Below are positions 1 to 52,575 of a DNA stretch of 52,575 bases, one piece after another. The position numbers and the translations under genes are program-made. The notes under the pieces are model-generated. The model worked only from the letters and a program-made list of their open reading frames with translations, searched no databases and was not told where the DNA came from. The number at the start of each line of letters is the position of its first letter. Within the stretch, counting starts at the first letter, position 1. Source of the DNA: Microbacteriaceae bacterium (lineage in GTDB: Bacteria; Actinomycetota; Actinomycetes; Actinomycetales; Microbacteriaceae); the NCBI GenBank assembly GCA_023254555.1, contig JALRLI010000001.1, forward strand, positions 1 through 52,575. The letters run 5' to 3'.

Positions 1-299
1 GTCGAGAACTTCTCAAATACTCGGATGGGGTCTTCGCTGCTCAAAACAGTGACCGCGCTCCCGAGCTGAATACGCTGAGTTTGTCCGGCAATTGCCGCCA
101 GAAGAATTTCGGGAGCAGAGATCGCGAAGTCATTGCGATGGTGTTCACCCAAACCGATGAAGTCTATTCCGAGTTGGTCGGCGAGTACGGCTTGATCAAC
201 TACATTGCGAAGTACCTGGGCGTCGCTGAGACGCTCACCATCGGCGCCAATTGTGACATCGCCGAAGGTGTCTAACCCTAATTCCACAGTGCTTGTCAT
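1..299 (-). CDS. LLM-class (luciferase-like) flavin-dependent oxidoreductase; N-terminal part only, the gene continues past the left edge
   Basis: Own reverse-strand translation from ATG (complement of 297-299): MTSTVELGLDTFGDVTIGADGERLSDAQVLRNVVDQAVLADQLGIDFIGLGEHHRNDFAISAPEILLAAIAGQTQRIQLGSAVTVLSSEDPIRVFEKFST... This is a typical luciferase-like monooxygenase N-terminus. It is absent from the ORF track because it runs off the window. Confidence 0.7.
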   Translation of the reverse strand, partial: MTSTVELGLDTFGDVTIGADGERLSDAQVLRNVVDQAVLADQLGIDFIGLGEHHRNDFAISAPEILLAAIAGQTQRIQLGSAVTVLSSEDPIRVFEKFS

Positions 300-368
300 C
301 GATCTTCCTTTCCACCAACGCCCAGCCTAATCTGAGCAAGTTGAGCGTGAGCTGTTAGGCTGACGGCG

Positions 369-1109
369 ATGATTTCAGATCCTGCAGCATTGGTCGCAGA
401 GCTCGGTGACCCTACTACGTCTGGGCAGCGGCTGACAGAAATCGCTGGCTCCTTTCCAGAGTACGGCCCGATGGTGGCCGAGCATCCGGCAGCGTCTGTT
501 GAGGTTCTGGCATATTTACTGAAACACGGAAACGAAGCCACGCGCAAAGCGGCAGCCCGGCGAAGAGCCCGAGATGTTGCCCTCATTGCCAGCGGTCAAG
601 CGCCCCGTACTGATACGACTGTCTCCACTGAAGTACTGCGCGAATCGGCGGGCCTCGATACTCCATCGGCACCCATTACGCAATCACTCGATAGTGCAGC
701 GGTGACCGGTGGATTTCGTAAAGCTCCACAGCTTGACGACGAAGTTGATCAGACAGTGATCTCAACACGTACAGCGCGCACGACTGCTTGGTCGCTTGTG
801 GTGAACGGCGAAGTGGCACACACAATTACCGCAACCGAAGTGTTGCTGGGTCGCAAGCCCCAGGCTCATCCGGGGTACCCCGCTGCTGAGCCACTGGCTA
901 TTGAAGACACAACAAAGACTGTTTCGAAAACTCACGCTCGACTCATTCTCAGAGGCGAATCATGGATGATCGTCGATCTAGGCTCCACGAACGGCGTCAT
1001 TGTTGTTGACGCTGGGAAAGAGCAAAAAATCGCTCCTGGAGCAGAAACTGAAGTTGTGGCGGATTTCTTCCTCGGTGACCTGAAGATCAGGCTCGAACCA
1101 AATGCGTAG
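369..1109 (+). CDS. FHA-domain protein
   Basis: C-terminal FHA signature (VLLGRKP...TVSKTHARLILRGESWMIVDLGSTNGVIVV). The N-terminal helical region and linker are low complexity. Confidence 0.8.
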   Translation: MISDPAALVAELGDPTTSGQRLTEIAGSFPEYGPMVAEHPAASVEVLAYLLKHGNEATRKAAARRRARDVALIASGQAPRTDTTVSTEVLRESAGLDTPSAPITQSLDSAAVTGGFRKAPQLDDEVDQTVISTRTARTTAWSLVVNGEVAHTITATEVLLGRKPQAHPGYPAAEPLAIEDTTKTVSKTHARLILRGESWMIVDLGSTNGVIVVDAGKEQKIAPGAETEVVADFFLGDLKIRLEPNA

Positions 1110-1119
1110 TCTCAGGCGC

Positions 1120-1287
1120 CTACTTCTTGCCGAAGATGCGGGCAAAAAATCCTGGCTCTGGGGGATCGTTTTCATGGCCCTTGCACCGTTCTGACTGAGG
1201 AACACCCTTCATAACCTGGTTGACGTGCTGTCCACACCCTGCCCAGGTAGTCTTTCCGCATTTGCGGCACGTTACTTGACGGCACAT
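1120..1287 (-). CDS. Unannotated small cysteine-rich protein (55 aa), paralog of the 4078-4194 ORF
   Basis: Own translation: MCRQVTCRKCGKTTWAGCGQHVNQVMKGVPQSERCKGHENDPPEPGFFARIFGKK. AGGAG Shine-Dalgarno (complement of 1293-1297) lies 5 nt before the ATG. It shares the motif MC-x4-C-x2-CGK-x-TW-x-GCGQH...ERC with the second mini-ORF, and an operator-like palindrome lies 56 nt upstream. Confidence 0.55.
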   Translation of the reverse strand: MCRQVTCRKCGKTTWAGCGQHVNQVMKGVPQSERCKGHENDPPEPGFFARIFGKK

Positions 1288-1342
1288 GAGTTCTCCTGAT
1301 GTTCAAAGGTAGAGGGTTCGTTCAGACACCAAGCTATCACAG

Positions 1343-1358
1343 ATACCCTAGGGGGTAT
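1343..1358 (-). promoter_or_regulatory. CsoR/RicR/RcnR-type operator-like palindrome (ATACCCCCTAGGGTAT on the minus strand) in the putative promoter of the 55-aa ORF
   Basis: G/C tract flanked by an ATA/TAT inverted repeat. On the minus strand: CTGACA (-35-like), 3 nt, palindrome, with its last TAT starting a weak -10 (TATCTG). The 4023-4038 site has the same layout. Confidence 0.45.
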
Positions 1359-1367
1359 ATCTGTCAG

Positions 1368-1691
1368 CTACTTTTTCGCGGCGACAAAACCGAGAACGAC
1401 CGCGAGCAGGCCGATGAGTACCGGAATCACCCAGAAAACCCCGATCGCAAGAAGCGCTGCAACTGCGCCGGCCGCCAAAAGCAGCTCGACAAAAGCTTGA
1501 CCGAAGCGGTCTACAGCGAGAACCGGCTTCGGTGACAGGAACAAAGCCCAAATCACGACAGTGAAAAGGAGCATCCCTAAACCAATGAGTGCACCAGGCA
1601 GCGGCAGTTCAAAAGCGAGGAACCCCCAAGTGGCAATGCTGAGAACGAGGAGGAGATGAACCAACGAACGAAGTGCAACGAGAATACCCAC
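1368..1691 (-). CDS. Small integral membrane protein, YrdB/DUF2568-like
   Basis: 107 aa with about 4 hydrophobic helices (LLLVLSIATWGFLAF..., LIGLGMLLFTVVIWALFLSPKP...). The family name is from memory of similar actinobacterial proteins. Confidence 0.65.
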   Translation of the reverse strand: MGILVALRSLVHLLLVLSIATWGFLAFELPLPGALIGLGMLLFTVVIWALFLSPKPVLAVDRFGQAFVELLLAAGAVAALLAIGVFWVIPVLIGLLAVVLGFVAAKK

Positions 1692-1730
1692 GGCACCAGT
1701 CTAGCCAGCGATTACGGTGTTACTATTCTG

Positions 1731-1800
1731 TTGTCGTGACTGGCGTAAAGATGGACACCATCAGGGAGCGACGCTCAAATCAAGGTCGATCGCCTGGGCC
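1731..1800 (+). promoter_or_regulatory. ZTP (pfl-motif) riboswitch aptamer in the glyA-folD leader
   Basis: P1 5' strand GUCG is directly followed by the conserved GACUGGCG. P2 hairpin is GAUGG-ACA-CCAUC, then AGGGAG plus P1 3' strand CGAC, a linker, and the 3' subdomain GGUCGAUCGCCUGGGCC. That subdomain carries the near-invariant CGCCUGGGC, whose CGCC can form the pseudoknot with GGCG. The location upstream of glyA/folD is a classic ZTP context. Confidence 0.7.
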
Positions 1801-1852
1801 GCAAGCAACTGCCGCTGTCTAGCGCAGCGGCGGCAAACCTAGGGAGAAAACA

Positions 1853-3133
1853 GTGTCAGATCAGTCAACATTTAACGCCCCGCTTGCTGAAGTAGACCCC
1901 GAAATTGCAGCGGTACTCACGAACGAACTGGGACGCCAGCGTGACTACCTCGAAATGATCGCGAGCGAAAACTTCGTTCCACGTGCAATTCTTGAGGCGC
2001 AGGGTTCGGTGCTGACGAATAAGTACGCAGAAGGCTACCCAGGTCGTCGCTACTATGGCGGATGCGAATTCGTAGACGTTGCCGAGTCGCTCGCTATTGA
2101 GCGCGCAAAAGCCCTCTTCGGTGCCAAATTTGCGAATGTGCAGCCCCACTCAGGCGCGAGCGCAAATGCCGCAGTGCTCTCTGCTATTGCCGAGCCCGGT
2201 GACACTATTCTCGGCCTAGAACTCTCCCACGGCGGACACCTCACGCACGGCATGAAACTTAACTTCTCGGGAAAGCTCTATAACGCAGTCGCATACGGCG
2301 TCGATCCAGAGTCCTTCTTGGTTGATATGGATGTCGTGCGAAAGGCCGCGCACGAGCACAAGCCAAAGGTGCTGATTGCTGGCTGGTCGGCGTATCCCCG
2401 CCAGCTCGATTTCGCTGAGTTCCGCAAGATTGCAGACGAGGTTGGCGCAAAGCTTTGGGTAGACATGGCCCACTTCTCGGGTCTTGTTGCAGCTGGACTT
2501 CACCCTTCGCCGGTTCCGTATGCTGACGTGGTTTCGTCAACAGTGCACAAGACGCTCGACGGCCCCCGCTCGGGCTTCATCCTTACGAACGATGAGGAGC
2601 TCGCCAAGAAGCTGAACTCGAACGTTTTTCCTGGCCATCAGGGTGGTCCGCTGATGCATGTGATTGCTGCGAAAGCGGTCGCCTTCAAGCTCGCGGCATC
2701 AGAAGATTTCAAAGATCGGCAGCAGCGCACGCTTCGCGGCGCAACGCTTCTTGCAGATAGACTCACGGCCGCAGACTCACGTGCCGGCGGAGTGGATGTT
2801 CTGACCGGAGGGACAGACGTTCACCTCGTGCTCGCCGATCTTCGTAACTCAGAGCTCGACGGTAAGCAGGCTGAAGACGCACTGCACAGAGTAGGCATCA
2901 CGGTCAACAGAAATTCAGTGCCGTTCGACCCGCGTCCGCCGATGGTGACCTCCGGTCTCCGAATCGGAACTCCAGCGCTCGCAACCCGTGGCTTCGGTGA
3001 CTCAGAGTTCACCGAGGTCGCTGATGTCATCGCACAAGCGCTCCTCCCTGGCGCTGATTTCGATTCACTGGCAGCAAGGGTGAAGAAACTCACCCTTGAC
3101 TTCCCGCTCTACCCCGGCCTTGAGCAGTGGTAG
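1853..3133 (+). CDS. glyA: Serine hydroxymethyltransferase
   Basis: 426 aa, full-length SHMT-like sequence ([35 protein letters not shown]; PLP-lysine motif [14 protein letters not shown]). GTG start with GGGAG SD 6 nt upstream. Confidence 0.97.
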
Positions 3134-4011
3134 CCGCTCTTCTCGACGGTAACGTTGCCGCGGCGCAAATTAAACGTGAACTGTCTGAGCGTGTGATAGC
3201 ACTTCGTGCGAGAGGTATTACCCCTGGGTTGGCTACGGTGCTCGTGGGTGAAGATCCGGGATCGCAGTGGTACGTAGGCGGTAAACACAAGGATTGCGCC
3301 GAGGTTGGCATCGCTTCAATCCGGCGGGATTTACCCGAAGCGACGACCCAGCAGGAGCTCGAGGACGTGATTCACGAGCTGAATGAAAATGCGAGTTGCA
3401 CCGGCTACATCGTGCAGTTGCCACTGCCGAAGCACATTGATACGGATCGAATTCTTGGGCTGATTGACCCCAAGAAGGATGCTGATGGCTTGCATCCGAC
3501 AAATCTTGGCTGGCTCGTACTCAACGCGAACAGCGAAATTACGACTCCACTGCCTTGCACACCTCGAGGCGTGATTGAGCTCGTCGAACGAAACGGGATC
3601 AGTTGGGATGGCAAACACGTTGTCGTGATTGGTCGGGGAGTGACAGTCGGTAGACCAATTGGGCCGTTGCTCACGAGGCGTGAGTATAATGCAACCGTTA
3701 CGCTCACACACACCGGCACCAAGAACCTACCTGAGCTGCTTCGTCAGGCTGATGTGATTGTCGCCGCCGCAGGCGTTGCCTCAATCGTGAAGCCCGAAGA
3801 TGTGAAGGCAGGAGCGGTAGTACTCGACGTTGGGGTTTCGCGTGCGACCGACCCAGCGACTGGCAAGAGTAAAGTCGTTGGCGATGTCGATCCAGCCGTT
3901 GCCGAAGTGGCCTCCTGGATTTCGCCCAACCCCGGTGGAGTTGGGCCGATGACGAGAGCGCTTCTTCTCAAAAACGTGGTCGAAATGGCCGAAAACCAAG
4001 CCGCAGAGTAG
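3127..4011 (+). CDS. folD: Bifunctional methylenetetrahydrofolate dehydrogenase / methenyl-THF cyclohydrolase
   Basis: 294 aa with FolD hallmarks ([12 protein letters not shown]..., [31 protein letters not shown]). Overlaps glyA by 7 nt. Confidence 0.95.
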
Positions 4012-4022
4012 TTGCACTATAT

Positions 4023-4038
4023 ATACCCCTGGGGGTAT
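4023..4038 (+). promoter_or_regulatory. CsoR/RicR/RcnR-type operator-like palindrome (ATACCCCTGGGGGTAT) inside a sigma-70-like promoter
   Basis: 14 of 16 positions are palindromic. TTGCAC (4012-4017, -35), an 18-nt spacer containing the palindrome, then TATAGT (4036-4041, -10) whose TAT is the end of the palindrome. Confidence 0.5.
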
Positions 4039-4077
4039 AGTGTGGTTAGAATTTATTCACCAAACTAAGGAACAAAT

Positions 4078-4194
4078 ATGTGTTACGCAGTTCAATGCCC
4101 TAAGTGTGGAAAAGCAACCTGGGATGGTTGCGGTCAACACATTGAAGAAGCGCTTGCACCATACGCTGAAGAACAGCGTTGCAACTGCCGATAA
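4078..4194 (+). CDS. Unannotated small cysteine-rich protein (38 aa), paralog of the 1120-1287 ORF
   Basis: Own translation: MCYAVQCPKCGKATWDGCGQHIEEALAPYAEEQRCNCR. AAGGA SD lies 6 nt before the ATG, with a promoter plus operator upstream and a strong terminator downstream. The 146-aa track ORF 4040-4480 in another frame is rejected. Confidence 0.55.
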   Translation: MCYAVQCPKCGKATWDGCGQHIEEALAPYAEEQRCNCR

Positions 4195-4205
4195 AAACCT
4201 CAACG

Positions 4206-4240
4206 AAAAACGCTCAGACATCTCCCGTCTGAGCGTTTTT
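4206..4240. terminator. Bidirectional intrinsic terminator
   Basis: AAAAACGCTCAGAC - ATCTCCC - GTCTGAGCGTTTTT: a perfect 14-nt arm pairing that includes the A-tract and T-tract. It sits between the convergent mini-ORF (+) and ferredoxin gene (-). Confidence 0.75.
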
Positions 4241-4258
4241 CGTTCTTACATCCGCGCG

Positions 4259-4471
4259 TCAAGCGGGGCTTTCACGCTCGATGATGAGCAACGCTTTCTT
4301 CGGACACGCGCGCAACGCTTTTTTCGCCTGTTTCTTTGTGTTGTCGGTGAGCGGTGCAGATTCGATGATTGGGAATCCCCAGACATCCATCTGAATCAGG
4401 TCGGGCGCCTTGATTGCGCATATTCCGACGCCGTCGCATTTCGTGGGGTCAATAAGAAGGTGTTTGTTCAT
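4259..4471 (-). CDS. Small single-cluster ferredoxin, 3Fe-4S-type signature
   Basis: 70 aa with KCDGVGIC...ACP, i.e. C-x2-V-x2-C...CP (the middle Cys of CxxCxxC is replaced by Val). 4-nt overlap with the upstream gene. Confidence 0.75.
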   Translation of the reverse strand: MNKHLLIDPTKCDGVGICAIKAPDLIQMDVWGFPIIESAPLTDNTKKQAKKALRACPKKALLIIERESPA

Positions 4472-5730
4472 ACAGCATGAATTTCTGATTCGGTCGGAAA
4501 GAAAGGCTGAGTGGACGACGCACTACATTTGTTTTTTCGATGCAGCGAAATCTCAGACGCAAAAACCTCGAGGGCGGTGTTTGTCATCCGAACGACTCCG
4601 TCAGGATGTGAACACGCTCCTCGCTTCATGAGCTGGGGTAATCGGTCATTAAGGCGGTCTAACGCGCCTATGACCTTTCGACCCCCGGCCGCAAGTGCTT
4701 GAATATCTTCTGCCAGCCACTGTAAACCGAAAATGCACGGGCCACACTGTTGTGCAGACTGACTCGCCATCCACTCAACGATCCTTGACGTTTCGATGAG
4801 TCCACAGTGAGAATTTGGCAGGGGCGCAACAATGCCAGCACCTAGCGAGAGTCCCTGTCCGGCTAGGCTCGCTTCATGCACCCTACTGTGTGCGATGTCT
4901 TGCCAATTCACCCACTGGCCACCGTACCCGCCGAGTAACACGTGTTCTGCCGGATCGGAGGGTTCGAGCAATTCAGCAAACGTAGTGTCAGAACTCACCT
5001 CGCGCACGTATCTCCCATTCAGAGTGAGAAGCGTGACCAAGGTCGACTCGAGAGGCGCCCAGTTGAGGCTAGATGCCAGCAGTCCGATATGAGCCAAGGT
5101 TTCGGAGTTGAAGACCAAAACCGGGGCATTGCCTTCACCCCACGCCCGCGATTTTGTGGGGAAGAACTTCGGAACTGCTGACCCGCCCTGCACTGCGTTA
5201 ATAATTGCTGACGCCTCACCTGAGACGTATCGGTGCGGCGCTAAATACGCCCGTAAAGGGAGCCGATCTATTTCTGCAGCAGCTCGCTCTTTGAACGCTC
5301 CGGCCATAGAGGATCGGGTTGAGTAGGAATCTTCGTGCACCCAGACTCCAAGCGATTTCGCTTGTGTCAGAGCACCCACGGCTGCCAACCCGCGTAGCAC
5401 CAGGTGGGGATTGGTCTGCCAGAGAGCGGCATCCTTCGCAGCGGAAGGTTCGCCTTCGGCGGCATTTGCGATGACCGTTCCACCCGCACCAGCCAAAATT
5501 GCTGAACGAATTTTGACCGCTGATGGAAAGTGAGCCCCACCTCTACCGTGAACGCCCGCTTGTTCAATCCTCGAGAGCAGGGCCTCCAGATCAGCGTTAT
5601 TTTCGAGAGGTATGGATGAGCCGAATCGAGCCTCAAATTCAGTGAGATCAAAGCGCCGCGATCCCGTCGGAAAGAGTGAATTTCCAACGTCATACCTAAT
5701 CTCGTTTGCTGGCAGCAGGGTGAGAGTCAA
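4468..5730 (-). CDS. NuoF-like NAD(P)H-binding FMN / iron-sulfur protein
   Basis: 420 aa. GRGGAHFP (NuoF has GRGGAGFP), VIANAAEGEPSAAKDAALWQTNPH (NuoF has NADEGEPGTFKD), and a C-terminal NuoF-type Fe-S region with an altered motif QSAQQCGPCIFG...GACSHPDG. Confidence 0.8.
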   Translation of the reverse strand: MTLTLLPANEIRYDVGNSLFPTGSRRFDLTEFEARFGSSIPLENNADLEALLSRIEQAGVHGRGGAHFPSAVKIRSAILAGAGGTVIANAAEGEPSAAKDAALWQTNPHLVLRGLAAVGALTQAKSLGVWVHEDSYSTRSSMAGAFKERAAAEIDRLPLRAYLAPHRYVSGEASAIINAVQGGSAVPKFFPTKSRAWGEGNAPVLVFNSETLAHIGLLASSLNWAPLESTLVTLLTLNGRYVREVSSDTTFAELLEPSDPAEHVLLGGYGGQWVNWQDIAHSRVHEASLAGQGLSLGAGIVAPLPNSHCGLIETSRIVEWMASQSAQQCGPCIFGLQWLAEDIQALAAGGRKVIGALDRLNDRLPQLMKRGACSHPDGVVRMTNTALEVFASEISLHRKNKCSASSTQPFFPTESEIHAV

Positions 5731-6440
5731 CGCGATTCCTCAATGATTCGAGGCTTGGTGTCACGAACGTACTCTTTGCGTTTGCGCCTGATCGAAGGTT
5801 TTCGGTAGCGCCAGATGGCCAAAATGAACACGAAAACTCCAGCGATCACGTAACCGAAGAATAGTGCGTCGGTGTCAGAGCCTGTCAGCATGCCATGGCC
5901 AAATGCCATAACGAAGAACAAAAGAGATATTCGATGGAGCCAGAGCCAGCTTCTTCTGAAGATTGCGCTGTTTGCAAGAGACGCAGTTACAGCGACAAGG
6001 AGCATCCCATAAAAAGAGAGCACTCCGAAGGTGACCGGGATTCGCTCCCAATTTGATGCCATCGGAATCAGTGCGCCCGCCCATCCCACATCAACAAACT
6101 GGTCTAGTGCGAGTGAAACCAGGTGCACGATTGTGATCAGAATGGCGAACACAGAAAAACCAATGTGAAGCCGAAGCCGGGTGACAAACTGCATCCAGGT
6201 CCAGCCATGGCTGTTTGGATGGGACACTAAGAGGCCGAGCACGGATGCAGCCCAAAGCATGATCAACGCCGTTATTCCTGATGAGCGGCCAAGAATCCAA
6301 ACAAAGGTGTCTGCCTGAGAGGCTTGAGCGACACTGAGCGCTACGAGGATGACGGATGTGGCAAAGACGAGACCCAGGAGTAACGAAGAGACCACTGCTC
6401 GGGTGCTCACAGCCTGATCAGTGTTCATGGTTTCATCCAA
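5727..6440 (-). CDS. Stand-alone ferric-reductase-domain (FRD, NOX/FRE-type) di-heme membrane protein
   Basis: 237 aa, about 6 TM helices. LHIGFSVFAILITIVH (H-x13-H) and LHRISLLFFVMAFGH (H-x12-H) match the canonical bis-heme histidine spacing of the NOX/FRE family. There is no fused FAD/NAD domain. Confidence 0.8.
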   Translation of the reverse strand: MDETMNTDQAVSTRAVVSSLLLGLVFATSVILVALSVAQASQADTFVWILGRSSGITALIMLWAASVLGLLVSHPNSHGWTWMQFVTRLRLHIGFSVFAILITIVHLVSLALDQFVDVGWAGALIPMASNWERIPVTFGVLSFYGMLLVAVTASLANSAIFRRSWLWLHRISLLFFVMAFGHGMLTGSDTDALFFGYVIAGVFVFILAIWRYRKPSIRRKRKEYVRDTKPRIIEESR

Positions 6441-7390
6441 ATAAGGTGTTGCTTCATCGAGTCGCTGTAGCCGATTTCACCCTGGGTTGTGACCCAGAGG
6501 GCTGCAATTTGATCGCCATTGCATGTTTCGAGTATTGATGACTCGCCCTCGATGAACAGCGTTTTGGTCAGCGTTTCAGCGACATTGGTGTTCTTGTGCA
6601 CCACTGTCACGGCAGCAAGTCCTGAGTTTGCTGGTCTACCCGTCTTGGGGTTGACGAGGTGGTGGACATCATCCCCATGTTGTGTTTTCCACCTGCGTTT
6701 ACGAACGCTCGAAGTAGCCAGTCCGGTATCCGAAATTTCTAATACTGCTAAAGGGTCGGCTTCGGAACTGTCGAAGGGATTTTCGACCCCAATTCGCCAA
6801 GCTGTCCCTTCCGGGCTATGGCCCCAGGCCTGGAGGTCGCCGCCAGCATTCACAAACCCCGAGGGAGCCGATTCACGAAGCGAGGCGCTCAGCAGGTCGA
6901 CGGCAAGACCTTTCCCAATGCCTCCAAGATCAATAGGTGCGCCAGAAAGATTGATTTTGTAGCTTGATCCGACGTGCTCGAATTGGGGGCGCCAAGATTC
7001 CATTTCGGTGTGGGTGCTTGGCAGGCTGCCACGCGGCGAGGAGCCTGTCTCGAATGAATCCGCGTAGCCGATTTCTTTGAGCGTGCTGATTACCCTCGGG
7101 TCGAAAAGGCCGTTTGAGCGCTCGAACGCATCTGCCGCAACCTTCACTGCTTCGAAAAGTAGCGCTGGAACTTCTACGCTCTCATTCGGTGAGTTATTGA
7201 GTTGAGCGAGGGGATTATCAGGGATAAACCTCGAGCAGGTTTGCTCGAACTCAGCCAGAAATGGCTCGACTGTTTCATTCACAATCTTCTCGAACTCCGT
7301 TGCAGAAACCGATAACGAAATCTCGACGTCAGAGTTCATACTCCGAATGAGCCCCGAACTGTAGGTCAGGGCTGACTTACTCTCAGACAT
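6425..7390 (-). CDS. apbE: FAD:protein FMN transferase (ApbE family), no recognisable signal peptide
   Basis: 321 aa with ApbE-like layout (SRFIPDNPLAQLN, GLFDPRV, PIDLGGIGKGLAVD, VNAGGDL). The N-terminus starts directly in the catalytic domain. There is no upstream in-frame start before the next stop. Confidence 0.85.
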   Translation of the reverse strand: MSESKSALTYSSGLIRSMNSDVEISLSVSATEFEKIVNETVEPFLAEFEQTCSRFIPDNPLAQLNNSPNESVEVPALLFEAVKVAADAFERSNGLFDPRVISTLKEIGYADSFETGSSPRGSLPSTHTEMESWRPQFEHVGSSYKINLSGAPIDLGGIGKGLAVDLLSASLRESAPSGFVNAGGDLQAWGHSPEGTAWRIGVENPFDSSEADPLAVLEISDTGLATSSVRKRRWKTQHGDDVHHLVNPKTGRPANSGLAAVTVVHKNTNVAETLTKTLFIEGESSILETCNGDQIAALWVTTQGEIGYSDSMKQHLIWMKP

Positions 7391-7394
7391 TGGC

Positions 7395-7817
7395 CTATGA
7401 AGCGCCGGTGTTTGTATTGGTGGACGGTGCGGGTGCGGGTGCGGGTGCGGGTGCCGGTGCTTGCTGTGTAGCAGAGCCAGTCGACGCAGACGAAGATCCG
7501 CTCCAGCTCGCTGAGCCGCTGCTGGCTGAGCCCCCTACCAGTGCTGCAGTGGCCTCCTCCATAGCCTTGATCTGACTGGTCAGGTCTGAGAGTTTGGTTT
7601 CGAGAGCGGTGATGGTCAGCTTATTCGCATTGATTTGCGCTTGCTCCGCGCTCGAAAACTGACTCGATTCTGCGGCTGCACTGTCCGAAGCGGTCGCTAG
7701 CGGGTCGTTATTTAAGGCCCAGCTCGTGGCGACGCCAAAGGTGCCGACCGCGATGGGCAACGCAACAAGAGCGGGCAACCAACGAAGCGCTTTCGAGGAG
7801 TCACGCTTAGTCGTCAT
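7395..7817 (-). CDS. Membrane-anchored coiled-coil protein with Ser/Gly-rich and (AP)n regions (paralog B)
   Basis: MTTKRDSSKALRWLPALVALPIAVGTFGVATSW (TM anchor), a heptad-like segment (QAQINANKLTITALETKLSDLTSQIKAMEEATAAL), an S/G-rich segment, (AP)6, ending STNTNTGAS. GAGGAG SD 7 nt before the ATG at 7817. Identical SD+ATG copies at 7838 and 7859 leave the start ambiguous. The 262-aa track ORF is trimmed. Confidence 0.55.
   Translation of the reverse strand: MTTKRDSSKALRWLPALVALPIAVGTFGVATSWALNNDPLATASDSAAAESSQFSSAEQAQINANKLTITALETKLSDLTSQIKAMEEATAALVGGSASSGSASWSGSSSASTGSATQQAPAPAPAPAPAPSTNTNTGAS
7426..7461. repeat. Hexanucleotide tandem repeat (GGTGCG)4 plus 2 variant units, encoding (AP)n of paralog B
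   Basis: Read directly: ggtgcg ggtgcg ggtgcg ggtgcg ggtgcc ggtgct. Confidence 0.9.
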
Positions 7818-8238
7818 CGTCGCGCTCCTCGTGATCATCGTCGCGCTCCTCGTGATCATCGTCATGTTCTTCGTGGTTATCGTCATCGTAGGATTGTGCA
7901 GGCGCTGGGGCCGGTGCTGGGGCAGGTGCGGCGGACGTGCCACCGGTAGCGCCAGCACCTGTCTGCGACCCTCCAGTGGAGACCGATCCCGATGAGGTTG
8001 AGCCTGAGTTGAGTGCCGCAATCGCCGCATCGTAGTTTGCTTGCGCCGCGGCGAGAGCGGCTTCTGCTTCAAGAATCTGTTGCTGTAACGAAGCAATTGC
8101 AGTGGTTTGTTCGCTGATAACCGTCTCGGCAACCTCTTTTGAGTCTGCTTCGGTAACTGCGAATGCAGCGACCCCCATACCACTCACAGCGGTGAGTGCT
8201 GCAGCACCGCTAATGATGATCTTAGTTGTGGTCTTCAT
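7807..8238 (-). CDS. Membrane-anchored coiled-coil protein with (AP)n and an acidic His-rich heptad tail (paralog A)
   Basis: 143 aa. MKTTTKIIISGAAALTAVSGMGVAAFAV (signal/anchor), a coiled-coil-like segment (IASLQQQILEAEAALAAAQANYDAAIAAL), S/G/T-rich, APAPAPAPAPA, and the tail QSYDDDNHEEHDDDHEERDDDHEERDDDD. Strong GGAGG SD 8 nt upstream. Confidence 0.7.
   Translation of the reverse strand: MKTTTKIIISGAAALTAVSGMGVAAFAVTEADSKEVAETVISEQTTAIASLQQQILEAEAALAAAQANYDAAIAALNSGSTSSGSVSTGGSQTGAGATGGTSAAPAPAPAPAPAQSYDDDNHEEHDDDHEERDDDHEERDDDD
7815..7877. repeat. 21-nt tandem repeat (2 perfect copies plus 1 degenerate) encoding HEERDDD heptads
   Basis: catcgtcgcgctcctcgtgat x2 (7815-7835, 7836-7856), then catcgtcatgttcttcgtggt. 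Each copy also carries an SD+ATG in the frame of paralog B. Confidence 0.85.
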
Positions 8239-8325
8239 GTTTTTCGCCTCCGATGTTCACTCTATGGAGGGAAGCTATGAAACGGCTGTGGAAGCGACGC
8301 CCGACACGTGGGGCGCATCCAGCCA

Positions 8326-9039
8326 CTATATTCCGGTTCCGCCGCCTATCAGCGCACCAATTCCCCAGGTGACTGCGAGTGCAAGGGCACCACCTATCGT
8401 CACGCGAATAATCGGTTTCAACATTGGGCTTCGACCCAGATAGGCGCCAAGGCCACCAGTGATTGCCAATGCCACGAGCGAGGCGATGACAGTGATTAGG
8501 ATTCTGACTTCTGCCGGAGAGAAGATTATGGCGAGCATCGGCAATACAGCACCCGCTAAGAAGGAAATTGCCGAGCTTATTGCTGCGTGCCAGGGGTTAG
8601 TGAGCTCTTCTTCTTTGATGCCCAATTCTGCCTCGAGGTGGGCTTTTATCGGGTCGATCGCTGTGAGCTCTTCGGCCACTTTCTGCGCCGTTGGCTCACT
8701 CAATCCTTTTTGTATATATATTTCTGCGAGTTCCTGCAGCTCAATTTCGGGCTGGCTCTGAAGTTCTAACTTCTCGCGTGCGATGAGTGCGGCTTCGCTG
8801 TCGCGCTGGCTGCTCACCGAAACATATTCGCCCAGTGCCATCGAGATTGAACCGGCCAGCACACCTGCGATGCCGGCAATCAGAATCGGAGTCACCTCTT
8901 GGGTAGCCGCGGCCACACCAACCAACAAAGCTGCGATTGACACAATTCCATCGTTTGCGCCGAGAACACCTGCACGAAGCCAATTCAATCTGGCAGCGAA
9001 TTGGGTGCGATGGGGTTCTGTGGGATTGACTGTGCTCAT
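8326..9039 (-). CDS. VIT1/CCC1-family Fe/Mn transporter
   Basis: 237 aa. LNWLRAGVLGANDGIVSIAALLVGVAAA, a central cytoplasmic helical domain rich in E (metal-binding domain), and C-terminal TM helices. Confidence 0.85.
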   Translation of the reverse strand: MSTVNPTEPHRTQFAARLNWLRAGVLGANDGIVSIAALLVGVAAATQEVTPILIAGIAGVLAGSISMALGEYVSVSSQRDSEAALIAREKLELQSQPEIELQELAEIYIQKGLSEPTAQKVAEELTAIDPIKAHLEAELGIKEEELTNPWHAAISSAISFLAGAVLPMLAIIFSPAEVRILITVIASLVALAITGGLGAYLGRSPMLKPIIRVTIGGALALAVTWGIGALIGGGTGI

Positions 9040-9108
9040 CTCTCCATCCTATGTATTTGAAAGGATGCGCTTGCACTTGCGCACCGAGTTGAACACACTT
9101 GAACAGAT

Positions 9109-10653
9109 ATGGCTACTCCCTCAGCACAGAACGTCACAGTACCCACCGAAGCGGGCTTTGTGCGTGGGGTTTCTGACGGCGTCACCACTCGCTGGCTGGG
9201 TGTGCCTTACGCTACGGCTCCAACCGGCGTGAAGCGATACACCTCGGCGCTGCCCGTTACGCATTGGGAGGGAACTCGTAACACCGCAATGTTCGGACCG
9301 AGCAGTTGGCAGCCTCGTACTCCGATGATTCGGCTACCCTCGCAGCACACGTTTTCGGAGCAGTGTCTGAATCTCAATATTTGGTCACCGGCAGACCGCG
9401 AGTCTGCGGAGCAGCTACCGGTGATGGTCTGGATTCACGGAGGGGCTTCGGTGATTGGTTCCTCTGCGCAGCCTGTTTATAACGGCACTGTGCTCAGTTC
9501 TGAGGGTAGAGCAGTTGTCGTGACGCTCAACTATCGCCTCGGCGTTCTTGGGGCTCTGAACTTCTCGCATCTGAATACGAAGACTCAAGCGTTCGAAAGC
9601 AATTTGGGGCTGAAAGACATCGTGACTGCGCTGGGATGGGTTCAGCGCAACATCACTTATTTCGGCGGCGACGCAGATCGTGTCACCCTGTTTGGCGAAT
9701 CTGCAGGCGCAGCGGCTATTACGTCGCTCATGACTGCGCCGCAAGCTCGAGACTTGTTTCACCGTGCAATCGTGCAAAGTGCGCCGGCTACAAGCGTCTA
9801 CGGGCAAGAACGCTCGACCCAAATTGCTGATGCGTATCTGCACCTCATGGACGTCAACCCTTCAGACGCGGCCCAGCTTCTGCTTGACTCCCCAGCAGAG
9901 TCTCTGGCCGAGTCCGCGATGCGGCTGATTTATTCAATTGCAGAGGCGGAGCCGGGGAGCCTCGCCTACGCGCCCGTCGTGGATGGTGATTTTTTACCCG
10001 ATTACCCGGTCGATGTCTTTCGGCGAGGCGAGCAAATGCGAATCCCCATGATTATTGGCACGAATCAGAATGAAGCAGCACTCTTCAAGCAGCTCAAATC
10101 ACCGGTGATGCCGGTAACCGCTGACGCCGTGAATCACATGCTCGAGAATATCTCGGCTGAAGGTTACGCGTCTGCCAACGCGATTTCGAGGGTTCGTGCA
10201 GCATATCCCGAGTTTCCAGCCGAGCGAGCGGCAATGCAAATATCAACGGACGCGGGCATCAGAATGCCGGCGGTCTGGCTGGCAAGCGCGCATTCGGCTG
10301 TGGCGGCAACGTATATGTACCGATTCGACCACTCAACACCAGTGCTGAAGGCCTTGGGCTACGGTGCCGCGCATGCAACAGAGCTCCCTTACGTGTTTGG
10401 CACAATCGATACGGTGCGGCGCTTGCCGGGGGCCGGTCTCATATGGCTCGGCGGTTTGAGCCAAGCGCGCGACGTGTCTCGTGAAATCAGACGCCGTTGG
10501 CTGAAATTTGCTGATGGTGACCTGAAGGATTGGCCCGCCTACGATACTGAGAAACGGTCAACGCAAATATTTGACAGGGGGGTCAGCAGCGTGAGCGATC
10601 CGGGAGCGACCACCAGAAACGCTTGGGGAGATGCCCCTATCAGTTTCCGTTGA
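9109..10653 (+). CDS. Type-B carboxylesterase/lipase
   Basis: 514 aa. VMVWIHGGA oxyanion region and the nucleophile elbow FGESAGAA. Confidence 0.9.
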   Translation: MATPSAQNVTVPTEAGFVRGVSDGVTTRWLGVPYATAPTGVKRYTSALPVTHWEGTRNTAMFGPSSWQPRTPMIRLPSQHTFSEQCLNLNIWSPADRESAEQLPVMVWIHGGASVIGSSAQPVYNGTVLSSEGRAVVVTLNYRLGVLGALNFSHLNTKTQAFESNLGLKDIVTALGWVQRNITYFGGDADRVTLFGESAGAAAITSLMTAPQARDLFHRAIVQSAPATSVYGQERSTQIADAYLHLMDVNPSDAAQLLLDSPAESLAESAMRLIYSIAEAEPGSLAYAPVVDGDFLPDYPVDVFRRGEQMRIPMIIGTNQNEAALFKQLKSPVMPVTADAVNHMLENISAEGYASANAISRVRAAYPEFPAERAAMQISTDAGIRMPAVWLASAHSAVAATYMYRFDHSTPVLKALGYGAAHATELPYVFGTIDTVRRLPGAGLIWLGGLSQARDVSREIRRRWLKFADGDLKDWPAYDTEKRSTQIFDRGVSSVSDPGATTRNAWGDAPISFR

Positions 10654-10665
10654 TATTCTCATTCC

Positions 10666-11277
10666 GTGAACGTTGAAACAATGCACCCCACCAAAGAGCG
10701 TCTGATTCAGACGGTATCCGCGATGCTTGACGCAGATGTTCAGCACGATGTCATTCTTGAGGATGTTCTCAATACCTCTGGTATCTCGCGAGGGTCGCTC
10801 TATCACCACTTCAGCGACTTCCCTGATCTCATCGAGCAGACTCTGTTGGTTCGTTTCTCGCACGGCGTGGATGAGACCACACAGTTGACGCGTGACATCG
10901 CGAACAAGGCGAAGACTGCTGACGAATTTTGGACGGGGATCGGCGAACTTATTGTGTACTCGCAGAGTCCGCTGAGAGCCAGAAGAAGGCAGGAACGCAC
11001 TCGCATTATCGGGCTCGCAGCAACAAGCGAGCGTCTCGCGAAAGCGCTCGCAGCTGAACAAGAGCGACTCACTGTTGAGATGACTGAAATCTACGCCGAG
11101 GTGCAAGCGAACGGCTGGGCTCGGCACGACCTTGATCCAAGAACTATTGCGGTGTTTACCCAGGCATACACTCTTGGTCGGGTAGTCGACGATATCTCTG
11201 AAGAGCATGTCAATTCAGGCGACTGGGACAAGCTGCTCAACATCGTTCTGAATACCTTCAAAAGCAACGCGACGTAG
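10666..11277 (+). CDS. TetR-family transcriptional regulator
   Basis: N-terminal HTH (LEDVLNTSGISRGSLYHHFSDFPDL). 203 aa. Confidence 0.85.
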   Translation: MNVETMHPTKERLIQTVSAMLDADVQHDVILEDVLNTSGISRGSLYHHFSDFPDLIEQTLLVRFSHGVDETTQLTRDIANKAKTADEFWTGIGELIVYSQSPLRARRRQERTRIIGLAATSERLAKALAAEQERLTVEMTEIYAEVQANGWARHDLDPRTIAVFTQAYTLGRVVDDISEEHVNSGDWDKLLNIVLNTFKSNAT

Positions 11278-11312
11278 TCCGCGAATTCTCGCGAAAGTTT
11301 TTCACTGAGGAG

Positions 11313-11385
11313 TGGGCCCGGTGGGACTCGAACCCACGACCCGCGGATTAAAAGTCCGATGCTCTACCAACTGAGCTACAGGCCC
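11313..11385 (-). tRNA. tRNA-Lys (anticodon UUU)
   Basis: Reverse complement GGGCCTGTAGCTCAGTTGGTAGAGCATCGGACTTTTAATCCGCGGGTCGTGGGTTCGAGTCCCACCGGGCCCA folds as a cloverleaf. Anticodon loop CT-TTT-AA, T-loop GGTTCGAGTCC. CCA is not encoded. Confidence 0.9.
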
Positions 11386-11489
11386 GATGCCAACAAAAAG
11401 CGGCCACCGGGTGACCGTTCTTGTACGTGAAAGTCTAGCAGGGCTAGCAGGGCGTAAATTACAGCGCGTCATCGAACACGGTCAGCACG

Positions 11490-12122
11490 ATGGGCTATCG
11501 TGAACGCATGAAACCCGTGCTCCGCGCATCCGCCCATTTCGAATGGGTGCAGGGTTCTGACGACCCTGAAGTGGCGCATCGCTTAGCGCACGACACAGCT
11601 TGGGCGTTGCTTGACCGAGTCAGGCATGTTGCTGATTCGCGGCTCGTTGAGCGGGTCATTTCGGTTGCGGATACAGATGCTATCGATGACATTGCTGAGC
11701 TGTGGGTTGACGCTTCTGAGCAGTCGCTGGCTGGCATGTTGTGGAGGCTCTACCTGATTCGTCAGGTCGTGCGCACGCACCCCGAAGAAACCACGACGCT
11801 GTTTCGTGCCGGATTCGAGCATGCGAAGTCGATCGATCCTGTTGTCGTCGGACTCGCCGCTCCTGCGCAACCTGAGAGTATGCGTGCGCTGACTGATGAG
11901 ATTCTGCGCGGGGTGTTCTCTGCAGATCTCGCCGACGCGCTCGAACGGGCATCCGCGTTCTGTAATTTGATGAGCCTAGGATGCGCAGCTGAAGCCGACA
12001 GTCGCGAAAACTTTGATTCATCTCACGCCACTGAGCTCACGACGCGGGCCCTCCGCTACTCGATGTTCGCAAACGAACTCGGCGCGGGTGCGCGGCTTTG
12101 GCGGGCTGGCAGGCTGCACTAG
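11490..12122 (+). CDS. Conserved hypothetical protein
   Basis: 210-aa ORF with coding-like composition. No motif that I recognise. Confidence 0.55.
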   Translation: MGYRERMKPVLRASAHFEWVQGSDDPEVAHRLAHDTAWALLDRVRHVADSRLVERVISVADTDAIDDIAELWVDASEQSLAGMLWRLYLIRQVVRTHPEETTTLFRAGFEHAKSIDPVVVGLAAPAQPESMRALTDEILRGVFSADLADALERASAFCNLMSLGCAAEADSRENFDSSHATELTTRALRYSMFANELGAGARLWRAGRLH

Positions 12123-12321
12123 TACACTGGATTCGCCTGGCCACAGTAACCCCGGGCTCCAAAATTTGCCGCTTCGAGCGGACCTTCGCCGAGAGGCGTT
12201 CTGTGGCCGGGCATTATTCTTTTTCGCGAAAGCAGCCGTTAACCTTCTGTTTAGATTTGCATCGTTTACTTAGGTTGACTCAGTTGAGTTTAGGTAAGAA
12301 AACCGTCGGCCCCGGCTGACA

Positions 12322-13287
12322 ATGAAAAGGAAGAAACACACAGTGTCTATTCGTACGTTCACAGCTTTCAGCGCAACCGCTGGAGCTGTATCTCTCGCTC
12401 TTCTGCTCTCCGCCTGTGGTGGTCAGCAGGCTCCTTCCGGTGAAGGACTCTCGGGCAGCGTAGCTGTCGACGGTTCGTCAACGGTTGCCCCTCTCGCTGA
12501 GGCAGCCGCAGGCCTCTACGCAGAGGTTGAACCTGAGGTTCAGGTGACCGTGGGCACTTCAGGAACCGGTGGCGGCTTCGAGAAGTTCTGTGCAGCCGAG
12601 ACTGATATCTCGACCGCATCACGCGAAATCAAAGATGAAGAAGCAGCTAAGTGTGCCGAGGCTGGTGTTGAGTTCACCGAAATCCTCATCGCTAATGATG
12701 GGCTTTCAGTCATCGTGAACCCAGAAAATACCTGGGCTAAAGACCTGACTGTTGCTCAGCTCGCTACCATCTGGGCTCCCGCGGCTGAGGGCAAGGTCAT
12801 GAGCTGGAAGGATGTTGATCCTTCATTCCCAGATGTGAAGATTGAGGCATTCGGCCCAGGTACTGATTCGGGAACATTCGACTTCTTTACCAAGGCAATC
12901 AATGGCGAAGAGGGTGCAAGCCGAACCGACTACAGCGCTTCAGAAGACGACAACGTCATCGTTCAGGGTGTTGCAGGAGCTAAGGGTGGCATCGGATACC
13001 TCGGCCTGAGCTACGCAGAACTGAATGCTCAGCAGGTGAAACTTGTTTCTGTGGATGGTGTGATGCCTTCGATCGAGACCGTTCAGGATGGAACGTACAC
13101 TCCCCTTGGTCGACCACTCTTCATCTACGTAAACAACGCGAATTTTACTGACAACAAGGCCGTCAAGGGCTTCGTTGAGTACTTCGTCGACAACGCCGAG
13201 TTGGCGGCTGAGGATGCACTCCTCGTTGGTCTGACAGCAGAACAGCTTCAGATTGCAAAAGACGAGCTCGCAGCTCTCGAGAAGTAA
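12322..13287 (+). CDS. pstS: Phosphate ABC transporter substrate-binding lipoprotein
   Basis: Lipobox LLLSACGG, VDGSSTVAPL, and a PstS-like sequence throughout. An alternative GTG start at 12343 has a better SD (AAGGAAG). Confidence 0.92.
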   Translation: MKRKKHTVSIRTFTAFSATAGAVSLALLLSACGGQQAPSGEGLSGSVAVDGSSTVAPLAEAAAGLYAEVEPEVQVTVGTSGTGGGFEKFCAAETDISTASREIKDEEAAKCAEAGVEFTEILIANDGLSVIVNPENTWAKDLTVAQLATIWAPAAEGKVMSWKDVDPSFPDVKIEAFGPGTDSGTFDFFTKAINGEEGASRTDYSASEDDNVIVQGVAGAKGGIGYLGLSYAELNAQQVKLVSVDGVMPSIETVQDGTYTPLGRPLFIYVNNANFTDNKAVKGFVEYFVDNAELAAEDALLVGLTAEQLQIAKDELAALEK

Positions 13288-13312
13288 ATAACTACTAGGT
13301 AGTCTTACTTAC

Positions 13313-14266
13313 ATGAGTACGCTTGCACCGTCCCGCGGATCGGCCTCAGGGTCGACCCGCGGGACGGGGTCATTAAAAACCAAAATTTCTAAGCCGGGAG
13401 AGCGCGTCGTTCTCATCGTGTTGCGACTAGCTGCGGCACTGACCGTGGTCATCACCATCGGGATTATCGTTGCTCTGCTTCTGCCTTCAATTCAGTTCTT
13501 CGCTGAGGTTCCAATTTTCGAGTTTCTGTTCGGCACTCGCTGGGCACCTCGCTTCGCGGATGCATCGTTTGGAGTCATTCCGCTCGTCACTGCAACTGCG
13601 TGGACGACGGGAATCGCTCTGCTGGTCGCTATCCCGCTTGGTCTCGGTGCAGCAATCTTTTTGTCTGAATATGCCCATCCAAATCTCCGCAAGACTCTGA
13701 AGCCAATTCTTGAGTTGCTCGCGGGTATCCCGACTGTTGTATTCGGTTTGTTCGCTCTGCAGTTCGTACAAGCTGTGGTGTTCAAGCAATGGCTCAACCT
13801 CGACACCGGTGCGTTTAGCGTTCTCGCCGCCGGTGTGGTGATGGGCGTGATGATTGTGCCAACTATCGCATCGATTAGTGAGGATGCAATGTCTGCAGTG
13901 CCCCAGTCAATGCGACAGGGTTCGGCTGCGCTCGGCGCAAACCGTATGCAAACTACCGTGAAGGTCGTTTTCCCGGCCGCACTGTCCGGAATCCTCGCAG
14001 CAATCGTGCTGGGTATTTCACGCGGTGTCGGTGAAACCATGATCGTTGCCATGGCTGCGGGCGGCCAAGCTCAAATCGTCACGAACCCACTCGATCAAGG
14101 CCAAACAATGACGGGATTCATTGCGAACGCGGCATTGGGTGACTCTCGTGTGGGTTCGATTGAATACAACACGCTGTTCGCAGTCGGCCTTCTGCTCTTC
14201 GTAATCACTCTCATCATTAACTACATCAGCATCCGTGTGGTTCGTAAGTTCAGGGAGGCGTACTAA
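13313..14266 (+). CDS. pstC: Phosphate ABC transporter permease
   Basis: 317 aa, multi-TM, with an EAA-like loop (SEDAMSAVPQSMRQGSAALGA). Confidence 0.92.
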   Translation: MSTLAPSRGSASGSTRGTGSLKTKISKPGERVVLIVLRLAAALTVVITIGIIVALLLPSIQFFAEVPIFEFLFGTRWAPRFADASFGVIPLVTATAWTTGIALLVAIPLGLGAAIFLSEYAHPNLRKTLKPILELLAGIPTVVFGLFALQFVQAVVFKQWLNLDTGAFSVLAAGVVMGVMIVPTIASISEDAMSAVPQSMRQGSAALGANRMQTTVKVVFPAALSGILAAIVLGISRGVGETMIVAMAAGGQAQIVTNPLDQGQTMTGFIANAALGDSRVGSIEYNTLFAVGLLLFVITLIINYISIRVVRKFREAY

Positions 14267-15180
14267 TGGCGTTCTCTAACATGAGTCTCGGCGGTCAGAT
14301 TCAGAAGGCGAGCTTGAAAGGTCGCGTTCGTGGGAGCGAGTCGAGCGCAAAATCAATTACCTTCCTCATTCTGCTGTGGCTCGGCTTGCTCATCGCGTTC
14401 TCGGTGCTCTTGGTTTTGATTGTCACCACGTTGCTTGACGGTTATACCCGTCTTGATGCACGGATTTTTACGAATTACCCTTCCGCCAACCCTGAAAAAG
14501 CTGGATTACGTCCGGCAATTTTGGGTTCGCTCTGGGTTATCGGCACGGTGGCGGTGCTTACCATTCCGCTTGGCGTCGCTGCGGCACTGCACTTGGAAGA
14601 GTTTGCGAACAAGCACAACCGATTCAACCGGTTCATCGAGCTGAACGTTCAGAACCTCGCGGCTGTGCCTTCGATCGTTTACGGTCTACTGGCGCTGGGA
14701 ACACTCACGCTCATCGGTGTGAAAGAGAAGAACATCGTTCTTGGTGGCGCTGTTGCACTTAGCATGCTGGTGCTCCCTGTGATTGTAATTTCTACGAGGG
14801 AAGCTCTGCGTGCCGTTCCAATGGAGATCCGTCAGGGTTCTCTGGCCTTGGGTGCAACACCCCTCCAGACTGCCTTCCGTCAAACTCTCCCATCAGCAGT
14901 GCCTGGTATCGCGACGGGCTCAATTTTGGCGCTCTCGCGTGCACTGGGTGAGGCCGCTCCGCTCCTCGTACTCGGCGCTCTCGTATTCGTTCGATTCGAC
15001 CCCAACGGGCTGCTCAGTGGGTACACGACCATGCCCATCCAAATCTTCAACTGGACGTCTAGGCCCCAACCTGAGTTTCACGTTCTCGCCGCTGCCGCAA
15101 GCATTGTCTTGCTCGCCATTCTTATCGCAATGAATGCAGTGGCAATCATCATTCGTAACCGTTACCAGCGTCGCTGGTAA
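14266..15180 (+). CDS. pstA: Phosphate ABC transporter permease
   Basis: 304 aa. [28 protein letters not shown] overlap with pstC. Confidence 0.92.
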
Positions 15181-15203
15181 GAGAAAGCGCAAGGAAAACT
15201 GCA

Positions 15204-16034
15204 ATGACCATCCACGCAATGAACTCGAATCTCAGCGTGCCTGAGCAACCCGCTCAGCGCATCCTGGAGTGCGAGAAGGTGAACGTCTTCTACGGCGACT
15301 ATCGAGCTGTGACTGATGTGAATATGGCATTTGGGCAGAACGAGATTACGGCACTGATTGGCCCTTCGGGCTGTGGAAAATCGACTCTCCTGAGGTCGCT
15401 CAACCGCATGAACGACCTGATTGATGGTGCCCGCACCGAGGGTCTGGTTACGCTTCACGGCGAAAACCTCTACGACAAAGAAGTAGACCCAATCGCGGTT
15501 CGTCGCCGCATCGGTATGGTTTTTCAAAAGCCGAACCCGTTCCCAAAATCGATTTACGACAACATTGCGTACGGGCCTCGCGTGCTGGGCATGAAGCCGT
15601 CGAGTATGGACGACCTCGTCGAAGAGACACTCACCCGGGCAGCGCTCTGGGACGAGGTGAAAGACAAGCTGAAGCAGTCTGCATTTGGCCTGTCAGGTGG
15701 TCAGCAGCAGCGGCTCTGCATTGCGAGAACTATCGCTGTACAGCCGGAAATTATTTTGATGGATGAGCCCTGCTCGGCTCTCGATCCAATCGCAACGTCA
15801 CGCATCGAAGACTTGATGCGAGAGCTTCGTGAGGATTACACAATCGTTATCGTGACGCACAACATGCAGCAGGCCGCTCGCGTTGCCGACCGAACGGCGT
15901 TCTTCACCGCTCTGCAAGACGAAACGACCGGTAACCGAACCGGTGTGCTGGTTGAGTACGACAAGACCACGAAGATCTTCGAAGACCCAAGCGATCAGCG
16001 CACAGAAGACTACATTTCTGGTCGTTTCGGCTAG
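15204..16034 (+). CDS. pstB: Phosphate ABC transporter ATP-binding protein
   Basis: Walker [10 protein letters not shown], signature LSGGQQQR, Walker B ILMDEP. Confidence 0.95.
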
Positions 16035-16075
16035 AGCCGCAACTAGCTCTCAGGCTCTAATGCGAGAATGAGAGC

Positions 16076-17278
16076 ATGAGCTTTCGCGCGGTACTAGTCG
16101 CACCGGTTGTAGCCACACTTTTGTTCGCTTCCGGCTGCGCAAGCAGTGCAGGTGCGTTCAATTCAGAATCACCCGCAGTCGCGGCGCCTGAGCTCCCTGA
16201 AACCACTGTGAGCACGGGCAAAGGCCCCGAGTGTGCATCCGCTCAGTGCTTCACGCTAATGGTGAATGGCGACATGCTGTTCCACAAAGGGCTTTGGATT
16301 CCAGCTGCGCTCAAACCGCCTGTGAACGGGATGAACTTCGACTTCATGCCGCTTCTTGAGGGTCAGAAGCGCTATATCGATCAGGCAGATATTGCTATGT
16401 GCCATATGGAGACGCCGTATGCGCCTGTTGGAGGGCCGTACACCGGGTTCCCGTTCTTTGCGACTCCGCCTGATCTGGCCACCACGATTAAGCAACTCGG
16501 ATATGACGCCTGCACTCAGGCGAGTAACCACTCCGTCGATCAAGGCACCGAGGGGCTCAACCGAACGATTGATGTGCTCGATTCACTCGGTATTCCCCAC
16601 ACCGGAACGTATAAGACCGAAGAAGATTCGAAGAAAATTCTGATGCTCGAAACGTCAGGGGTGAAGGTTGCTTTTATTGAATACACCTTCTCCCTGAACG
16701 GCCTGCGCGCGGAAGTGCCGTGGCAAGTGAATTATCCAATCGACTCCGACAAGATGATTGAGCAGGCGAAGCAGGCCCGAGAGGAGGGCGCCGATCTCGT
16801 GATTGGTGTGCTCCACGCTGGTACGGAATACGCAGACTACCCAAATGTTCAGCAGACGGGGGAATCACGCAAGCTCATTGACAGTGGCTTATTTGATTTC
16901 GTGTACAACCACCACACGCACTCCGTTCAACCCATCGAGAAGTACAACGGCAAGTGGATTGTGTACGGCACCGGGAACGGAATTAGTGAGTCCTCCGAAG
17001 AGTACGCAGTAAACAATGAGTTCTTGACTGTGCGAGTTCAGTTCGCCAAGGGAGCTGATGGCTCATGGAGTACTTCAGACGTAGCCTGGGCGCCTTCAAT
17101 TAATAAACAAGCGGGCAAATACAAGTGGTGTTCGGTTGCGACTGATGCGCCTCAGGGAGTTTGCCAGAGCGCGAGTTTTGATTCAGGAGTGCGTGAAAAA
17201 ACGCGAAAGACCGTGAACGCGATGGGTGCTGAGGCAGCAGGCGCGCATGAATGGCTCGTGACACAAGACTCCAACTAG
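16076..17278 (+). CDS. CapA-family (PGA_cap metallophosphatase-like) lipoprotein
   Basis: Lipobox LLFASGCA. MVNGDMLFH, MCHMETP, ASNHSVDQG, HAGTEY and NHHTHSVQP motifs. Confidence 0.75.
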   Translation: MSFRAVLVAPVVATLLFASGCASSAGAFNSESPAVAAPELPETTVSTGKGPECASAQCFTLMVNGDMLFHKGLWIPAALKPPVNGMNFDFMPLLEGQKRYIDQADIAMCHMETPYAPVGGPYTGFPFFATPPDLATTIKQLGYDACTQASNHSVDQGTEGLNRTIDVLDSLGIPHTGTYKTEEDSKKILMLETSGVKVAFIEYTFSLNGLRAEVPWQVNYPIDSDKMIEQAKQAREEGADLVIGVLHAGTEYADYPNVQQTGESRKLIDSGLFDFVYNHHTHSVQPIEKYNGKWIVYGTGNGISESSEEYAVNNEFLTVRVQFAKGADGSWSTSDVAWAPSINKQAGKYKWCSVATDAPQGVCQSASFDSGVREKTRKTVNAMGAEAAGAHEWLVTQDSN

Positions 17279-17290
17279 GAGCGCCAGCGG

Positions 17291-18223
17291 TCAGCGCATT
17301 GGATACGTCTCGATCGAGATAATTCCTGCACTCGGATTAGTCTTCGAGAAGTGAAACACCGAGAAACCACCCGGTGGGAGCGATACTGCATCATCGAGAT
17401 AGTCCCCGGGGAGGCTTCCGGTGGCGAGCACTAATTCTCGAGCGATATCCGGTAGCACTGGGCGGTGGCTGCAAATAATGACGTTCTTGCCTTTTCGCAC
17501 AATCTTTCCGATAACGCTTCGGACATCTCCGTGACCCTCATCCCAGGCATCCTGACCAAGGGCAGCCTTCGCTCGCACCGATTTATTCATTGATTTAGCA
17601 GTCGGTGATACTGTGCGCATGCACCTCTCAGCATCGCTCGACAGAATACGGCTCGGGCCAAACGCCTCGAGGGTGCGAGTCAATCGACTTGCCTGCTCCT
17701 TGCCGAACTCAGTAAGGGGGCGAAGTCGGTCTTCAGGAAATTCAATCGAGCGGGGTTCTGCTTTGGCATGCCTCAGTAAAATTACTGAAAAAGTTTCGAG
17801 GGCGTTGTGTTCAATCATCCGTTTGAACACCTCAAGAATGTCGACATCTTGCTTGTAGCTCAAGCGTTTATGGGCTTTGCTCAGCTTCACCCACTCGAGC
17901 GCCTCAATCTCTTTGTTCGGCACAAAGGTCGAGTTGCGCACAGCCTCTTCAAAGACCTCTGCGGCCCAGTACTGCACAGTCTTGGTTATTTGGTCGCCGA
18001 TTGAATAGTGGATGCGCCCGAGATTGGCTCCCAAGCGAACGCGAAGCCCCGTTTCTTCCTCGACTTCACGAACGCCAGCCTGTGGCATGGTTTCACCCGG
18101 GTCAACTTTGCCTTTCGGAAACGAAACATCTTTCTGCTTCGTACGGTGAATCAGCAGAACCATAATTTCCTCGCCGACACGACGCCAGCAGACAGCACCA
18201 GCCGCCAGTACTTCTTTTGCCAT
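17291..18223 (-). CDS. mutT1: Nudix hydrolase fused to a histidine-phosphatase (SixA-like) domain, MutT1-type
   Basis: Nudix box GKVDPGETMPQAGVREVEEETG, a C-terminal LLRHAKAE histidine-phosphatase motif, and a position immediately downstream of ppk as in mycobacteria. Confidence 0.8.
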   Translation of the reverse strand: MAKEVLAAGAVCWRRVGEEIMVLLIHRTKQKDVSFPKGKVDPGETMPQAGVREVEEETGLRVRLGANLGRIHYSIGDQITKTVQYWAAEVFEEAVRNSTFVPNKEIEALEWVKLSKAHKRLSYKQDVDILEVFKRMIEHNALETFSVILLRHAKAEPRSIEFPEDRLRPLTEFGKEQASRLTRTLEAFGPSRILSSDAERCMRTVSPTAKSMNKSVRAKAALGQDAWDEGHGDVRSVIGKIVRKGKNVIICSHRPVLPDIARELVLATGSLPGDYLDDAVSLPPGGFSVFHFSKTNPSAGIISIETYPMR

Positions 18224-18225
18224 TG

Positions 18226-20316
18226 CTAGAGTCCCCGCACTTTAACCGAAGCACACTGCTCCATGATTAAGTCTTGCATGTCGTTGAGGCTTTCGTCAGC
18301 CTCCGTGCGGCTTTCGCGAGTCCAGGTATCGTCTGCCTGTAGCGACCAGCTCGAGGTGGTCTCGCTAAAGGCGAGCTCGAACAGCTCGTGAATCTGATTC
18401 AGGTGATCGTTCTGTTGTAAGCGAACCAGTGCTTCGACACGACGATCGAGGTTGCGGTGCATCAAATCTGCGCTTCCGATGTACACAATCGGATCGCCAT
18501 CGTTCTCAAAGCTGTAAATACGTGAGTGCTCAAGGTACCGCCCGAGTATCGAACGAACTCGGATTGTTTCTGAGTACCCGGGCTGGCCCGCGCGCACGGC
18601 ACAAATACCTCGCACCAAGATGTCGATTGGCACGCCCGCTTGGCTCGCCCTGTACAGTGCATCGATTGTCGCTTCATCCACCATGGAGTTCGCTTTGATG
18701 CGAATTCTGCTTGGTTTTCCTGCTCTGGCCGCGGCTGCCTCAGCATCGATTCGATCAATCAGTCCGTTTCTCAGCGAGAGCGGCGCAACAAGCATCCGCT
18801 TGTATTTCTTTTCAATCGCGTAGCCAGAGAGTACGTTGAACAGCCGGGTGAGGTCTTTTCCAATGACTTCCGATGAGGTGAACAATCCAAAGTCCTCGTA
18901 AATCCGGCTCGTCTTCGGGTTGTAGTTTCCGGTGCCGATGTGGCTGTAGTGCTTTAGGACGCCATTTTCCTCGCGGATGACATGCACAAGTTTGCAGTGC
19001 GTTTTGAGCCCAACCAAACCGTAGACGACGTGTACCCCGGCTTTTTCGAGTTTTCTCGCCCAGGTGATGTTTGCCTCTTCATCGAAGCGTGCCTTAATTT
19101 CAACCATTGCGAGCACTTGCTTGCCAGACTCAGCCGCTTTGATGAGCGAAGCGATGATTGGACTGTCTCCACTGGTGCGATACAGCGTCTGCTTGATCGC
19201 TAGCACGTGAGGGTCTGCAGCGGCCTGCTCAAGAAAAGCCTGCACGCTTGTCGAGAATGATTCATAGGGGTGGTGTACCAGAACTTCTCGCTTGGATACC
19301 GCTTCGAAGATATTCGCCTTCTCACTGGGGTTATCAGGCCGCAGGTACGCATTTGTCACCGGAATGTGGCGCTTGTATCGTAGTTCAGGTCGGTCAAGGC
19401 TTGAAATTGTGAACATCGCCCGGAGGTCGATGGGCGAAGGGAGAATCGTCACCTCTTGCTCGGAGATTTCAAACTCACGAATCAGCAGTTCACGAGTGTC
19501 ATCATCCATATCAGCTGAGACCTCGAGACGAATTGGTGGCCCGAATCGACGACGAAGTAACTCTTTTTCGAGTGCCTGAATCAGGTTCTCGGCTTCGTCT
19601 TCTTCAATCTCAACATCTTCATTCCGAGTCACTCGAAACACGTGGTGATCAAGTACTTCCATGCCGGGAAAGAGTCCATCGAGCTGGTGAGCAATCAGGT
19701 CTTCGAGGGCGATGAAACGCACGCTGTTGAGACTCTCACGGGCATCCACCCTGATTAACCGGGGAATCATTTGTGGCACTTTTAATCTGGCGAATTCGAG
19801 CTTGCCCGACTTCGGGTTGCGAATCTTGATCGACAGGTTCAGTGACAGGCCGGAGATGTAGGGAAAAGGATGCGCGGTATCGACTGCCAGCGGCATTAAG
19901 ACCGGATAGATGTGCTGCTCATAGTAGTTTCGAAGAATTTCGTGGTCAGCGTCGTCAAGTTCATTCCATGTCGCGATTTTGATGCCTGCGGCACTCAACG
20001 CGGGGCGCACCTGCTCTTCGTATACGGCAGCGTGGCGCAGTTGAAGCTCTCGAGCGCGCGCTCTAATGTCGTTGAGCAGGTCTTCAGGTGCTCGACCGGT
20101 GTTGGTGGCTACTGCCAGCCCAGTCACGATTCGGCGCTTCAGGCCCGCAACACGCACCATGAAGAACTCATCTAGATTGCTTGCGAAAATTGCCAAGAAG
20201 TTTGCTCGTTCAAGAATTGGCAGGGTTTCGTCTTCTGCGAGCTCGAGCACTCTCTGATTGAACGCAAGCCAACTGAGTTCTCGATCTGAATAGCGATCGT
20301 AGGGGAGTTCCGCCAT
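18226..20316 (-). CDS. ppk: Polyphosphate kinase 1
   Basis: 696 aa with a PPK1-like sequence throughout ([26 protein letters not shown]-like HxK regions). Confidence 0.95.
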
Positions 20317-20372
20317 AGTCCCATTCTGGCAGTTATTTTCGTGAGGTTACGAGCCCTCAGATGAACGAAAGG

Positions 20373-21284
20373 TTACGAACGGATGCGTGACCACTGCGCA
20401 CTGCGTGAGTCAATCTCAAATCCGCTCTTCTGATAAATTCTGAGCGCAGTCAGGTTTTCTGCTTCGACATACAAAAAAGCACTCTTGACCCCGATTTCCG
20501 AGAGTCGAGCAAGTCCAGCGTTGAAGAGCTTGCTGCCAAGACCCGAACCGCTCGCTCGCGGTGATACACCGAGAACGTAGACCTCACCCTCGGAAGCACC
20601 AGGCTGAACCTTGAGCCAGCAGTAGCCGAGTATTTCTCCAGAAGAGTTCGTTGCCAAGATGAAGTTGTGCGCATCGAACCAGCTCTCGCGCATCCGATCG
20701 GCGACGTCTGTTGCGGTGATTGCCGATTGCTCGGGATGGGCGGCGAAAACCTCAGCGTTGAGCTTCACCCAGGCATCAACATCGCTCTCCTGAAAATTGC
20801 GCAGCTGAATTTGGGTATCTTGCCCGCGAGGTGAATCTGCGGAGGGCACCGGTTTGATTTCACGTAAGACGAGTTTCAGTAATGAACGGTCAGCCTTGAA
20901 CCCACGAGCGCTCAAGAGTTTCTCAGCCGCTGAGTCTTCGCCGTGAACCCATGTGTGAAGCGCGGAAGTTTGGTCTGCTTTGTTCGAGTCGAGCTCATTC
21001 AAAAATTCATCAAGGGCGAAACTGCCGATTCCTTGCTTCCTGAAGTCCGGATCGATGATCAGGTCGAATTCGTGCCCTCCGTATGCGATGAAACCAAGCG
21101 GTTTGCCATCCGAAACTCGCGTGATCAGTCGAAGCTGCCTTACTCCAGACTTGACTTCGATGAGTGCTTGGTCAGAAAGAACCGACTGCCCGGCAACGTT
21201 GCTGGCTCGTGAGGTGATTGCGGAGACACGTTCGAGAGCTGCATCGAAGTCGCTAGGCTTCGACAGCTTGGCGAACGTCGTCAT
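20373..21284 (-). CDS. mshD: Mycothiol synthase (tandem GNAT)
   Basis: 303 aa with two GNAT cores (RKQGIGSFAL; SGSGLGSKL). N-terminus is colinear with mycobacterial MshD. Synteny with the glnR-like gene matches the Rv0818-Rv0819 arrangement. Confidence 0.8.
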   Translation of the reverse strand: MTTFAKLSKPSDFDAALERVSAITSRASNVAGQSVLSDQALIEVKSGVRQLRLITRVSDGKPLGFIAYGGHEFDLIIDPDFRKQGIGSFALDEFLNELDSNKADQTSALHTWVHGEDSAAEKLLSARGFKADRSLLKLVLREIKPVPSADSPRGQDTQIQLRNFQESDVDAWVKLNAEVFAAHPEQSAITATDVADRMRESWFDAHNFILATNSSGEILGYCWLKVQPGASEGEVYVLGVSPRASGSGLGSKLFNAGLARLSEIGVKSAFLYVEAENLTALRIYQKSGFEIDSRSAQWSRIRS

Positions 21285-21945
21285 TCTCGTTTTTCACAGT
21301 GAATTGGTAGCCAACGTTTCTGACAGTTCCGATTAACTGTTCGTGTTCACCAAGTTTTGCTCGGAGTCTTCGCACATGAACGTCTACAGTTCTGGTGCCG
21401 CCATAGTAGTCGTAACCCCAAACCTCGCTCAACAGCTGCTCGCGAGTGAAGACCCTTCCGGAATGCGCGGCTAAAAACTTCAGCAGTTCAAATTCTTTGA
21501 ACGTCAAATCAAGGGTTTGACTGCCGAGCTTGGCAGAGTAGCTTGACTCGTCGATGACGAGATTCGCGGCGCGTATCGGAGCCATAGGGAGGGTCGCGAT
21601 ATCTCCGGGTTCAAGCGCAAGACGAATGCGCGCTTCAATTTCTGCTGGTCCCGCCGAGTGAAGCAGCAAATCGGTCGCTCCCCAGGTTTTCGTGACTGCC
21701 GCCAACCCGCCGTCGCTCATGATCAATAAAATCGGTTGGCGATACTCGCGTGTGGCGAGACCAACACAAACCCGATTCGCAGCGACGAGGTCGATCGTCG
21801 CGTCAACAAAGATGACGTCAGGAGCTGGCTTGATGCTGGCGATGTCTGTCTCTAGCGCCATTCCAACCACTTCGTGGGGAAGTAAGCCGAGCGCCGGAAT
21901 TGGGCTCTGGCCTATTTGGTCAGTGAGCACGAGGAGTCTAGCCAA
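21253..21945 (-). CDS. OmpR/PhoB-family response regulator with atypical receiver, GlnR-like
   Basis: C-terminal winged helix (FKEFELLKFLAAHSGRVFTREQLLSEVWGYDYYGGTRTVDVHVRRLRAKLG) and a divergent receiver domain. Confidence 0.75.
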   Translation of the reverse strand: MARLLVLTDQIGQSPIPALGLLPHEVVGMALETDIASIKPAPDVIFVDATIDLVAANRVCVGLATREYRQPILLIMSDGGLAAVTKTWGATDLLLHSAGPAEIEARIRLALEPGDIATLPMAPIRAANLVIDESSYSAKLGSQTLDLTFKEFELLKFLAAHSGRVFTREQLLSEVWGYDYYGGTRTVDVHVRRLRAKLGEHEQLIGTVRNVGYQFTVKNENDDVRQAVEA

Positions 21946-21995
21946 GGGGAGCTCCTTCCGGTCTTTGAACGATTGTATCGTGGCAGAATGAGGAG

Positions 21996-22319
21996 ATGAG
22001 CCCAGTTAACGAGACTGTTACATACGAAGAAAGCAGGGCCAAACCCGCGCATTATTGGCATGTCCCTCGACTCATCGTTGCTTGGGTTGCAACGCTGCTG
22101 AGCGCAGTGGTTATCGCTCTGGCGCCAGCGCTCCACTCCCATCGGTTCGAGTGGATGGCGATTTTGCTTGCAGGTGGAACGCTTCTGACGTTCATCCTGC
22201 AGCTCGGAACCGCGCAGCGCGAAGGATTCATCGTTCGAACCGCTGCGAGCGTCGGGGGAGTAGTGCTAATCGTTACCGCTCTTGCGGGTGTGACGTTGCT
22301 GCTCTCAGGCGAGTTTTGA
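21996..22319 (+). CDS. Hypothetical membrane protein
   Basis: 107 aa with 3 predicted TM helices. Confidence 0.55.
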   Translation: MSPVNETVTYEESRAKPAHYWHVPRLIVAWVATLLSAVVIALAPALHSHRFEWMAILLAGGTLLTFILQLGTAQREGFIVRTAASVGGVVLIVTALAGVTLLLSGEF

Positions 22320-22332
22320 GTAGAATAATCTC

Positions 22333-22443
22333 ATGCTTCTCGCTCTAGAACTCTTCTTTACTGGATTGCTCGGTCTCGCTTCGCTGGCAATTCTCTTTAT
22401 TTCTGGCACTGTCATCTACAAGCTCTTCAAGGGTCAGCGCTAA
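22333..22443 (+). CDS. Possible 36-aa single-TM mini-protein
   Basis: Own translation MLLALELFFTGLLGLASLAILFISGTVIYKLFKGQR. Starts 13 nt after the preceding stop. No clear SD. Confidence 0.3.
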   Translation: MLLALELFFTGLLGLASLAILFISGTVIYKLFKGQR

Positions 22444-22475
22444 TCATCACAGAGCTTTCTGCTCAGCCAGGCGCC

Positions 22476-23564
22476 GTGATCGACACTGAATTTTCGGTCG
22501 CCGCACACTTTGGTGCTCCTTTTCCGGAGCAAAGAAACCTGCAGTCAGGTTCAGCCGTCGTTGATTTGAGTCATCACGGCATCATCACAGTATCCGGGCC
22601 AGACCGACTCGAATGGCTGAACTCAATGTGCAGTCAAGAGCTCGGATCAATCTCGCCCGGTGTGAGCACGGAGTCGCTACTGCTCGACCCTCAAGGCCAC
22701 ATCCAGTTCGCCATGCGCATTGTTGATGACGGCGAATCGACCTGGATCATGGTCGACCCTCTCCAGTCTCAGGCACTCGCCGCGTACCTTGACCGCATGC
22801 GATTTACCAAGCGCGTCGAGGTGACTGAGAAATCCGAGCAGGATCGACTCTTTACCGTTGGCTTTTTCACGGGAGCAGAGGCGAGCGACGCGCTCAGTTC
22901 GCTTCGCGAGAGCGGCCAGGTGCGTGCAGTCTGGCTTGATCCCTGGAGCGCAGTGAGCGTGGGGGGCTGGCAATACGCCGCAGTGACTGCTGATGAGCAT
23001 CCAGCATCGACTTGGAATTATGCTGAAGCGATTCTCACCGCTGAGGGTGTTCAACTGCTCGTCAACATGATTCAAGCCGGCACCCTGAGAAGTGCGGGCA
23101 CGCTGGCCTTGCAGGCACTTCGTGTGATGGCATGGCGACCCGCACAACACACAGAGGTCGATGACCGTGCGCTACCCCATGAGTTTGACTGGTTACGAAG
23201 TGCTGTGCACCTCAATAAGGGGTGTTATCGAGGTCAAGAAACCGTTGCGAAAGTGCACAACCTTGGGCATCCTCCTCGCAGGCTCGCGCTGTTGCATCTC
23301 GATGGAAGCGACGCACAACTCCCTGAGCCAGCTGACCTGGTCTTCGCGCCGGGTGAGGAAAAACCGATTGGTCGAGTGACGATTGCCGCAAGGCACTTCG
23401 AATGGGGGGCGGTGGCTCTCGCGCTGCTCAAACGCTCAGTGCCTGTCGATGCTCAGCTCGAGGTTCAGCATGCAGGCATACGTATTCCAGCTACTCAAGA
23501 AGTCATTGTTCCGCCAGAAGCAGGCGCAACTCGTGTGACGCCGCGAATTGCTCCGCTCAGGTGA
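22476..23564 (+). CDS. ygfZ: YgfZ/CAF17-family folate-binding Fe-S maintenance protein
   Basis: 362 aa, GcvT-like fold, signature LNKGCYRGQETVAKV. Confidence 0.8.
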   Translation: MIDTEFSVAAHFGAPFPEQRNLQSGSAVVDLSHHGIITVSGPDRLEWLNSMCSQELGSISPGVSTESLLLDPQGHIQFAMRIVDDGESTWIMVDPLQSQALAAYLDRMRFTKRVEVTEKSEQDRLFTVGFFTGAEASDALSSLRESGQVRAVWLDPWSAVSVGGWQYAAVTADEHPASTWNYAEAILTAEGVQLLVNMIQAGTLRSAGTLALQALRVMAWRPAQHTEVDDRALPHEFDWLRSAVHLNKGCYRGQETVAKVHNLGHPPRRLALLHLDGSDAQLPEPADLVFAPGEEKPIGRVTIAARHFEWGAVALALLKRSVPVDAQLEVQHAGIRIPATQEVIVPPEAGATRVTPRIAPLR

Positions 23565-23578
23565 AGTACGCTTAAGGT

Positions 23579-24322
23579 ATGACACACACACTCATCCTGC
23601 TACGCCACGGTCAGAGCGAATGGAACAAGAAAAACCTGTTCACTGGATGGGTTGATGTGCGGCTCACAGAGCAAGGTCGTGCCGAAGCGGCGAGGGCGGG
23701 CGAGCTGCTTCGCGAGAAAGAATTGCTACCTGACGTGCTGTTCACCTCTGTGCTGAGCCGTGCGATTCAAACTGCGAACCTTGCGCTAGACACGGCAGAC
23801 CGGCTCTGGATTCCGGTAGAGCGTTCGTGGCGGCTCAATGAACGTCACTATGGGGCTCTTCAGGGGAAAAACAAGGCTGAAACACTCGAGCAGTATGGCA
23901 ACGAACAGTTCATGACCTGGAGGCGTTCGTATGACACACCGCCACCAGCGCTCGACGACAGCAGTGAGTGGTCACAGGCGAACGACCCGCGTTATGCAGG
24001 CATCGACGGTGATCGGCCTCAGACCGAGTGCCTCAAAGATGTTGTCGCACGCTTGTTGCCGTATTGGGAATCTTCGATCACGCCTGAGCTTTCAGCTGGC
24101 AAACGGGTGCTGATTACCGCACACGGAAATTCACTCCGGGCATTGGTGAAACACCTTGAGGGCATTAGCGATGAAGCAATCGCAGAGCTGAATATTCCGA
24201 CCGGAATCCCGCTCGTTTATGAGCTCGATGATTCGTTCAAACCAACGGGGCCAGGTCGGTACTTAGATCCAGAGGCTGCGGCAGCAGGCGTAGCCGAGGT
24301 GGCTGCCCAGGGCAAGCACTGA
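23579..24322 (+). CDS. gpmA: 2,3-bisphosphoglycerate-dependent phosphoglycerate mutase
   Basis: [36 protein letters not shown]. Confidence 0.95.
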
Positions 24323-24330
24323 CAAACTAC

Positions 24331-25008
24331 TTATTCAGAGGCGGATTCAGAGCTGCTGTGAGCGGTCTCTGAAAAATCACCGCTGATGAAGTACAGCACC
24401 TTCTTGGTGATTGACACAGCGTGATCGCCGAATCGCTCGTGGTAGCGGCTCGCGAGAGTAGCGTCGACTACGGCGGTGCGGTCGGCCTTGAATGATTCAT
24501 CTAAGACCATGTCGAAGACGCTTGCGTGCAGGGCATCAAGCTTGTCGTCGAGCTCGCGGATTTGCGTCACGACTGCTGGTTCCATATCGCGCAGCAACTT
24601 TGTGAGCAAGCTAGCCATCTTCACGTCGAGCTCTGCCATCTCATCGAAGGTATCGCGCATACCCTTCGGAATAACCTTCTCAGGGAAGCGGTAGCGAGCC
24701 AACTGAGCAATATGCTCTGCAATGTCGCCCATGCGCTCAAGCGAAGTGCTCATGCGGAGCGCACTCACAATCAGACGAAGATCACGAGCTACAGGGGCTT
24801 GGCGAGCGAGAATTGCGATCGCGAGTTCGTCGAGACTGTCAGCGAGCGAATCAATTTCGGAGTCGTTATCAATCACCGATTCTGCGAGTGCTGCATCTGA
24901 TTTGCGGAATGCGGTGGTGGCATTCTTGATTGCGACTTCAACGAGTTCGCTGATGCGCACCAATCGATCTTGTACTTCGTGCAGCTCTTGCTGAAAAACT
25001 TCGCGCAA
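24331..25008 (-). CDS. phoU: Phosphate signalling complex protein PhoU
   Basis: 225 aa with two PhoU repeats (ERMGDIAEHIA; ERFGDHAVSIT). Confidence 0.9.
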   Translation of the reverse strand: MREVFQQELHEVQDRLVRISELVEVAIKNATTAFRKSDAALAESVIDNDSEIDSLADSLDELAIAILARQAPVARDLRLIVSALRMSTSLERMGDIAEHIAQLARYRFPEKVIPKGMRDTFDEMAELDVKMASLLTKLLRDMEPAVVTQIRELDDKLDALHASVFDMVLDESFKADRTAVVDATLASRYHERFGDHAVSITKKVLYFISGDFSETAHSSSESASE

Positions 25009-25164
25009 TCTTCAGACCTCTCTGGGTAATAGAACTAAATCTACCTGACAGCCTGTCTTCTTTAGATTAACAGAGCGCAACATCATTCTTAACGTTTGCT
25101 GAACGGATGTGGGATACATCAACCGTTGGTTTCCCTTCAGATGCTCAACGCCTAGCATTAGAGA

Positions 25165-26337
25165 ATGCAGTCGGCGTGGTTCGGAGTCTTGTGTGGCTTC
25201 ATCGGGTTATTCGTTGGCTTCACGTTCGGGCTTGTGTGGCTGAAATCGAGAAATCGGCTACTTGCGTCAGCTGACCTGTTGCAGCCCGAAGTGCCACCAG
25301 CTGCGACTCAACTCCTGGAACAGCTCGATTTTTTCGCGGTTGTGCTCGATAAATCATTCTCGGTAGTTTTTGCGAACGAAGCAGCAATTAGTCATGAGAC
25401 GATCCCGGCCGAATTTGTTTCGGGTGAACAGTTCATCGACCAAGCCAAATCAGTAATGCGCTCAGGCGTTGAAATCACTCAGCAGCCAGATGATTCAGAA
25501 TCCGACGGGATTTGGATGCACATGTTCAAACTCAGCGGCGACTTCATCATCGTGCTCGCCGATGATAGGGGTGAAGAGCAGCGGCTGAATGCCATGCGAC
25601 GAGACTTCATTGCAAACATGAGCCACGAACTCAAAACGCCTGTTGCTTCTATTGGTCTACTCGCCGAAGCAATCATAGAAGCAGCGGACGATTCTGAACG
25701 GGTTTCTGGATTCGCTGCAACGATGCAGAAACAGAGTAAACGATTGGCTGACCTCACAAATGACATCATCTTGCTCTCCGAGGCTCAATCTGAGCCAAGC
25801 CTCGAGGAGCTTGAGGAAGTGGATATCGCAGAACTCGTGACTCTAGAAGTTGCGGCACACAGCGATTACGCCCAGCAACGCGGGGTGCGCATGGTATTCG
25901 AATTGAAATCGGATGAGCCATTCACAACCATCGGTCGCCCCAGTGGTGTTCGCACCGCAATCGCAAATCTGCTTTCGAACGCGATTAAACACTCGCCTAG
26001 TGAGTCGAGAGTGGGTGTGTTGGTGGAACGGAAGGTTGACTCTGTCATTCTTCAGGTGACGGATCACGGCAGTGGTATCGAACCTGAAGACACGGAGCGA
26101 ATCTTTGAGCGGTTTTATCGAGTTGACAATGCACGCACTCGTGAAGAGGGCGGTACCGGTCTGGGCCTCAGTATCGTGAGACACACCATGCTCGCAGTGG
26201 GTGGGTCTGTAGCTGTCTGGTCAAAACCAGGTGTCGGGTCAACATTCACGCTCACATTCCCAGCGCTTGGGAGCGGTAATACCGCGGATAAAATCCTCGA
26301 ACGTAAACACAAGAAGAGAAAGAAAACGCTCAAGTGA
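25165..26337 (+). CDS. senX3: Sensor histidine kinase, SenX3-like
   Basis: N-terminal TM helix, H-box FIANMSHELKTPV, N box LLSNAIKHS, G boxes DHGSGI / GGTGLGLSIV. Confidence 0.85.
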   Translation: MQSAWFGVLCGFIGLFVGFTFGLVWLKSRNRLLASADLLQPEVPPAATQLLEQLDFFAVVLDKSFSVVFANEAAISHETIPAEFVSGEQFIDQAKSVMRSGVEITQQPDDSESDGIWMHMFKLSGDFIIVLADDRGEEQRLNAMRRDFIANMSHELKTPVASIGLLAEAIIEAADDSERVSGFAATMQKQSKRLADLTNDIILLSEAQSEPSLEELEEVDIAELVTLEVAAHSDYAQQRGVRMVFELKSDEPFTTIGRPSGVRTAIANLLSNAIKHSPSESRVGVLVERKVDSVILQVTDHGSGIEPEDTERIFERFYRVDNARTREEGGTGLGLSIVRHTMLAVGGSVAVWSKPGVGSTFTLTFPALGSGNTADKILERKHKKRKKTLK

Positions 26338-27023
26338 CCGTAAAAATTCTGTTGGTTGAAGACGAGGAATCCATCTCTGAGCCACTCACGTACCTGCTAG
26401 AGAAAGAGGGATTTGAGGTCACGGTAGTGTCAGACGGAGCTGGCGCACCAGCAGAATTTGACCGGGTTCGTCCTGCTTTGGTTCTGCTCGACCTTATGCT
26501 CCCTGGAATGTCAGGCACTGAAATTTGTCGCGAGATTCGGCAGCATTCTCAGACTCCGATCATCATGCTCACCGCCAAAGACAGCGAGGTTGATATCGTG
26601 GTTGGCTTAGAGCTCGGCGCGGATGATTACGTCACGAAGCCGTATTCTTCGAGAGAGTTGCTCGCCAGAATAAGGGCGCTTCTTCGCCGGTCTGAGCTTC
26701 AGCCCATCGTTGACGAGGATGATTCGGTTGTTTCCATAGGTGACTTGCGACTTGACAGCGCAAAGCACAATTTGTTGGTACGCGGAGAATCCGTTGCAAT
26801 TCCTCTTCGTGAATTTGAACTGCTCGAATACCTGATGCGCAATGCGGGTCGGGTGCTCACCCGAGGTCAACTCATCGATAGGGTTTGGGGGAGCGACTAC
26901 TTTGGCGACACGAAAACACTGGATGTACACATCAAGCGCATCCGCTCGAGAATCGAGCCTGACCCGGCGAATCCGACTCTTTTGAGCACGGTTCGCGGAG
27001 TAGGTTACCGTTTCGAGAGTTAG
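26334..27023 (+). CDS. regX3: OmpR-family response regulator, RegX3-like
   Basis: ILLVEDEESI, LLDLMLPGMSG, winged-helix C-terminus. 4-nt overlap with the kinase gene. Confidence 0.9.
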   Translation: MTVKILLVEDEESISEPLTYLLEKEGFEVTVVSDGAGAPAEFDRVRPALVLLDLMLPGMSGTEICREIRQHSQTPIIMLTAKDSEVDIVVGLELGADDYVTKPYSSRELLARIRALLRRSELQPIVDEDDSVVSIGDLRLDSAKHNLLVRGESVAIPLREFELLEYLMRNAGRVLTRGQLIDRVWGSDYFGDTKTLDVHIKRIRSRIEPDPANPTLLSTVRGVGYRFES

Positions 27024-27496
27024 TCGACGACCAGCGGGGCGTACTCTGCGAGCGTTCCGTCAAGAACGGGCACGTATTGCTCAACTTCGTCTGAGCTACC
27101 CGATTGGAAGAACACCTGAATCGTCTGACCAGCCTTTGCGCCGAGATCAGCGAAGACGAGCGTTTCCTGACCTTTTTCAGGATTGCCGTACTGAGTGGAG
27201 CCTGGCTCTACAATGATTGATTTTTCGGTTCGTTTGCCATCGATTACAGCTGTGATGTTCAGCTTCGAAGCCTTGTTCGTGGTGTTGATGGTGCTCATCG
27301 TGAGGTTGAAGGCTGTTGCGTCCTCGTTCACAATGAAAAGCGCGTTGCGAACTCGCACGTCACCCGCATTCAAGTTCACGCCGTCACTCGGAGCGTACTC
27401 ATACTTGGTCTCAACTGGTACGAAGAATCCGCATCCCGTGGTTCCGAGGGCAACTGCACCCGCTAGTACAACTGAAGTGATGAGACGAGCCTTCAC
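27020..27496 (-). CDS. Hypothetical lipoprotein
   Basis: GTG start at 27496 with GGAGG SD, giving VKARLITSVVLAGAVALGTTGC (lipobox). The track ORF start at 27577 lacks an SD. Confidence 0.6.
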   Translation of the reverse strand: MKARLITSVVLAGAVALGTTGCGFFVPVETKYEYAPSDGVNLNAGDVRVRNALFIVNEDATAFNLTMSTINTTNKASKLNITAVIDGKRTEKSIIVEPGSTQYGNPEKGQETLVFADLGAKAGQTIQVFFQSGSSDEVEQYVPVLDGTLAEYAPLVVD

Positions 27497-27712
27497 AAGT
27501 CCTCCGAAAATCGTGAATAAGTGGTAAATCTGTTCAGCCAGGTTCAGTTTCAAGTATACCCGCCCCTCAGTATCCATTTGGCAGCACGGTTGCGGCGTTG
27601 CAGGTGAAGCCTCACAGCAGGGATTTCATGTACTTCGAAACCTGATGCTCAGGAGCTCTGTCAGAGGGGCTGTGGTATTCTAGTACTCAATTCAAGAATG
27701 GAGTACAAATTA

Positions 27713-28195
27713 ATGCAGTTTGTAGTCGGCGAAACAGTTGTGTACCCGCATCACGGTGCAGCAAAGATCATCGAAGTCAAGGCTCGTAAAATTGCCGGCG
27801 AAGAAAAACTCTTCTTGAAGCTCCAGGTGAATCAGGGCGACCTCACCATTGAGGTGCCTGCAGATAACGTTGAAATGGTTGGCGTTCGAGACGTTATTGA
27901 TGCCGAAGGTCGCGACCAGGTGTTTGAGGTGCTACGAGCACCATTCGTTGAAGAGCCAACGAACTGGTCAAGACGATACAAGGCGAATCTCGAGAAGCTC
28001 GCTTCCGGTGACGTTATCAAGGTTTCCGAAGTTGTTCGAGATCTCTGGCGACGCGATCAAGATCGTGGTCTCTCAGCGGGCGAGAAGAGAATGCTTGCCA
28101 AGGCACGCCAAATCCTCATCTCAGAGCTTGCTCTCGCCGAAAAAACTGACGAAGAGCAGGCTTCGAAGGTTCTCGACGAGGTTCTCGCTTCCTAG
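27713..28195 (+). CDS. carD: CarD-family RNA-polymerase-binding transcription regulator
   Basis: [19 protein letters not shown]...[17 protein letters not shown]...[29 protein letters not shown] is near-colinear with mycobacterial CarD. GGAG lies 10 nt upstream of the ATG at 27713 (track start 27698). Confidence 0.9.
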
Positions 28196-28213
28196 TCAAA
28201 GCACGCGTTTACT

Positions 28214-28978
28214 GTGTCTCACCTTAGCGATGTGCATACCCCCCATCGTCTGGGCATAATTCTCGTCGGCGCAGGTAGCGGCGAACGCCTCGGCGCTGGT
28301 ATTCCCAAGGCGTTGGTGCAACTCGCCGGTAAGACGTTGCTCGAACGGTGTATCGAAACTTCTCTCTCCGCTGCTGATACCGGTCACCTTGTTGTGGTTG
28401 CCCCAGCGGCACACGCCGCAGAGGCGCTTCAGGCAGTTGAAAAGGTCACCGAGCGTTCAGCGCTCACCTGGACGACCAGCGTCGTAGACGGAGGTGCTGA
28501 GCGGCATATTTCGGTTGAGAACGGCCTGGCAGTGATGCCGGAGTGGGTCGACGTCGTCTTAGTTCATGACGTCGCTCGACCTCTGACTCCTGTCTCGGTT
28601 TTTCACGATGTCGCCACCGCGGTGAGAGAGCGTAAAGCCGGAGTTGTTCCCGTACTTCCGCTTACAGACACCATCAAGCGAGTCGACAACCGAGGCTCAG
28701 TGCTCGAAACCGTGAACCGCGACGAACTTGTCGCTGCACAGACACCTCAGGGTTTCCTGCGGGAAGATTTGGCTGCCGCCTACGAACACGTAGCTGAGGC
28801 TATGACAGATGATGCATCGGTTGCCAAGGCTGCTGGTCAAGAAGTGACCACGGTCGGGGGCTCTGCTCTCGCCCACAAAATCACGACGGCCGCCGATCTG
28901 CGTCTTCTTGAATGGATGCTCGACACTCACGTCAGCGCTGAATCAACTCATACTCGCTCGAAAGCGGCGGAGTCGTGA
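28214..28978 (+). CDS. ispD: 2-C-methyl-D-erythritol 4-phosphate cytidylyltransferase
   Basis: ILVGAGSGERLG, VLVHDVARP, QTPQGF. Confidence 0.9.
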   Translation: MSHLSDVHTPHRLGIILVGAGSGERLGAGIPKALVQLAGKTLLERCIETSLSAADTGHLVVVAPAAHAAEALQAVEKVTERSALTWTTSVVDGGAERHISVENGLAVMPEWVDVVLVHDVARPLTPVSVFHDVATAVRERKAGVVPVLPLTDTIKRVDNRGSVLETVNRDELVAAQTPQGFLREDLAAAYEHVAEAMTDDASVAKAAGQEVTTVGGSALAHKITTAADLRLLEWMLDTHVSAESTHTRSKAAES

Positions 28979-29448
28979 TGATGAGGGTCGGTACCGGCTT
29001 TGATGCCCACCGCTTCGATGAGTCTCGTGAGCTGGTATTGGCCGGGCTGCACTGGCCGAACGAACCGGGCCTAGACGGTCATAGCGATGGAGACGCAGTC
29101 TTGCATGCAATCGTCGATGCCTTGCTGTCAGCGGCGGGCCTCGGAGATATTGGCTCGAACTTTGGTACCGACGATGAGAAATTCCTTGGCGCGAGTAGTA
29201 CGGTCTTCCTTTCAGAAACCCTCAAGCTCTTAGCCACTCAGAAGTTCGCGGTGTCGAATGTTGCGGTGAACCTCATCGGTGAACGACCGAGATTCAGTTC
29301 AAGGCGAGATGAGGCTGAGCAGCATCTCAGCAATCTGGTGGGCGCTCCCGTTTCAGTGAGTGCCACAACCACAGATGGTATGGGTTTCACCGGCAGGGGA
29401 GAGGGCATCGCTGTGTATGCCACGGCACTGATCACCGCTGCAGCGTGA
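28975..29448 (+). CDS. ispF: 2-C-methyl-D-erythritol 2,4-cyclodiphosphate synthase
   Basis: RVGTGFDAHRF, GHSDGDAVLHAIVDALL. Confidence 0.93.
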   Translation: MMMRVGTGFDAHRFDESRELVLAGLHWPNEPGLDGHSDGDAVLHAIVDALLSAAGLGDIGSNFGTDDEKFLGASSTVFLSETLKLLATQKFAVSNVAVNLIGERPRFSSRRDEAEQHLSNLVGAPVSVSATTTDGMGFTGRGEGIAVYATALITAAA

Positions 29449-29502
29449 AACAGGTCGGCAACATTATCCGAGTCCAGACTCTCGGCATCGTAGGCTAGCA
29501 GA

Positions 29503-30927
29503 GTGAAACAACGCATTTACGACTCGAAGCGAGCCGAAGTTGTCGACTTCGTGCCAATCAGCGCAGGTCAGGTTGGTATGTACGTGTGTGGGCCCACGGT
29601 TCAGTCAGCCCCACACGTTGGTCATCTGCGGAGTGCACTCGTTTATGATCAGATTCGCCGCTGGTTTACCAGATCAGGTAGTGATGTGACACTCATTCGA
29701 AACGTCACAGACATTGACGACAAAATTCTCGACAACGCGGCCACCGCTCAGGAAGAGGGGTCATCAGAACAGTGGTGGGCGCTCGCTTACCGGGTGGAGC
29801 GTGAGTTCACGGCAGCGTATGACGCTTTGAACATCCTGCCCCCTACGTATGAACCAAGAGCGACAGCGAATATTGCCTCGATGATTCGGATCATTGAAAC
29901 GTTGATTGAACGCGGTCACGCCTATCAGGCGTTGGATGGTAGCGCCAGTGTGTATTTTGATACGAAGAGCTGGCCCACTTATGGAGAGCTCACGAAGCAA
30001 AGCCTTGACAACATGGAAGACGCAGGCGACAGCGAGCCTGTCGGCAAGCGTGATGCCCGTGATTTTGCGCTGTGGAAAGCGCATCGAGAATCTGAACCCG
30101 TAACAGCCTCATGGCAATCACCTTGGGGGAGGGGCAGGCCTGGCTGGCATATCGAGTGCTCAGCTATGTCGACGAACTATCTTGGCGAAAATTTTGACAT
30201 CCACGGTGGCGGTCTCGACTTACGCTTCCCCCACCATGAAAACGAATTAGCGCAGTCAGCTGCGGCGGGGCATGCCTTCGCCAACTACTGGATTCACAAC
30301 GGCTTGGTAAACGTGAGCGGCCAAAAGATGTCAAAATCACTTGGAAACTCTCTGTTCGCGCACGACCTGCTCAGCTCAGCGAGACCGATAGTGCTTCGCT
30401 ATTTTCTCGGCTCTGCGCATTACAGGTCAGTGCTTGAGTTTCACGAAACCGCTTTAGAGGAAGCTGCTTCTGCATTCGGCCGCATCGAATCATTTCTTGA
30501 CCGAGCGATTCGTGCTCTTGAGGTAGACGCCGAGACGCTGGACTCGCTGCCAGAGAATTTCATCTCAGCAATGCAAGAAGACTTCGCGATTCCCCAGGCT
30601 TTAGCAGTTCTGCACGACACCGTTCGATTGGGAAACGCCGCGCTTGATGGGAGTGATGACGCTCGTGCGGTCGAGGCACTGGCGAATGTTCTCGGCATGC
30701 TCAACGTTTTGGGTATAAACCCGCTCGCGGCTGAGTGGGCAAGTGCTGAAGCGGGTGGCGCCCAGTCTGCTCTCGATAAACTCGTGAGCGAGTTGATTGC
30801 CGATCGCAGCAGAGCTCGAGCCAACAAAGATTTCGAAACCGGTGACGCTATTCGTGATCGACTGGCTGCCGCAGGAATCACCATCGAAGATGGTGCAGAA
30901 GGAACTCATTGGAGTACGAATGGTTAG
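29503..30927 (+). CDS. cysS: Cysteine--tRNA ligase
   Basis: HIGH-type motif [14 protein letters not shown], and KMSKS (QKMSKSLGN). Confidence 0.95.
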
Positions 30928-31921
30928 CAAGAAGCCACGCGCTGGGGCTGTGCGCAAGAAGAGTCGCGGCGCTGCTGTCGGTTCGGGAGGTCAGGGTCGT
31001 CAGGCTTTAGAAGGGCGTGGACCCACACCCAAAGCCGAAGACCGAACCTACCACCCGAAAGGCAAGGCGAAGCTTGCACGTGAGCGCTTTCTCGCTGCCG
31101 GTGGAAAAGACGCCCGCAAAGCTGGAGCTTCGGGTAAACCAGCTGCTCGTGCGCCGAAGAAGACTGACGATACCGAGCTTGTCACTGGCCGAAATTCGGT
31201 ACTCGAGGCACTCAAAACGAAAGTGCCGGCAGACACACTCTACATCGCATCCAAAATCGAAATGGATGACCGTGTCAGAGAGATACTCGGCATAGCAACA
31301 CGGCGGGGATTACCAATACTTGAGGTTATGCGGGCAGAGCTCGACCGCATGACGAGTCGTGACACGGTGCATCAGGGTGTGGTCTTGAAGGTTCCGCCCT
31401 ATGAGTACGCACATCCGATGGAATTATTGGAAGCATCCTACGAGAAGGATGGACTCCCGCTCTTCGTGGCGCTGGATGGCATCACGGATCCACGCAACCT
31501 TGGCGCCATCATCCGCTCTGCGGCCGCGTTTGGCAGCGACGGCATTATCTTGCCTCAGCGCAGGTCAGTTGGGGTGACCGCATCTGCGTGGAAGACTTCC
31601 GCCGGAGCCGCAGCGCGACTCAAGGTCGCTATGGCCACGAACCTCACCCAAACAATTAAGGCGTTCAAAGAGCAGGGTGTTTTTGTGATTGGTCTAGACG
31701 GCGGTGGCTCCGTCGAGTTACCAGGTCTAGCACTCGCCGATCGCCCACTCCTAGTTGTTGTGGGTTCAGAGGGCAAGGGGCTCTCGCGGCTCGTAACCGA
31801 GCAGTGTGATGCCGTGGTATCCATCCCAATTTCTGCGGCAACAGAGTCACTCAACGCAGGAATCGCTGCCAGCGTCACGCTCTACGAAATTTCCAAGCTT
31901 CGGGCATCAAAGCACGGATAG
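30920..31921 (+). CDS. rlmB: 23S rRNA (guanosine-2'-O)-methyltransferase, SpoU/TrmH family, RlmB-like
   Basis: Basic N-terminal tail, then SpoU substrate-binding and methylase domains (DGITDPRNLGAIIRSA, VVGSEGKGLS, SLNAGIAASV). ATG at 30920 with GGAG SD. The track start at 30797 lies inside cysS. Confidence 0.85.
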   Translation: MVSKKPRAGAVRKKSRGAAVGSGGQGRQALEGRGPTPKAEDRTYHPKGKAKLARERFLAAGGKDARKAGASGKPAARAPKKTDDTELVTGRNSVLEALKTKVPADTLYIASKIEMDDRVREILGIATRRGLPILEVMRAELDRMTSRDTVHQGVVLKVPPYEYAHPMELLEASYEKDGLPLFVALDGITDPRNLGAIIRSAAAFGSDGIILPQRRSVGVTASAWKTSAGAAARLKVAMATNLTQTIKAFKEQGVFVIGLDGGGSVELPGLALADRPLLVVVGSEGKGLSRLVTEQCDAVVSIPISAATESLNAGIAASVTLYEISKLRASKHG

Positions 31922-32311
31922 CTCTGTAGACCGCCATCTGTTGTCTAGGCTTTCTAGACGGACCGCAACAGCCTTACTCTTCACCTTCGAATGAACCACC
32001 ACCACGGCCTCGATCACGCCGTCCTCAGGTGAGGTAATCACAGTAGAGCCAACGGTATGCGCGATGTACCTAGAATCCTGGGCGATAGCTTTTCTCTGCA
32101 CCGTGAGTGTGCGACGAACAGAAAGCTCTGCTGCGACGCTGCAGGTTATCCAGGCAGCTATTTGGTCGAGCGGCCGGTATCCCTCCAAGATTTCCACAGC
32201 GCTCAATGCGAGATTGCGGACGAGCTGATCGGGATTCGGCATCCCAATAGAACCCGTTCGCTGAGCGGCGAAGATTTCATCGTTCGATTTTTTTCGTTGT
32301 TGAATGGGCAT
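31907..32311 (-). CDS. Conserved actinobacterial hypothetical protein (Rv3235-like)
   Basis: 134 aa. LALSAVEILEGYRPLDQIAAWI... resembles the Rv3235 family from memory. Its 3' end overlaps the rlmB 3' end by 15 nt. Confidence 0.5.
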   Translation of the reverse strand: MPIQQRKKSNDEIFAAQRTGSIGMPNPDQLVRNLALSAVEILEGYRPLDQIAAWITCSVAAELSVRRTLTVQRKAIAQDSRYIAHTVGSTVITSPEDGVIEAVVVVHSKVKSKAVAVRLESLDNRWRSTELSVL

Positions 32312-32562
32312 AGAGACTCCTCAAGTTAGTCCCTTACCCGCTCATCGTGAACGATGTTTGCGAATCTCAATCTACGGAGCCACGAGCTGTCTCGCCACTG
32401 GTTTATGGACCTAGTGCGTTGAAACCTCAAGCATGTGTGCTCATCGCAGCACTGGGCATAGAACATTTTTTAGGTCTGAGGAATCAGAATGTGCACATGC
32501 AAGCCTCAACACAATGGACGAGACCCCGTCGGGTGAATAGCCGCGCGACGGGCGGCCGAACA

Positions 32563-32922
32563 ATGACGGTGTTGTTGCTCTGCACTCAGGCTACGCAGTC
32601 GGTCGCGTTACGAAGACTGGCGAGGGCTCAGATTCGGGTGGGTACAGTCGTCTTTGATGCTGCGAGTTGTCGAGAGCGGATGCAGACCGAAAACTACGAT
32701 GCAGTTATCGCGCTCGCAGAGCCAGATTTGTTACCCACCGATTTACTTTTCGAGATAGACCTCAGCTCATCTGCTGTTCTTGCCCTCGTGGCTAACCGGC
32801 GCCATCGACTCTGGGCTCAGATGATCGAGCTCGAAGACACGCTCTGGGTTTTCGCACCCGCCGAGGCCTATAAAACTGTAGTTCGAGAGCGGGTTCGGTT
32901 AGCGCATAAGCTTGACGTATGA
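32563..32922 (+). CDS. Hypothetical protein translationally coupled to pdtaS (alternating beta/alpha, receiver-like pattern)
   Basis: The 191-aa track ORF is probably shorter (MTVLLLCTQ... from the ATG at 32563; an alternative start is 32497). ATGA overlap with pdtaS. Confidence 0.4.
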   Translation: MTVLLLCTQATQSVALRRLARAQIRVGTVVFDAASCRERMQTENYDAVIALAEPDLLPTDLLFEIDLSSSAVLALVANRRHRLWAQMIELEDTLWVFAPAEAYKTVVRERVRLAHKLDV

Positions 32923-34415
32923 GTACGCTGCAGCAGTTAATCGACGAGAACTGTGAGATTCCAGAGAGTGACGTCGACTGGTTGCGACAACTGATTGAAG
33001 ACTGGCAGCTGCTCGCTGATCTTGCCTTCAGCGATATCGTGCTCTGGGTTCCCACCAGAGACAATAAGGCCTTCGTAGCGGTTGCCCACGCACGACCTGT
33101 GAGTTCGCCCACGATGTTCTATCGAGACATTGTCGGTGATTTTGTGCGCGAGGATTGGGCTGAGCTAGCCGCCGAGGCAATCGCGACTCGTGGCATGGTT
33201 CAGCTGACCGAGGCAGCGTGGTTTGACGAAATGCCAATGGAGCTCAGAGCGCTTCCTGTTTCAAGGCGAGACCCTCAAACTGACGAGCTACTGCCACCCT
33301 TCGCGGTGATTACCCTCCACGCAAACCTGATTGACAGTCGCACCGCATCTCGATTAGAGGGGGCCTACAAGCACAGTGCTTACGAACTCTTCGAAATGAT
33401 TGAGCGTGGCCGTTTCCCTGACCCGACCTCAAATGCGGGAGCGAAGCGTGGGGCCCCGCGAGCGTCTGATGGTTTGATTCGAATGGATGCCGCGGGCATG
33501 ATTACCTTCGCGAGCCCAAACACACTCTCCATGTTCGCTCGAATCGGTTTTCGCGACGAAATGGAAGGTGAGCTCCTCAGTGAGGTCATCAATGAAGTCC
33601 TCGCAGGGCACCGAGACACCAACGAGTCACTCCCACTCATCACCGCAGGTAAGCAGGGAAGAAGGGCTGACATTGAGGCGAGGGGTCGGGTCATTGCTCT
33701 GCGGTCAATTCCGGTATATGCCAATGATGGCGAACGAACTGGCGCGCTCGTTCTGACGAGAGATTTGACTGATTTGCGTAATCAAGAGCAAGAGTTGATT
33801 ACGAAAGACGCGACAATTCGCGAGATTCACCACCGAGTGAAAAACAACCTGCAGACCGTAGCATCCCTGCTGCGCATCCAAGCCCGCAGAGCGAAGAGCG
33901 AAGAAGCGCGTGAGTCACTCAGTCAGGCGATGCGCCGAGTTGCGGCAATCGCGGTTGTGCACGATACGCTTTCGACGGGCCTCTCTCAGATTGTTGATTT
34001 CGACAGCGTGTTTGATCGCGTTCTGCTTCTTGTCGCAGAAGTTGCGAGCATTCACAATACGACTGCGCACACGAAGAAAACAGGGGTGTTTGGTGAGCTG
34101 CCAAGCGAATACGCAACCCCGCTGGCCTTGGCACTGACCGAGTTGGTGACGAATGCAGTCGAACATGGTCTCGCGGGTCGCGAGGGTGATGTGGTGATTA
34201 GCGCTGTTCGCACCGATGATGAGCTCAATGTGAGTATCACTGACACGGGTGCTGGATTGCCCGAGGGTACCGTCGGTGACGGCCTCGGAACGCAGATTGT
34301 TCGAACCCTAATTCAAGGTGAACTCGGCGGAACCATCGAGTGGGGTGCCCGTGAGGGCGGTGGAACCGAGGTTAAGGTGCACGTACCACTCAGGTGGATG
34401 AGCGGCCTAGACTGA
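32919..34415 (+). CDS. pdtaS: GAF/PAS sensor histidine kinase, PdtaS-type
   Basis: 498 aa. H-box EIHHRVKNNLQTVASLLRIQ (HisKA_2 type), ATPase LTELVTNAVEHG, DTGAGLP. Synteny with whiB as at the mycobacterial whiB1/pdtaS locus. Confidence 0.85.
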   Translation: MSTLQQLIDENCEIPESDVDWLRQLIEDWQLLADLAFSDIVLWVPTRDNKAFVAVAHARPVSSPTMFYRDIVGDFVREDWAELAAEAIATRGMVQLTEAAWFDEMPMELRALPVSRRDPQTDELLPPFAVITLHANLIDSRTASRLEGAYKHSAYELFEMIERGRFPDPTSNAGAKRGAPRASDGLIRMDAAGMITFASPNTLSMFARIGFRDEMEGELLSEVINEVLAGHRDTNESLPLITAGKQGRRADIEARGRVIALRSIPVYANDGERTGALVLTRDLTDLRNQEQELITKDATIREIHHRVKNNLQTVASLLRIQARRAKSEEARESLSQAMRRVAAIAVVHDTLSTGLSQIVDFDSVFDRVLLLVAEVASIHNTTAHTKKTGVFGELPSEYATPLALALTELVTNAVEHGLAGREGDVVISAVRTDDELNVSITDTGAGLPEGTVGDGLGTQIVRTLIQGELGGTIEWGAREGGGTEVKVHVPLRWMSGLD

Positions 34416-34427
34416 GCAGCAGCGTGC

Positions 34428-34676
34428 TTAGGATGCGCGGCGTGCGCGTGCAGCGCGGCGCTTCAGAGCGCGGCGCTCGTCTTCGTTCAGTCCGCCCCAA
34501 ACACCCGAGTCTTGATTGGTGTCCATCGCGTACTGGAGGCACATCTCAGTGACGCTGCAGCGTGCGCACACAGCTTTTGCCTTCTCAATCTGATCTACAG
34601 CTGGGCCAGTGTTGCCAACTGGAAAGAACAGTTCTGGGTCTACGGTCAGACAAGCAGCGTTCTCGCGCCAATCCAT
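34428..34676 (-). CDS. whiB: WhiB-family Fe-S transcription factor (WhiB1-like)
   Basis: MDWRENAACLTVDPELFFPVGNTGPAVDQIEKAKAVCARCSVTEMCLQYAMDTNQDSGVWGGLNEDERRALKRR has the four Cys plus GVWGG turn. AGGAG SD. The 126-aa track ORF is an upstream over-extension. Confidence 0.9.
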   Translation of the reverse strand: MDWRENAACLTVDPELFFPVGNTGPAVDQIEKAKAVCARCSVTEMCLQYAMDTNQDSGVWGGLNEDERRALKRRAARARRAS

Positions 34677-34909
34677 CATTTTCTCCTTGTTATTTGTCTC
34701 GTCTTGCGCGACAGAACACCCTTGCGGGAAAGATGTCGTAAATCGCTGCACTAAAAAACTTGTGACTGAGATTTGCTCACAACGGTGTGCGCGAAACTCG
34801 ACGTTCATTCAATGTTTACATGAGAGTTACTCTTAATCAAGACTTTTTTCTACAAAATGTGTTGGATCGCCAAATCAAGGCAAGAGTCGTCTCCACGTCG
34901 TAGAGTGAA

Positions 34910-35347
34910 ATGGTGAATTCCAATCGACTCCCATCTCTTGCGTGGTCTGTGGTCACGGTGCTCGTTTGTCTTGAGGCGATTGGATTAGTTGTTCTCTTCG
35001 GCTACACCATTGTAGGTTTTGCAAACAGAGGTGATGACTCGCTCATGGCAGCGATCAGCATACTGATTGTGGCCGCTGTGTCTGCTTTTTGGGCGGGTGC
35101 GACCTTCTTGGCGCTGTCGCGTAGACGGCGATGGGCGAGAAGCTCAGCGTTGACCATCCAGATTTTCATCATCGCTGTTGCGGTGGGCGCGTTTCAAGGC
35201 ATTTATGCACAGCCACTCATCGGGTGGGCGCTGTTGATTCCTGCGCTCGTTGCCGGTATTGCGGCACTCATGGCGTCACTCGATGCAGCGCCCAGAGTTG
35301 AAGATATTCGAGAATCCGACGGGGTAGATACCCCGAAGGAGCGCTAA
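34910..35347 (+). CDS. Hypothetical membrane protein
   Basis: 145 aa with 4 predicted TM helices. Confidence 0.55.
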   Translation: MVNSNRLPSLAWSVVTVLVCLEAIGLVVLFGYTIVGFANRGDDSLMAAISILIVAAVSAFWAGATFLALSRRRRWARSSALTIQIFIIAVAVGAFQGIYAQPLIGWALLIPALVAGIAALMASLDAAPRVEDIRESDGVDTPKER

Positions 35348-35367
35348 GACAGGTAGCGGCTGACGCG

Positions 35368-35871
35368 TCAGTCGAGTCCGACGAGCTTACGAATTCTCGC
35401 CACGTGGCCGGTTGCCTTCACGTTGTAGAGCGCATCAATTACGTTGCCGGATTCATCGATGATGAAGGTGGAACGGATGACGCCCTGCACGATTTTGCCG
35501 TAATTCTTCTTTTCACCGAAAGCGCCATAGGCTTTCAACGTCTCTTTGCTCGGATCGCTCAGCAGGGGATAGCTGAGGTGGTCTCGTTCCTTGAACTTCG
35601 CAAGTGACTCAACAGGGTCTGGTGACAAGCCAACCACCTGATAGCCCGCAGCAATGAGGCTGGATGCGCTGTCACGAAAGTCACACGCCTCAGTTGTGCA
35701 TCCCGGTGTCATTGCCGCCGGATATACGAAGATGATCAACTTCTTCCCAGCGAAATCAGACAGAGATTTCTTCGCTCCTGTCTCATCGTCGAGAGTGAAG
35801 GTTGGTGCCTTGTCGCCGGGGGCTAGGACTGGTTGAGTACTCATGGTCAAAATTCTATGGCTATTTCTCAT
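35368..35871 (-). CDS. bcp: Thioredoxin-dependent peroxiredoxin (BCP)
   Basis: GDKAPTFTL, FVYPAAMTPGCTTEAC (peroxidatic Cys). ATGA overlap with rsgA favours 35871. The alternative ATG at 35844 gives MSTQPV... Confidence 0.85.
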   Translation of the reverse strand: MRNSHRILTMSTQPVLAPGDKAPTFTLDDETGAKKSLSDFAGKKLIIFVYPAAMTPGCTTEACDFRDSASSLIAAGYQVVGLSPDPVESLAKFKERDHLSYPLLSDPSKETLKAYGAFGEKKNYGKIVQGVIRSTFIIDESGNVIDALYNVKATGHVARIRKLVGLD

Positions 35872-36893
35872 GAAAGAAGACGGCGGAGTGAATCAATTCG
35901 GCCGGCTGTTCGGTCGTCAGTAGTTGAATCACTGTCGTCGAGAGCACAGTCGGGAGCATCCGCTAAGTGCGTGCACCCCCTGGGGCAGTTCTTGGTGAGC
36001 TCAGAGAGGTCTTTGAATCCTCGCAAGATTGCCTCGGGAGTCACGTGCCCAAGGCCGAACGAACGCACTCCGGGTGTATCGATAACCCAGCCGTTACCGC
36101 GGTCACTCAAAAATCTGAAGCTCACTGAAGACGAAGAGGTGTGTCGACCGCGCCCCGTCACCTCGTTGACATCGCCAGTGGCTCGATTCGCATCAGGCAC
36201 CAGCGCGTTGATGAGCGTTGATTTACCGACACCCGAATGGCCCACAAAAACGGTTTCATGACCGGCAAGAGACTCCTTGATCTCCTCAAGTGGATACGAG
36301 TCACGACCACTGATGAATGTTGTGATTCCGAGATCAGCGAAGTTGCTCAGAAAATCAGCGGGATCAGCCAGATCCGCCTTCGTGACGCAAATCATCGGGG
36401 TGATACCTGCGTCGTATGCGGCAACCAGATAGCGATCTACCAAACGGACGCGAGGTTCTGGATTTGCCGCGGCTACCACAATCATCATTTGGTCGGCGTT
36501 CGCAACGATGACTCGCTCAACCCTGTCGGAGTCGTCGGCGCTGCGTCGGAGAAGAGTTGTGCGGTCGTTGATGCTCACGATGCGCGACAGCGAGCCGGGC
36601 TGTGCTGAAGTATCGCCGACCAGCTGCACTCGATCACCGATGACAATGCTGGTCTTGCTGAGCTCCCGGGCCCGAGCAGCGAGCACGGTACGTTCTGTCT
36701 TGAGGTCGGCATCGACCAAAACCGTGTAGCGACCTCGATCGACACCCGTAATCATGCCCACTACAGCGTCTGCATGCTCCGGACGGCGTTTCGTTCTCGG
36801 CCGATTCGCCTTAGGATTCGGTCGCACCCGTATCGATGACTCATCGAAGCTTGCGTAGCTTTCATCCTCGTCATCGGGGGTCAGCCAACTCAT
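35868..36893 (-). CDS. rsgA: Ribosome small-subunit-dependent GTPase A
   Basis: Circularly permuted GTPase (VTKADL ... GHSGVGKSTLINAL) with a C-terminal Zn-finger-like CPRGCTHLADAPDC. Confidence 0.9.
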   Translation of the reverse strand: MSWLTPDDEDESYASFDESSIRVRPNPKANRPRTKRRPEHADAVVGMITGVDRGRYTVLVDADLKTERTVLAARARELSKTSIVIGDRVQLVGDTSAQPGSLSRIVSINDRTTLLRRSADDSDRVERVIVANADQMMIVVAAANPEPRVRLVDRYLVAAYDAGITPMICVTKADLADPADFLSNFADLGITTFISGRDSYPLEEIKESLAGHETVFVGHSGVGKSTLINALVPDANRATGDVNEVTGRGRHTSSSSVSFRFLSDRGNGWVIDTPGVRSFGLGHVTPEAILRGFKDLSELTKNCPRGCTHLADAPDCALDDSDSTTDDRTAGRIDSLRRLLS

Positions 36894-38236
36894 TTGGCGA
36901 GCATCTCATGCCAGAGTTGAACGAATTGAGGAAGCGTTTTCGAAGTCGTCTCGACGTCTTCGACAACAACATCGGGCACAACCAGACCAAGCAACGCTCC
37001 GGATGTCGCCATCCGATGGTCTTCGTAACTGAGCCACGTTCCGCCGTGCAGCTTGCGTGGTTCAATGCGAATCCCATCGTCGAGCTCTGTGGCGTCACCA
37101 CCGAGCTTATTGATTTCGCTGACGAGGGCTGCGAGTCTGTCTGTCTCGTGGTGTCGGATGTGCCCGATACCCTTAATTTCACTGGGGGAGTCGGCGAGCG
37201 CGGCCAATGTGACGATAGTTGGGGCGAGCTCGCCAGCATCACTCAGGTTGAGCTTGATTCCGGAAAATTTCCCCGAGCCGCTCACTGTGAGTACGTTGTT
37301 TTCGAGCTCAACCTTTGCCCCGAAGAGCTGCAAGAGGTCACGAAGTGTGTCTCCAACCTGTGTTGTGTTCGTCGGCCAGCCATCGACGGCTACCGTCCCA
37401 CCAGCTACGACTGCAGCCGCGAGGAAGGGCGCGGCATTCGAAAGGTCGGGTTCGATTGCCACATCCATTGCCTTGATCGGGCCGGGATGCACAACCCATT
37501 CGGCCTGCGCCACACGCTCAACAACCACGCCACGGGATTGGAGCACATTCACCGTCATATCTATGTGGGGAATACTCGGCAGTCGTTCACCTGTGTGCAC
37601 GATGTGGATGCCCTCTTCGAAACGCGGAGCCGCGAGCATCAGACCAGAGACAAACTGACTCGACAGTGAAGCATCAATTTCAACGCGGCCGCCAGTGATG
37701 CCACCTGTGCCGTGCACCGTGAACGGGAGCGTTCCCCTTCCATCATCAGCGATGTCTGCCCCGATTGTCCTCAGCGCATCGAGAATTGCTCGCATCGGTC
37801 TGCGCCGCGCAGCGACATCACCATCAAATGAGGTAGGTCCAAGTGCTAACGCAGCAACCGGCGGCATAAAACGCATGACCGTTCCCGCGAGTCCGCATGA
37901 GATAGAAGTTGAGCCGAGCAGCTCGGTTGCGGGTGTGACGTGAAGATCGGGTCCGAATGGTGATCCGGTTTCAATTTCTTCAATTCGCACGCCTAATGCG
38001 ACGAGAGCGTCGATCATCAGCGATGTATCTCTAGAGATGAGCGGAGACCGAAGAACTCCTGGCCCATCAGCCAGCGCCGCAAGTATCAGCTCTCGGTTCG
38101 TCAGCGATTTTGAACCCGGGAGGCTCATTCGATGCTGAATTGCCCCCGGCGCGAGCGGCGCGCGCCACAATTTTTTTGTAGGGCCATCTCCAGGCGCAGT
38201 GGTATCGCCTTCTGTGTTCCGGTTGCCAATCAGCAT
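36890..38236 (-). CDS. aroA: 3-phosphoshikimate 1-carboxyvinyltransferase (EPSP synthase)
   Basis: LPGSKSLTNRELILAALA, and an EPSPS-like sequence throughout. 448 aa. Confidence 0.93.
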   Translation of the reverse strand: MLIGNRNTEGDTTAPGDGPTKKLWRAPLAPGAIQHRMSLPGSKSLTNRELILAALADGPGVLRSPLISRDTSLMIDALVALGVRIEEIETGSPFGPDLHVTPATELLGSTSISCGLAGTVMRFMPPVAALALGPTSFDGDVAARRRPMRAILDALRTIGADIADDGRGTLPFTVHGTGGITGGRVEIDASLSSQFVSGLMLAAPRFEEGIHIVHTGERLPSIPHIDMTVNVLQSRGVVVERVAQAEWVVHPGPIKAMDVAIEPDLSNAAPFLAAAVVAGGTVAVDGWPTNTTQVGDTLRDLLQLFGAKVELENNVLTVSGSGKFSGIKLNLSDAGELAPTIVTLAALADSPSEIKGIGHIRHHETDRLAALVSEINKLGGDATELDDGIRIEPRKLHGGTWLSYEDHRMATSGALLGLVVPDVVVEDVETTSKTLPQFVQLWHEMLAK

Positions 38237-38272
38237 CCCTTCAAGCCTAGTCGCAGGTATCGCCAGCGTTTT

Positions 38273-39007
38273 TTAGGGGCTGAGTAGGAATTGACGCAAC
38301 CTCTCGAGGTCGTGCTCTGCCAGTCCGTGCTGCAACAGATACTGAGTTGGTGAGGTATACGCCTCGTCGAGATATTCAAGAGTGGTGGCGAGAGCTTCAA
38401 CAGGGCTCGCAACGAGCAGTCTTCGAAGGGCGGGAGTCATAGGCACACCCAGCGCCTCAATCGCTGAAATTTGACTCGTTGCCCAACCGTCGCTGAGCAA
38501 CGTTTCAGTGAGGGCGTAATCATCCAAGATCTGAATGCGAGCCACCCCGACTGCCTCAAGAACGAATGCGACAACCAAACCCGTGCGATCTTTGCCAGCG
38601 GTGCAGTGAATCAAAACACGTTGGTCAGGGTCAGAGCTGATCTCTCGGATTACCTCAGCAAAGTTTGCTGCGTGATTATCAACCAGGGTTCGGTAAAAGC
38701 CCTCAAGTCCCATCTCTGGGTCGCGTATGACGGATTCAACCCCCTGAAAAATGGGCTTGGCCACCATTTCGGTTGTGCCAAGTCGAGTCGGAGCAAACTG
38801 GCGCTCGCGGTCATCACGAAGGTCTATAACTTTACTGATACCCAAACCGCTGAATTGAAGCTCGCCTCGTTCGCTCAACCGGTGAGGTGCATCTGAGCGA
38901 AAGAGCTTTCGCCATGCGGTGTGTGTTGACCCAGCTGGATAGCCACCGACATCACGAAAGTTGTGCAGCCCGTCGATTGGCAAAACTCGTTGGAGATCGT
39001 CGTTCAT
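38273..39007 (-). CDS. Protein-tyrosine-phosphatase-like protein (Y_phosphatase3 type)
   Basis: CX5R loop HCTAGKDRTG. A start at 39007 (MNDDLQRVLPIDGLHNFRDVGGY) avoids a 32-nt overlap with the upstream ABC gene. Track start is 39052. Confidence 0.75.
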   Translation of the reverse strand: MNDDLQRVLPIDGLHNFRDVGGYPAGSTHTAWRKLFRSDAPHRLSERGELQFSGLGISKVIDLRDDRERQFAPTRLGTTEMVAKPIFQGVESVIRDPEMGLEGFYRTLVDNHAANFAEVIREISSDPDQRVLIHCTAGKDRTGLVVAFVLEAVGVARIQILDDYALTETLLSDGWATSQISAIEALGVPMTPALRRLLVASPVEALATTLEYLDEAYTSPTQYLLQHGLAEHDLERLRQFLLSP

Positions 39008-39020
39008 CGTTTGGTGTTTC

Positions 39021-39851
39021 TCAGTTATGCCACTTGATGGTTGGAACAGCATCTACCAGTTTCTTGGTGTACTCGTGTTCGGGCGATGTGAGTACTTGCA
39101 GGGTGTCTCCACTTTCAACAATCTCTCCATTTTTCATCACGATGATCTGGTCCGTGAGCTGCACGGCAATAGAAATATCATGGGTTACCGTCAGGAAGCT
39201 GAGATTGAGTTCAGCTTTCAGCTGCGAAATGAGCTCGACGATTCTTTGCCGAATCCGAATGTCGAGCGCGCTCACAGGTTCGTCGCCAACTAGCAATCGG
39301 GGTGAGTGCACGAGCGCTCTGGCAATCGCTACTCGCTGTCGTTGCCCACCGGAAAGCTCATGCGGGTAGCAATCCGGGTCAATAGTCCCGAGCTCGACTC
39401 GGTCGAGCATCTGCTCAACGAGTTGATCATGATCGCCTTGCACGCTCAGCGCGGTGAGCGGCTCGGCAACGATTTGGCGGATGCGCATCCGCGGATCCAG
39501 CGAGCTGAAGGGGTCTTGCAAAACTAAGCCTGTCTGGCTACGCATCCACAACATGCGATTACGGGGGTGCGAATCAACCAGCATGCTGTCGAACTGCACT
39601 GAGCCCTGATCAGGCCTTTCGAGCCCGAGAAGCAGCCGGAGCAGGGTGCTTTTTCCTGAGCCGGACTCGCCTACAATCGCGGTGGAGGACCCAGACTCGA
39701 GCGTCAGTGAGACATCGTTGACTGCAACGACTGAATCTTTCGGCTGAAAAAATCGTCTTCTTGGAGACTGGTAGCTGCGAAACAGATGTTCGGCGTGCAA
39801 CAACGGGTTACTCACTCTTGGTACCCCATTCTGCGCTGCGTGCCGCTTCAA
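39021..39851 (-). CDS. Peptide/nickel (Dpp/Opp-type) ABC transporter ATP-binding protein
   Basis: Walker A GESGSGKST, signature LSGGQRQR, Walker B LLVGDEP. Confidence 0.88.
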   Translation of the reverse strand: MKRHAAQNGVPRVSNPLLHAEHLFRSYQSPRRRFFQPKDSVVAVNDVSLTLESGSSTAIVGESGSGKSTLLRLLLGLERPDQGSVQFDSMLVDSHPRNRMLWMRSQTGLVLQDPFSSLDPRMRIRQIVAEPLTALSVQGDHDQLVEQMLDRVELGTIDPDCYPHELSGGQRQRVAIARALVHSPRLLVGDEPVSALDIRIRQRIVELISQLKAELNLSFLTVTHDISIAVQLTDQIIVMKNGEIVESGDTLQVLTSPEHEYTKKLVDAVPTIKWHN

Positions 39852-40593
39852 TCAGCTCTCGAGTCACCTCATGCTTGGGCGAGGTGAGCACGTGTGCGAG
39901 GGTTCCGGCTTCGACTGGTTTGCCACCGTCGAGAACCAACACAGTATCTGCTATCTGGCTGAGCACTGCGATGTCATGGGTAACGAAAATGGTTGCGATG
40001 TTCAACCCTCTGCTGAGCGAGTTGATCAGGTCTAGGACGCCCCGCTGAACACTGACATCGAGTGCCGTTGTCGGTTCGTCGGCAATGAGTAGCTTGGGTT
40101 CAGTCGAAATCGCAGCCGCAATCGCGACTCTCTGTAGCTGACCACCTGAAATCTGGTGGGGGTAAGAATTCAAAATTCTGTCAATATCGGTGAGGCCGAC
40201 CTTTTCTGCCAAGCGAGTAGCAGCTTCGCTTCGCTGTTGTTTTGTGAGCGAGTAGTGATTGGTGAGGGCTTCGGTGATTTGCCGACCTGCCTTTTGCAGT
40301 GGATTGAGCGCGACTCGGGGCTCTTGAAAGACAAACCCGATGTGATCGCCTCGTATCTCGGCTAGCTCTTGAGGGGAGAGTGTGAGTAGGTCGGATCCGT
40401 CGAAGAGAATCTGCCCGTTCGTTTCGAATTTCTCAGGCAACACTCCAGCGAGTGCTAAGGACAGCAATGTTTTTCCTGCACCGGATGCGCCAATCACGCC
40501 CAGCTTCTCGCCTGACTCCAGTTCGAACGAAATATCTTTGAGCAGAACTTTCTCACCGAGGCGAACGCTGAGGTTCGAAACCTCGAGTCTCAT
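39808..40593 (-). CDS. Peptide/nickel (Dpp/Opp-type) ABC transporter ATP-binding protein
   Basis: Walker A GASGAGKT, signature ISGGQLQR, Walker B LLIADEP. Confidence 0.88.
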   Translation of the reverse strand: MRLEVSNLSVRLGEKVLLKDISFELESGEKLGVIGASGAGKTLLSLALAGVLPEKFETNGQILFDGSDLLTLSPQELAEIRGDHIGFVFQEPRVALNPLQKAGRQITEALTNHYSLTKQQRSEAATRLAEKVGLTDIDRILNSYPHQISGGQLQRVAIAAAISTEPKLLIADEPTTALDVSVQRGVLDLINSLSRGLNIATIFVTHDIAVLSQIADTVLVLDGGKPVEAGTLAHVLTSPKHEVTRELIEAARSAEWGTKSE

Positions 40594-41444
40594 CGCGCGA
40601 ACACCCCCGTTGTGGTGGTCTTACGGGGGTTGGATCGCATCCTGAGATTCGGGTCGAGAGCCTCTCTGAGTGCATCCCCCAGTAAATATGAGGCGAGAAC
40701 GGTGAGCGTTATTGCCAGCCCCGGCCACATCACGGTGAGGGGATGCACGCTGAGAAATGGCTGCGCTTCTGCAAGCATGCGTCCCCATGATGGCATCGAT
40801 GGTGGTGCACCGAAACCGAGGTAACTGAGTCCTGCCTCTGCCAGAATGGCGATTCCCATAGCCAGCGCGAGTTGCAAAATAAAGACCGCTGACACATTTG
40901 GCAGGATGTGACGAGTCAGAACACTCAGCCGTGAAGCGCCAATTGCTCGAGCGGACAACACGTAGCCGGTTCGAGCGACTTGCATAACCTCGGCGCGCAT
41001 AACCCTGCCAATGTTGACACCGAATCCGATGCCTACTGCCATTACCACTACCCAAACTGATCCGCCGAACACCGAGGCAAACATCATGGCGATGAGCAGC
41101 GTTGGGAAGGCAATCAGCACGTCGATTAGCACCGCGACTGGTTCGCGCATCCATCGTCTGCCGACTGAGCCCAACAATGCGAAGATCGCACCGAAGACCC
41201 CTGCCACCGCAGTTGCGCCAACTGCCACGATTACCGTCACTCGTGATCCAAGAATGAGTTGAGACAGAATGTCACGGCCGCTTCCGTCGAGGCCAAGAGG
41301 ATGACTGGGGGAAGGATTTTCCCAGGCGCGGTAGGGGTCTGCGTAAAACGGGTCACCGGGTAACCAAACCAATGACAGAAGCGCCGTCAGCGCCACCAGA
41401 GCGAGAACCGAGAGCGCGAAGATTGACCTTGGAGACCGCATCAT
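40590..41444 (-). CDS. Peptide ABC transporter permease (DppC/OppC-like)
   Basis: 284 aa, 6 TM helices, BPD_transp_1-like loop (SARAIGASRLSVLTRHILPN). Confidence 0.85.
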   Translation of the reverse strand: MMRSPRSIFALSVLALVALTALLSLVWLPGDPFYADPYRAWENPSPSHPLGLDGSGRDILSQLILGSRVTVIVAVGATAVAGVFGAIFALLGSVGRRWMREPVAVLIDVLIAFPTLLIAMMFASVFGGSVWVVVMAVGIGFGVNIGRVMRAEVMQVARTGYVLSARAIGASRLSVLTRHILPNVSAVFILQLALAMGIAILAEAGLSYLGFGAPPSMPSWGRMLAEAQPFLSVHPLTVMWPGLAITLTVLASYLLGDALREALDPNLRMRSNPRKTTTTGVFAR

Positions 41445-42394
41445 TTCGTCTCCGTACGCAGGCGTGGATCGATAAGTCGATGGGCAATATCAACGAGTGT
41501 GCCGACACCGAGAATAATCATGGTGAGTACGAGGAGGATGCTTTGAACTGCCGGCAAATCACGATTACCCACCGCATCAATCAGCATCCGGCCAACGCCG
41601 GGCAGATTGAACAACTGCTCCACGATGACGGCACCAACGAGAAGCCCGGCAATCTGGAGCCCCAATAACGAAATCACCGAGAGGCCGACTCCAGGCATGC
41701 CACGCATCACTAAGGCTGTGCTTCGAGTCATTCCGCGTGCCATAGCTGTTCGCACGTGGCCAGAATCGAGTGCAGCGAGAGCCGAACTTCGAACGAAACG
41801 CAAGAGCACTGCACCCTCGACCAAGCCAATGGTGAGCGCGGGCAGTACTAGGGCAGTGAATGCCGCCGCTGGATTACCCCAACCTGCAGTCGGAAATCCC
41901 TGAGAGGGCAGCCAATCCAGCCAGTTTGCAAGGAGTATCGTCAAGAGCATGCCTGCCCAGACCACCGGTACCGCTGATACCAGAAGCGCTGCGCCAGACA
42001 GAATTTGCCCGCTGGATCGGCCGTAGCGCAGCGCTGAAAACGTTCCCACTGAGAACGCGATGGCTGATCCGAAGAGAAGCGAAAGAAGAGTGAGCGGAGC
42101 GGTGACCTGCATTTTTTGTGCTATTTGCTCCGACACAGAGCTGCCAGTCACGGCAGATGCACCCAGGTCAAACCTGGCAACGCCTGCAACCCAGTCGGTG
42201 TATTGAACCAGTGGGTTCCGGTTGAGCCCGAGCGACTCCCTCAGCGCTTCCACTTGTTCGGGGGTTGATTCAGTACCAGCAATTACTTGAGCAACGTCAC
42301 CGGGCAGGATGCGCAACGAGAAAAAGATGAGCAGGCTCGCAACCAGCCACCCCACTAACAGGTAGAGCAGCCTGATTGCGATAAACCGGGTCAC
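41441..42394 (-). CDS. Peptide ABC transporter permease (DppB/OppB-like)
   Basis: 317 aa. RTAMARGMTRSTALVMRGMP EAA-like loop. Confidence 0.85.
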   Translation of the reverse strand: MTRFIAIRLLYLLVGWLVASLLIFFSLRILPGDVAQVIAGTESTPEQVEALRESLGLNRNPLVQYTDWVAGVARFDLGASAVTGSSVSEQIAQKMQVTAPLTLLSLLFGSAIAFSVGTFSALRYGRSSGQILSGAALLVSAVPVVWAGMLLTILLANWLDWLPSQGFPTAGWGNPAAAFTALVLPALTIGLVEGAVLLRFVRSSALAALDSGHVRTAMARGMTRSTALVMRGMPGVGLSVISLLGLQIAGLLVGAVIVEQLFNLPGVGRMLIDAVGNRDLPAVQSILLVLTMIILGVGTLVDIAHRLIDPRLRTETK

Positions 42395-43935
42395 TCGGCT
42401 ACTTTAACGCCCTCAAGGTTAATTCGAGAATTCGTATTCGAAGTGGGGAAGCCACTGACCTTGCTGTTGAGAGCGGTAGTAGGGGTGTAGTTGTAAAGCC
42501 ACTTTGCCACCGCATCGTCAGCGATTACCTCAGAAGCTTGTGCAATCTTTGCCGCATAGGTCTGCTCGTCTAACGCTGCGAGAGCTTCGGCGAAGAGTGC
42601 TTGAACTTCTTGACTGTTGTAGTTGAAGTAGTAATCGGGATTCGCATAGTTTGCAATCGTTCCGGCTTCGGAGTGATCAATGTAGCTCAGTTCGTAGTTT
42701 GCGTTTGTGTATACCTGTTCGAGCCAGGTCGCGAACTCAACCATGTCAATCTTGAGTGTCACGCCAATTTCTTTGTACTGAGAAACGAGCAGATTTGCGA
42801 TTGTCGTTCCGTAGAAGTTAGGAATCGTCATGGTGAGGGTCAGGTTTGTCACACCAGCATCGGCGAGGAGTTTTTTCGCTGATTCGGGATCGTAGTCATT
42901 GACCGCAGTCAGGTCGCGATATCCAGTCTCAATCTTCGTAACAGGGCTACCGATTGCCAAACCATCGCCCTGCAGCGCTTCAATGAGTGCTTTTTGATCG
43001 ACAGCGCGGCTCAGGGCCTCTCTCACACGCACGTCGTTGAGTGGAACCTTCTCATTGTTATAAGCCAGGGTGAACACATCTGTACTGGCGGCGCGTTCAA
43101 GCGTGAAGCTCTCATTGCTGTCAAATTCAGAAAGGAGCTCTGGGTTGACCGCCGTCTGCACATCAACATCACCGTCAAGGGTCGCATTCACTGCGGCTTT
43201 CGGGTCTGGAATGTACTTGAAAACCGCAGTCTCTAGCGAGGCAGGCGTGCCCCAGTAGTTTTGCTTTGCGGTAAGCGTGATGCTGTCGCCTTGGTTCCAC
43301 GAGTCGAGTTCGTATGGACCAGTACCATTCGCAGTGGTGTTGAGATCGTTTGTGGCTCCCTTTTCAAGGATGATTCCGGCACGACCAGCTAGCGAAAAGA
43401 GCAGCAGTGAATTGGGTTTGTTGAGTTCGATGACGACGTTCTTTTTGTCAGGTGAAGTAACTGATTTGACATCACCGAGCATTGGCTTCGTCTCTTCTAG
43501 CGACGCCGTCACATCAGCAACGCTCAGCTTTGCACCGGAGCTGAACTCAGCGTTGGTGTTCACAGTGAAGGTGTAGGTGAGACCGTCATCACTCACTTTG
43601 TACTCGGTTGCAAGCGCCGGAACGACCTCGAGAGTTCCAGACTTCAGGGTGACCAGGCCCTGGTAGACGTTGTCGAGGAGCACCTGGTCGAGCGCAGCTC
43701 CCGGTGTTGTGCGAACGTTGAGGTTCGTCGGTTCAAGTACCAGCCCAACTGCGAGGGTGCCGGTCGGTGTCGGCTTTGTATTCACGCTAATCAGAACGAC
43801 GCTCACGACGGCGATGAGTGCCACCACAACGGCGATTGCCAGCGTGACGACGAGCGTTCTCTGTGAGCTACCGCGCTTCTGATAAGCCCCGATGCCTTCG
43901 ACTGGCTGTTGAGAGTTAGGTTCTGAGTGTGACAT
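42391..43935 (-). CDS. Family-5 ABC substrate-binding protein (peptide/nickel)
   Basis: 514 aa with an N-terminal TM/signal anchor and an SBP_bac_5-like sequence (LVTLKSGTLEVVPALATEYKVSDDGLTYTFTV). Confidence 0.85.
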   Translation of the reverse strand: MSHSEPNSQQPVEGIGAYQKRGSSQRTLVVTLAIAVVVALIAVVSVVLISVNTKPTPTGTLAVGLVLEPTNLNVRTTPGAALDQVLLDNVYQGLVTLKSGTLEVVPALATEYKVSDDGLTYTFTVNTNAEFSSGAKLSVADVTASLEETKPMLGDVKSVTSPDKKNVVIELNKPNSLLLFSLAGRAGIILEKGATNDLNTTANGTGPYELDSWNQGDSITLTAKQNYWGTPASLETAVFKYIPDPKAAVNATLDGDVDVQTAVNPELLSEFDSNESFTLERAASTDVFTLAYNNEKVPLNDVRVREALSRAVDQKALIEALQGDGLAIGSPVTKIETGYRDLTAVNDYDPESAKKLLADAGVTNLTLTMTIPNFYGTTIANLLVSQYKEIGVTLKIDMVEFATWLEQVYTNANYELSYIDHSEAGTIANYANPDYYFNYNSQEVQALFAEALAALDEQTYAAKIAQASEVIADDAVAKWLYNYTPTTALNSKVSGFPTSNTNSRINLEGVKVAE

Positions 43936-44075
43936 GTGTTTCCTCCGAGCACCTGCGCAGATTCTGGTGCAAGGAGCTTAGAATCGTGACGCCAGGGCAA
44001 ACGAATTTTCCGGCGAGACGCGCGTCCTTGCGCGAAACATATTTTCACAAGAGTAGACCACCTGCATCGAATTTG

Positions 44076-44987
44076 CTACTTGGTGAATTCTGAGATTATC
44101 CCAGCCAGTTCGAGCGGGGCCTGTTCTTGCACGTTATGACCTGTTGGCAGGGTGAAGACCGGACTAGTGGGCAGCCGATCAATCCACTGTTGCTCGAGTC
44201 TTCGGGGAACCATCCCGCTTTCTCCCCGAACCAGAGCAACCTTGATTCCGGCGTCGATTATTCGGTCAAGGTCATCCCAAAGGCCCGAGTAGTCAATCTG
44301 GCGGTCTTCACAGAAAACGCTGTTTGTGCTCGGTTCGTCAGCGAGATGGGCAAGGTGGTGGGTCCACTCGAGGCGCCCGTCCCCACGAACTCGCGTATTC
44401 AGGGTGATGCCACGCCGAAGCGAAACGGGGTCTGAACCAATTTGATACCGGATGGCTCGCTCGATAATTTCTTCGACTGATTCGAAACTGCTCTGTCCGC
44501 CGATGAACTCTCTGATTGCGGCTCCACCGTCAGATGGCTCTACCCCTGGTGTGATGTCAACGAGAGTCAGCGAGTGAACCGAGCTCAAATTCGCTGAGGC
44601 GACGCAGATGGCAGTGAGCGCTCCGAGCGACTGCCCCACCATGTGCTGAGGTGAAGCTGTCAGTGACTCGATGGCAGTGCCCACAGCCTGCGTCATTGCT
44701 CGTGGGCGGTAGTCTGCATCATCACGCCAGTCAGATTTTCCATGTCCGGGCAGATCAATCGAGATTGCGGCCGCCCCGAGAGCCAGGATCGTCGGGTCGA
44801 AGGTGTGGGCGTTCAGCCCAGCTCCGTGCAAGAAGGTGTACTCGCTTGGCTGATCACCGAACTTGAGCGCAGCGATTGGCCCGGCAAACACGCGGGTCAC
44901 AGTTGGGACCGTGGAAGTCAGGCCAACGCGCGCTGCGTCACTCTCTACAAATGCGAATTCATCGTGTTGTGCATCCATGATTATCAA
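44076..44987 (-). CDS. Alpha/beta-fold hydrolase
   Basis: HGAGLNAHTF, nucleophile elbow VGQSLGA, C-terminal His region (TGHNVQ). Confidence 0.8.
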   Translation of the reverse strand: MIIMDAQHDEFAFVESDAARVGLTSTVPTVTRVFAGPIAALKFGDQPSEYTFLHGAGLNAHTFDPTILALGAAAISIDLPGHGKSDWRDDADYRPRAMTQAVGTAIESLTASPQHMVGQSLGALTAICVASANLSSVHSLTLVDITPGVEPSDGGAAIREFIGGQSSFESVEEIIERAIRYQIGSDPVSLRRGITLNTRVRGDGRLEWTHHLAHLADEPSTNSVFCEDRQIDYSGLWDDLDRIIDAGIKVALVRGESGMVPRRLEQQWIDRLPTSPVFTLPTGHNVQEQAPLELAGIISEFTK

Positions 44988-45041
44988 CCTTATGTCTCGA
45001 GTGGCTCGTTAGCGCTTCGGGTATCGGGCTATCGTTTCGCT

Positions 45042-46100
45042 ATGCATGAAAAAACTTTCACGAATTCCACTGAGCCTGAAGTGGTGGTGCGTGAGCAGGG
45101 GAGCGCGCTATGGATCACGCTCAACCGACCCCGGGCGATTAATGCGATTTCTCAGGGGATGGCCCTGACGCTCAGGGATGTTTTGAGTACCGCGGATACT
45201 CGTGATTTCAGCTGTGTGATCATCGATGGGGCAGGCGACCGAGGTCTGTGTGCTGGCGGCGACATCAAAGCCCTGTTTGCCGCGAGTCGCGATGAGGCCC
45301 GCCAATTCTTGGGAGTTGAATACGAGGCGGATTTACTCACCTCAACACTGCACACCCCCGTAGTTGCGTTCATGACCGGAATCACGATGGGCGGCGGCAT
45401 CGGTATTTCAGGGCATGCCCCAATTCGCGTCGTCACTGAAACCTCAATTTTGGCCATGCCTGAAACGAAAGCTGGAATGGCGCCAGACGTAGGCGTGAAT
45501 TACATACTTGCGCAAGCGCCAGGATTCATCGGGGAGTACCTCGCCACAACGTCGTCCAGCTTCACCGCGGGTGACGCAATCGCACTTGGGTTTGCTGACT
45601 TCTTTGTGACCGAGTCGAAGTTGGATGATCTCAAAGCGGCTCTGACCTCAGCAAAAGACCCGCACGAGACGGTGGCTGCGTTTGCTGGGCAAGCGCCAGA
45701 CTCTCAATTACTCGCCCAGCGTGACTGGATTGATGAGTGTTTCTCAGCTGATTCGCTAAGCGAGGTTCTTGACATGCTGAGTTCACGCCCCATCCTCGCG
45801 GCCCAGGAAACCGCAGCACAGCTGAGGCAGCTGAGTCCTATTGCAGTCGCCGCGGCCTTCTGGGCGGTGCGTTTGGCTCGACAAGACAATGATTTGGTGC
45901 GATCCTTTGAACGCGACCTACGCATCATGACGACACTGCTTGACGAATTCGGCGGTCGCGAAGGAATACGCGCGCTGATCATTGACAAAGATCATGCGCC
46001 CGACTGGCCAATCAGCGCGCTCAAAGATGTCACAGTTGCACAGCTAGAGAGAATTTTGGGTGCAGAAGTGTTACCGTTACTCACACAAAATCGAGTTTGA
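45042..46100 (+). CDS. Enoyl-CoA hydratase/isomerase family, 3-hydroxyisobutyryl-CoA hydrolase-like
   Basis: ALWITLNRPRAINAI, GAGDRGLCAGGDIKAL, MGGGIGIS. True ATG at 45042. The track ORF extension from 44742 is antisense to the hydrolase gene. Confidence 0.8.
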   Translation: MHEKTFTNSTEPEVVVREQGSALWITLNRPRAINAISQGMALTLRDVLSTADTRDFSCVIIDGAGDRGLCAGGDIKALFAASRDEARQFLGVEYEADLLTSTLHTPVVAFMTGITMGGGIGISGHAPIRVVTETSILAMPETKAGMAPDVGVNYILAQAPGFIGEYLATTSSSFTAGDAIALGFADFFVTESKLDDLKAALTSAKDPHETVAAFAGQAPDSQLLAQRDWIDECFSADSLSEVLDMLSSRPILAAQETAAQLRQLSPIAVAAAFWAVRLARQDNDLVRSFERDLRIMTTLLDEFGGREGIRALIIDKDHAPDWPISALKDVTVAQLERILGAEVLPLLTQNRV

Positions 46101-46158
46101 TTAAGACTCAACAACACACGTGCAGTGCCCGTCACTGCCAGCCCTCTTGGAGAGATGA

Positions 46159-46938
46159 ATGCAGGTATCAGGAAGTTCAGCGATTGTAACCGGCGGCGGT
46201 TCAGGTCTAGGTCTCGCCACTGCGCGCATGCTCCATGCTGCGGGCGCGCACGTTGTGCTGCTCGATCTTCCTAGCTCGAAGGGCGCCGAGGTCGCTGCAG
46301 ACTTAGGCGACCGAGCCGTTTTTGTTGCCGGCGACGTGACAAACGAAGAAAATGTGCAAGCGGCAGTTGACGCTGCAACACAGATGGCACCGCTCAGAGT
46401 GGCTGTGAACTGTGCCGGTGTAGCAGACGCGGGTCGCACTGTCGGCCGTGAAGGCCCTGTGGCCCTCGCCCACTTTGAAAAAGTTATTCGAATCAATCTC
46501 ATTGGCACATTCAACGTGACCCGACTCGCTGCGGCCGCGATGATGAACACTGAACCAATCGGTACCGAGCCGGGAGGCACCCCAGAACGCGGAGTTATCG
46601 TGAATACCGCATCGGTTGCGGCGTATGACGGCCAAATAGGTCAGGCTGCCTACTCGGCTTCGAAGGGTGGTGTCGTTTCGATGACGTTGCCACTTGCTCG
46701 TGAGTTCGCGAAGTCGTTGATCCGGGTCGTCACGATTGCGCCAGGCATCATGGAGACTCCGATGATGGCGGGTATGCCTCAAGAGGTACAGGACTCGCTC
46801 GGAGCTCAGGTACCGCATCCATCACGTCTTGGCCGACCTAGCGAATATGCGGCGCTTGTGGAGCACATCGTTTCAAATCCACTGCTGAACGGTGAATCAA
46901 TTCGACTCGATGGCGCGATTCGCATGACTGCGAAGTAG
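46159..46938 (+). CDS. SDR-family oxidoreductase (type-II 3-hydroxyacyl-CoA dehydrogenase-like)
   Basis: TGGGSGLGLA, NCAG, catalytic YSASKGG. Confidence 0.85.
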   Translation: MQVSGSSAIVTGGGSGLGLATARMLHAAGAHVVLLDLPSSKGAEVAADLGDRAVFVAGDVTNEENVQAAVDAATQMAPLRVAVNCAGVADAGRTVGREGPVALAHFEKVIRINLIGTFNVTRLAAAAMMNTEPIGTEPGGTPERGVIVNTASVAAYDGQIGQAAYSASKGGVVSMTLPLAREFAKSLIRVVTIAPGIMETPMMAGMPQEVQDSLGAQVPHPSRLGRPSEYAALVEHIVSNPLLNGESIRLDGAIRMTAK

Positions 46939-47011
46939 TGCCTCCGACAGGATTCGAACCTGCGACCTTCGGTACCGGAAACCGGCGCTCTATCCCCTGA
47001 GCTACGGAGGC
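46939..47011 (-). tRNA. tRNA-Arg (anticodon CCG)
   Basis: Reverse complement GCCTCCGTAGCTCAGGGGATAGAGCGCCGGTTTCCGGTACCGAAGGTCGCAGGTTCGAATCCTGTCGGAGGCA. Anticodon loop TT-CCG-GT, T-loop GGTTCGAATCC. Confidence 0.88.
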
Positions 47012-47061
47012 AACGCCCTCAAGCGTATCGCAACCGCGGAGGGCAGACAGCGCGTACGTGA

Positions 47062-48747
47062 ATGGATGCCGAGACTGAAGCCTTAGACTTGACTCTCGTG
47101 ACGCCAGCCGAACTTACCCTGATCCTGATGCAGCTTATGAATGGCATCAGTCCCGAGCTCGACTTACAAGAAACTGACATCGCGCTCGAGCGACCTCGCA
47201 ATCGTGAGCACGGAGACTGGGCATCTAGCGTCGCCATGAAATTTGCGAAGCGGATTGGCAAAAACCCACGTGAGCTTGCTGACACGCTCGCTGAGAAGCT
47301 GCGGCAGGTTGACGGTATTGCAGATGTGGACGTGGCCGGCCCTGGTTTCATCAACATCACGCTCGACGCTGCGAGCTCAGGAGAAATAGTTCGCACCATC
47401 GTTGAGGTAGGCGATGCCTTTGGGCGAAACGATGAACTCGCCGGGAAATCCATAAACCTTGAATTCGTATCTGCGAACCCCACAGGTCCACTCCACCTAG
47501 GGCACACTCGTTGGGCGGCATTGGGCGACTCGATGGCGCGAATTCTGAAGGCTTCAGGGGCAGACCTCAAGACCGAGTACTACATCAATGATGCCGGCGC
47601 ACAGATGGATAAGTTTGGGGCGTCTGTGCTCGCAGCGGCACTCGGTACACCGGCTCCAGAAGACGGATATCCAGGCGAATACATTCAAGTTCTTGGTCAG
47701 AAAGTGCTCGAAGAGGTGCCCAATCTGGGCAAGCTCTCAGACGCTGACGCACTCAAAATGGCGCGTGAAGTTGGGTATCAGCTTCAACTAGCTGAGATTA
47801 AACAGTCACTTGAGAACTTCAGAGTTCACTTCGATATGTACTTCTCTGAGAGAACATTGCATGAGCCTGCGGTTGACGGTTCACCGAGCCCGATTGAGCT
47901 TTCGGTTGAGCGACTCCGCGAGCAAGGTCACGTGTTCGAAGAAGACGGTGCAATCTGGGTTCGAACCACAGATTTCAATGACGACAAAGACCGAGTGATT
48001 ACTCGCGGAAACGGCATTTATACCTACTTCGCCGCAGATGCCGCCTACTACCTGTCGAAAAAAGATAGGGGATTCTTCGAGAAGATTTACCTGCTCGGAG
48101 CCGACCATCACGGTTACGTTGGGCGGCTCAAAGCAATTGCAGGCGCAGCGGGTGATGATCCTGAGGTGAATATCAGCGCGCTCATTGGCCAGCTCGTCAA
48201 CCTCAATGGTGCGAAGCTCTCAAAACGTGCGGGTAACATCATCGAGCTCGATGACTTGCTCGAATGGCTAGGTGCTGACGCCCTGCGCTACTGGCTGGCC
48301 AGATACCCAGCAGACTCGCCCTTATCCTTAGACGGTGAAGCGCTGAGAAGTCGGTCAAACGATAATCCGGTCTTCTATGTGCAATACGCGCATGCGCGAA
48401 CCTGTGCGGTAGACCGGAACGCGCAGGCAGCTGGAGTCGACCGCAGTGAATTCGAACCGGCATTGCTCACACACGCAACCGAAACTGAACTTCTGGGAGC
48501 CCTGATGGAGTACCCACGCATTGTTTTAGGTGCTGCACAGCTACGCGAACCACACCGAGTTGCTCGGTACCTAGAAGAACTCGCCGGGCTCTTCCATCGC
48601 TGGTATGACAACTGCCGCGTGCTGCCCCAAGGCGATGAAGACATAACCTCGCTTCATCGCACGAGACTCTGGGTCAACGACGCGGTGCAAGTCGTCATTC
48701 GCAACGGTCTCGATTTGCTTGGAGTCAGTGCGCCTGAGCGTATGTAG
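47062..48747 (+). CDS. argS: Arginine--tRNA ligase
   Basis: ANPTGPLHLGHTRWAALGD (HIGH), DHHGYVGRLKA, full-length ArgS-like sequence. The alternative GTG at 47098 (VTPAEL...) fits the usual N-terminus. Confidence 0.93.
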   Translation: MDAETEALDLTLVTPAELTLILMQLMNGISPELDLQETDIALERPRNREHGDWASSVAMKFAKRIGKNPRELADTLAEKLRQVDGIADVDVAGPGFINITLDAASSGEIVRTIVEVGDAFGRNDELAGKSINLEFVSANPTGPLHLGHTRWAALGDSMARILKASGADLKTEYYINDAGAQMDKFGASVLAAALGTPAPEDGYPGEYIQVLGQKVLEEVPNLGKLSDADALKMAREVGYQLQLAEIKQSLENFRVHFDMYFSERTLHEPAVDGSPSPIELSVERLREQGHVFEEDGAIWVRTTDFNDDKDRVITRGNGIYTYFAADAAYYLSKKDRGFFEKIYLLGADHHGYVGRLKAIAGAAGDDPEVNISALIGQLVNLNGAKLSKRAGNIIELDDLLEWLGADALRYWLARYPADSPLSLDGEALRSRSNDNPVFYVQYAHARTCAVDRNAQAAGVDRSEFEPALLTHATETELLGALMEYPRIVLGAAQLREPHRVARYLEELAGLFHRWYDNCRVLPQGDEDITSLHRTRLWVNDAVQVVIRNGLDLLGVSAPERM

Positions 48748-48895
48748 CGAGTGAATTCGAATATTCGAGCGTATAAGCTTGAGTCAAGTTCGCTCGTGGT
48801 GCACATCCGCTTTCGTTCGTGGCTTCAGGGGCCAATCCGGGTCCGCTCGCCTTTCGCGCGCATCCACGACCAACGAAATAGGTATTGGAGTTGTC

Positions 48896-50293
48896 ATGGC
48901 AGCTAGTGCAGGCTCGGGTTTGTCAAGCCATCCTGTTGCGCACGCGCACTGGCAAAACGTAGACACTGCGATTTATTCGGCAAACAGCGCTCGAGATTCG
49001 TCGGGTGAACTGCTCGTGGCCGGAGTTCGCGCGTCCACCCTGCTCGCAGAGCACGGATCTCCGCTCTACGTCGTTGACGAGCAGCACGCTCGCGACAGAG
49101 CCGCACAGGTTCACTCCGCGTTCACGCGCGAATTCGAGCGTATTGGAACCAGCGCGAAAATCTATTACTCGGGCAAAGCATTCATGGCGGTTGAAGCGGT
49201 TAAATGGATGCGCGAAGCGGGTCTGGGTATTGATGTTGCCACAGGAGGAGAGCTCGCAGTGGCGTTGGCAGCCAAGGTTGATCCAGGCAAAATCGCAATG
49301 CAGGGCAACAACAAATCTGATGCTGAACTTGAAATTGCGGTGAGCGTTGGCATCGGTTCAGTCATTCTTGACAGCAGCGAGGAAATCGACCGTCTCGCAG
49401 CGATCGCGTCACGGCTCGGTAGGGTACAAAAAGTGTTCGTACGCGTCAATAGCGGCGTGCACGCGAGCACCCATGATTTCTTGGCCACATCCCACGAAGA
49501 CCAAAAGTTTGGCATCGCGCTTGAAGACGCTGAAACAGCCGTCGCAGCAATTCGAACACATCAATCACTCGAATTTTTAGGGCTGCACTGCCATATTGGC
49601 TCTCAAATCTTCGACACTTCAGGATTCAAGGAGTCAGCGTCAAGACTGCTCAAGCTCACCGCACAACTCCGCAAATCGGGAGCGGTTCCTGAACTGAATC
49701 TGGGAGGCGGCTTCGGTATCGCCTATACCAGCGACGATGACCCAGAGCCCATCGAAACGATCGCGGCGCAGCTCGCTGACATTGTTCGCGATACCTGTGC
49801 TGAACTGGGCATCGGTATTCCAGTGGTTTCGTTCGAGCCAGGTCGTTCGATCATCGGTTCTGCTGGGGTAACGCTCTATACGGTCGGCACTATCAAGCGG
49901 GTTGCCTTAACCGATGGCCACGAACGAACCTATGTCAGTGTTGATGGTGGAATGAGCGACAATATCCGTACTGCTCTATACGGCGCGGATTACACTGCTC
50001 GCCTCGCCAACCGAGTCAGCACAGCCCAGCCGCAACTGAGTCGCATCGTCGGTAAGCACTGTGAGAGCGGCGACATCGTCGTCGATACCGAGTTCTTACC
50101 TGCCGATATCCAGCGGGGTGACCTCATTGCTGTGGCGGCTACTGGCGCCTACTGCTGGGCACTCGCGAACAACTACAACTATGTCGCCAGGCCGGCTGTG
50201 GTGGCTGTTCGAAATGGCAGTTCGCGGGTCATCGTGCGCGGTGAAACCGAAGAAGATCTACTAGCAAGAAACGTTGATTGGAGCATCACGTGA
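48896..50293 (+). CDS. lysA: Diaminopimelate decarboxylase
   Basis: YSGKAF (PLP Lys), GGGFGIAY, HCESGD. ATG at 48896 with GGAG SD. The track start at 48779 is an extension with non-coding character. Confidence 0.9.
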   Translation: MAASAGSGLSSHPVAHAHWQNVDTAIYSANSARDSSGELLVAGVRASTLLAEHGSPLYVVDEQHARDRAAQVHSAFTREFERIGTSAKIYYSGKAFMAVEAVKWMREAGLGIDVATGGELAVALAAKVDPGKIAMQGNNKSDAELEIAVSVGIGSVILDSSEEIDRLAAIASRLGRVQKVFVRVNSGVHASTHDFLATSHEDQKFGIALEDAETAVAAIRTHQSLEFLGLHCHIGSQIFDTSGFKESASRLLKLTAQLRKSGAVPELNLGGGFGIAYTSDDDPEPIETIAAQLADIVRDTCAELGIGIPVVSFEPGRSIIGSAGVTLYTVGTIKRVALTDGHERTYVSVDGGMSDNIRTALYGADYTARLANRVSTAQPQLSRIVGKHCESGDIVVDTEFLPADIQRGDLIAVAATGAYCWALANNYNYVARPAVVAVRNGSSRVIVRGETEEDLLARNVDWSIT

Positions 50294-51597
50294 ACAATTA
50301 CCGCAACCTACGAGTAGCACTACTCGGGTGTGGGTCAGTGGGGGCGCAGGTGGCGCGCATCCTTCTCGAGCATGAAGACGAACTCGCTGCGAGAGTTGGC
50401 TCGAGGCTCGAACTGATCGGTATCGCGGTTCGAGACGTCAACACAAAGAGAGACGTTGAACTCCCCCAAGAACTCTTCACGACGGATGCTGAACAGCTCA
50501 TTCTCGGCGCTGACATCGTCATCGAGCTAATGGGTGGCATTGAGCCAGCTCGCAGCCTCATCTTGAGTGCTATTAGCTCAGGCGCAGACGTCGTGACCGC
50601 GAACAAGGCCCTGATTGCAACGCACGGTGAAGAACTCGCGGGAGTCGCTGAGCAGGTGGGAGCACAGCTCTACTACGAGGCTGCAGTAGCAGGTGCCATC
50701 CCGATTATTCGCCCGTTGCGCGAAAGCCTTGCCGGTGATCGCATCAATCGTGTCATGGGCATCGTCAATGGCAGCACGAACTACATTCTCGACCGAATGG
50801 ATCGCTTCGGCGACAGCGCAGAGGCTGCTGCAGCAATTGCCAGCGAGCTGGGCTTTTTAGAGGCTGACCCAACTCTCGATGTTGAGGGCTACGATGCGGC
50901 TCAGAAGGCAACTATTCTCGCGAGCCTCGCATTTCACACGAATGTTCCCGGTGATGCGGTTCACCGTGAAGGAATCACTCAAATCACTGCCGGTCAAATT
51001 GAGGCTGCTCGCAAAGCTGGGTATGTGATTAAGCTGCTTGCGATAGCGGAACGACTCGTTGATGACAACGGGGTCGAGGGTATCTCGGCCAGGGTGTATC
51101 CAGCGCTCATTTCGCGCGAGCATCCACTCGCTGCGGTGCATGAGGGAAAGAACGCTGTGTTTGTTGAGGCAGAAGCAGCAGGCTCGCTGATGTTTTATGG
51201 TGCCGGGGCTGGTGGTAAAGAGACCGCGTCTGCAGTGATGGGTGATTTAGTCTCTGCGGCTCGCAGACACGTCGCAGGAGGCCCTGGCATTCCAGGCTCG
51301 ACACATGCAGACCTCCCCGTGCTTGACATCGAAAACGTTGAAACCAAGTACCAGATCATGCTCGAGGTAAACGACCAGCCTGGCGTCCTCGCCGAAGTGG
51401 CTGGGGTGCTCAGCGAGCACGGTGTTTCAGTGGCAAGACTTGAGCAGTCAGTTCCACAGGATGCCAATGGAACGGCTACGCTTGTCATCGGTACCCACTC
51501 TGCAAAAGAGTCGGCCCTGGCTGCAACTGTTACAGCACTCGCTGCCAGCGGCGCAGTAAGCGCGGTATCGAGCGTACTGAGAGTTGAAGGAAACTAA
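50290..51597 (+). CDS. hom: Homoserine dehydrogenase
   Basis: [19 protein letters not shown]-terminal ACT domain. GTG at 50290 with GGAG SD 6 nt upstream and a GTGA overlap with lysA. Confidence 0.9.
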
Positions 51598-52575
51598 TGG
51601 CCCATGTTTGGCGCGGGGTACTCCGCGAATATGCTGACCGTCTCGATATCTCAGACGCAACTCCGATTATTAGCCTAGGCGAGGGCGGAACCCCGCTCAT
51701 CGAGGCTCATTCACTCTCGAAGCGCACTGGAGCAAAAGTCTTCGTGAAGTTCGAAGGGATGAACCCTACCGGCTCATTCAAAGACCGCGGTATGACCATG
51801 GCCGTTTCGAAAGCTGTTGAGCGCGGTGCGAAAGTGGTTATCGCCGCATCCACTGGCAACACCTCGGCATCAGCCGCCGCCTACGCAACCTATGCCGGCA
51901 TCGCATCAGCAGTGTTGGTGCCAGAAGGAAAGATTGCGATGGGCAAGATGGCTCAGGCTATCGCGCACGATGCTCATATCCTGCAGCTCCAAGGCAACTT
52001 TGATGACTGCCTCGATATCGCACGCGAGCTCTCAGAGCACTACCCAGTTCACCTGGTCAACTCAGTGAACAACGATCGCATTGAAGGTCAGAAGACCGGA
52101 GCATTCGAGATTGTTGATGTTCTAGGCGAAGCTCCAGACTTCCACTTCATTCCGGTAGGAAATGCTGGAAACTACACCGCATACCACCGCGGGTACACTG
52201 AGTACGCAAAAGACGGTATTTCAACCAAGGTTCCGCGCATGTTCGGATTCCAGGCCGAGGGTTCGGCGCCACTGGTGCTTGGTCATCCGGTCGAAAATCC
52301 TGACACGATTGCAACCGCCATCCGAATCGGAAAGCCTGCGTCTTGGGAGCTCGCGCTCGCGGCACGCGATGACTCCAACGGGTACTTCGGCGCAATCTCA
52401 GATCGAAAGATTCTCGAGGCACACCGCATTCTCTCGTCTGAGGTGGGAATCTTCGTTGAGCCTGCTTCCGCTGCCCCAATCGCTGGTCTGCTCGAGCGCG
52501 CTGAGGCAGGAGAGATTCCTGCTGGCGCCGTCGTCGCGGTGACCGTCACAGGTCACGGCCTCAAAGATCCGCTCT
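51597..52575 (+). CDS. thrC: Threonine synthase, 3'-truncated by the window edge
   Basis: Own translation [18 protein letters not shown]...[22 protein letters not shown] (PLP Lys motif)...GNAGNYTAY... TAATG overlap with hom. Not in the track because it runs off the end. Confidence 0.9.

Follow-up and report, generated by a model that had tools for sequence, protein, structure and literature searches.

The window analysed here, a 52,575-nucleotide stretch of Microbacteriaceae DNA, carries on its minus strand genes for a putative di-heme membrane protein, a NuoF-like protein, a ferredoxin and an ApbE flavin transferase. The locus raises the question of where such proteins would take electrons from and where they would deliver them. 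On balance, we lean towards a six-gene operon whose products would take electrons from NADH in the cytoplasm across the membrane, to a flavin on a small exported protein, s2.

Operon layout

The operon is composed of six genes in the order s1-s2-apbE-frd-nuoF'-fdx. The features of the locus are as follows.

4202..4244, minus strand: intrinsic terminator, a 19-pair hairpin stem followed by a T-run, which closes the operon
4259..4471, minus strand: fdx, single-cluster ferredoxin of predicted [3Fe-4S] type, 70 aa (Pfam Fer4_15)
4468..5730, minus strand: nuoF', NuoF-like protein, 420 aa, with an FMN/NADH-binding domain and a C-terminal Fe-S helical domain
5727..6428, minus strand: frd, stand-alone ferric-reductase-domain (FRD; MsrQ/NOX-like) six-helix protein, 233 aa from a likely ATG start at 6428
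6425..7390, minus strand: apbE, ApbE-family FAD:protein FMN transferase, 321 aa (Pfam ApbE, E = 9e-52)
7395..7817, minus strand: s2, 140 aa, no Pfam family, directly upstream of apbE
7398..7418, minus strand: candidate flavinylation site, the last seven s2 residues N-T-N-T-G-A-S, which come close to the ApbE motif D-x-x-[S/T]-G-A-[S/T]
7807..8238, minus strand: s1, small exported protein, 143 aa, no Pfam family
8325..8352, minus strand: promoter-like site CTGATA-16-TATAGT upstream of s1, a consensus match only
8326..9039, minus strand: VIT1-family iron transporter gene (Pfam VIT1, E = 1.5e-67), 87 nt upstream of s1

The initial annotation had described apbE, frd, nuoF' and fdx as four minus-strand genes, and all four open reading frames are present where it placed them, but two co-transcribed small genes upstream, s1 and s2, had been missed. 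The four-gene core is translationally coupled, as had been claimed, with junctions ATGA, TTGA and ATGA; nuoF' overlaps frd by 4 nt, and fdx overlaps nuoF' by 4 nt. The overlap of 16 nt given for the remaining junction, however, holds only with a TTG start of frd at 6440 (5727-6440, 237 aa), and becomes 4 nt with the ATG at 6428. The latter is the likely start, since the resulting 233 aa match orthologues P0001 and P0002 and the genes called in locus L001.

The last 11 nt of s1 are shared with the start of s2. Both small genes present a coding signal: codon differences are synonymous-only in 31 cases vs 19 nonsynonymous for s1 (against L001), and in 35 vs 21 for s2. Promoter-like sites such as the one upstream of s1 are as numerous as expected from shuffles, and the VIT1 gene is probably transcribed separately from the operon.

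Conservation across genomes

Species-representative genomes hold relatives of the NuoF-like protein in at least 583 stretches. This protein served to locate the loci that were compared, and among the best 80 of them, taken at species level, 77 have the FRD protein next to it, 78 the ferredoxin and 68 ApbE, in the recurring same-strand order ApbE-FRD-NuoF'-Fdx. Carriers of the module are nearly all Actinomycetota. Given that the same gene order recurs across the phylum, the module is more than a chance arrangement, and the four genes that the initial annotation had grouped into one system are co-conserved in most of the 80 loci.

The accompanying suggestion that the system is undescribed has to be narrowed. 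MsrQ-like clusters containing a NuoF-like gene were already noted in a 2021 survey, although no experimental or functional study of the gene combination was found in the literature. The survey (Méheust et al. 2021, eLife; PMC8238504), which is bioinformatic only, reports MsrQ-like flavinylation clusters of which a minority, 31, include a NuoF-like PF10589 gene, while VIT1 is present in 153. The operon is widespread, with only brief mention in earlier genome surveys.

The membrane protein

The FRD protein had been described as a six-helix membrane protein with the bis-heme histidine spacing of NOX and FRE proteins, and this description stands. The histidines are found as H92-x13-H106 and H169-x12-H182, all four show conservation of 97% or higher across 77 species-level loci, and the AlphaFold2 model (pLDDT 78) locates them in helices 3 and 5. 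The top PDB fold matches of the model are the NOX5 transmembrane domain (probability 0.99), DUOX1 (0.99) and STEAP1 (0.94), with weak E-values of 0.05-0.4. The match to the Pfam profile Ferric_reduct (PF01794) falls below threshold, scoring 16.2 bits where 28 are required (E = 0.011); the fold search and the conserved histidines give the domain call further support. Some relatives are annotated by JGI as a YedYZ/MsrQ heme-binding subunit.

Electrons would cross the membrane via two b-type hemes, an inner one held by H92/H169 and an outer one by H106/H182. As in NOX5, CsNOX, DUOX and yeast FRE, the fold is a six-helix FRD with bis-histidine pairs in helices 3 and 5 at 13/12 spacing, and electrons would move outward from a cytoplasmic pyridine nucleotide. 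In contrast with those systems, the protein has no fused FAD/NADPH dehydrogenase domain, the donor would be a separate complex-I-type flavoprotein plus a ferredoxin, and the operon includes apbE and small exported proteins.

The proposed cytoplasmic donor

The domain calls for ApbE, the NuoF-like protein and the ferredoxin are all recovered in Pfam, the NuoF-like protein with Complex1_51K (E = 6e-26) and NADH_4Fe-4S (E = 3e-12) and the ferredoxin with Fer4_15 (E = 1e-10). The NuoF-like family profile aligns nearly full length with T. thermophilus Nqo1 (2fug_1, E = 5e-53), an alignment in which the glycine-rich FMN loop (GRGGA.FP) and the GE.SA motif are kept; the protein also matches RnfC models at E ~1e-13 to 1e-14. 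The quoted motifs GRGGAHFP, NAAEGEPSAAKD, QQCGPCIFG, SHCG and GACSHPDG are present, and the cluster motif is indeed altered, but it had been slightly misread: CxxCxxC loses its first cysteine and keeps ligands 2, 3 and 4, and a further conserved cysteine, C309, lies upstream. C309, C329, C332 and C373 are invariant or nearly so in the family. No NuoE-like partner is present. The ferredoxin carries the variant cysteine motif followed by CP that had been read in it (C12-DGVGI-C18 ... C56-P), with the three cysteines conserved in 78 loci, and its nearest solved structures are P. furiosus ferredoxin and M. tuberculosis ferredoxin 8amp.

These features suggest that the NuoF-like protein would oxidise NAD(P)H at a non-covalent FMN and pass single electrons to its own Fe-S cluster, with C309, C329, C332 and C373 as variant ligands. 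The small [3Fe-4S]-type ferredoxin would be the next carrier, and either it or the NuoF-like protein would bind the FRD protein from the cytoplasmic side. Both the ferredoxin and the C-terminal tail of the FRD protein are net basic, so simple charge complementarity is not evident. Together, the two proteins would replace the FNR-like dehydrogenase domain of NOX and FRE, which fits the anatomy of the operon.

The E. coli MsrPQ system with Fre is similar in pairing a stand-alone bacterial FRD-family heme protein with a separate soluble cytoplasmic flavoprotein as reductant. Among the bacterial FRD systems that Méheust et al. cite (PMC8238504), MsrQ is also the closest model, and the JGI label of some relatives points the same way. 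An MsrQ-like role, in which the FRD protein takes electrons from the menaquinol pool or a flavin reductase and repairs or reduces an extracytoplasmic protein partner, leaving the NuoF-like protein and the ferredoxin with another cytoplasmic function or as merely an alternative donor, is nonetheless improbable in our judgement. Among the listed loci with called genes, none has a molybdopterin (MsrP-like) gene in or next to the operon; nuoF' and fdx, besides overlapping frd and each other, are co-conserved with frd in more than 95% of loci. The operon also differs from MsrPQ/Fre in having no MsrP-type molybdoenzyme partner, in that its donor would be a NuoF-like protein with Fe-S plus a ferredoxin, not an Fre-type flavin reductase, and in the presence of ApbE. 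In Rnf, with RnfC and the ApbE-flavinylated RnfG and RnfD, a Complex1_51K-type NADH/FMN protein likewise feeds ApbE-dependent membrane electron transfer, but the module has no RnfA, B, D, E or G homologues and no ion-pumping architecture, and its wire would be a di-heme FRD, not the Rnf/Nqr core.

A candidate flavinylation tail

The initial annotation assigned ApbE no role. Its identity as a flavin transferase is confirmed by the Pfam match listed above; the motifs GGD, ATS and HH..DP.TG.P are conserved, and the nearest solved structure is 5mgy (E = 3e-20). No signal peptide or lipobox is found on the window protein, whose open reading frame cannot be extended upstream, and the subfamily has no signal peptide, with an N-terminal extension that in 43 of 71 loci is no longer than 30 polar residues.

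The protein encoded next to it, s2, starts with a basic region followed by one hydrophobic and one amphipathic helix, and continues through a disordered Ser/Pro/Ala linker to a C-terminal NTNTGAS before the stop. AlphaFold2 places helices at 10-36 and 56-94 (pLDDT 85-93) and leaves 95-140 disordered. The protein has only two close sequence relatives. In divergent taxa, the position immediately upstream of apbE is taken by a small open reading frame; where apbE is elsewhere, such a frame precedes frd instead. For s2, the mean net charge is +3.3 in the flank before the hydrophobic segment vs +0.27 after it, and a location outside the cell is predicted for its tail.

The tail is the sole conserved feature of the otherwise unconserved s2. 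Of 69 assessable loci, 40 have a [ST]G[AG][ST] motif among the final 8 residues, compared with 23 of 4951 background open reading frames (0.46%), and serine is the final residue in 29 of these loci. Position -1 is the canonical alanine in 13 of the 40 tails and glycine in 27 (SGGS and similar); the remaining loci end otherwise, in TTSGQS, TTKAS or, in Acidimicrobiia, a two-cysteine tail. Six-frame segments of at least 80 aa in the window contain no [DN]xx[ST]GA[ST] other than that of the s2 tail. The ApbE motif is defined in PMC12052999; tags of seven residues at a protein terminus are efficient ApbE substrates, and replacing the aspartate has minor effects only (PMC12052999; PMC9400968). In the engineered Flavin-tag (Tong et al. 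2021/2022; PMC9400968, PMC12052999), a signal-peptide-less ApbE similarly flavinylates, in the cytoplasm, a short terminal peptide that is unstructured and has [S/T]-G-A-[S/T] at its end. That tag is artificial, whereas the one proposed here would be natural, C-terminal on an exported protein, and often with glycine in place of alanine at -1.

From its sequence, the s2 tail is possibly a new type of flavinylation substrate. FMN esterified by ApbE to its C-terminal serine would be the first acceptor outside. With s2 membrane-tethered or secreted, and given that its last ~45 residues are disordered, this flavin would be held flexibly over the outer heme, from where it could pass electrons to a terminal acceptor. 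Because ApbE has no signal peptide and the tail is predicted to be extracytoplasmic, flavinylation would have to precede export, for which we know of no precedent.

That combination is also what favours a rival reading, to which we give a minor though real chance: the same wire from the NuoF-like protein through the ferredoxin to the di-heme FRD, with a cytosolic ApbE acting on a cytoplasmic component and s2 not its substrate. ApbE might then link the NuoF-like protein covalently to its FMN, or be an FAD pyrophosphatase or flavin-delivery protein, and s1 and s2 would be envelope accessory proteins, perhaps FRD partners like p22phox or DUOXA, with another role for the tail. Cytosolic ApbEs with cytosolic targets are known (PMC12052999), FAD pyrophosphatases exist among ApbE-family proteins (PMC4767422), and SGGS is commoner than SGA[ST] among the tails. 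However, the NuoF-like, FRD and ferredoxin proteins contain neither D-x-x-[ST]-G-A-[ST] nor a newly conserved Ser/Thr, the one conserved s2 feature adjoins apbE, and ApbE conserves the catalytic histidine motif of a transferase.

Flavinylation of s2, the preferred reading, would follow the logic proposed for MsrQ-like clusters, from cytosolic NAD(P)H through hemes to an extracytosolic flavin (PMC8238504). In those clusters, most of them actinobacterial, apbE likewise accompanies a di-heme membrane protein of PF01794 type. Typical examples differ in that the substrate has an FMN_bind domain and an NAD-binding domain of FNR type is fused. The window operon has neither, its ApbE belongs to a signal-peptide-less subfamily, and its FRD protein is under the PF01794 threshold. 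The survey dropped ApbE and FMN_bind genes without a signal peptide or lipidation site (PMC8238504), and a C-terminal tail on a disordered protein as candidate substrate is absent from its description.

The proposed terminal acceptor

The s1 protein begins with a signal peptide (MKTTTKIIISGAAALTAVSGMGVAAFA), continues through a helical segment rich in Ala/Gln and a Ser/Gly/Pro/Ala linker, and ends in a C-terminal tail rich in Asp/His/Glu. Counterparts with acidic tails are found in L084, L085, L086 and about 10 other loci, a minority. The VIT1 gene holds the same position in L001-L003 and is near the module in only 1 of 80 distant loci; its association with the module is specific to the window's lineage. 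The Asp/His-rich s1 tail and the neighbouring VIT1 gene suggest that the terminal acceptor in this lineage would be a metal ion, most plausibly Fe(III). Since the VIT1 adjacency is lineage-limited and acidic s1 tails are in the minority, metal reduction may not fit the whole family.

An analogue of NADPH oxidase, with the outer heme or the tethered flavin passing electrons to O2 and the resulting superoxide or H2O2 serving in signalling, antagonism or envelope redox homeostasis, would agree with NOX5 and DUOX1 as top fold matches and with the NOX spacing of the histidines. An OmpR-type regulator and a histidine kinase adjoin the module in about 56 of 83 loci (3 close relatives plus 80 genome loci), and under this reading that two-component system, adjacent in most relatives, would control the operon. 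We consider it unlikely: no two-component system is adjacent to the module in the window, no sequence feature specifies O2 as the acceptor, and VIT1 and the s1 Asp/His tail point to metals here.

Operon layout and conservation

The initial annotation described four translationally coupled minus-strand genes, and all four open reading frames (ORFs), for a ferredoxin (fdx), a NuoF-like protein (nuoF', product NuoF'), a ferric-reductase-domain (FRD) protein and the flavin transferase ApbE, were found at the reported positions. Together with two small upstream genes, s1 and s2, they form the operon s1-s2-apbE-frd-nuoF'-fdx.

Features of the operon
4259-4471, minus strand: ferredoxin gene (fdx), 70-aa ORF
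4468-5730, minus strand: NuoF-like gene (nuoF'), 420-aa ORF
5727-6440, minus strand: FRD protein gene (frd), 237-aa ORF from TTG
6425-7390, minus strand: ApbE gene (apbE), 321-aa ORF
7395-7817, minus strand: s2 gene, ATG at 7817, 140 codons
7807-8238, minus strand: s1 gene, 143 aa
4244-4202, minus strand: hairpin of 19 pairs with a T-run, directly after fdx

Gene overlaps of 16, 4 and 4 nt had been reported. The two 4-nt overlaps hold, at frd/nuoF' (cgTTGAct) and nuoF'/fdx (gtATGAac), whereas the 16-nt overlap depends on the TTG start at 6440: in the orthologous proteins P0001 and P0002, and in the called genes of the close-relative locus L001, frd starts at ATG 6428, which yields 233 aa and a third 4-nt overlap (apbE/frd, ccATGAac). 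Each of the quoted sequence motifs is present. An Rfam scan of window positions 1-14000 returned no match within the operon. The finding is real, and its outline reading is correct.

A pattern scan for NuoF' over one genome per species confirmed at least 583 stretches, the best 80 loci of which were examined. Searches with the window proteins recovered the FRD protein in 77 of these 80 loci, the ferredoxin in 78 and ApbE in 68, on the same strand and in the order ApbE-FRD-NuoF'-Fdx; a few loci differ in having ApbE after fdx. The 80 loci are mostly from Actinomycetota (Nanopelagicales, Acidimicrobiia, Solirubrobacterales, Streptosporangiaceae, Streptomyces, Nocardia and Cellulomonas), with a few in metagenome-assembled genomes assigned to Chloroflexi, Dormiibacterota, Acidobacteria and Verrucomicrobia.

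At about 56 of 83 loci (three close relatives plus the 80), an OmpR-type regulator and a HAMP/HisKA histidine kinase adjoin the operon, on either side, within ~4 kb. This two-component system matched no NCBIfam equivalog at cut-off, the best scores, all below, being to CseB, MtrA and heavy-metal types. Near the module in the window and its close relatives there is no two-component system, and a VIT1 gene is found instead, 87 nt upstream of the operon in the window (Pfam E = 1.5e-67). In L086, a further relative with 57% NuoF' identity, a bacteriorhodopsin-family gene (2475-3284, minus strand) lies ~3 kb from the operon, and is probably a mere marker of an aquatic actinobacterial lineage.

Two apparent fusion proteins, P0183 (ApbE-FRD) and P0282 (1369 aa; s1-s2-ApbE-FRD-NuoF'), were considered as Rosetta-stone evidence and as evidence for ApbE topology. 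Both were set aside given their out-of-frame stretches (HHLARPTHG in place of HH..DP.TG, and an s2 tail reading ...VRHLDRG), which make them look like frameshifted assembly or gene-calling artefacts, unsafe for this purpose.

FRD protein

The domain calls for ApbE, Complex1_51K, NADH_4Fe-4S and Fer4_15 all exceed the Pfam gathering thresholds. The Ferric_reduct call stands on other grounds, since the FRD protein scores 16.2 bits against a PF01794 cut-off of 28 (E = 0.011), below the gathering threshold, which its relatives P0006, P0009 and P0137 exceed. The AlphaFold2 model (pLDDT 78) has six long helices, and the reported histidine pairs, H92/H106 (13 residues apart) and H169/H182 (12 apart), lie in helices 3 and 5 (residues 91-112 and 162-187); these histidines are 97-100% conserved over 77 species-level loci. 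The best Foldseek matches of the model in the PDB are 5o0t (NOX5 transmembrane domain), 6wxr and 7d3e (DUOX1) and 8ucd (STEAP1), with probabilities of 0.94-0.99 but modest E-values (0.05-0.4) and TM-scores (0.41-0.47). The modelled helices, the conserved histidine pairs and the fold matches support the FRD assignment.

One rival explanation, held to be unlikely, is that the operon is a true O2-reducing NOX analogue, as its closest structural matches might indicate. NOX proper carries a fused C-terminal FAD/NADPH dehydrogenase domain, whereas the window protein has no Pfam match to FAD_binding_8 or NAD_binding_6 and its chain stops ~25 residues past helix 6. The operon would act like a NOX or MsrQ wire, yet it is not NOX proper, because this domain is missing.

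Out of 1.84 billion cluster representatives, a profile of the FRD subfamily retrieved 5873 with E <= 1e-3, of which 694 reach E <= 1e-30; a word-indexed search, with 12 matches, therefore understates the family. In some FRD relatives (P0242 and P0190), the first hydrophobic helix is separated from the FRD core by ~150 residues that are predicted to form an extracytoplasmic domain. No Pfam family matches this domain, which might serve as a built-in acceptor of electrons.

NuoF-like protein and ferredoxin

NuoF' matches Complex1_51K (E = 5.7e-26) and NADH_4Fe-4S (E = 3.1e-12), and its family profile aligns near full length with Thermus Nqo1 (2fug chain 1, residues 41-420) at E = 5e-53. The FMN loop GRGGA.FP and the N-A-x-E-G-E-P...KD and G-E-x-S-A segments are kept. 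The cluster motif had been described as altered, which is correct as regards changed ligands, and the change can be located more precisely: QSAQQCGPC aligns to ESCGKCTPC of Nqo1, such that the first cysteine is replaced (SC to SA) while the second to fourth ligands (C329, C332 and C373) are invariant. The N3 pattern C-x2-C-x2-C ... C is hence absent, and an additional, nearly invariant upstream cysteine, C309, might be a substitute ligand.

No nuoE or nuoG gene adjoins the operon in the window, L001 or the further relatives L084, L085 and L086. On the NuoF equivalog TIGR01959, for which the cut-off is 558.65, NuoF' reaches 98 bits. With altered cluster ligands, no NuoE and an equivalog score so far under cut-off, we call the protein NuoF-like rather than NuoF. 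Similarity to RnfC models is only sub-threshold; in the Rnf complex rnfABDEG accompany the RnfC-like subunit, whereas no Rnf membrane subunits were found among the neighbour genes in the window, L001, L084, L085 and L086.

The ferredoxin matches Fer4_15 at 42.5 bits (cut-off 22.4, E = 1e-10) and carries the motif C-x2-X-x2-C ... C-P. Over 78 loci C12, C18 and C56 are conserved and the fourth-ligand position, Val in the window, is variable, so the protein is predicted to be of the [3Fe-4S] type. The nearest solved structures are a Pyrococcus ferredoxin and M. tuberculosis 8amp, the latter also fused to CYP143 in 8amq.

ApbE and the small upstream proteins

ApbE is recognised by Pfam at E = 9.4e-52 and by solved FMN transferases at E ~1e-20, and its GGD, ATS and HH..DP.TG.P motifs are conserved over 68 loci. 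The window gene cannot be extended upstream; the s2 stop codon lies 4 nt before the apbE ATG, and the first 17 residues of ApbE are polar. The window protein has neither signal peptide nor lipobox, 43 of 71 relatives have a maximal N-terminal extension of <=30 residues without a hydrophobic segment, and in the over-extended ORFs of other loci the pre-domain residues, by inspection, look polar too. The ApbE of this operon is accordingly predicted to be cytosolic.

In every locus with called genes, one or two small genes without a Pfam family lie directly upstream of apbE. In the window, s1 and s2 share 11 nt, and a gap of 4 nt separates s2 from apbE. Both are taken as real genes because synonymous-only codon differences exceed nonsynonymous ones in comparison with the L001 orthologues, as for the four enzymes. 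The same comparison discards a 262-aa ORF at 7395-8183 (minus strand), only the last 140 codons of which, i.e., s2, are a gene, the upstream part being an out-of-frame read of the s1 Asp/His tail.

The s1 protein begins with a predicted signal peptide, followed by a helical segment and a low-complexity linker, and ends in an Asp/His/Glu-rich tail (…DDDNHEEHDDDHEERDDDHEERDDDD), encoded at 7807-7890 (minus strand). Counterparts with a long tail of this kind were found in L084 (5595-6005), L085 (5417-5923) and L086 (5394-5855; e.g., DDDHDDDDHDDHDDHDDHDGDDDHDGDDDD). The tail composition suggests extracytoplasmic metal binding. Since a TGAS motif precedes the acidic tail in L084 and L015, s1 may be a paralogue of s2.

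The s2 protein has a basic N-terminus, a hydrophobic helix (10-36), a confident amphipathic helix (56-94), a disordered linker and the terminal residues N-T-N-T-G-A-S. In distant taxa the remainder of the protein is not conserved in sequence, and a search with s2 returned only two near-identical proteins, both unnamed and without a Pfam family; the family is recognisable by position, architecture and tail only. The s2 gene of L085 (about 5930-6320, plus strand, ending ...PPPVDTSTGASG and then stop) was missed by the source annotation; low-complexity genes of this type are probably under-annotated in general. The s2 gene adjoins frd even where apbE is located elsewhere.

Candidate flavinylation tail of s2

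ApbE recognises the motif D-x-x-[S/T]-G-A-[S/T] and places FMN on its last residue; a seven-residue tag is enough, terminal placement works best, and replacing the aspartate has a minor effect (PMC12052999, PMC9400968). With [DN]xx[ST]GA[ST] as the query, the s2 tail is the sole instance in six-frame segments of >=80 aa of the 52.6-kb window. Related tails recur as …VQATTGAS* in Paractinoplanes (L084), …NSSTGAS* in L086 and …VDTSTGASG* in L085, where the asterisk denotes the stop. Over 69 assessable loci, 40 have a small ORF just before apbE/frd with [ST]G[AG][ST] in its last eight residues, compared with 23 of 4951 background ORFs. Serine is the final residue in 29 of the 40; the tails comprise 13 [ST]GAS and 27 with glycine at -1, mostly SGGS. 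Other loci end in TTSGQS*, TTKAS* or, in Acidimicrobiia, C-Y-T-T-P-S-G-x3-C-x*.

The Acidimicrobiia form, C-[YH]-T-[TS]-[PA]-S-G-x3-C-x followed by stop, was observed in L026, L027, L036, L037, L045, L055, L059 and L070. Its two cysteines could constitute a disulfide, or another redox or modification site, replacing SG[AG]S.

Other strings in the operon were considered as flavinylation sites and rejected. The 'RSSG' of FRD helix 2 corresponds to R-x-x-G, an ancestral motif of FRD proteins, 'LGAG' of NuoF' is ancestral to NuoF, and neither 'TGAGAT' (s1) nor 'TGSAT' (s2) is kept by the L001 orthologues, even though these are 85-86% identical. The conservation profiles of FRD, NuoF' and Fdx (77-80 loci) contain no conserved Ser/Thr in a [ST]GA[ST] context.

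Over 41 s2 proteins the mean net charge is +3.3 before the hydrophobic segment and +0.27 after it, being higher before than after in 39 of 41. This pattern indicates either an N-in, C-out anchor or a cleaved signal peptide, and the tail is thus predicted to be outside the cell, i.e., in a different compartment from the cytosolic ApbE; many relatives, moreover, carry SGGS. A possible solution is that ApbE modifies the tail in the cytoplasm, ahead of export of the disordered chain, whose C-terminal site would be the last to leave; we hold this tentatively, as a possibility that at best approaches an even chance. Such an order of events is, to our knowledge, without precedent. Two alternatives would also remove the mismatch. 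ApbE may act on another, cytosolic target, which is also a rival reading of the operon, or the topology prediction for s2 may be wrong. Flavinylation before export is favoured over these because no other operon protein has the motif and because cytosolic ApbE modifies engineered terminal tags in E. coli (PMC9400968). Export of s2 by Tat, if real, would bring a cytosolic ApbE and an exported substrate into agreement. An RR pair occurs in the N-terminal region of some s2 relatives, but the window protein shows only KR there, with polar residues after it.

Proposed electron chain

In the proposed chain, the best supported of the readings weighed, NAD(P)H would give electrons to the FMN and then the Fe-S cluster of NuoF', which would reduce the [3Fe-4S] ferredoxin; the two b hemes of the FRD protein would be reduced next, first the inner one and then the outer one, and the outer heme would pass electrons to FMN on the s2 tail and on to a terminal acceptor. 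In the window lineage, the adjacent VIT1 gene and the Asp/His tail of s1 suggest that this acceptor is a metal, probably Fe(III). VIT1 is near the module in only 1 of the 80 distant loci, so other lineages may use a different acceptor.

A broader picture, which we consider rather unlikely in its entirety, is that s2 carries a natural flavin tag. ApbE would put FMN on its last serine before or while Sec threads the protein out, giving a membrane-tethered flavin on a flexible leash of at least 45 residues. The outer heme of the NOX-like protein, itself driven by the complex-I-type NADH module, would reduce this flavin, which would in turn reduce acceptors, for instance metal ions bound to the Asp/His tail of s1. 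If so, the tag would spare the cell exporting FAD, and would represent an ApbE substrate of a new class (a terminal peptide, not a folded domain), a new order of events (flavinylation, then export) and a new type of extracytoplasmic electron shuttle across Actinomycetota. What may be new in kind is the pairing of a cytosolic ApbE with a disordered exported protein whose conserved C-terminal tail resembles a flavinylation site.

Comparison with known systems

In Gram-positive bacteria, iron acquisition, extracellular respiration and redox repair of the envelope all depend on moving electrons outward, and we know of no characterised outward electron-transfer system in actinobacteria. The initial annotation presented the operon as a candidate for an undescribed system, which holds for experimental work, none having been found in full-text literature searches, and less so for genomics. 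The closest description is that of MsrQ-like clusters in the flavinylation survey of Méheust et al. 2021 (PMC8238504), which in the passages concerned counts 1797, mostly actinobacterial, proposes NAD(P)H-driven electron export, and already lists 31 with a NuoF-like PF10589 gene and 153 with VIT1 (PF01988). A follow-up (PMC11334425) modelled MsrQ-like proteins and does not treat the NuoF'/Fdx variant.

A further rival, held to be unlikely, is an MsrQ-like, quinol-linked role. Both optional neighbours of the survey's MsrQ-like clusters, PF10589 and PF01988, are present in the window. The survey's operational definition is a PF01794 gene clustered with an ApbE or FMN_bind gene that has a signal peptide, whereas in the window PF01794 is sub-threshold, ApbE has no signal peptide and there is no FMN_bind gene. 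The operon would thus work like an MsrQ-like system, yet be filtered out of the survey. Given that the subfamily fails both filters (signal peptide and PF01794), this probably explains the low count of 31 in those passages.

With at least 583 species-representative matches and the 694 FRD cluster representatives at E <= 1e-30, the module is a large blind spot, most of which the main flavinylation survey probably missed. If the proposed model is right, a complex-I-type flavoprotein together with a ferredoxin is able to drive a NOX heme wire, and a minimal terminal peptide is a natural ApbE substrate. Some of the 'orphan apbE genomes', which, as the survey puts it in the part concerned, imply substrates still to be identified (Méheust et al. 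2021, PMC8238504), would then be explained.

Genomic context

The remaining features of the window are as follows.

Other features of the window
369-1109, plus strand: LRV_2 and FHA protein
1726-1806, plus strand: ZMP/ZTP riboswitch (Rfam RF01750, 53 bits, gathering score 39)
1853-3133: serine hydroxymethyltransferase gene, just downstream of the riboswitch
3127-4011: folD-type gene, downstream of the riboswitch with the serine hydroxymethyltransferase gene
9109-10653, plus strand: carboxylesterase
11312-11385, minus strand: tRNA-Lys(UUU)
about 12322-15180: pstSCA-like phosphate ABC transporter, by synteny with L002 (a close-relative locus)
16076-17278, plus strand: PGA_cap protein
18226-20316, minus strand: polyphosphate kinase
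32919-34415, plus strand: PdtaS-type histidine kinase
46938-47011, minus strand: tRNA-Arg(CCG)

The context is that of an ordinary actinobacterial chromosome, and the riboswitch with its serine hydroxymethyltransferase and folD genes is the usual folate-stress arrangement.
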